21,474 nt of DNA from the NCBI GenBank assembly GCA_019057635.1, contig DXJL01000083.1:1-21474 (forward strand), given 5' to 3'. A program made the position numbers and the translations under genes. Source of the stretch: Candidatus Heimdallarchaeota archaeon (GTDB lineage: Archaea > Asgardarchaeota > Heimdallarchaeia > Hodarchaeales > Hodarchaeaceae). Position 1 is the stretch's first letter; every line of letters starts with the position of its first letter. This document shows positions 1 through 21,474 of this stretch, one piece after another. The notes beneath the pieces were generated by a model. That model worked only from the letters and a program-made list of their open reading frames with translations. It was not told the DNA's origin and searched no databases.

Positions 1-34
1 CTAACACAATGCCTAAGTGTGCAATACCTGCCAT
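1..34 (-). CDS. Possible 5' start of a gene running off the left edge (MAGIAHLGIVL...), possibly a membrane protein
   Basis: ATG at 34 on the minus strand with AGTGAT (SD-like, 41-46) just upstream, 18 nt after the RDD stop; frame open to the window edge. Only 11 codons are visible. Confidence 0.35.
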   Translation of the reverse strand, partial: MAGIAHLGIVL

Positions 35-52
35 ATGATGATCACTTTGTTC

Positions 53-775
53 TTAAACTTTGACAACAATCGTTTCCGCTAAGATATCTAAACCACGTTG
101 ACTCTTTGTTTTTTCTGGGTCAAACCGTTCCAGAATCATTCCTAAGATGACATCAACAGGTAAGAATTCTTCAATTATGAAAACTTTAGAAAAATTACGG
201 ATTATTGCCTGTTTCCAGGTGATTCTTATTCCTGTTTGATCGACAACAACTAAATGAAAAAGCTTCTTTCCGATGGTTGAACCGTAATAATACTCCAGTA
301 CAACATTATACCCCACGAATATAATAACTGTAATAATTGTAAGAATGGAAATATACACTAATAATAGTACGCCTTGCAGCGAAAAATCAACAATTCCACT
401 TTCCCAGTTGGTGAATTCAGTCATCAGATCATCCAAGGGGATTATTGTGAAGATTAGAACAAGAAGTCCAACGGAAAGAAATGCAATTACTAATACTAAT
501 TCAGCAATAAAATCGATCAACCACGCGAAAAATCGTGTAGTCCATCTAGCACGCTCGTAATGCCAATCATTTCCTTGACTTACATTCAAAGCAACATCAC
601 GAGGAGATCCAAAAACTGAGGAAGGAACCTCTCCCTCTGAATCATTCATTGCGGATTGAACGTCTATTCGCAGCTCATCTAGAGCGTCTTGCTTCTTTTC
701 TTTCGAATAAGGAAGATATTGACTTACCTCATCAATATACAAATCAATTTGTTTTATCTTCGATTTTTTACCCAT
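53..775 (-). CDS. RDD-family membrane protein with N-terminal HAAS (DUF1700-like) helical domain
   Basis: RDD motifs RFFAWLID, G-STIGKKLFHLVVV, AIIRN and QRGLDILAETIVV, with two long hydrophobic segments. The N-terminus YIDEVSQYLP...DELRIDV...FGSPRDVA matches the HAAS pattern. Confidence 0.85.
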   Translation of the reverse strand: MGKKSKIKQIDLYIDEVSQYLPYSKEKKQDALDELRIDVQSAMNDSEGEVPSSVFGSPRDVALNVSQGNDWHYERARWTTRFFAWLIDFIAELVLVIAFLSVGLLVLIFTIIPLDDLMTEFTNWESGIVDFSLQGVLLLVYISILTIITVIIFVGYNVVLEYYYGSTIGKKLFHLVVVDQTGIRITWKQAIIRNFSKVFIIEEFLPVDVILGMILERFDPEKTKSQRGLDILAETIVVKV

Positions 776-792
776 TTTATTTCAACACATCA

Positions 793-1140
793 TTAAGCAT
801 CAATCATTTCTTGAATAATATCAACAAACTCTTTCATTGTCTGCTGCAAGGAAGTTAAGAAATCTTTACCATCCCCAGTTAGAGAATAGACTCTTTTGCG
901 GGACTCCTCCTCTTTAATTCCTTGGATTATACCACTCTTTTCCATATTTGTAAGAATTGGATAGATATTTGATCCAACAATTGAAATTTTATCCTTTGTC
1001 ATCTCTCTAACGGTTTTGGAGATTTGAAAGGGATAATCTGGCTTCTCAGCAAGAGTGAACAGAATAAGCGGCTTTGAAAACCCTTTCTTGAATTCTATTT
1101 CGTATTTTTGAAGTTCTTTATCCAAGTCCAATGATTTCAA
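793..1140 (-). CDS. PadR-family winged-helix transcriptional regulator
   Basis: KKG...LILFTL...YPFQI...GSNIYPILTNMEKSGII...RKRVYSLTGDGK is the PadR signature. TTG start; 17-bp gap to the RDD gene suggests an operon. Confidence 0.9.
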   Translation of the reverse strand: MKSLDLDKELQKYEIEFKKGFSKPLILFTLAEKPDYPFQISKTVREMTKDKISIVGSNIYPILTNMEKSGIIQGIKEEESRKRVYSLTGDGKDFLTSLQQTMKEFVDIIQEMIDA

Positions 1141-1150
1141 CTCTGTCTAC

Positions 1151-1177
1151 ACTCTATATATTGACTCTATATATAGA
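1151..1177 (-). promoter_or_regulatory. Candidate TATA box and PadR operator
   Basis: 11-bp direct repeat ACTCTATATAT (1151-1161, 1164-1174) and perfect 12-bp palindrome TCTATATATAGA (1166-1177), 11-37 bp upstream of the PadR start. Confidence 0.55.
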
Positions 1178-1300
1178 TTGTGGTTACGGTATCACAAGAG
1201 GGCTAAGAAAAAAATCCTTCTGCTTTCCTAGAAATTCCGAATTGTCCTTCAAAGGAATAAAAAAGAAATAACCTAAACAAAGATTCCCTGATTCAAAATA

Positions 1301-1768
1301 CTAATCTCTTAGCTCTATCCGATAAGCAAGATTATTTCCGATATCTAAATGATCACGATACAGCATTCTATCAATATTTACTAATAATATGAATAAAACA
1401 GGTTTCACTTTCACTAGTATCATATCAGGTTCATTAACGTATCTATCATAATCTTTAGGGAATTTCTTTTGAAACTCTCTCAAATAATCCTTATTATTAG
1501 AATCTAAGATACTTCCGTGTAACTTAGCAATCCCTTCAACCTGTAAATTGTCTCTACACATCGCTATATTTGGATTCTCTTGAATTTGCTTACATTTCGT
1601 ATGGTTTCCATAAGACCAAAAGAAGATTTGGAGTCCATTATTAACAAAGCTGACTGTTCTCGCGGTTACGCGATTATTTGATGAGGTTGCTACTACAATA
1701 CCCCTTTTCCCTTCTAGAAACTTAATAATATTCTCTTTCAAATCTGAAAAACTTATTTTTTGCTGCAT
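1301..1768 (-). CDS. Pyridoxamine 5'-phosphate oxidase-like (FMN-binding split barrel) protein
   Basis: VVATSSNNRVTARTVSF...K-KQIQENPNIAMC...LQVEGIA pattern. The ATG at 1768 (MQQKISF) is preferred over the GTG at 1816. Confidence 0.8.
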   Translation of the reverse strand: MQQKISFSDLKENIIKFLEGKRGIVVATSSNNRVTARTVSFVNNGLQIFFWSYGNHTKCKQIQENPNIAMCRDNLQVEGIAKLHGSILDSNNKDYLREFQKKFPKDYDRYVNEPDMILVKVKPVLFILLVNIDRMLYRDHLDIGNNLAYRIELRD

Positions 1769-2013
1769 CACTGAAAATTTTCCACCGATAATATTCGTAT
1801 TAATGCAAGCTTTCACCTTTTTAAGATTTACAATTTTTCTCCTAGAAGGATTGATTTTGATAGGAATTAATTTCTATATAATTGTTGCTTCTTTGTTATG
1901 GTTATACGCGGTATTGACACCGTTTCTTGCGGATAAATTCTCTAGTTGACAGGGATAAGGGAATGTATATTAAGTTCAATTCATCTACATGCCCTAAGAC
2001 GGATGCACCATTG

Positions 2014-2032
2014 ATTAGGAATCTGTCCTAAT
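2014..2032. promoter_or_regulatory. Inverted repeat in the divergent intergenic region, candidate TF site
   Basis: ATTAGGA-N5-TCCTAAT, perfect 7-bp arms, about 110 bp upstream of the giant gene's ATG. Confidence 0.35.
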
Positions 2033-2140
2033 TCCGAATATCGCAGCATCTTGACGAATTTCCATAATTAGATATATTCATAGTTGAGATTTCGGATTTA
2101 ATTTGATTCAAGTGATAAAAGTCTGTTGGAGATACAAATT

Positions 2141-5100
2141 ATGAGGATTAGAATATTTCAAGTACAACATGTTGTGCTATTAACAATCTTAACGTTAAAC
2201 GTTTTTGCCTTGATGATTAATTTCAATAGTGTATTAGGTGGGGAAACTGAAGGCTTCACAACAGACCTATTACGAGGATTAGGAGTTTCAACACACGATG
2301 AGGATAAAACAAAATCCCCGATTCCACGACTAACTGCTGAGGATCTGGCCAATTACAACGAAAAAAACCAAATAAGCCGTTTCCCAGTCACGACATCAAA
2401 AATAGCTAACAGTTTCTCTCTTCCTACTTGGGGTGGAGCGGGGTTCATGTTTCGAAAGAATATAACAATAGATTCGTCTAAAGTATTAGCTAATTTGAAT
2501 GATTTTCCTGTATTGGTTGATCTCTATGGAGATAAGGATCTTTTCGGTGTACGTCAATCGACTGGCTATGATATTATGTTCACAGATGCTAGTGGGAATA
2601 AACTAGATCATGAAATCGAAATTTTTGAACAGGAAGTTCCCCGCTTAATAGCGTGGGTTAAAACGGATCTATCAAGTTCAACAGATACCATAATCTCTAT
2701 GTATTTCGGCAACGACACAATTCCTAATCAAGCTAACCCAACTGGAGTGTGGGCTAACAATTATGAGGGTGTATATCACCTCAGTGAAGATCCAACGGGA
2801 ACAATCTATGATAGTACCGCTAATACTAATGATGGATCAGCAGCAGGTTCTATGACAAGTTCTGATCAGGAAGAAGGAATTTTTGATGGAAGTGTAGATT
2901 TCGATGGATCAAATGATCTAATAAACATTGGAGATGTAAATTCGAATTCTTGGACTGGGATTACCGCTCAAGCATGGATTTTCCATGACACAACTGGCGA
3001 TGATCGTATTATTTGTAAATCTCCATCTGGAGTCACATCAGCGCATATCATATCCTTAGCTGTAGTTAGTAGTGGTTCAAATGATCGAATGAGAGTTCGA
3101 TTATCAACAGACGGTACTGGAGGATCTGCAGCTATCAGTCGAGATTCTGCCATGTCATTCACGACTGGTACGTGGCATCATGTAGCTTTCACATGGGATA
3201 GTGCTTCAGAAAGAATTTATTTATACATTGATGGATCTCAAGATAGTAACAATTATTTTAAGGATGGAGATTCTATTGATGATTCATCCTTACCTGTTAT
3301 TTTAGCCAATGTAAATACTGGAGAAGATGAGCGGTATTATGATGGAAAAATTGATGAAGCACGTCTTTCTAATGTTGCGCGTTCGGCAAATTGGATAGGT
3401 ACAGAGTATAACAATCAGTTTTCCCCATACTCTTTCTATTCAGTAGGTGCATTAGAAGAACCTCCTTCATCAGAACTATACAGATTTAGAAAAGATCTAG
3501 TGATTGATAACACTAAAGTCTCTGGAAGCAGTGATCTCTCACAAATCAATGTGTTGTTTGATATTTATGATACTGATATTCATAAAGATGGGAGAATTCA
3601 GATTGGTGGTAATAATCTTGTATTCAAAAACCAAGGTACAGATACAGAGCTTTATTATGAAATAGAGGAATGGAACCAGCTATTCAACGATACACATGCT
3701 CATTTGCGTGTTTGGGTTCAAGTAGATACTCTATATGCTAATATTGATACTCTTATTACCATGTATTATGGAAATCAAGCGAATTTTGGTTATCACCAAC
3801 CAGATATCGTCTGGAGTGATTATATTGGAGTGTGGCATCTGGGAGATTCTGTAAGTGATGAGGGTTCCGCTGTCAATGTTCATACCGATTCAACCGCAAA
3901 TATTAACCATGGGAATCAACATGGGAATGATGATACAACAGGAGTAATCGGTAATGCCCAAGATTTTGATGGTACAAATGATTATGTAGAAATGGGTGAT
4001 ATTGATATACTTGAATTAAGTGGGGGTACTTTCTTCACGATATCTGGCTGGTTTTATCGCGATTCAACATCGTCAACTGATGTTATTATTGATAAATTTC
4101 ATCCACGTTCTCCTGAATATACAGGTTACACCTTGTACATTGATGGTTCTGATGGTTTACTACATATCATTGTAGCTGATGATGATGATGATGGTCTTCA
4201 TATGACCGCGGATATTGATTTTAATGCCGTACCTTCGGATTGGTATTCCTTCTACATCACATTCGATACAGGAGTGAATTCAGATACATCATCTTGGAAT
4301 ATATATATCAACGGAGTAGATAATACATCCTTGAGAGAGTTTTACGGAGCTGGTGCTAGTTATAGTGGTAATGACGATTTTTCCTCTCCTAACAATCCCA
4401 AATCGTTCACAATTGGAGCTCATGCAAATAATACTAATTTTTTCGATGGTAAAATAGATGAAATCCGTTTTATTGAACAAGAACTATCATTCGATCGTAT
4501 TAATACCGAATATACAAACCAGTATGATCCTAATTCATTCTATAGCGTAAGTACTGAAGTTGAGAACACTGATTGGTGGTTAGATGAGTCTTATGGAAGG
4601 AAAAAGGATATAATTGTAGATAGTCAGCAGTTAGGTCAAACGGATGAGACTGTAAATGTGAGACCATGGGCACCAGGCTATACACAAACTTGGAATCATT
4701 ACAATCGTATTGGTGCAGTACAAGATTATTTAGCCATTGATGAGGTGGAATATGATAATGATGGGACTTTTATCTATACTTCCGTTGATGCGTCAAATCG
4801 ATATAGCTCATACAAACTTAAAGGACTCCAAAATGAATTTGACGGAAGTATTACAAGTATTACTCTTCATAGTCGGGCTAGAAGAAGGACAGTTTCGGGA
4901 TCTGGCTCCGTATTCTCATCAAATATTCGTGTTTTCGTGCGACCTGCAACACAGAATTACTACGGAAGTTCACAATGGGCAAGTACTGGATATAATTCTT
5001 TCACTGATACATGGAATACTAATCCTGTCACTGGCCAGCCTTGGTCTTGGGATGATCTTTCAGATCTAGAAATTGGTGTACGAGGATACATTGATTATAA

Positions 5101-8100
5101 CCAGACTGAAACTGTTGTGGAATTGAGAATCACTCAATTATATGCCGAGATTACCTATACAAGAGATAAGGATATATTTAACTTTCCATTATCATTAAAT
5201 CTTTATGATTCTGATTTAAAAACAGATGTTCAACCTGACGCTGACGATATTGCTTTTTACGATACAATAGGAAGGAAATTAGACCATGATTTGACGTTTG
5301 ATCAAAATTTCAATACAACTCACGCACATTTATCAGCCCACATCAATATCGCGAGAATTTCCATATCAAGTAACACCATTGTCTCAATGTATTACGGAAA
5401 TTCAACAATTGGTAATCAACAAAACCCAGATGCGGTGTGGGATGATCTCTACAGTGCAACATGGCATCTCGATGAGTCAAGTGGAGGAGTTGATGCTATA
5501 AAGGATGCTACTTCAAATAATAATCATGGTACTGACAATGGAACCCCAACCTTAGGTACATCAGGAGTGGTTGGACCCTCTATAGGTTTTGATGATGTTG
5601 ATGATTTTATAAACGTTACAGATGATTCGAGCCTTCGTTTCGACAAGTTTATCACTGCTTCTGCTTGGATTAATCCTGATGTTACAGACAAATGGCAAAC
5701 AATTCTTTCAAAAATGGATGGACAAACTGAACATCTATATTTTGTACTAGATAACACTAATCTCTACATAGGTTTAGATCCAATAAGAGTAGATTGGAAT
5801 ACTGGAATAAGCATCAGCAGTGGTACATGGCAACATGTCGCACTGACATATGATGGAGAAATCCTTAGAGTTTATAAGAATGGAGTATTGGGCGCATCAA
5901 CAATTGGTGAAGGAACATTATCATTAGAAAACAATAACCATTTACTACATATTGGTTATAATGAAGGCTGGACTGGTGAAAAATGGGATGGTTATCTTGA
6001 TGAAATTCGCCTCTCTAGAACTGCAAGAGCAATTGATTGGTTGAAATTAGCTTACCTAAACCAAATGCCTTCTAGTGCCTTGTTAACCATTAGTTCTGAA
6101 AATGACCATGCTACTCCAGTCATAAATGATTTTAGTACAGACGATCCTGGTGATGGTCAACCAACTTTTTGGGCAAACATTACTGATCACGATTCTTCTG
6201 TATTAAGCGTCACCCTAAGTTTAAATGGGACAGATCATCTGATGAGCCAAAACGGAAGCGGACTCTGGATTTATCAACCAATTGGGGTTTCATATGGAGA
6301 TTATTATGAATATCAGATAATTAATGCTTCAGATACTGTTGGAAATTACTTAACAATTGCTTCAATAGAGAAGAATATCACTTTTAATTACGATTCTGTT
6401 ATACCTGGTGTGATAGACTGGGAATATTATTCAGGAACTAAAGAATTTAAAGCAAATGTTTCTGACACTTGGGGAGTAATTGATACTGTAATAATAAATG
6501 TGACTTACCATGAAAACATGGCTGACACAAGCAGCCTTTGGGCTGTTATGCAGAATACAGCCTCTGGATTCATGAACGACACTATCATAATGATTGAGGG
6601 GACGATGAATTTTGTTATTACTCTTAACGATACATATGGAAATTCATTCACTTCATCAGAACATCCAGGATTTGTCGTAAACACACCACCAGAGGCATCC
6701 AATTTGAACTTGTCTCGGAATTCTTCCTCTATCTTGCTTCCAGTGACTAGTAATGACACCTTGTACTTTTTGTACAGTTACAGTGATGCTGAACTAGATC
6801 CCGAATCGGGATCAGTGATTCGGTGGGAAAAATGGAATGGTACACATTGGAATATTCAATCCGCTTATAATGATCTGAAAAATATCACAGCGGGAGTACT
6901 GACTCGTGACGATGTATGGCGGGTACAGTTTCAGCCTAATGATGGAAAAGACTTTGGTGATTGGTATGTTTCGGGTAATATCACTATTCAAAACACTGTT
7001 CCTATTGTTTTCAATGTTGAGATAAGTCCAAGTGTGCCTACAACAAATTCAACCTTAATCGTTGAATATAGCTGGTTAGATATTGATACTGGAGATATTG
7101 AGACTGGAAGTCAAATCAGATGGTACCGTGATAATGGAAATGGATCTGGTTTTCTCCTCCTTAATCAGTACAACGATTTGCTGCAGCTTCCAGAAAATGA
7201 GACCACAAAAGATGACCAATTTTATCTTACAATAACTCCTGGAGACGGAATCGGATTAGGAAATATATTCACCTCTGGAACCATAACTATCCTTAATACG
7301 CCTCCTACATTAATAGTTAAAATTAATGACAATACAGTGCCAGCAACAGTTGCTAATGACACAAATTTAGATGCTACATATCAATATTCAGATGTAGATG
7401 GAGATAACGAAACCAGTGCATCTCTAGAAATCCGCTGGTGGCGATTCAATTTGACAAGTGGGAAATTTGAGTCATTTGTCAATGGTACATTAACAGTGTC
7501 GTCTACCTCAACGAATACATCTGAATTATGGCGTGTAGACATGTGGATAAACGATGGGACAGATTATAGTGAATGGACTTCCTCTGCCACAATTAGTATC
7601 GGTGTTCAACCTAATCAGGCACCTAGCGCGCTACAAGTTAATTTAACTTCAAGTAATCCAGTAGCTGGAGGGTCATTATATGCAAATTATACTTATTTCG
7701 ATCCTGATGGCGACAGTGAATCTCTAACGTCTTTTCATTGGTATAAAAATGGAATTTATCAGCCCCAATTCGATGGTATTCGCAATCTTCTCACTGCTTC
7801 CCTGATAAAAGGTGATAATTGGACTGTAGAAGTTAGACCTCAAGATAATAAAAATGATTATGGAGAGTGGAATTCCAGTCTACCTATAAAGATTCTTAAT
7901 ACTGCTCCAGTAGTATTAACAGCGGAAATTTTTCCAGCTACAAATGTATATACCTCTAGTACATTATTAATAAACTATCAAGGAACTGACGTAGACGAGG
8001 ATAGTATTACTTTAATTTCTGTTGTGTGGATTAATGGTAGTCAAGAAATAGTGGGATTATATAATGAGACAGAAGTTCCTTCCACGTATTTAAAGAAGGG

Positions 8101-11100
8101 AGAGACGTGGAAATATGTACTTAGGATTTTTGATGGTACTGATTGGTCTGATAACAGAACCTCAGAAAATATCACGGTATTAAACTCTCTAATGTCGTTT
8201 GATAGTGTTTCATTAACAGGAGGAGCTGATACACTAGAGGATATTGGAATCGATTATTCTTACACAGATTTGGATAGTGATCTAATTAATTTGGGGCAAA
8301 CAAAGATAAATTGGACGATTGAGTATGCTTCTGGAGGTAATCTAACTGTTGATGGAGTATGGGCATTAAGTAATACGTACGTTGTTGCAGGTGATACTAT
8401 AACAGTAGAAATAACACCTCATGATGGAGAAAGTCTTGGTGTGACTTGGCAGCCGTATAGAACAAGATTGATAATAGGTAATGCCATTCCTACAATTTCA
8501 GGACAACCAAATATTCTAGGTCCTGATAATAGTACAGATTTTTACGCTTCTGATGAGCTTCATTTCAACTATACTGCTACTGATCCAGATTTTAGTGAAA
8601 GCAGTGCATTGTATAATATAGATTATGATCTTGATGGATATGTGGTAGGCGCAAAATATCGTTGGTACCGAAATGGTATCTTGGTATCTGAACTCAATAC
8701 ACCTATAGTACCAATAGCATATCTGGTACGTGGTGACGAGTGGAAAGCAAGTGTTAAACCACGCGACCGCTTCGGTGATTTTGGTTCGTGGGTAAATTCA
8801 ACAGTTATCATTATTACGAATAGTCGCCCTCTCATTAGTGAATTTCGTGAAACTAACTCTTACACAACTTCGGATATGAATCTTGATATTGAGTTTACTT
8901 ACTCGGATTATGATGGTGATCCTATCAATCTTTCAAACACAATTATTCAATGGTATAATTATAGTACTCTCATTGTGGGTACAGAAATTACGGTTATATC
9001 CACAGAACAGGTCGGGAATGAATATATTGTAATAATTCGCTTATTCTCGGATTACTACATTAGAGGAGACAATATCACGGTAGAAGTTCAACCACATGAT
9101 GGTACTGAATGGGCACTTCAATCAAATACGAGTTTTGACATAATTATTGGGAATGCGAGACCATTTGCCTTTAATGTAAACCTGAAGCCTAATGGAACTG
9201 ACACTTCAGCCTATACAACTGATAATCTAAATGTCTCTTGGTCATATTCAGATCCAGATAATGATCTTGAAGTGACATCTCTCGCAAAGATTATCTGGAA
9301 AAACAAGGGAATTCCTCAACCTATGTTTGAAAATCAGAGCTCGATTCTTTCAGATAATATTAATAAAGGTGACGTGTGGACAATTGAAATTTTTGTCTTT
9401 GATGGGATAGAATGGAGTAAAGACCCCAAAATATCTACCCCACTTATAGTAGAGAATACTCCTCCCATAATTATTTCAGTAGCAATAATAAGTGATAGTG
9501 GAAATACCTCTGAGACGTATGCTGATACGAATCTTGTGATTGATCTCTTTGATGGTGTTAATTACACTGATGTCGATGGTGATTTCATTTTATACTTTGG
9601 AACAATAACACGATGGTATAGAAATGGAGTCCATCAACCGAGCTATGATGATGCAAATCTTCTACCCAGTTCAGTTCTTTTCAAGGGTGATTATTGGTAT
9701 ATTGAAGTTCAAATTACTGATGACCTATTTGCATATTCATTAAATCAAACTTCGCAGAATATAACCATCGTAAATAAAGCCCCATCTGTTATTTCTGTTT
9801 CTCTTACTGGAAATGAATACACAGGATTTTTTGTAGAGAATGAGGATGTTAGTATCGCAATTTCTGTTTTGGATATAGATATAGGAGATTCTGAGCTATC
9901 TTATATCACTTGGACGGTGAATGGAGTGCCTAATTCACTTTATGATAACCTACGCACAATTCCTAAGAATGGAACCCAAGCTGGAGACACATGGAATGCG
10001 ACAATTTTAGCCTCGGATGGATATGATAATACTACCAGCCTGTTTTATTTTTCGTTATTTATTCAAAGCAGTCCAAAAATTCATAATTTCACGGCAAATG
10101 TAGTGGAAGAGGAAGTTGATGGAACTTTCGAAATTTCTATTGAAATGACAGATGCTTTGAATCACAATATCCTTCTCGGTAGATATGACGTGTATTTAAA
10201 CAAGTCAGGATCAATAGTCAAGACTGGCTTCTTAGAGGCTAATGCTACTCATTGGTTCTTTACATTCGACTTGCTAGATTACGCTGATGGGAGTTATTTC
10301 AACACATCAGCCGTTGTAACAATTACCGCACAATCTATTATCGGAGTAACTACTATTGAGTCATTTAACTTTACTTTGATCGATGGAGTTGCTCCAAAAA
10401 TCAAAACGACGGGCGGTTCTTCTGGAGTTTGGTTTGATAAAGATATTGAAACTAATCCTACAACCCTCACCTTCTACGCAGCCATTGAAGAATATGGGTC
10501 AGGTGTATCTAGTGTCCTCTTATACTACTATTTCAATCTCGTTGATGTTGAGGGTGAAGGATCTTCTATCTATCAAGAAGATGGTGATTTTTCCACAATT
10601 GAGATGACATATCTTAGAACCGATGGTGAAATACTAATTTATTCAGCCTCTGTTGACTATATTCAGGATGGAAATGATTATGAACCTCTGTTCTACGTTT
10701 CTACATCTGACAACGCAGGAAATAGTAATCCGAATGCGTTTGATATCAGAAATCATCCTGAAAGAATCGAACTTATTCCATATCAGCCCGAAGGGCTTCC
10801 CCCCGAGTTACTGTTAATTGCTGGTCTTGCCGTCTTTCTAATATTCATTGGAGCAATTGTCTATGTACGGTTCATACGAAAACCGGAGATTATTGGCTTA
10901 GATAAAGATTTAGTAATGACTGGAGTCCCCAAAATTGATGAAGAGGAAATAATTACTTCTATTGACCGTCACACTTTGGGCCTTGTAGTCAGTTTCTTCG
11001 ATCAGCTACATGGGCCTATTCCTATTATTGTCATCCCTGAGATGCTCAAAGATAATTATAGCAAATTAGTAGCACTTTCTGATCGTTCGTTCAGTGGTAC

Positions 11101-11461
11101 TGGGTTTAGTGACGACTTTGCAAGCGAGATTCCGTCTTCATACGATTTCGTACTTGCTGAACAACTAAGGATAAGTGTTATGAGTTTTGGATTTGCATTG
11201 GAGAAACCAGAAGCACGTGGCGGAAAAGAAAACCTCACTGTAAATATTCTCGTCCAAAAGGATATCTTTACTCTTATTGAGCAATTCAAAGATGAGATTC
11301 AAGGAAAAGTGCATGAATTCCATCTGACTATGGCAAAGGATTCTGGAAACAAGGTATTGATTCGCGTTAAAGCTAATGAAATCAGAAAATATGTCAGTGC
11401 TATAGTAATGAGCTATGTAAACATCTACGGAACTACTGACCTCATTGAAGAAGAAGATTGA
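2141..11461 (+). CDS. Giant single-pass cell-surface protein: signal/anchor, 3x (DUF2341 + LamG/concanavalin-like), Ig/cadherin-like stalk, TM helix, cytoplasmic longin (FLCN/SMCR8/NPRL2-like) domain
   Basis: Uninterrupted ORF; ATG at 2141 follows GGAG (the track uses TTG 2126). Hydrophobic N-terminus. DUF2341 motifs (RKNITID..FPVLV..DIMFTD..KLDHEIE..MYFGN). LamG motifs (WHHVAFTWD..LYIDG..DGKIDEARLS). TM LLLIAGLAVFLIFIGAIVYV followed by RFIRK, then a ~200-aa tail. Confidence 0.9.
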   Translation: MRIRIFQVQHVVLLTILTLNVFALMINFNSVLGGETEGFTTDLLRGLGVSTHDEDKTKSPIPRLTAEDLANYNEKNQISRFPVTTSKIANSFSLPTWGGAGFMFRKNITIDSSKVLANLNDFPVLVDLYGDKDLFGVRQSTGYDIMFTDASGNKLDHEIEIFEQEVPRLIAWVKTDLSSSTDTIISMYFGNDTIPNQANPTGVWANNYEGVYHLSEDPTGTIYDSTANTNDGSAAGSMTSSDQEEGIFDGSVDFDGSNDLINIGDVNSNSWTGITAQAWIFHDTTGDDRIICKSPSGVTSAHIISLAVVSSGSNDRMRVRLSTDGTGGSAAISRDSAMSFTTGTWHHVAFTWDSASERIYLYIDGSQDSNNYFKDGDSIDDSSLPVILANVNTGEDERYYDGKIDEARLSNVARSANWIGTEYNNQFSPYSFYSVGALEEPPSSELYRFRKDLVIDNTKVSGSSDLSQINVLFDIYDTDIHKDGRIQIGGNNLVFKNQGTDTELYYEIEEWNQLFNDTHAHLRVWVQVDTLYANIDTLITMYYGNQANFGYHQPDIVWSDYIGVWHLGDSVSDEGSAVNVHTDSTANINHGNQHGNDDTTGVIGNAQDFDGTNDYVEMGDIDILELSGGTFFTISGWFYRDSTSSTDVIIDKFHPRSPEYTGYTLYIDGSDGLLHIIVADDDDDGLHMTADIDFNAVPSDWYSFYITFDTGVNSDTSSWNIYINGVDNTSLREFYGAGASYSGNDDFSSPNNPKSFTIGAHANNTNFFDGKIDEIRFIEQELSFDRINTEYTNQYDPNSFYSVSTEVENTDWWLDESYGRKKDIIVDSQQLGQTDETVNVRPWAPGYTQTWNHYNRIGAVQDYLAIDEVEYDNDGTFIYTSVDASNRYSSYKLKGLQNEFDGSITSITLHSRARRRTVSGSGSVFSSNIRVFVRPATQNYYGSSQWASTGYNSFTDTWNTNPVTGQPWSWDDLSDLEIGVRGYIDYNQTETVVELRITQLYAEITYTRDKDIFNFPLSLNLYDSDLKTDVQPDADDIAFYDTIGRKLDHDLTFDQNFNTTHAHLSAHINIARISISSNTIVSMYYGNSTIGNQQNPDAVWDDLYSATWHLDESSGGVDAIKDATSNNNHGTDNGTPTLGTSGVVGPSIGFDDVDDFINVTDDSSLRFDKFITASAWINPDVTDKWQTILSKMDGQTEHLYFVLDNTNLYIGLDPIRVDWNTGISISSGTWQHVALTYDGEILRVYKNGVLGASTIGEGTLSLENNNHLLHIGYNEGWTGEKWDGYLDEIRLSRTARAIDWLKLAYLNQMPSSALLTISSENDHATPVINDFSTDDPGDGQPTFWANITDHDSSVLSVTLSLNGTDHLMSQNGSGLWIYQPIGVSYGDYYEYQIINASDTVGNYLTIASIEKNITFNYDSVIPGVIDWEYYSGTKEFKANVSDTWGVIDTVIINVTYHENMADTSSLWAVMQNTASGFMNDTIIMIEGTMNFVITLNDTYGNSFTSSEHPGFVVNTPPEASNLNLSRNSSSILLPVTSNDTLYFLYSYSDAELDPESGSVIRWEKWNGTHWNIQSAYNDLKNITAGVLTRDDVWRVQFQPNDGKDFGDWYVSGNITIQNTVPIVFNVEISPSVPTTNSTLIVEYSWLDIDTGDIETGSQIRWYRDNGNGSGFLLLNQYNDLLQLPENETTKDDQFYLTITPGDGIGLGNIFTSGTITILNTPPTLIVKINDNTVPATVANDTNLDATYQYSDVDGDNETSASLEIRWWRFNLTSGKFESFVNGTLTVSSTSTNTSELWRVDMWINDGTDYSEWTSSATISIGVQPNQAPSALQVNLTSSNPVAGGSLYANYTYFDPDGDSESLTSFHWYKNGIYQPQFDGIRNLLTASLIKGDNWTVEVRPQDNKNDYGEWNSSLPIKILNTAPVVLTAEIFPATNVYTSSTLLINYQGTDVDEDSITLISVVWINGSQEIVGLYNETEVPSTYLKKGETWKYVLRIFDGTDWSDNRTSENITVLNSLMSFDSVSLTGGADTLEDIGIDYSYTDLDSDLINLGQTKINWTIEYASGGNLTVDGVWALSNTYVVAGDTITVEITPHDGESLGVTWQPYRTRLIIGNAIPTISGQPNILGPDNSTDFYASDELHFNYTATDPDFSESSALYNIDYDLDGYVVGAKYRWYRNGILVSELNTPIVPIAYLVRGDEWKASVKPRDRFGDFGSWVNSTVIIITNSRPLISEFRETNSYTTSDMNLDIEFTYSDYDGDPINLSNTIIQWYNYSTLIVGTEITVISTEQVGNEYIVIIRLFSDYYIRGDNITVEVQPHDGTEWALQSNTSFDIIIGNARPFAFNVNLKPNGTDTSAYTTDNLNVSWSYSDPDNDLEVTSLAKIIWKNKGIPQPMFENQSSILSDNINKGDVWTIEIFVFDGIEWSKDPKISTPLIVENTPPIIISVAIISDSGNTSETYADTNLVIDLFDGVNYTDVDGDFILYFGTITRWYRNGVHQPSYDDANLLPSSVLFKGDYWYIEVQITDDLFAYSLNQTSQNITIVNKAPSVISVSLTGNEYTGFFVENEDVSIAISVLDIDIGDSELSYITWTVNGVPNSLYDNLRTIPKNGTQAGDTWNATILASDGYDNTTSLFYFSLFIQSSPKIHNFTANVVEEEVDGTFEISIEMTDALNHNILLGRYDVYLNKSGSIVKTGFLEANATHWFFTFDLLDYADGSYFNTSAVVTITAQSIIGVTTIESFNFTLIDGVAPKIKTTGGSSGVWFDKDIETNPTTLTFYAAIEEYGSGVSSVLLYYYFNLVDVEGEGSSIYQEDGDFSTIEMTYLRTDGEILIYSASVDYIQDGNDYEPLFYVSTSDNAGNSNPNAFDIRNHPERIELIPYQPEGLPPELLLIAGLAVFLIFIGAIVYVRFIRKPEIIGLDKDLVMTGVPKIDEEEIITSIDRHTLGLVVSFFDQLHGPIPIIVIPEMLKDNYSKLVALSDRSFSGTGFSDDFASEIPSSYDFVLAEQLRISVMSFGFALEKPEARGGKENLTVNILVQKDIFTLIEQFKDEIQGKVHEFHLTMAKDSGNKVLIRVKANEIRKYVSAIVMSYVNIYGTTDLIEEED
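2450..6100 (+). repeat. Three tandem DUF2341+LamG modules (about 2450-3457, 3479-4563, 4592-6100)
   Basis: Each repeats RK-I-ID/VD, MY(F/Y)GN, VW, (Y/W)HL, DST/DAT-N-N-G, FD---D-I/V and DG-(I/L)DE-R. Confidence 0.85.
6680..10066 (+). repeat. Eleven ~100-aa Ig-like/cadherin-like repeats
   Basis: Units start NTPP, NTVP, NTPP, NQAP, NTAP, NSLM, NAIP, NSRP, NARP, NTPP, NKAP. Consensus Y-Y-D-D-D-E...W...(K)GD-W...V-P-DG...W..S..I-I. Confidence 0.85.
10808..10867 (+). other. C-terminal transmembrane helix of the giant protein
   Basis: 20 hydrophobic residues followed by RFIRK (positive-inside rule), placing the tail in the cytoplasm. Confidence 0.9.
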
Positions 11462-11484
11462 TTTTCTGAGCTCTTCCCCTTTTT

Positions 11485-13692
11485 CTAATCACTTTCAAGC
11501 AGTGAAAGGTACTGCATTAACTTCTGAGAAGTTTCCTCATCTTCTTTCACTTCTTTCTTCACTAAATCAACTTTTCGTGGGAATTTAGTATCTTTGGATT
11601 TGATCAAAGTCTTGATAATAATATCAATCATTCGTGCCGCAAAATCTACTGCACCTGCTGACTCTATAGGTAATTGCAAGGCTTGAGTTAGTAGTCCACT
11701 TAATTGGGCTTGACTAACAGTCTCAATGATATTAACTCCCCCAATCGGATGCCCACGTTGAACAAAATTAATAAGTACACCCCTCTTTTGAGTTTGCTCC
11801 ACGGAAAAACCTATTTGATCGGTGTCAGGGAGGATTACAAACTCACCATTTGTCTTAATTTCTAAAGGAATAAGATAATCAATTGTATCTAATAAACTTC
11901 CTTTCTCCACTACTATTCTGGGTGAAACGAGGGGTTGTTCTTTGAGTTTCTTGATAGTCTCGTAGATAACTCTCGCTGAGAAGGCCATAGAGGAGACCCC
12001 ATCTTCGAAATAACCAACATTCGCTAGATTCATTTCATAGGCGAGTAGATAGAGGATTTCATCTTGATTTATGCCAGTGGATACTTGAGAGCTTCCTATT
12101 AGCCCTTTCTTACCCGTATGATCCTGAAGAAACAGACTTACTTGAGCGTTTGAGGTATCCTCGATCAGTTCTACTTTGAAACTAATTCCTCTAGTACCCG
12201 GTAAAGTAATAGTACTATCTACGGCTTCTGTTTGTAGAGGAATCTCCATTGGAACAACTGTTGGCTTTTTCTTCACCTTTTCCTTTTCTTTTTTCTTTAT
12301 CTCTGGGGTTAGATATTTACTGACAATTTCATCAATAGCCATCTTAGGTCTTCCCACAGCGAAGACTAGACATTTAATAATCATTTCTTCATCAAGCTTA
12401 TTTTTGAGATGAGCAGAAAAGATATCAAGCAGTCTTTGACCTGTTAAATTTTTGAGTTTCTTTTCTCCTTCAGATGTTCTTACAATGGGAATGTATTTCA
12501 GAAAAACATCACTCAGTAAGGGAACTGGGATGCCTGAGGAAGCAGCAATTTTAAATAATTCACCATATCCTGATTTTACCACTTCAGTCGCTTCATCAGG
12601 CTCGATTCCACAAAATTCTACTAAATAAACAATTTGATTTACCACCTCTTCGGCTTGAGAGGGTGTTTCTAGTTCACTGACCTCTGGAGTCGTAACTAAT
12701 GGCCTTTCAGGTTCAGAGGAATCTGGCAATTCTGTTGGAGAGGACGAAATTTCCTGAGATATTGTTGGACTAGGGGGCATTTCTGAGGGTGTACTTGGTC
12801 GTTCAGCACTTGGTTGTACTGGTTTAACGGTTGGTGTTGTTTCTGCTTGTACAGGTATAGGTTTAGTTATCGATATGGGTGTTGAAGAAGGTGAGGTTGT
12901 GATTTCTTCTTCTGAACCTTCAGTTGCTTGTTGCATGAGTGATTGTAACCGTTGCAAGACAGCTGGATCACCAGCCATTTTCGGTGCAGTTATCTGAATT
13001 TTTGATTGCGAGGATGTCTTAACCTTAGCTTTCACTTTGCGTAGAGTCATTCCTTTCCCATGGTACTCCTCAATTTCACCAATAGCACGTTCATCAACAA
13101 AGTCGCTCTGGGCGATGTCTGGAACAGAAAGTTCGAAGATACGACCAAAAGAATCAATAACAGTCTCAGGTTTATAAATAGATGTTCTGAAGAAGCGAAG
13201 AGGTTCACTATATTCTAGTTGAAAGCTCTCTTTAAGTTGTGTGTGAATTGATTCATAATTGGGGGAACTACGCACAAGATCATTCTTATGCAAAAATACA
13301 AAGACTTCAGCTTCAGGGGAGTAGTTATATAATTTCTCAATAGATGCTTTAAAGTATTGAAAAGCGTTATTCCGAGTAGTTTTATTTGCTGTATCAATTA
13401 AAAAGATAAAGATCTTTACATTGCTAAATACAAAGGGACTGAAGGCATTTAAGAATTTTTTCAGAAAAATCTTCTGTCCACCCAAATCAACAATCGTGAT
13501 AGGAGTGTTTTTTATTGTGACTGATAAACGTTCATAGTTAATTGTTGCAGAAAGTTTGTCTACGTCTTCAGTACGTTGTTTTAAAAAGAAAATTCGTTTT
13601 ACTGCGGTTTTCCCTGCCTCAGAAAGGCCAGCAATAAGGATTTTGTGACCTAGACGCGATGAAATCTCTGATTCGGATACCCACTCTGACAT
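11485..13692 (-). CDS. Rag/Gtr1-like small GTPase with long C-terminal extension (Pro/Ser/Thr/Glu linker, helical region, duplicated domain)
   Basis: G1 GLSEAGKT, G2 ATINY, G3 DLGGQ, G4 HKND, G5 RTSIY. The HKxD and TSI motifs are Rag-type. The rest of the protein is unassigned. Confidence 0.85.
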   Translation of the reverse strand: MSEWVSESEISSRLGHKILIAGLSEAGKTAVKRIFFLKQRTEDVDKLSATINYERLSVTIKNTPITIVDLGGQKIFLKKFLNAFSPFVFSNVKIFIFLIDTANKTTRNNAFQYFKASIEKLYNYSPEAEVFVFLHKNDLVRSSPNYESIHTQLKESFQLEYSEPLRFFRTSIYKPETVIDSFGRIFELSVPDIAQSDFVDERAIGEIEEYHGKGMTLRKVKAKVKTSSQSKIQITAPKMAGDPAVLQRLQSLMQQATEGSEEEITTSPSSTPISITKPIPVQAETTPTVKPVQPSAERPSTPSEMPPSPTISQEISSSPTELPDSSEPERPLVTTPEVSELETPSQAEEVVNQIVYLVEFCGIEPDEATEVVKSGYGELFKIAASSGIPVPLLSDVFLKYIPIVRTSEGEKKLKNLTGQRLLDIFSAHLKNKLDEEMIIKCLVFAVGRPKMAIDEIVSKYLTPEIKKKEKEKVKKKPTVVPMEIPLQTEAVDSTITLPGTRGISFKVELIEDTSNAQVSLFLQDHTGKKGLIGSSQVSTGINQDEILYLLAYEMNLANVGYFEDGVSSMAFSARVIYETIKKLKEQPLVSPRIVVEKGSLLDTIDYLIPLEIKTNGEFVILPDTDQIGFSVEQTQKRGVLINFVQRGHPIGGVNIIETVSQAQLSGLLTQALQLPIESAGAVDFAARMIDIIIKTLIKSKDTKFPRKVDLVKKEVKEDEETSQKLMQYLSLLESD

Positions 13693-13730
13693 GACGACGA
13701 CCTTGTCTCCATTGATACGTTGAACCGCTT

Positions 13731-13757
13731 TGAATGTTTCTTTGTGAATGTTTCTTT
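13731..13757. promoter_or_regulatory. Tandem direct repeat in the divergent Rag/Rag promoter region
   Basis: TGAATGTTTCTTT at 13731-13743 and 13745-13757; partial third copy TGAATGTT at 13840-13847. Confidence 0.4.
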
Positions 13758-14009
13758 TTAGGATTTCTAATTAAATCTTCAGAGCTTCATAATTTGAAGT
13801 GAATATAATTAAGAAAACTTCTTGAGGATTTGTTTTCAATGAATGTTCAAGAGATTATTTAGTGAATCTAGCGCGTTTATGAAAAAGTATAATATTAAAA
13901 AGGCTAGATCGAAAGTACATACCTCTGGTTATACAATGTTGAAGGAGTAAAATAGTACTTCATTAATAAGGTGCAACACAAGAAAATCATATGCGAGGAA
14001 CCTTTAACA

Positions 14010-14906
14010 ATGTCTGGAACTACTGTATCAAAAATTTTGTTTATGGGTCTCGGTGCTAGCGGAAAAAGTAGCATCCGATCGATCGTATTTGAAGGCAAAT
14101 CCCTTGAGGATGTCAAGGATTATAATGCCACAATAAATTATACCCGTTCTACCCGAAATATTATTGATTCTGCCTTCCAGATATTCGACTGCGGAGGACA
14201 AGAATCTTTCATCTCAGTTTTTGTTGGAGACCAAGCTGAATTTATTTTTAGTGGTGTATCCATTCTTGTTTGGGTTGTAGATGTTTCCAATTTCGATGCT
14301 GTTTCTACATCCAAATTTTATTTTGATCATGCTGTAAATAGACTTCATGAGTTTTCTCCTGACGCTGTGATTTACTGCTTATTCCATAAGATCGATTTGC
14401 TTTTGCTAGATATGCGTGAACAAGTCATTGAGACATTGGAATCATTTTTCACAACAGATAAGGACATTCAAATTTTCTATCGTGGAACCTCAATATATGA
14501 TCACTCGACATTTGCCGTTGTGGGAGAGATGGTTCAAACGCTCATTACTAAAAGTAGTAAGGCGAAGACTGTCTCTGAGGCCCTTCAGGAATTTGTTAAG
14601 CAGAATGTGGAATTATCAGGCATTGCTATTTATTCAGAAGATGGGTTACCGGTTTTCGAAGAGGGCAACCTTGCGAATAAAATTATCCTTCCCGCTAACT
14701 TGTGGTTATCAAATTATGAACGTCTCAGAGGAGATTTTCCTGGAAATAACTTTAAAACCACTTTAGAAACCAATGATTATATGTTCGTCTTTCATCAATT
14801 AAAATCAGAAGTTCTTCTTGCTGGAATTGCCCGTAAAGTATCACCTCTTCAGTATGTACTGGTTAAAATGGATAATCTTGCAGAAATTGTCGGTGAGTTA
14901 TTATAA
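14010..14906 (+). CDS. RagA/Gtr1-like GTPase with C-terminal Roadblock/LC7 domain
   Basis: [42 protein letters not shown] and TSIYD closely follow RagA as recalled ([40 protein letters not shown], TSIWD). The C-terminal ~115 aa (14562-14903; [14 protein letters not shown]) is Roadblock-like. ATG 14010 with upstream GAGGA is preferred over GTG 13971. Confidence 0.92.
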   Translation: [298 protein letters not shown]

Positions 14907-14922
14907 GAATGAGATTGAGCTC

Positions 14923-15942
14923 TTAATCAAATTTCAATATTCCACTCTCTATATTGCTACCTGACATCACATTTGTTTGTATTGCAAGGTTTATTACTTC
15001 CTCAATAAATTTTAGAGAGAAGCCAACCTCAGAAGATAGTAACGTTAAATCAAGGTCTGATTTATTTTTAAATGCTGTCAATATCCGTTTTGCTAATAAT
15101 CCTCTAATTTTTTTTACGGGTAAAGACAAGAACTGGTCTAGTTCTTCGAAATCTAGCTTTCCTGAAAGTCTAAGCCGATATTGCAGGCCTAAATCCGATT
15201 GTGTTTCTAATCCAGATTTAGAGAGTAATTGCCTTCCCATGATTGGATCAGTCACCATTTCTAGCCGATAAAGGTTACCTCTAGGCATCTTCTTCTTAAA
15301 TTCATCCACTATTGTTCGTACTTTTGTTTTAACAAGGGGTGTTGGTTGATCACGAAAAATTACCTGAATTTGTTTCTTTTCTGAAACAACAAGTAAGATA
15401 GGTGCAGTATCTGGGATCATTGAAAGGTTTCCAAAAGCCTCAATTGTATTTGCCTCAGTTAAATAATACGCATCAATACCTCTATCTATGATCTGAATAT
15501 TTTGGTCAATTTTCTTTAAGATTTCTTCATCATAAAGATCTTTGTCACTTACAATATTATAAACGCGAAGAGTGCGTTTTATCATGAGCTTAAGGAATTC
15601 AGTATACTTACTTATGGAATTTGAAGTTGTTATGACCCAGAAAAAAATCATTCGACCGAATTGAGCAATTCTATTATCCATAGAATCTTTTGCGGATAAG
15701 GAAAACATGAAAGCTTCTGACACGTAGGGGTCTTTGGGAGTGGGGATTGGACCATAAGCACGCACTTCCATTGGACGAAAGGGAGTGCTAGTACCAATGG
15801 CGGTCAATGTCTTTATTGCCATGGTAAATGCTTCATCGTCAGCAAGAGGAGAAGAGTTGAAAATATTTCTGGGGCCTTCATCCTCGAAGACTGTCACTAT
15901 AAGTCCATCAGTCAATGATTTAGTTCTATCTTTTTTATTCAT
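14923..15942 (-). CDS. Soluble protein: N-terminal longin/uDENN-like domain, possible gelsolin-like middle domain, C-terminal PCI-like winged helix
   Basis: GLIVTVFEDEGPRNIF resembles the longin beta1-GP-beta2 hairpin. The C-terminus LDLTLLSSEVGFSLKFIEEVINLAIQTNVMSG..SGILKF has a wHTH pattern. ATG 15942 (MNKKD) is preferred over 15999. Confidence 0.6.
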   Translation of the reverse strand: MNKKDRTKSLTDGLIVTVFEDEGPRNIFNSSPLADDEAFTMAIKTLTAIGTSTPFRPMEVRAYGPIPTPKDPYVSEAFMFSLSAKDSMDNRIAQFGRMIFFWVITTSNSISKYTEFLKLMIKRTLRVYNIVSDKDLYDEEILKKIDQNIQIIDRGIDAYYLTEANTIEAFGNLSMIPDTAPILLVVSEKKQIQVIFRDQPTPLVKTKVRTIVDEFKKKMPRGNLYRLEMVTDPIMGRQLLSKSGLETQSDLGLQYRLRLSGKLDFEELDQFLSLPVKKIRGLLAKRILTAFKNKSDLDLTLLSSEVGFSLKFIEEVINLAIQTNVMSGSNIESGILKFD

Positions 15943-16461
15943 GACTAAATTTGTCAGACAACTCTTTAAAAAGAATTCTGGACAGGATGAGTTACACATC
16001 TACTATCTGGAAAAAATTAGCTCCCGAGGAGAGATAGCTTTCGAGGGACTGCTTGAAACAAGCCCACTAGCGATATCCCAAACACCAATGATCTTCCACC
16101 AGTTTTTACCATTCTTCTCTTACCTTTGACAGGTAACTCGTCTAACGTAGTTACAAGGGAATCTGGCTTATGAGCTAAGTGAATATTTTTTCATCACCTC
16201 AGGGTTGAAGAAGTGAGGGAAGGAGGACTTTCAAGGTTGTGAGAGAGAGAGGTAAACGAATGCGAGAAATATTCCTTTGTCGGCCAAAATTGATCATGTT
16301 TGAATGGCTTCCTAGAAATTTCGAGTCAGATTACTTGTTGGAGATTAGGCTTCTACTTAATTAATCATATTGAAAATTAATAAAAAATCCTAGACTTTCC
16401 TACCGCAGATGTCTTTTAATTACTAGTTTTTTCATATTTCTCTAGGATGATGAAAAGAATT

Positions 16462-17508
16462 TCATTTCAAAAAGTCCAATTTGACATGTTTTTTTACTAA
16501 TTCTTCGAGTAGGGTTATCTTTTTTGTCTCATCCTTGGTAAAGAGAATTTCCATATCATCAATTAGCTTAGCAACTGCGAAAGTATCATTAGTGGCGAGA
16601 AGGATTGGAATGTTTCTAGTATCTGCTTTAGATTGAATAATTGGGTCATCAGGAAGAATATTATTAGTAAGAACTATTCCTGATGTACTGGAGTCTAATG
16701 CAGCTGTAATCATATCAATTCGGTCTCCTGGTGTGATTATCAATTTATTTTCGTATTGCCACAGTGGCTTCGTTATCACCTGTGCAGCACTCATAGCCCC
16801 TACGAAGATATGATTGACTATATTCATTAATCCCCCCTCGCCTGCAATAATTTTTGTGAATAGCGTCTTATAAAGATAATCGATCGTAAAATGAGTTAGA
16901 TCTTCCTCATAAGGGATAATTCCTAAGACTGGTACTCCTAATTCATTAAAAATATCCATATGGAGATTCTTGAACTCCTCAATATCCTTAACTTGATTTA
17001 CAATAACACCTGCAAGATCACTCGAATCAGAGAGCACACAATTTCTCAGAAATGCAATCTCATCAACGATTTCACTGCCTTCACCGCTCAATATTAATAG
17101 CAGCTGAGCGCCTACATTCCTTGCAATGGTCATTGGATCTAAAAACACTGAGTGGCCAAAAGCCAGATTTCGTCCTCCCTCAATTAAAACAACGTCATGG
17201 TCTTTACTTACGCTATTGCAAATTTCTTTCAGTTTTTTACTAGTTGATTGTTCATCATACATGAAACGTAACTTATTATGGTCAAAGCCTAGTGAAATAT
17301 CCTCAGGTTTCTCTGTAAGACCTAAAATATTTGAAACTAAGGAGGCATCATAATCCCAGAGACGTTTCTTTTGATAAAGCAATCGGTCTCCCAAGGGTTT
17401 CATATACCCGCAAGAAATGTTTTTTTCTGAAAGAGCTTTTGCTATACCAATAATTATACTGGTTTTACCCGCTTCTTCATGAGTGGAAGCTACTACAATC
17501 CTTTTCAT
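16462..17508 (-). CDS. Phosphotransacetylase N-terminal-like protein (BioD-like/AAA_26 P-loop + DRTGG domain), no Pta catalytic domain
   Basis: ASTHEEAGKTS, GYMKPLG, VVLIEGG, GVIVNQV, PVLGIIP, VGAM and ITPGDRID motifs. SD AGGTGA overlaps the upstream stop codon. Confidence 0.88.
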   Translation of the reverse strand: MKRIVVASTHEEAGKTSIIIGIAKALSEKNISCGYMKPLGDRLLYQKKRLWDYDASLVSNILGLTEKPEDISLGFDHNKLRFMYDEQSTSKKLKEICNSVSKDHDVVLIEGGRNLAFGHSVFLDPMTIARNVGAQLLLILSGEGSEIVDEIAFLRNCVLSDSSDLAGVIVNQVKDIEEFKNLHMDIFNELGVPVLGIIPYEEDLTHFTIDYLYKTLFTKIIAGEGGLMNIVNHIFVGAMSAAQVITKPLWQYENKLIITPGDRIDMITAALDSSTSGIVLTNNILPDDPIIQSKADTRNIPILLATNDTFAVAKLIDDMEILFTKDETKKITLLEELVKKHVKLDFLK

Positions 17509-17514
17509 TTTTAT

Positions 17515-19677
17515 TCACCTTTGAGGATTTAACAATATACGAGTATCTACTGCTAGTACTCCTTGATTCTGTTCAAATACTAAAACTGGGTTAATTTCGA
17601 TATCAGATATATCTTTACATAGCTGAATGATTTTACTTAGCCGGAGGATGATGTCAATACATCCTCCAATATCTTTAGCTGCCTCTCCTCTCACTCCTAG
17701 TAGCAATGGATATGAACGTATTTGTTGGATCATTTCAATAGCATCAGATCGTTTAACAGGAACTGCTCTAAATGCAACGTCCTTTAAAACTTCTACATAG
17801 ATCCCACCTAAACCAAACATAACCGTGGGCCCAAATGTATTATCAATCCTTGCTCCGATGATAGTTTCCATTGCTTCATCCATATTGATCATTCTGACAA
17901 TTTCCACTCCCTCAATTTTTGCATCAGGCTTATATTTTCGTGCGGAGGCGAGAATAGCTTCGTAGGCATCCAGAAGCTCTTTTCGATTCTCTAAATTAAG
18001 TGCTACACCACCAGCATCCGATTTGTGAATAATATCCTTCGACACAATTTTCATGACTACTGGATATTTAACTACTTCTTCTGCATAATGAATTACTTCT
18101 TCTAGATCTTTTGCTACATAACTCTTAGGCGTTGGAATTCCAGCTGCATCCATGACTCTCAAAGCTTCGGGAACAAGGAGAAACCGTCTATTATCCTTCT
18201 TTACCTCATCAATAACTTCTTGTATGGAAGCAATATCTATTTCTGGCTCATCAAATCCTGAAACTTCGTCTTCAGTGTCAAGTATATTGTGATAATGTTT
18301 ATACAAGGCCCCTAAACAGCTTGCCGCTTCATAAACGTCAGAAAAGATAGGAACACCCTTAGATTTTAATAAAAATAATCCCTTCTCAAATTCTCCTCCT
18401 CCAAAGAAAGAAAAAACAACTGGTTTATTTGGCTTGTTGTCTAAATATTTCTTTTGAACTACTGCGGCTAATTGATCAGCGGAAAAAATGGCGGTTTCAC
18501 AACCGAGGACAATCACAGAATGAATATCAGGGCTATCTAGGGCAGCTTGGAGAGCTTGTTCATAGATCTCACTGGTACCTTGTCCCGTAATGTCCACAGG
18601 ATTTTTAGTAGAACCAAAAGAGGGTGTGACAGGAGAAAAAATCTTTTTTAAAACATCACGATCATCATAAAGAGTTACACCATACAACTCACACGCGTCA
18701 GTGGCAAGCACTCCTATTCCACCTCCGTTGGTTACAATGACTGCATTCTCCCCAGTAGGAAGGCTTTTTTGGATAGCAAGGAATTTTGCCCAATTTAACG
18801 CCTCTTGGACACTTAGAGCACGGAGCGCACCTACTTGTCGTGCAATTATATCAGTGAAGACATTATCAGCTCCAGCCAACGATCCAGTATGGGAAGCAGC
18901 TGCCATGGCACCGCGTTTAGATCGACCAGATTTAATGATAATGACAGGTTTTATTTTTGTTGCACTTTCAAGGACATTAGTCAATCTATCCCCATGTTTA
19001 ATTCCCTCTATATATAACAGAATGACTTTGGTATTGTCATCTGTAATGAAATATTCAATCAAGTCCGATTCGTCAATATCACACTTATTACCGACAGAAA
19101 CAATAGCTGATAGACCGATTCCCTCAGTAACAGTTTTACCGATCATTGCTATGCCAAGAGCTCCTGACTGTGTAACTATTGCTACTGATCCATGTTCGAT
19201 ATGTTTATATCCAAATGTAGCATTCACAGGTGCTTTTGCAGAGAAAATTCCAAAAATATTTGGACCAAGAATTCGCATTCCATTCTTTCTGGCAAACTTG
19301 ACTAATTCTTCTTCTTCCTCAATATTCCCAACTTCAGAGAATCCACTTGTAATTATTGAGATGAACTTAGTTCTCTTTTTTGCACAACTTTGTAGTGTGT
19401 CAAAAACATATTTTGCTGGAACACATATCGTAGCGAGATCAATTTCATCATCTATTGCTTCTATTGAATCGTAAACTTTGCATCCGAGAATTTCTCCTCC
19501 CTTAGGATTCACTGGATAAATATTTCCTTGATACTCTGATGCTACAATATTATCGACTACTTTATAGCCAATCTTATTTTGATTCGATGATGCACCGATT
19601 ATTGCAATTGATTTCGGTTCAAATAAATGCTTTATATGAGGAGCGTTGATTTTTGGCATACGATACTTGTTCTCCAT
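17515..19677 (-). CDS. acdAB: ADP-forming acetate/acyl-CoA ligase, fused alpha-beta (ACD family)
   Basis: CoA-binding PKSIAIIGAS and YPVNP; GPN; TQSGA; SVGN; phospho-His motif AASHTGSLAG; TNGGG; NPVD; ATP-grasp YPVVMK..HKSDAGGV, FGPTVMFGLGGIYVEVLKD and EINP. Confidence 0.92.
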   Translation of the reverse strand: MENKYRMPKINAPHIKHLFEPKSIAIIGASSNQNKIGYKVVDNIVASEYQGNIYPVNPKGGEILGCKVYDSIEAIDDEIDLATICVPAKYVFDTLQSCAKKRTKFISIITSGFSEVGNIEEEEELVKFARKNGMRILGPNIFGIFSAKAPVNATFGYKHIEHGSVAIVTQSGALGIAMIGKTVTEGIGLSAIVSVGNKCDIDESDLIEYFITDDNTKVILLYIEGIKHGDRLTNVLESATKIKPVIIIKSGRSKRGAMAAASHTGSLAGADNVFTDIIARQVGALRALSVQEALNWAKFLAIQKSLPTGENAVIVTNGGGIGVLATDACELYGVTLYDDRDVLKKIFSPVTPSFGSTKNPVDITGQGTSEIYEQALQAALDSPDIHSVIVLGCETAIFSADQLAAVVQKKYLDNKPNKPVVFSFFGGGEFEKGLFLLKSKGVPIFSDVYEAASCLGALYKHYHNILDTEDEVSGFDEPEIDIASIQEVIDEVKKDNRRFLLVPEALRVMDAAGIPTPKSYVAKDLEEVIHYAEEVVKYPVVMKIVSKDIIHKSDAGGVALNLENRKELLDAYEAILASARKYKPDAKIEGVEIVRMINMDEAMETIIGARIDNTFGPTVMFGLGGIYVEVLKDVAFRAVPVKRSDAIEMIQQIRSYPLLLGVRGEAAKDIGGCIDIILRLSKIIQLCKDISDIEINPVLVFEQNQGVLAVDTRILLNPQR

Positions 19678-19818
19678 GACCTACAGCAATTGGATCAAGA
19701 ATTTTTTAATTCTATGTAAATATAAGCAGTTATAATTTGGTTTTGCTTCTTTTATAATATTAATTATCTTCTAGTAATATCCCTTAGACTGGTGAAAAAA
19801 GAAGTTCTATTATAAGTG

Positions 19819-21474
19819 TTAAAAAGTCATCCGTAGCTCGTAAACCCCTTCAGTAAGTCGTTTATCTAGGTTAGGAAATAATTTCTCAAATAGAGCGAGC
19901 ATACCTCTGTTTTCTAACAATACTTCGGCACTAAAGCCTAGTAAACCTGCAGATTTAGCGAGATAAGTAAGATATTTCATTAATTCGGTTCCCACACCTT
20001 TCCGATGATAATCATCTCTTACCACAAAAGCAGCTTCAGCTGTATGGGAATGTTGATCGATTCCATATTGACCTACACCAACAATCTCTTGTGAAATGCC
20101 TTTAGATACTACAGCAAGGACTATCATCTCTGTTGAAAAATCGATGATACAAAAATCTTGAAGTCTTGAATGTGGTAAATCTTTTCTAACACTCATAAAT
20201 CGACGATAAAGAGATTGATCAGACAAATCGTAGAAGAAATCCTTTAATAGTGGCTCATCACTAATTTTGACTGGACGAAGCATGATTTCAAGACCGTCTG
20301 TAGTAGTACGCCAAGTTTCCAAGTGTTCAGGATATTCCCCTTTTTTACCAGGGATAAATGCTTGATCTTTGAAAATTAAATTTTCTTTTTTTGCTTCCTT
20401 AATTAGTTGTGATTTGAAACGAGGATGAGCAATAGAAATTAATTGCATGGCACGTTCACGAATGTTTTTACCATGCAAATAACAAATACCAAATTCGGTG
20501 ATCACGTAATGAATATCTCCTCGATTAAGGGTAACACCAGCCCCTTCAGTTAAAAATGGGACTATCCTTGAAGTTTCCCCATTATCCGCAGTGGACTGAA
20601 TTGTGAGTATAGACTTACCCTTATTAGCAAGAATTGCTCCTCGCATGAAATCAGCTTGGCCTCCAATACCTGAATAAAAAATTTTACCAATGGATTCAGA
20701 AGAAGCCTGTCCTGTTAAATCTATTTGCAGTCCACTGTTAATGGCAGTCATATTATCATGTTGGGCAATTGTTAACGGATCATTAGTATACTCGATTCGA
20801 CGCAGTTCAATGGAGGGATTGTCATGAATAAAATCGTATGTCGATTGGGAACCCATGCAAAAGGATGCTACTGATTTTCCACGATTGATAGATTTTTTTG
20901 TATTATCTATGACACCTAATTTCATTAACTGAACGAGACCATCGCTTACGAGTTCAGTATGAACACCTAGATGCTTTTTATCTTTTAAATTCGCCATCAC
21001 AGCATTCGGTATACTCCCGTAACCAACTTGTATCGTATCTCCATCTTGAATTAAACGAGATACATATTGACCAATTTTATTTGCTACATCGTCACTTGCA
21101 GGTTCCTGCTTGTACTCCAATATAGACTCATCATAAGGTAGAATATAGTCAATATCCTTCACATGTAAAAATCCATCTCCATGGACACGGGGGACATTTT
21201 TATTCATCTGGGCAATGACAATACCAGCATTCTCGATCGCAGCCTTGACAATATCGACAGAAACACCCAAACTTACATAACCGTGATCATCAGGTGGAGT
21301 AACTTGGATCAGAGCGACATCTATTGGTACAAGACCGCTGTAAAATATACTGGGTGTTTTTGAAAGAAAAATTGGCGTATAATCAGAAAGGCCACTATTA
21401 ACAGCCTCCCGAGTAGAATTTGCAACAAAAAATGAGTTGAGTCTAAAGTTTATTTGATAAGCAGCATCTGTATA
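19819..21474 (-). CDS. Acetyl-CoA hydrolase/CoA-transferase (4-hydroxybutyrate CoA-transferase-like) fused to a C-terminal GNAT domain; 5' end lies outside the window
   Basis: The frame is open from the right edge (YTDAAYQINFRLNSFFV...DYTPIFLS...PPDDHGYVSLGVS), so the track's start at 21270 is an artefact. Motifs: TIQVGYGSIP, LGVHTE, QIDLTGQ, SGIGGQADF, VITEFG. GNAT: SLYRRF, AEAAFVVRDDYHRKGVGT, N-GM. Confidence 0.9.
   Translation of the reverse strand, partial: YTDAAYQINFRLNSFFVANSTREAVNSGLSDYTPIFLSKTPSIFYSGLVPIDVALIQVTPPDDHGYVSLGVSVDIVKAAIENAGIVIAQMNKNVPRVHGDGFLHVKDIDYILPYDESILEYKQEPASDDVANKIGQYVSRLIQDGDTIQVGYGSIPNAVMANLKDKKHLGVHTELVSDGLVQLMKLGVIDNTKKSINRGKSVASFCMGSQSTYDFIHDNPSIELRRIEYTNDPLTIAQHDNMTAINSGLQIDLTGQASSESIGKIFYSGIGGQADFMRGAILANKGKSILTIQSTADNGETSRIVPFLTEGAGVTLNRGDIHYVITEFGICYLHGKNIRERAMQLISIAHPRFKSQLIKEAKKENLIFKDQAFIPGKKGEYPEHLETWRTTTDGLEIMLRPVKISDEPLLKDFFYDLSDQSLYRRFMSVRKDLPHSRLQDFCIIDFSTEMIVLAVVSKGISQEIVGVGQYGIDQHSHTAEAAFVVRDDYHRKGVGTELMKYLTYLAKSAGLLGFSAEVLLENRGMLALFEKLFPNLDKRLTEGVYELRMTF

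Follow-up and report, generated by a model that had tools for sequence, protein, structure and literature searches.

A candidate Rag GTPase module with a longin-tailed giant surface protein in a Hodarchaeales archaeon

Four adjoining genes at positions 2141-15942 of the window (the whole stretch of 21,474 nucleotides that was analysed, from Candidatus Heimdallarchaeota archaeon contig DXJL01000083.1) encode a giant surface protein, two Rag-type GTPases, named Rag735 and Rag311, and a soluble protein of 339 residues, p339. We propose that they constitute one functional module, organized around the Rag-type GTPase pair and served by two GAP-type longin proteins, one of which would be the cytoplasmic tail of the giant itself. 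We put the probability of this reading at about one half. The gene content, the longin folds and their motifs, and a linkage conserved in related genomes are observed, and the module is our interpretation of them.

The ORF calls place all four genes where the original prediction had located a contiguous set. Their strands alternate (+ - + -), creating two convergent gene pairs around a divergent spacer between Rag735 and Rag311 (13693..14009). The spacer is 317 nt long, shrinking to 278 nt with GTG 13971 as the Rag311 start, and presumably holds the promoters of both Rag genes. A single operon for the four genes is ruled out by the alternating orientations, which exclude co-transcription in the window of the giant with Rag735 and of Rag311 with p339.

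The four gene products

The gene for the giant (2141..11461, + strand) encodes 3106 residues from ATG 2141, or 3111 from the alternative TTG start at 2126 where the ORF opens. Its Pfam units, transmembrane helix and glycosylation sequons describe a single-pass surface protein, and the predicted succession of ectodomain, transmembrane helix and longin-fold tail was found in full. The translation begins with a hydrophobic segment (2171..2239), a signal or an anchor, and many full-length members of the family have a comparable N-terminal stretch. Three units of DUF2341 plus the ConA-like Laminin_G_3 domain follow (residues 147-1301; 2564..6028). Over the whole protein, Pfam matches Laminin_G_3 at 1e-53 and DUF2341 at 7.8e-14, each in three stretches; on pieces, the units score 1.7e-19, 2.1e-14 and 2.1e-22 for Laminin_G_3 and 7.9e-06, 1.2e-04 and 2.3e-03 for DUF2341, the last two of these falling under the Pfam cut-off. 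Residues 1351-2900 yield no Pfam family above cut-off. Much of this region (6713..10075) is occupied by about ten repeats of ~100 residues, outside any Pfam family, that are marked by an acidic D-x-D stretch and an (I/Y)RW(Y)xNG-like motif with eight regular-expression matches between residues 1560 and 2384 (ATG numbering). The single hydrophobic helix found spans residues ~2895-2914 (10808..10867) and is followed by RFIRK, in keeping with the positive-inside rule; a transmembrane helix also precedes the tail in nearly all tail-family members listed. The ectodomain (2854 residues) contains 65 N-glycosylation sequons, a density of 2.28 per 100 residues versus 0.14-0.88 in five cytoplasmic neighbours. 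Compared with the closest relative, at locus L013, the ectodomain is 34-48% identical, whereas the transmembrane helix and tail are 80-94% identical.

The cytoplasmic tail (197 residues; 10868..11458, + strand) consists of two helices followed by a longin domain. Its AlphaFold (AF2) model adopts a longin fold with a pLDDT of 94 and a pTM of 0.89, and was compared with 48,161 chains using VIA-align. The top match is the Asgard longin 8yqg_B (Z 14.4, 141 residues aligned), and chains of eukaryotic GAP complexes also score highly: 6nzd_H of the folliculin complex (12.2), 7o2w_A of C9orf72-SMCR8 (11.7), the Lst4 longin 4zy8_C (11.2), 8fw5_B of GATOR1 (11.1), 8adl_S of the SEA complex (10.4) and 6ulg_N (10.3). 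TRAPP, VAMP7 and AP longins reach at most 8.4, and the roadblock chains 3kye, 3leq and 7f8m, whose fold is related to that of longins, 6.2-6.5. Strand 2 (residues 49-56 of the model) begins with a GP motif (G49-P50), and Arg117 lies in the beta4-beta5 loop. Among 144 representatives of the tail family, with each column scored over the sequences that cover it, the glycine is kept in 124/124, the proline in 119/124 and the arginine in 125/129. The modelled tail ends after the longin helices, with neither of the C-terminal parts, DENN or NPRL, that eukaryotic GAP longins carry.

The second longin protein, p339 (14923..15942, - strand), is soluble. Its ORF extends to 15999; we take the protein as 339 residues long because its homologues (n = 38) mostly measure 337-352 residues and the extra 57 nt are part of a dispersed repeat. 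The AF2 model (pLDDT 79.7) and its fold matches divide p339 into a longin domain (residues 5-155; 15478-15930), a gelsolin-like middle domain (residues 155-250; 15193-15477) and a winged helix (residues 265-339; 14926-15150), all on the - strand. The original prediction of a soluble longin-winged-helix protein was therefore right about both ends and overlooked the middle domain, which matches gelsolin domains and Thorarchaeota ProGel at Z 9.0-9.4 over 87-98 residues. Residues 5-155 match the same set of chains as the tail at Z 9.7-10.4, with 9.7-10.0 for the FLCN, NPRL2 and SMCR8/C9orf72 kind; the AP sigma/mu longins come nearly level at 9.0-9.3, so the separation of p339 from other longins is weak. 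The longest alignment to a solved chain covers 139 residues, and the gelsolin-like domain and winged helix stand where GAP longins have a C-terminal domain of DENN or NPRL type. Here, too, a GP motif (G23-P24) opens strand 2 (residues 23-29 of the model), and G23, P24, R91 (in the beta4-beta5 connection) and R97 are invariant in 25 sequences.

Modelled folds and motifs together support the assignment of the tail and p339 to the longin-fold proteins of the FLCN/NPRL2/SMCR8 kind. We tentatively take tail Arg117 and p339 Arg91 to be equivalent to FLCN R164 and NPRL2 R78, an equation based on position in the loop and not on residue-level superposition. Neither the tail region nor p339 matched a Pfam family at E 0.1, and PDB profile searches with both at E 10 returned no longin, so that neither is tied by sequence to FLCN, NPRL2 or SMCR8. 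The label "GAP-like", as originally applied to the tail, holds for fold and motifs and does not extend to sequence.

The other two genes had been predicted to encode Rag-like GTPases, and both products match the Pfam family Gtr1_RagA well above its cut-off of 22 bits. Rag735 (735 residues; 11485..13692, - strand; 107.6 bits, 8.4e-31) comprises a Rag/Gtr G domain (13102-13653), a linker rich in P, S, T and E (about 12613-13094) and a C-terminal region of 375 residues (11488-12612) that is conserved in the orthologue alignment. Rag311 (127.1 bits, 9.1e-37) is encoded on the + strand at 13971/14010..14906; its ORF opens at GTG 13971 (311 residues), and the likely start is ATG 14010 (298 residues). 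Its Gtr1/RagA-like G domain (14028-14558) is followed by a C-terminal domain (14559-14903), and its profile matches yeast Gtr1 at 2.3e-35 over query residues 2-264, reaching residue 279 of the chain, past the G domain. The nucleotide-binding motifs are invariant in both families: GLGASGKSS (G1), DCGGQE (G3) and HKID (G4) in 19 Rag311 sequences, and GLSEAGKT, DLGGQK and HKND in nine Rag735 sequences. These comparisons support placing both proteins in the Rag/Gtr family. The best solved relatives of Rag311 are Gtr1/RagA (4.6e-27, versus 1.6e-12 for RagC/Gtr2), and a phmmer search of the PDB with Rag735 gave RagA at 5.5e-19, over residues 14-197 only, and RagC/Gtr2 at 4.2e-05. As judged from these searches, both GTPases are closer to RagA/Gtr1, and the pair does not show the split into an A-type and a C-type member that marks the obligate Rag heterodimers. 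When the two are aligned to each other with hhalign, their G domains alone align. The C-terminal domain of the Rag735 counterpart at locus L054 reads like a roadblock type, the kind of domain through which Rags dimerise.

Gene neighbourhoods in related genomes

A survey centred on p339 found 21 loci with the p339 alignment. A Rag311-like gene adjoins p339 in 16 of them, 11 of which have a Rag735-like gene too; a Rag is missing in three despite a visible flank, and the remaining two stop at a contig edge. Inside the cluster, eight loci carry a tail-bearing gene (L013, L014, L015, L019, L024 as a remnant, L031, L032 and L033), and in L017 such a gene lies 6.4 kb beyond Rag735, giving 9/21 in or near the cluster. 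Orthologues of the giant with the same C-terminal tail occur in L013-L015, and the tails of the cut giants in p339 clusters were confirmed. These clusters differ in gene order and strand. All four parts are present again in L054, from the family-level lineage f22: a GP-longin, a Rag311-like gene, a tail-bearing giant of 2321 residues and a Rag735-like gene. In L058, from family f2, two Rag genes and a GP-longin gene run in one direction, and contig C12 of the window's own genome has a tight same-strand run of Rag334, a degenerate Rag-like protein of 314 residues, a GP-longin of 271 residues and Rag310. On the tail tree, the distribution of Rag-adjacent tails needs six changes, at least four of them forced, which argues that the link between tail and Rag is not one inherited block. 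Synteny of transmembrane-longin and Rag genes in relatives, the check proposed with the original prediction, thus came out positive: relatives have the cluster with its genes arranged in several ways, and a further lineage of family rank has it as well.

A second survey, centred on 20 tail loci from five other genomes, gives the view from the receptor side. A Rag-type gene lies within 10 kb in four of them, inside the fetched stretch in L036, L039 and L043 and, in L044, just outside the fetched 20 kb (it is visible in L032). The expectation for a random gene is ~3%, by rough arithmetic from about seven Rag genes in the window's own genome, 20 kb and roughly 4.5 Mb. Small GTPases of any kind were present in the fetched stretch of 5/20 loci; at eight of the 20 a contig end truncates the stretch, leaving the flanks partly out of view. 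The genome's own second tail locus, on contig C2, has no Rag on its visible side. Since most tail genes do not stand beside Rags, it may be that each genome wires just one or two of its receptors to Rags, or that the wiring works in trans. Beyond the genus-level group of the window, 20 loci around distant p339-like proteins were examined: one (L058) has Rag genes within 7 kb, and at two others a non-Rag small GTPase is 2.2 kb away.

Comparison with known longin and GTPase systems

In eukaryotes, FLCN-FNIP is a longin GAP acting on RagC/D, GATOR1 (NPRL2-NPRL3-DEPDC5) acts on RagA/B, and C9orf72-SMCR8 on Arf. The archaeal locus resembles the first two in encoding two Rag/Gtr GTPases beside two longin proteins, and all three in its longin fold, for which chains of those complexes are among the closest matches. 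The GP motif at strand 2, known from FLCN and NPRL2, is joined by a beta4-beta5-loop arginine that may correspond to theirs, and the C-terminal winged helix of p339 has a parallel in the C-terminal domains of NPRL2/3. There are also differences. Unlike in the eukaryotic GAP complexes, one longin is fused to a transmembrane helix and a 2854-residue ectodomain; the module cluster has no DENN domain and no DEPDC5 counterpart, unlike FLCN and GATOR1; both longins bear the arginine and both Rags are RagA-like; and Rag735 has a C-terminal region that is long and of a different kind.

Asgard longins of FLCN/SMCR8 type and NPRL2-like longins are already in print, according to the available portions of Liu et al. 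(10.1101/2020.10.19.343400) and of PMC12290439. The latter portions take a GP motif that opens strand 2 to be a specific mark of C9orf72, SMCR8, FLCN and NPRL2, and report the motif together with an arginine finger in Asgard longins. Our proteins resemble these published longins in being archaeal, in having both the GP motif and the arginine, and in belonging to Heimdallarchaeia. The same portions of the two sources describe longins that are soluble, that are combined with DENN or fused to two-component domains, or that share an operon with a non-Rag GTPase, whereas here the longin is the tail of a receptor and is linked to GTPases of the Rag/Gtr family. The text of the Liu preprint nowhere uses the word "transmembrane"; in the part available, it also reports that a homologue of the mTOR catalytic domain was not found in Asgard archaea. 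In MK-D1, GTPase genes generally lie outside operons with longin or roadblock genes, as stated in the available part of Tran et al. (PMC10933270). Within the accessible text of the literature searched, no receptor-fused longin or Rag-linked gene cluster was found in Asgard archaea, in agreement with the original prediction, which knew of no described system of this layout. The available part of PMC12290439 raises the question of whether the partner GTPases of Asgard GP-motif longins are ArfR or Rag/Gtr; the locus and its relatives provide a GTPase-regulator pairing for the Rag/Gtr family.

Two further systems offer partial parallels. Like Ragulator-Rag, the locus encodes a membrane-anchored platform of the roadblock/longin superfamily together with a Rag pair; unlike Ragulator, which uses LAMTOR roadblock dimers at the lysosome, the tail is a longin with its own transmembrane helix, presumably at the plasma membrane. 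Like MglA-MglB of Myxococcus, it combines a prokaryotic small GTPase with a regulator of that superfamily tied to surface adhesion; here, in contrast, the GTPases are Rag/Gtr and the regulator is a longin with the GP motif and the arginine.

Proposed mechanism and alternatives

In the proposed module, p339, with its longin, gelsolin-like domain and winged helix, would be the soluble longin, and the second would be the tail of the giant, a surface protein that is predicted to bear many glycans and whose ectodomain evolves fast. The tail would keep a longin platform at the plasma membrane; this platform, whether a single tail, a tail dimer or a tail-p339 pair, would dock the Rag311/Rag735 pair and present the conserved arginine beside the GP motif to a Rag nucleotide pocket, much as FLCN offers an arginine to RagC and NPRL2 to RagA. 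The nucleotide state of the Rags would then follow the position of the receptor and its clustering or engagement, and two arginine-bearing longins for two Rags could mean one longin per Rag. Here the binding, the GAP chemistry, the ligand, the output and the direction in which the signal would run are what we infer. The original interpretation, outside-in signalling from an adhesin or lectin to the Rags, is supported in part, by the folds, the motifs, the family of the GTPases and the conserved neighbourhood. If coupled to a small GTPase, a receptor-fused longin would be an unusual prokaryotic architecture, single-pass and without a kinase. The four proteins form a matched set of modest domain size with which pre-eukaryotic Rag signalling could be studied, and catalysis is predicted to involve tail R117, p339 R91 and the GP motif of each longin. 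Hypervariability of the ectodomain is a hint that it may meet partners, prey or viruses, which bears on syntrophy models of eukaryogenesis.

A much broader reading, which we think improbable, is that Hodarchaeales-type Asgard archaea possess a true transmembrane receptor-to-small-GTPase pathway made of eukaryotic parts. A genome would encode as many as ten giant surface glycoproteins that evolve fast and have a catalytic FLCN/NPRL2-type longin as their tail; engagement or clustering of the ectodomain would switch two RagA-like GTPases dedicated to the pathway, each Rag having its own arginine-finger longin; and the longin/gelsolin-like/winged-helix adaptor would carry the signal on to transcription or the cytoskeleton. 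Such a pathway would be a pre-eukaryotic, plasma-membrane ancestor of GATOR1/FLCN-Rag logic that preceded TOR and lysosomes.

The module has to be weighed against three other accounts of the same genes. The tail might be a general device for dimerisation, sorting or anchoring, next to Rags through mere local synteny. Sixteen of the 20 tail loci have no Rag inside 10 kb, tail-bearing genes also occur in separate tandem arrays (C2, L042 and L051), 8yqg, the nearest solved fold, is an Asgard longin that forms dimers, and genus-level relatives share ancestry, so that recurring synteny overstates independence. Set against this are an adjacency that outlasts changes of order and strand, the reunion of all four parts in f22, the involvement of at least four separate branches of the tail tree, and a Rag frequency of 4/20 versus the rough ~3% expected; we consider a lack of specific coupling quite unlikely. 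Alternatively, the tail, with or without p339, could tether the Rag dimer in the manner of Ragulator or serve as an exchange factor, most longin platforms being GEFs (Mon1-Ccz1, TRAPP, DENN). The tail is membrane-anchored, like the LAMTOR1-held Ragulator, DENND1A also matches it (VIA Z 9.1), and both longins have the arginine, unlike the known eukaryotic GAP pairs, which contain one arginine-finger subunit each. The available part of PMC10933270 likewise describes longin and roadblock dimers as mainly GEFs or platforms. We nevertheless rate a scaffold or GEF as rather unlikely: roadblocks fit the tail clearly worse (Z <=6.5) than GAP-type longins do (Z 10-14), and the GP motif, present in 119-124 of 124 tails, is missing from FNIP2, NPRL3, TRAPP, adaptin and DENND longins, as far as the available portions of PMC12290439 go.

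The last account reverses the direction of control, with the Rag pair and p339 acting on the receptor instead of responding to it. The longin tail would be a dock for GTP-bound Rags, whose arrival would govern the placement, clustering, trafficking or activation of the giant adhesin, and the module would organise the surface or the cytoskeleton; MglA/MglB, which govern the polarity of surface adhesion complexes in Myxococcus, are a comparable case. Longin/roadblock platforms double as effector docks for GTPases (PMC10933270, in the part available), which agrees with such an arrangement, and yet the near-universal GP motif and loop arginine are marks tied to catalysis and not to docking in the accessible sections of PMC12290439. 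This inside-out control seems unlikely to us, and the module with GAP-type longins remains our preferred reading. Many receptors share the tail and few Rags are present, which would fit one switch for many surface proteins. The cytoskeletal evidence that favours inside-out control is of two kinds. One is the gelsolin-like domain of p339, a match of middling Z and ~10% identity. The other comes from L017, L018 and L025, where Rag735 is followed by a gene for 441-444 residues and then by one for 1072-1141 residues, with a longin-like gene as well in L017 and L018; in L017, the product of the 441-444-residue gene belongs to the Tubulin/FtsZ family (Pfam 5.8e-19).

The gene cluster and its giant surface protein

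The original prediction described four adjacent genes, for a giant surface protein, two Rag GTPases and a soluble protein, and these are confirmed by ORF calling and translation as four large ORFs in the window. The giant protein (2126/2141–11461, plus strand) converges on Rag735, a 735-residue GTPase (11485–13692, minus strand), with a gap of 23 nt. Rag311, a GTPase of 298 or 311 residues (13971/14010–14906, plus strand), converges on the soluble 339-residue protein p339 (14923–15942, minus strand) with a gap of 16 nt, and the two Rag genes are transcribed apart from a 278–317-nt spacer. Because the orientations alternate, the four genes form a cluster, and a four-gene operon is ruled out. 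The cluster lies on contig C48 of a 3.19-Mb genome in 214 contigs with 91.6% completeness. An Rfam search of the whole window returned zero matches. The 24 runs listed as containing the locus are marine-sediment and cold-seep metagenomes, with no RNA run among those listed.

In the giant protein, residues 147–1301 form three DUF2341 plus Laminin_G_3 units according to Pfam, which gives no family for the approximately ten repeats of ~100 residues beyond these units. The 2854 residues of the ectodomain include a single cysteine and 65 N-glycosylation sequons, a density of 2.28 per 100 residues; five cytoplasmic neighbours have 0.14–0.88 per 100. One transmembrane helix (residues ~2895–2914), followed by the sequence RFIRK, connects the ectodomain to the cytoplasmic C-terminal tail. 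The ectodomain is hypervariable. At L013, the locus of the closest relative, p339 and Rag311 are 94% and 98% identical to the window's proteins, and the transmembrane helix and tail of the giant are 80–94% identical, as opposed to 34–48% (200-residue bins) for its ectodomain. At locus L014, which is more distant than L013, the ectodomain is 79–94% identical to the window's. The pattern looks like an outer part under diversifying selection or exchange joined to a fixed inner part, and comparison of window 2141–10807 with L013, L014 and L015 suggests that ectodomain types were swapped between lineages.

Two longins with a Gly-Pro motif and a conserved arginine

The tail comprises 197 residues and was modelled by AF2 from a 35-row alignment with high confidence (pLDDT 94, pTM 0.89). 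The model shows two helices, a β-β-α-β-β-β core and three final helices. In a search against representative solved structures, the top fold match was 8yqg_B, a dimeric Lokiarchaeota longin (Z 14.4, rmsd 2.9, 141 residues aligned), followed by chains from the folliculin complex (6nzd_H, Z 12.2) and C9orf72-SMCR8 (7o2w_A, 11.7), the Lst4 longin (11.2), chains from GATOR1 (8fw5_B, 11.1) and the SEA complex (8adl_S, 10.4), and then 6ulg_N (10.3) and DENND1A (9.1). TRAPP, VAMP7 and AP longins matched more weakly (Z ≤8.4), as did roadblock domains (Z ≤6.5). Foldseek agrees (6ulg_N, 1.5e-04; 8dhb_J, 7.5e-04) and also returns LOV/PAS folds with poor rmsd. A profile search of the tail alignment against the PDB at E 10 gave no longin match.

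The tail defines a family of 144 cluster representatives, collected by exhaustive HMMER search at E ≤0.001. In nearly every one the match is C-terminal; the host proteins, many of them cut by contig ends, are up to 5809 residues long, and a transmembrane helix precedes the match in almost all of 60 members listed. Four positions are nearly or fully invariant among the representatives that cover each column: G49 (124/124), P50 (119/124), R117 (125/129) and R173 (128/128). The tail is present in 52 of 301 sampled genomes of the phylum, with up to 10 copies per genome. The window's own genus-level group has it in 18 of 20 genomes and two further families of the class in 18 of 29 and 7 of 11, while the rest of the sample contributes few. 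The longest tail-bearing open frames exceed 10,000 residues, with frames of 8821–10431 residues elsewhere in the group. Genes for tail-bearing surface proteins also form tandem arrays, two on contig C2 of the window's own genome (7048–11741, where the contig stops inside the second gene) and three each at L042 and L051.

The start of p339 was placed at 15942 because its 38 homologues, annotated only as 'hypothetical protein', are mostly 337–352 residues long. Its model (pLDDT 79.7) has three domains. Residues 5–155 form a longin (8yqg_B, Z 10.4; 8dhb_J, 10.0; 7o2w_A and 6nzd_H, 9.8; Lst4 and 9o5a_H, 9.7), and since AP sigma/mu longins reach Z 9.0–9.3, the fold alone does not place p339 in the GAP class. 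Residues 155–250 resemble gelsolin domains and Thorarchaeota ProGel (Z 9.0–9.4 over 87–98 residues). Residues 265–339 form a winged helix (Z 9.8 to UFL1/DDRGK1), in line with weak helix-turn-helix or winged-helix sequence matches at the C-terminus (E about 0.2, PDB profile search); the same type of search at E 10 found no longin match for the p339 alignment. Across 25 sequences there is no variation at G23, P24, R91 or R97. Full-length orthologues of p339 occur only within the window's genus-level group. Comparison of the tail and p339 families by hhalign gave no significant relation (11 columns, probability 0.5), and close paralogy of the two longins is not demonstrable. P0086, a soluble protein of 340 residues, carries a p339-like longin with the Gly-Pro (GP) motif at its N-terminus and a tail-type domain at 151–338; two longin types can therefore share one chain.

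Sections of PMC12290439 dealing with the GP motif place it at the end of the loop preceding strand 2 or at the start of that strand, beside the arginine finger. They report it in C9orf72, SMCR8, FLCN and NPRL2, whereas the FNIP2, NPRL3, adaptin, TRAPP and DENND longins are reported to lack it; Asgard 'FLCN/SMCR8-type' longins are reported to have both the motif and the arginine finger, with ArfR or Rag/Gtr GTPases raised as possible partners (PMC12290439). In our models of the tail and p339, GP opens strand 2 and a conserved arginine lies in the β4-β5 connection. We take FLCN R164 and NPRL2 R78 to lie in this connection as well, a likeness of loop position and not of residue superposition. The GP motifs of the tail and p339 are of the catalytic type, as their loop arginines would be.

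The Rag pair and its conserved neighbourhood

Rag735 and Rag311 both pass the Pfam Gtr1_RagA model and keep G1, G3 and G4. Both are nearer RagA/Gtr1 than RagC/Gtr2, which rules out a RagA/RagC orthology of the pair. Rag311 is highly conserved (mean column identity 73% in 19 sequences) and probably has a Gtr1-like C-terminal domain, because its profile match to yeast Gtr1 (2.3e-35) runs through residue 264. The match of Rag735 to solved Rags is limited to residues 14–197, and hhalign aligns the two proteins over their G domains only. After its G domain, Rag735 has a variable P/S/T/E-rich linker and a conserved 375-residue region, and an ESM Atlas search with the C-terminal region gave no usable match. 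The conserved region closes with the peptide ETSxKLxxYLxLLExD (window 11488–11550), present after a variable spacer in eight of nine aligned sequences, which may serve as a short motif for docking.

A scan with the p339 alignment, covering one genome per species, found 21 loci, which were annotated with BLAST and local HMMs. A Rag311-like gene adjoins the p339 homologue in 16 of them; it is absent despite visible flanks at L020, L027 and L030, which hold paralogues, and L022 and L028 stop at a contig edge. Eleven of the 21 have a Rag735-like gene as well. The cluster includes a tail-bearing gene in eight (L013, L014, L015, L019, L024, L031, L032 and L033); the giants of L019 and L032 are cut by the locus end, and their tails were confirmed by searching those genomes. 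The giant gene is convergent on Rag735 in the window, L013–L015 and L024, co-directional after Rag735 in L019, directly before the Rag311-like gene in L031, L033 and L043, and divergent from it in L032. L024 retains only the last 93 residues of the tail, as an ORF beside Rag735 (11039–11320), the apparent relic of a receptor gene in its conserved place.

Similar sets occur elsewhere. L054, which belongs to another family-level lineage (f22), brings together a 260-residue longin with the GP motif, a 319-residue Rag311-like protein, a 2321-residue tail-bearing giant (E 1.5e-73) and a 369-residue Rag735-like protein. In the last, a P-rich linker joins the G domain to a C-terminal domain whose sequence reads as roadblock-like. 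L058 (family f2) has two Rag genes and a GP-longin gene, all in the same direction. Within the window's own genome (L003, L004), C12:1853–5597 encodes on one strand Rag334, a degenerate Rag-like protein of 314 residues (Gtr1_RagA only 3.9e-05), a 271-residue GP-longin and Rag310, with gaps of 10–21 nt, and a further Rag-like gene lies at C12:8907–9905.

On a maximum-likelihood tree of 30 tails, the label 'Rag-adjacent' needs six changes, at least four of them forced by well-supported branches, compared with a mean of 9.1 in shuffles (6 of 500 as low as observed); several 'non-adjacent' rows are on short contigs where adjacency is not visible. Among 20 tail-centred loci from five other genomes, eight of these loci being truncated by a contig end, a Rag gene lies within 10 kb in only four: inside the fetched stretch at L036, L039 and L043, and just outside it at L044, where it is visible in L032. 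Any small GTPase was found in five of the 20 fetched stretches, three of them with Rag clusters, and a private Arf-like GTPase partner is not general for this tail family. Distant p339-like proteins in the rest of the class and phylum gave 20 loci, of which L058 alone has Rags within 7 kb. These figures argue against a general coupling of tail and Rags. The Rag-longin-receptor link is real but lineage-restricted, because few tail loci (4/20) and distant p339 loci (1/20) are near Rags and full-length p339 orthologues keep to one genus-level group; roughly one or two receptors in each genome are involved. The parts originally predicted and their linkage hold, in folds, motifs and recurrent Rag/Gtr association, and the interpretation as receptor-coupled Rag signalling, a putative wiring, is partly supported.

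At L017 (15785–20545), L036 (8243–10982), L018 and L025, Rag735 is followed by a gene for 441–444 residues and another for 1072–1141 residues. The L017 copy of the former belongs to the tubulin/FtsZ family (Pfam 5.8e-19), and that of the latter has no Pfam match. A 311-residue, weakly tail-like longin protein comes after the longer gene in L017 and L018. A 400-residue tail-bearing protein also follows in this run in L017 and L036, lying 6.4 kb past Rag735 in L017.

Possible roles of the tail

We infer that the membrane-held longin tail, possibly with p339 or self-paired, would dock the Rag pair and act on its nucleotide state, with receptor engagement or clustering setting the Rag switch. A GAP role would be the most likely one for the tail, and a scaffold or GEF function is the rival assignment. 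Signalling could also run inside-out, the module controlling the adhesin or the cytoskeleton, as favoured by the gelsolin-like domain in p339 and by the tubulin-family neighbours in L017, L018 and L025 (the Pfam match being that of the L017 copy). A further alternative is that the tail has no specific coupling to the Rags. Complex prediction with p339 1–155, Rag311, the tail and GTP scored 0.02 and 0.03, where the mark is 0.32, which speaks neither for nor against binding.

Portions of Liu et al. (10.1101/2020.10.19.343400) describe FLCN-like longin plus DENN proteins, NPRL2-like longins, fusions of these longins to two-component domains and an operon with a GTPase that is expressly said not to be a Rag, and according to part of Tran et al. 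(PMC10933270) the GTPase genes of MK-D1 generally do not share operons with genes for longins or roadblock proteins. Neither 'neighbo' nor 'transmembrane' occurs in the passages covered of the Arf preprint 10.1101/2024.02.28.582541, and the 2026 Nat Microbiol structural-modelling paper (PMC12962969) does not mention longin, Rag, FLCN, GATOR, Ragulator or NPRL. Neither the term 'Roadblock-Longin' nor a receptor-fused longin or Rag-longin-receptor cluster was found in the literature searched; such cases may be among the domain architectures that Liu et al. give in figures and tables.

Flanking genes and a dispersed repeat

Upstream of the module, 53–1816 (minus strand) encodes an RDD-family membrane protein, a PadR-like regulator and a PNPOx-like protein, with no apparent tie to it. 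On the other side, 16462–21474 (minus strand) holds three acetyl-CoA-related genes, for a DRTGG/AAA_26 protein, an ADP-forming acetyl-CoA synthetase-like protein (ATP-grasp_5, Succ_CoA_lig) and an acetyl-CoA hydrolase/transferase-GNAT fusion; the first two remain p339 neighbours in L013–L015. Immediately upstream of the p339 start lies a dispersed repeat of ~365 nt (15938–16300), with no Rfam match and no clear terminal inverted repeats in an inverted-repeat search around the element. At least 12 near-full-length copies (76–79% identity) and many ~70-nt end pieces (85–98%) occur in the genome, and the repeat explains the spurious 19-codon ORF extension of p339 to 15999.

Follow-up and report, generated by a model that had tools for sequence, protein, structure and literature searches.

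Analysis of a 21,474-nucleotide stretch of DNA from a Hodarchaeales-type Asgard archaeon (hereafter the window) reveals, at positions 14923..15942 of the minus strand (stop codon included), the gene of a 339-aa protein which we are inclined to regard as a soluble subunit of the longin type in a switch built on Rag-type GTPases, acting as a GAP through its residue R91 in a longin-longin dimer. The fold and motifs of this protein, their conservation, the linkage of its gene and its natural fusions are described below, and a scheme is proposed for how it might bind, dimerise, act as a GAP and in which direction it might signal. Eukaryotic longin-domain GAPs (folliculin, GATOR1 and C9orf72-SMCR8) control, together with the Rag GTPases, lysosomal growth signalling. 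The locus described here names concrete candidate partners for an Asgard longin of the GP-motif kind, namely a RagA/Gtr1-like GTPase (short Rag), a second Rag (long Rag) and the longin in the cytoplasmic tail of a giant receptor (Table 1).

The gene and its homologues

The open frame spans 14923..15999 (-). Homologues of the protein are 337-352 aa in length and align from the second ATG at 15942, and for this reason 14923-15942 was taken as the gene. The position of a TATA-like element, TTTTTAAA, fits a start at this ATG, and it is possible that the element is an archaeal promoter giving rise to a leaderless mRNA. Searches yielded 27 homologues at E <= 0.001 in a set of 5.8 billion proteins and 68 in a representative library, and alignment of 17 orthologues contains 45 invariant columns. 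Judged from these homologues and invariant columns, the 339-aa ORF is a real gene and not a chance ORF. No Pfam or NCBIfam family matches the protein at E <= 0.1; Pfam NPR2/NPR3 is absent at this threshold and is also absent from the 25 families listed for 47 members of the family at E <= 1. The best ESM Atlas scores (0.89), to Promethearchaeota clusters, serve as leads only. Among the sequencing runs listed, no holder of RNA was found.

Table 1. Features of the locus, in the numbering of the window; residue numbers refer to the 339-aa protein.
Feature	Position	Strand	Basis
Receptor cytoplasmic tail, second GAP-type longin type, with HGP and EARGG	10871..11458	+	Sequence; fold of the P0049 homologue
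Long Rag, 735 aa, N-terminal Rag/Gtr-type G domain	11485..13692	-	Pfam Gtr1_RagA, E 8e-31
Short Rag, RagA/Gtr1-like GTPase with C-terminal roadblock-type region	14010..14906	+	Pfam Gtr1_RagA, E 9e-37
Gene of the 339-aa protein (longin / gelsolin-like / winged helix)	14923..15942	-	Stop codon 14923-14925; start ATG 15942
Domain 3, residues 265-339, long helix and PCI-like winged helix	14926..15150	-	AF2 model, VIA-align
Low-confidence linker, residues 247-264	15151..15204	-	pLDDT <50
Domain 2, residues 154-249, gelsolin-like alpha/beta	15196..15483	-	VIA-align, Foldseek
Domain 1, residues 6-155, GAP-type longin, beta-beta-alpha-beta-beta-beta-alpha	15478..15927	-	AF2 model, pLDDT 75-90
R97 (in G96-R97), start of beta5	15652..15654	-	Invariant in 17 orthologues
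D89-N90-R91, candidate arginine finger R91	15670..15678	-	Beta4-beta5 connection, between strands 74-83 and 97-105 (AF2 model)
Loop FMFSLSAKDSMDNRIAQFGR, residues 78-97		-	Sequence
GP motif G23-P24, beta1-beta2 turn	15871..15876	-	Invariant in 17/17 orthologues and 47/47 homologues
LIVTVFEDEGP, residues 14-24	15903-15871	-	Sequence
TATA-like TTTTTAAA	15965-15972	-	Read from sequence, ~26 nt 5' of ATG 15942

The N-terminal longin domain

The AlphaFold (AF2) model of the 339-aa protein has a pLDDT of 79 and contains three domains. A longin fold had been predicted for the N-terminal ~150 residues, and residues 6-155 indeed model as a longin according to both VIA-align and Foldseek. With VIA-align the closest matches are a Lokiarchaeal longin (8yqg_B, Z 10.4 over 137 aa, rmsd 3.2), Lst4 (4zy8_C, Z 10.1), a chain of the folliculin complex (6nzd_H, Z 10.0, model residues 11-153) and C9orf72-SMCR8 (7o2w_A, Z 9.8), while GATOR1 (8fw5_B) matches at Z 8.8 over model residues 10-153 only. 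Foldseek likewise places GAP-type longins near this domain. Thus, the model of the N-terminal domain looks like a longin of the folliculin, NPRL2 or SMCR8 'GAP' type. Among the VIA-align matches listed, the folliculin-type chains cover the longin part only, and the residues where a DENN domain would come next (154-249) match gelsolin-type folds. Profiles of the family searched against solved structures did not reach any longin chain, be it from folliculin, NPRL2, SMCR8 or elsewhere, the near-significant match being ProGel alone.

The GP motif and the candidate arginine finger

The motifs and coordinates quoted in the preliminary description (LIVTVFEDEGP, the loop FMFSLSAKDSMDNRIAQFGR, R91 and R97, and the C-terminus) agree with the sequence. 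In the AF2 model G23-P24 lies at the start of the strand 23-29, that is, before strand 2, and a GP motif at the beta1-beta2 turn has been described for GAP longins (PMC12290439, section 2.4). Five columns, G23, P24, G64, D89 and R91, are the only ones that are invariant in 47 diverse homologues at 17-53% identity. It had been stated that the loop carries two arginines but no A-R-G motif. The statement is literally true; the same beta4-beta5 connection, however, holds D89 and R91 (codon 15670-15672) in 47/47 homologues. The two arginines differ in their conservation, R97 being conserved in less than 90% of the 47-sequence set, where G96 is nearly invariant.

The finger arginines of SMCR8 (R147) and FLCN (R164) have been located in the longin betaL4-betaL5 loop (bioRxiv 10.1101/2020.04.16.045708). 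In our model R91 sits at this place and is a candidate equivalent of FLCN R164 by topology, although the form of the motif differs. R91 is invariably paired with D89, and the two could instead form a structural salt bridge. Section 2.4 of PMC12290439 reports that NPRL2 has both the GP motif and the arginine finger and that FNIP2 and NPRL3 are devoid of GP. A silent role of the FNIP/NPRL3 type is not the better reading because GP is present here and D89 and R91 are invariant in all 47 homologues. The 339-aa protein looks rather like a catalytic GAP-type longin.

The longin fold is also found in proteins of other function, and the protein might locate the Rags or promote nucleotide exchange, and not hydrolysis, in the manner of Ragulator, Mon1-Ccz1 or TRAPP. 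Most longin and roadblock dimers are described as platforms or GEFs in PMC10933270, and the AP, TRAPP and Mon1-Ccz1 longins are among the VIA-align matches of our domain (Z 8-9.5). We consider such a role improbable, since its best fold matches are GAP-type longins and since GP combined with a beta4-beta5 arginine that is conserved has been reported as a specific trait of the GAP longins, which adaptins, TRAPP and DENND proteins are said to lack (PMC12290439, section 2.4).

The gelsolin-like domain and the winged helix

The second domain (residues ~154-249) had been overlooked in the preliminary description. In the model, residues 154-249 adopt a gelsolin fold. VIA-align superimposes 87 of the 88 residues of Thorarchaeota ProGel (7c2f_D) with a Z of 8.8 and an rmsd of 3.0, followed by adseverin (5a1k_B, Z 8.4) and gelsolin G3 (Z 7.2), and the top Foldseek match is 7c2f_B (E 7.7e-4). 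By sequence, the family profile A2 reaches ProGel at a borderline E of 0.0012. No Pfam gelsolin match was obtained for the 339-aa protein or among the families listed for the 47 members.

The C-terminus (14926-15065, residues 293-339) had been described as PCI- or wHTH-like, and in the model a long helix leads into a winged helix that is PCI-like by fold. Its VIA-align matches are UFL1/DDRGK1 (8b9x_B, Z 9.7, 65 aa, rmsd 2.0), 8c0d_E (Z 8.8) and the 26S proteasome entry 22mm_a (Z 6.8). Pfam PCI matches only the paralogue on contig C120, at E 0.0029 and 18.2 bits, below the cut-off of 22. Shorter relatives keep the longin and the gelsolin-like domain and drop the winged helix, and therefore the winged helix is not at the core of the function.

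These two domains might be taken to indicate a Rag effector whose longin would sense which nucleotide is bound, with actin as the target of the gelsolin-like domain or with DNA or a further protein as that of the winged helix. The gelsolin-like fold with its borderline sequence match to the actin-binding Asgard ProGel is in line with such a role, as is the resemblance of the winged helix to protein-binding modules of the PCI type. However, a Pfam gelsolin match occurs in 0/47 members, no actin or cytoskeletal gene was identified among the neighbours that were scanned, and the winged helix is the part that shorter relatives lose. An effector role thus appears very improbable to us.

The neighbouring Rag GTPases

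The short Rag gene is convergent with the gene of the 339-aa protein across a gap of 16 nt, so that the two are not co-transcribed. As listed, its ORF starts at a GTG (13971), and orthologues begin near an internal ATG. Its profile matches yeast Gtr1 at E 5e-35, from the G domain into the roadblock part (Gtr1 residues 3-283), compared with 1.7e-16 for RagC, and the glutamine of DxxGQ is kept (Q64, invariant). The long Rag is divergent from the short Rag and adjoins it in 12/17 loci. It is also nearer to RagA (5.5e-19) than to RagC (4e-5), and the label 'RagC-like' was dropped for it because it is closer to RagA/Gtr1.

Full-length homologues of the 339-aa protein were found in 18 of 400 genomes searched across the phylum. 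A RagA-like gene is adjacent and convergent in 16 of these 18, which include related genomes and are not independent counts, and the remaining two loci run into the end of a contig. Wherever the locus could be judged, the RagA/Gtr1-like gene stands tail-to-tail with that of the longin. The arrangement persists down to ~43% identity (L004 and L005). In the source genome, on contig C12, a second paralogue of the GP longin is placed upstream of a further Rag-like gene at a distance of 4 nt. For the second copies in G000 (contig C120), G058, G067 and G073, no Rag gene was found within 3 kb or more. In protein P0094 a longin, a gelsolin-like domain and a Rag GTPase form a single chain, with a C-terminal extension that is putatively roadblock-like. 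The proposed tie of the protein to the adjacent Rag-Roadblock protein is thus supported, at the level of genes, by conserved synteny and by the P0094 fusion. Complex prediction of the 339-aa protein with the short Rag, GTP and Mg gave scores of 0.00 and 0.01 against a mark of 0.32; it was run without controls and speaks neither for nor against binding.

Two copies of the gene are present in 7/18 genomes (up to five candidates were scored per genome). An obligate heterodimer of two ancient paralogues was considered and rejected, given that two copies occur in these seven only, the backbone of the tree is unresolved and both groups lie beside RagA-like genes. The last two observations fit better with duplication of the whole module.

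The receptor tail and longin-longin fusions

The tail belongs to a giant surface protein of 3111 aa encoded by the gene at 2126-11461. LIVTVFEDEGP had been said to parallel a motif in this tail, and the tail does carry LVVSFFDQLHGP, along with EARGG. The family profiles gave nothing meaningful against it in hhalign and HMM searches, which argues for two different longin families; a close paralogy between the tail and the 339-aa protein, considered at first, was dropped on this ground. In protein P0049 a longin of the 339-aa type (residues 3-143) is fused to a domain of the receptor-tail type (144-338, E = 1e-50). The latter part folds as a longin (residues 169-325) and matches 8yqg_B at Z 13.4 and the folliculin complex chain 6nzd_H at Z 12.2. 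P0096 likewise joins the two longin types. The model of P0049 has a pTM of only 0.59, for which reason no packing of its two longins is claimed; tri-longin proteins align with it only at an rmsd of 15-16 Å.

Tail-type receptor genes flank the gene cluster in 9/16 genomes; one further tail-type gene is 6.4 kb off, and a second locus has a fragment of one. In 6/16 genomes no tail-type gene is present in the flanks examined, including L004 with 8 kb on each side. Genomes have one to eight or more tail-type receptor genes, which makes chance adjacency somewhat likelier, and the source genome has only two. The link to the receptor tail made in the preliminary description has independent support from the P0049 fusion, and the flanking genes are in line with it.

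The same observations have to be weighed in view of another division of labour, in which the 339-aa protein is a non-catalytic partner comparable to FNIP, NPRL3 or C9orf72, pairs with the receptor-tail longin, contributes no more than the shape or positioning of the active site and leaves the finger to the A-R-G of the tail, R91 being structural. We consider this rather unlikely. The A-R-G form of the loop, from which that of the 339-aa protein differs, belongs to the tail; the tail-type longin is nearer to folliculin (Z 12.2-13.4) than the 339-aa protein is (Z ~10); and both types are fused in P0049. Tail-type domains number one to eight or more per genome and full-length genes of the 339-aa type one or two, as expected of a shared partner. 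Moreover, C9orf72 and SMCR8 both carry GP and yet the finger is described as not coming from C9orf72 (PMC12290439, section 2.4). On the other hand, D89 and R91 are also invariant in forms that are fused to a Rag (P0094) or operon-linked with one (contig C12) and have no tail-type domain nearby. The 6/16 genomes with flanks devoid of tail-type genes and the reported lack of GP in FNIP2 and NPRL3 argue in the same direction, and a catalytic role of the 339-aa protein itself remains the reading that we prefer.

A possible longin-Rag switch

To our knowledge, the known longin GAPs all act as longin-longin dimers. In the scheme that we propose, the 339-aa protein would dock at the pocket in which its RagA/Gtr1-like neighbour binds the nucleotide, and would stimulate GTP hydrolysis with R91 as arginine finger; the long Rag might be a second client for docking. 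The longin might dimerise with itself, with its paralogue or with the receptor-tail longin of the 3111-aa neighbour and of similar giant proteins, and the gelsolin-like and winged-helix domains might serve as adaptor surfaces.

A wider and more speculative picture, for which we see a rather small chance, is that Hodarchaeales-type archaea possess a forerunner of the folliculin/GATOR1-Rag system that is coupled to receptors. Here the giant surface proteins, up to eight or more in a genome and each with a cytoplasmic GAP-type longin tail, would all share the 339-aa subunit. The GAPs formed in this way, with two longins each, would adjust the nucleotide state of the Rag pair to receptor input from outside the cell, and the gelsolin-like domain would relay the signal to the actin cytoskeleton. 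The architecture of longin, gelsolin-like domain and winged helix is reminiscent of NPRL2/3 and suggests a possible link to actin. If GAP activity and receptor pairing are true, the longin-Rag switch would predate the eukaryotes and would have been first wired to surface receptors and not to an internal organelle. The locus thus offers a candidate pre-eukaryotic Rag switch that is open to testing with purified proteins.

Comparison with known systems

NPRL2/NPRL3 (Npr2/Npr3) of GATOR1/SEACIT is the GAP for RagA/Gtr1. Npr2 and Npr3 have been described as a longin, an abbreviated middle region and a C-terminal triad of winged helices (Zhang et al. 2012, PMC3521125), and the NPRL2/3-like layout noticed earlier, a longin followed by a C-terminal wHTH, resembles this description. 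The 339-aa protein shares with them the longin in first place and, in its neighbourhood, a GTPase of the RagA/Gtr1 type. Its C-terminus recalls theirs but has one winged helix in place of the triad, and it differs in having a gelsolin-like middle domain and no match to Pfam NPR2/NPR3.

With folliculin-FNIP and C9orf72-SMCR8 it has in common the longin fold (Z ~10) and the joining of two different longins, seen here in the P0049 fusion and the gene neighbourhood. As in C9orf72-SMCR8, GP is present in both presumptive subunits, the 339-aa protein and the receptor tail. In contrast to the longin-DENN GAP dimers, no DENN domain aligns after the longin among the matches listed, one of the longins here forms the cytoplasmic end of a membrane receptor, and the arginine loop reads D-x-R...G-R and not A-R-G.

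The fold of the second domain is shared with Thorarchaeota ProGel and eukaryotic gelsolin domains, but the sequence match is borderline and here the domain forms part of a protein of the putative GTPase-regulator type. The Lokiarchaeal Roadblock-Longin protein (PDB 8yqg), a solved Asgard longin dimer, gives the best structural match for either longin type (Z 10.4 for the 339-aa protein and Z 13.4 for the tail type); its architecture differs by a roadblock domain in front, and the identity is 14-16%. A literature search found no paper on PDB 8yqg or 9m28. Asgard longins of the 'FLCN/SMCR8 type' with the GP motif, including ones from Heimdallarchaeia, have already been published (15 examples; Traffic 2025, PMC12290439), and 'NPRL2-like longins' as well as longin-Rag fusions are mentioned for Asgard archaea by Liu et al. 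(bioRxiv 10.1101/2020.10.19.343400). The GP motif and the conserved arginine, placed alike within the fold by topology, are common to the GP-motif longins and the 339-aa protein. The GTPase partner of these longins is treated as an open question in PMC12290439. In the passages compared here, neither paper describes the architecture of longin, gelsolin-like domain and winged helix, a fixed Rag neighbourhood or a receptor-tail partner.

Gene model and conservation

The window is AT-rich (GC 0.33-0.40). Homologues of the target protein (339 aa), which are 337-352 aa in length, begin at the second ATG of its open reading frame, at 15942, and because of this match the gene is placed at 14923-15942, including the stop codon. 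These bounds agree with those of the preliminary description, and the peptides and codon positions given there all proved correct on re-reading. The element TTTTTAAA is possibly, from its sequence, an archaeal TATA box serving a leaderless mRNA. A search of sequencing runs listed no RNA dataset containing the locus.

Pfam and NCBIfam scans of the target gave no family at E ≤ 0.1. A set of 5.8 billion proteins contains 27 homologues, named at source as hypothetical proteins of Hodarchaeales, Kariarchaeaceae or Thorarchaeota, and a representative library gave 68 matches. In the alignment of 17 orthologues, 45 columns are invariant. Judged by sequence comparison, the target is a conserved gene despite the absence of a Pfam or NCBIfam family.

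Features of the target protein and of the neighbouring GTPase and receptor genes
Feature	Position	Strand	Description	Basis
Open reading frame of target	14923-15999	minus		open reading frame
TTTTTAAA	15965-15972		about 26 nt ahead of ATG 15942	direct sequence reading
Domain 1 of target	residues 6-155		predicted longin fold	AlphaFold2 model and PDB comparison
LIVTVFEDEGP	residues 14-24 of target
Loop FMFSLSAKDSMDNRIAQFGR	residues 78-97 of target
R91 of target	15670-15672
R97 of target	15652-15654
Domain 2 of target	residues 154-249		predicted gelsolin-type domain	fold comparison
Linker of target	residues 247-264		low model confidence
Domain 3 of target	residues 265-339		predicted long helix and winged helix	fold comparison
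Short Rag	13971/14010-14906	plus	298-311 aa; 3′ end 16 nt from target 3′ end	Pfam Gtr1_RagA, E 9e-37
Long Rag	11485-13692	minus	735 aa; second Rag/Gtr-type G domain; divergent from short Rag	Pfam
Surface protein (receptor)	2126-11461	plus	3111 aa
Receptor tail	10871-11458	plus	cytoplasmic longin-type end of surface protein

Predicted domain structure of the target

Structural statements throughout refer to predicted models. The target was modelled with AlphaFold2 on the 17-sequence alignment (mean pLDDT 79, pTM 0.51) and compared with about 48,000 PDB representatives, and the model contains three domains. The longin-like N-terminus proposed earlier indeed models as a longin fold. Its best matches are 8yqg_B, the longin dimer of a Lokiarchaeal Roadblock-Longin protein (Z 10.4, 137 aa, rmsd 3.2), the Lst4 longin (Z 10.1), 6nzd_H, a chain of the folliculin complex (Z 10.0), C9orf72-SMCR8 (Z 9.8), AP-complex longins (Z about 9) and GATOR1 (8fw5_B, Z 8.8); Foldseek recovered the same longin families.

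The second domain, missed in the preliminary description, is predicted to resemble Thorarchaeota ProGel (Z 8.8, with 87 of 88 ProGel residues aligned), adseverin (Z 8.4) and gelsolin G3 (Z 7.2). A profile from 47 family members reaches ProGel by sequence (E 0.0012), and Pfam gelsolin gave no match in the target or in the family members scanned. The modelled winged helix is nearest to those of UFL1/DDRGK1, which are PCI-like (Z 9.7, 65 aa, rmsd 2.0); this bears out at the fold level an earlier assignment of the C-terminus as PCI/wHTH-like. Another of its closest matches is a chain from a 26S proteasome entry, and the second copy in the source genome has a sub-threshold Pfam PCI match.

GAP-type features of the target longin

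Among 47 homologues (17-53% identity), invariance is confined to columns G23, P24, G64, D89 and R91, and G13, D21, P67 and G96 are nearly invariant. In our model the GP pair forms the β1-β2 turn. The available portion of a 2025 Traffic paper (PMC12290439) places the 'GP motif' of FLCN, NPRL2, SMCR8 and C9orf72 at the same turn and describes it as missing from FNIP2, NPRL3, adaptins, TRAPP and DENND proteins. R91 is located between predicted strands 4 (residues 74-83) and 5 (97-105); according to the part consulted of bioRxiv 10.1101/2020.04.16.045708, the longin βL4-βL5 loop holds the SMCR8 finger R147, which is equated with FLCN R164. By topology, R91 of the model is a candidate counterpart of the SMCR8/FLCN finger. 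The earlier remark that the target loop has no ARG motif is literally correct, but the invariant R91 sits at the topologically equivalent place. By sequence and predicted fold, the target longin is of the GAP type (FLCN/NPRL2/SMCR8-like). As D89 is equally constant, R91 could also be held in a structural salt bridge with it.

Linkage to Rag GTPases

The short Rag profile matches yeast Gtr1 at E 5e-35 over Gtr1 residues 3-283, reaching into the roadblock part, as against E 1.7e-16 for RagC. The long Rag is also nearer RagA than RagC, and the two GTPases are named short and long Rag because this holds for both. The surface protein gene ends beyond the long Rag and is convergent with it. C-terminal to the G domain, the long Rag continues with a linker rich in Pro, Ser and Thr and a region weakly matching NCBIfam GatE (residues 346-473, E 2e-5, far under the cut-off), and then with about 250 more residues without a recognised fold; its counterpart in locus L004 has only 235 aa.

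Among 400 genomes of the phylum searched, the full-length target family was found in 18, all from a single family-level group and including the source genome. At least seven of these have two copies, with up to five candidates scored in each genome. Other groups of the phylum contain shorter forms without the winged helix. A RagA-like gene is convergent with and adjacent to the target family gene in 16 of the 18 genomes, the loci of the remaining two being cut off by contig ends. This arrangement is kept at about 43% identity (L004, L005), and the long Rag is next in order in 12 of 17 loci. Of the second copies of the target gene, four lack a nearby Rag gene.

The wider longin family has six members in the source genome. 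On its contig C12 (about 1856-9902; L008 covers part), a 271-aa protein with a GP-longin and a gelsolin-like domain is encoded 4 nt ahead of a further Rag-like GTPase gene, and two additional Rag-like genes are found within 7 kb. P0094 (597 aa), a homologue from the representative library, joins a longin and a gelsolin-like domain to a Rag GTPase (Gtr1_RagA, residues 286-473) in one chain, whose remaining C-terminal part we read as putatively roadblock-like.

Other features of these loci were also recorded. A full-length paralogue of the target with 41% identity is encoded on contig C120 of the source genome (10614-11618, plus strand; L012 7988-9028), with no Rag gene in the surrounding 10 kb. 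A PadR-type regulator gene is immediately downstream of it, and the window has a PadR gene at 793-1140. Tandem target genes, 52% identical to each other, precede one short Rag in L005 (4769-6910, plus) and L047 (7609-9774, plus). Upstream of the target (16462-21474, minus) are a gene for a 348-aa AAA_26 and DRTGG protein and two large ORFs, which by sequence reading resemble genes for an ADP-forming acetyl-CoA synthetase and for an acetyl-CoA hydrolase/transferase that ends in an acetyltransferase region. The DRTGG gene is upstream in L003 too.

Relation to the receptor tail

Target-family profiles did not detect the receptor tail. With the tail as query, phmmer found P0049, a 340-aa Promethearchaeota protein also listed as a homologue of the target longin. 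Target residues 28-171 match P0049 residues 3-143 (E 5.8e-11), and P0049 residues 144-338 match the receptor tail (E 1e-50), HGP and EARxG motifs included; P0096 is the same fusion of target-type and tail-type longins. The P0049 model, built on an alignment (pLDDT 84.6, pTM 0.59), shows two predicted longin domains, for whose mutual packing this pTM gives no confident prediction. Its tail-type half (residues 169-325) matches 8yqg_B (Z 13.4), a folliculin complex chain (Z 12.2), C9orf72-SMCR8 (Z 11.3), Lst4 (Z 11.2) and GATOR1 (Z 10.4), with GP modelled at the β1-β2 turn and an arginine in the β4-β5 loop.

The 3111-aa protein starts with a signal-like segment, its extracellular regions are long and repeated, and a single transmembrane segment near its end is followed by the cytoplasmic tail-type longin. 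Many giant proteins end in this domain. Of 21 genomes from that family-level group, 19 have tail-type genes, with open frames up to 10,431 aa, at one to at least eight copies per genome, eight being the scoring cap; the source genome has two. Such a gene flanks the longin/Rag cluster in 9 of 16 genomes (fragmented in one of the nine) and is 6.4 kb from it in one, counts that overstate independence because the genomes are relatives; those with a receptor beside the cluster fall in about five clades on the tree. In the available flanks of the other six no tail-type gene was found, three of these being on contigs under 10 kb.

In genomes G069 (L051 11109-16999, minus) and G070 (L052 2-6093, plus) a second RagA-like gene follows a giant receptor gene by 54 nt on the same strand, about 2-3 kb from the target and short Rag pair. 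The receptor gene by the Rag cluster of G073 (L055 2487-4401, plus) appears broken, its sequence being spread over three successive ORFs that differ in frame. G061 retains, at its second locus, only a C-terminal fragment of a tail-type gene (L043 6622-6879, plus), with one TGA within the match. Both could reflect assembly error or decay.

Proposed function and comparison with known systems

The features observed for the target are its predicted fold, motifs, conservation, synteny and fusions, and the locus is best read as encoding a Rag-type switch together with a regulator of it. In this reading the target would be a GAP-type longin protein that acts on one or both of the adjacent Rags. It would probably work as a longin dimer, formed with itself, its paralogue or a receptor tail, and its gelsolin-like and winged-helix domains would serve as adaptor surfaces. 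It is binding, dimerisation, catalysis and the direction of signalling that we infer. The main rival is that the receptor tail donates the arginine finger, the target being a silent partner: the tail carries the canonical loop form, the modelled tail-type domain gives stronger fold matches than the target longin, and receptors are many where soluble longins are few. Against this rival, R91 stays invariant even where the longin is fused to a Rag, or shares an operon with one, and no tail is present.

GP-motif or 'FLCN/SMCR8-type' longins of Heimdallarchaeia have been published, with the GTPase partner explicitly left open in the available portion of that report (PMC12290439). Asgard NPRL2-like longins and longin-Rag fusions appear in the part consulted of Liu et al. 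(bioRxiv 10.1101/2020.10.19.343400). In the excerpted text of Tran et al. 2024 (PMC10933270), small GTPase genes of MK-D1 are generally not in operons with roadblock or longin genes. In the portions of the literature searched, we found no description of the longin-gelsolin-winged-helix architecture, of the fixed position of such a longin beside a RagA-like gene, or of its pairing with receptor-tail longins. Among known systems, the target is reminiscent of Npr2 and Npr3 in that its longin is followed by a short middle domain and, C-terminal to this, a winged helix; according to the available text of Zhang et al. 2012 (PMC3521125), Npr2 and Npr3 start with a longin, continue with an abbreviated middle region and end in a triad of wHTH domains.
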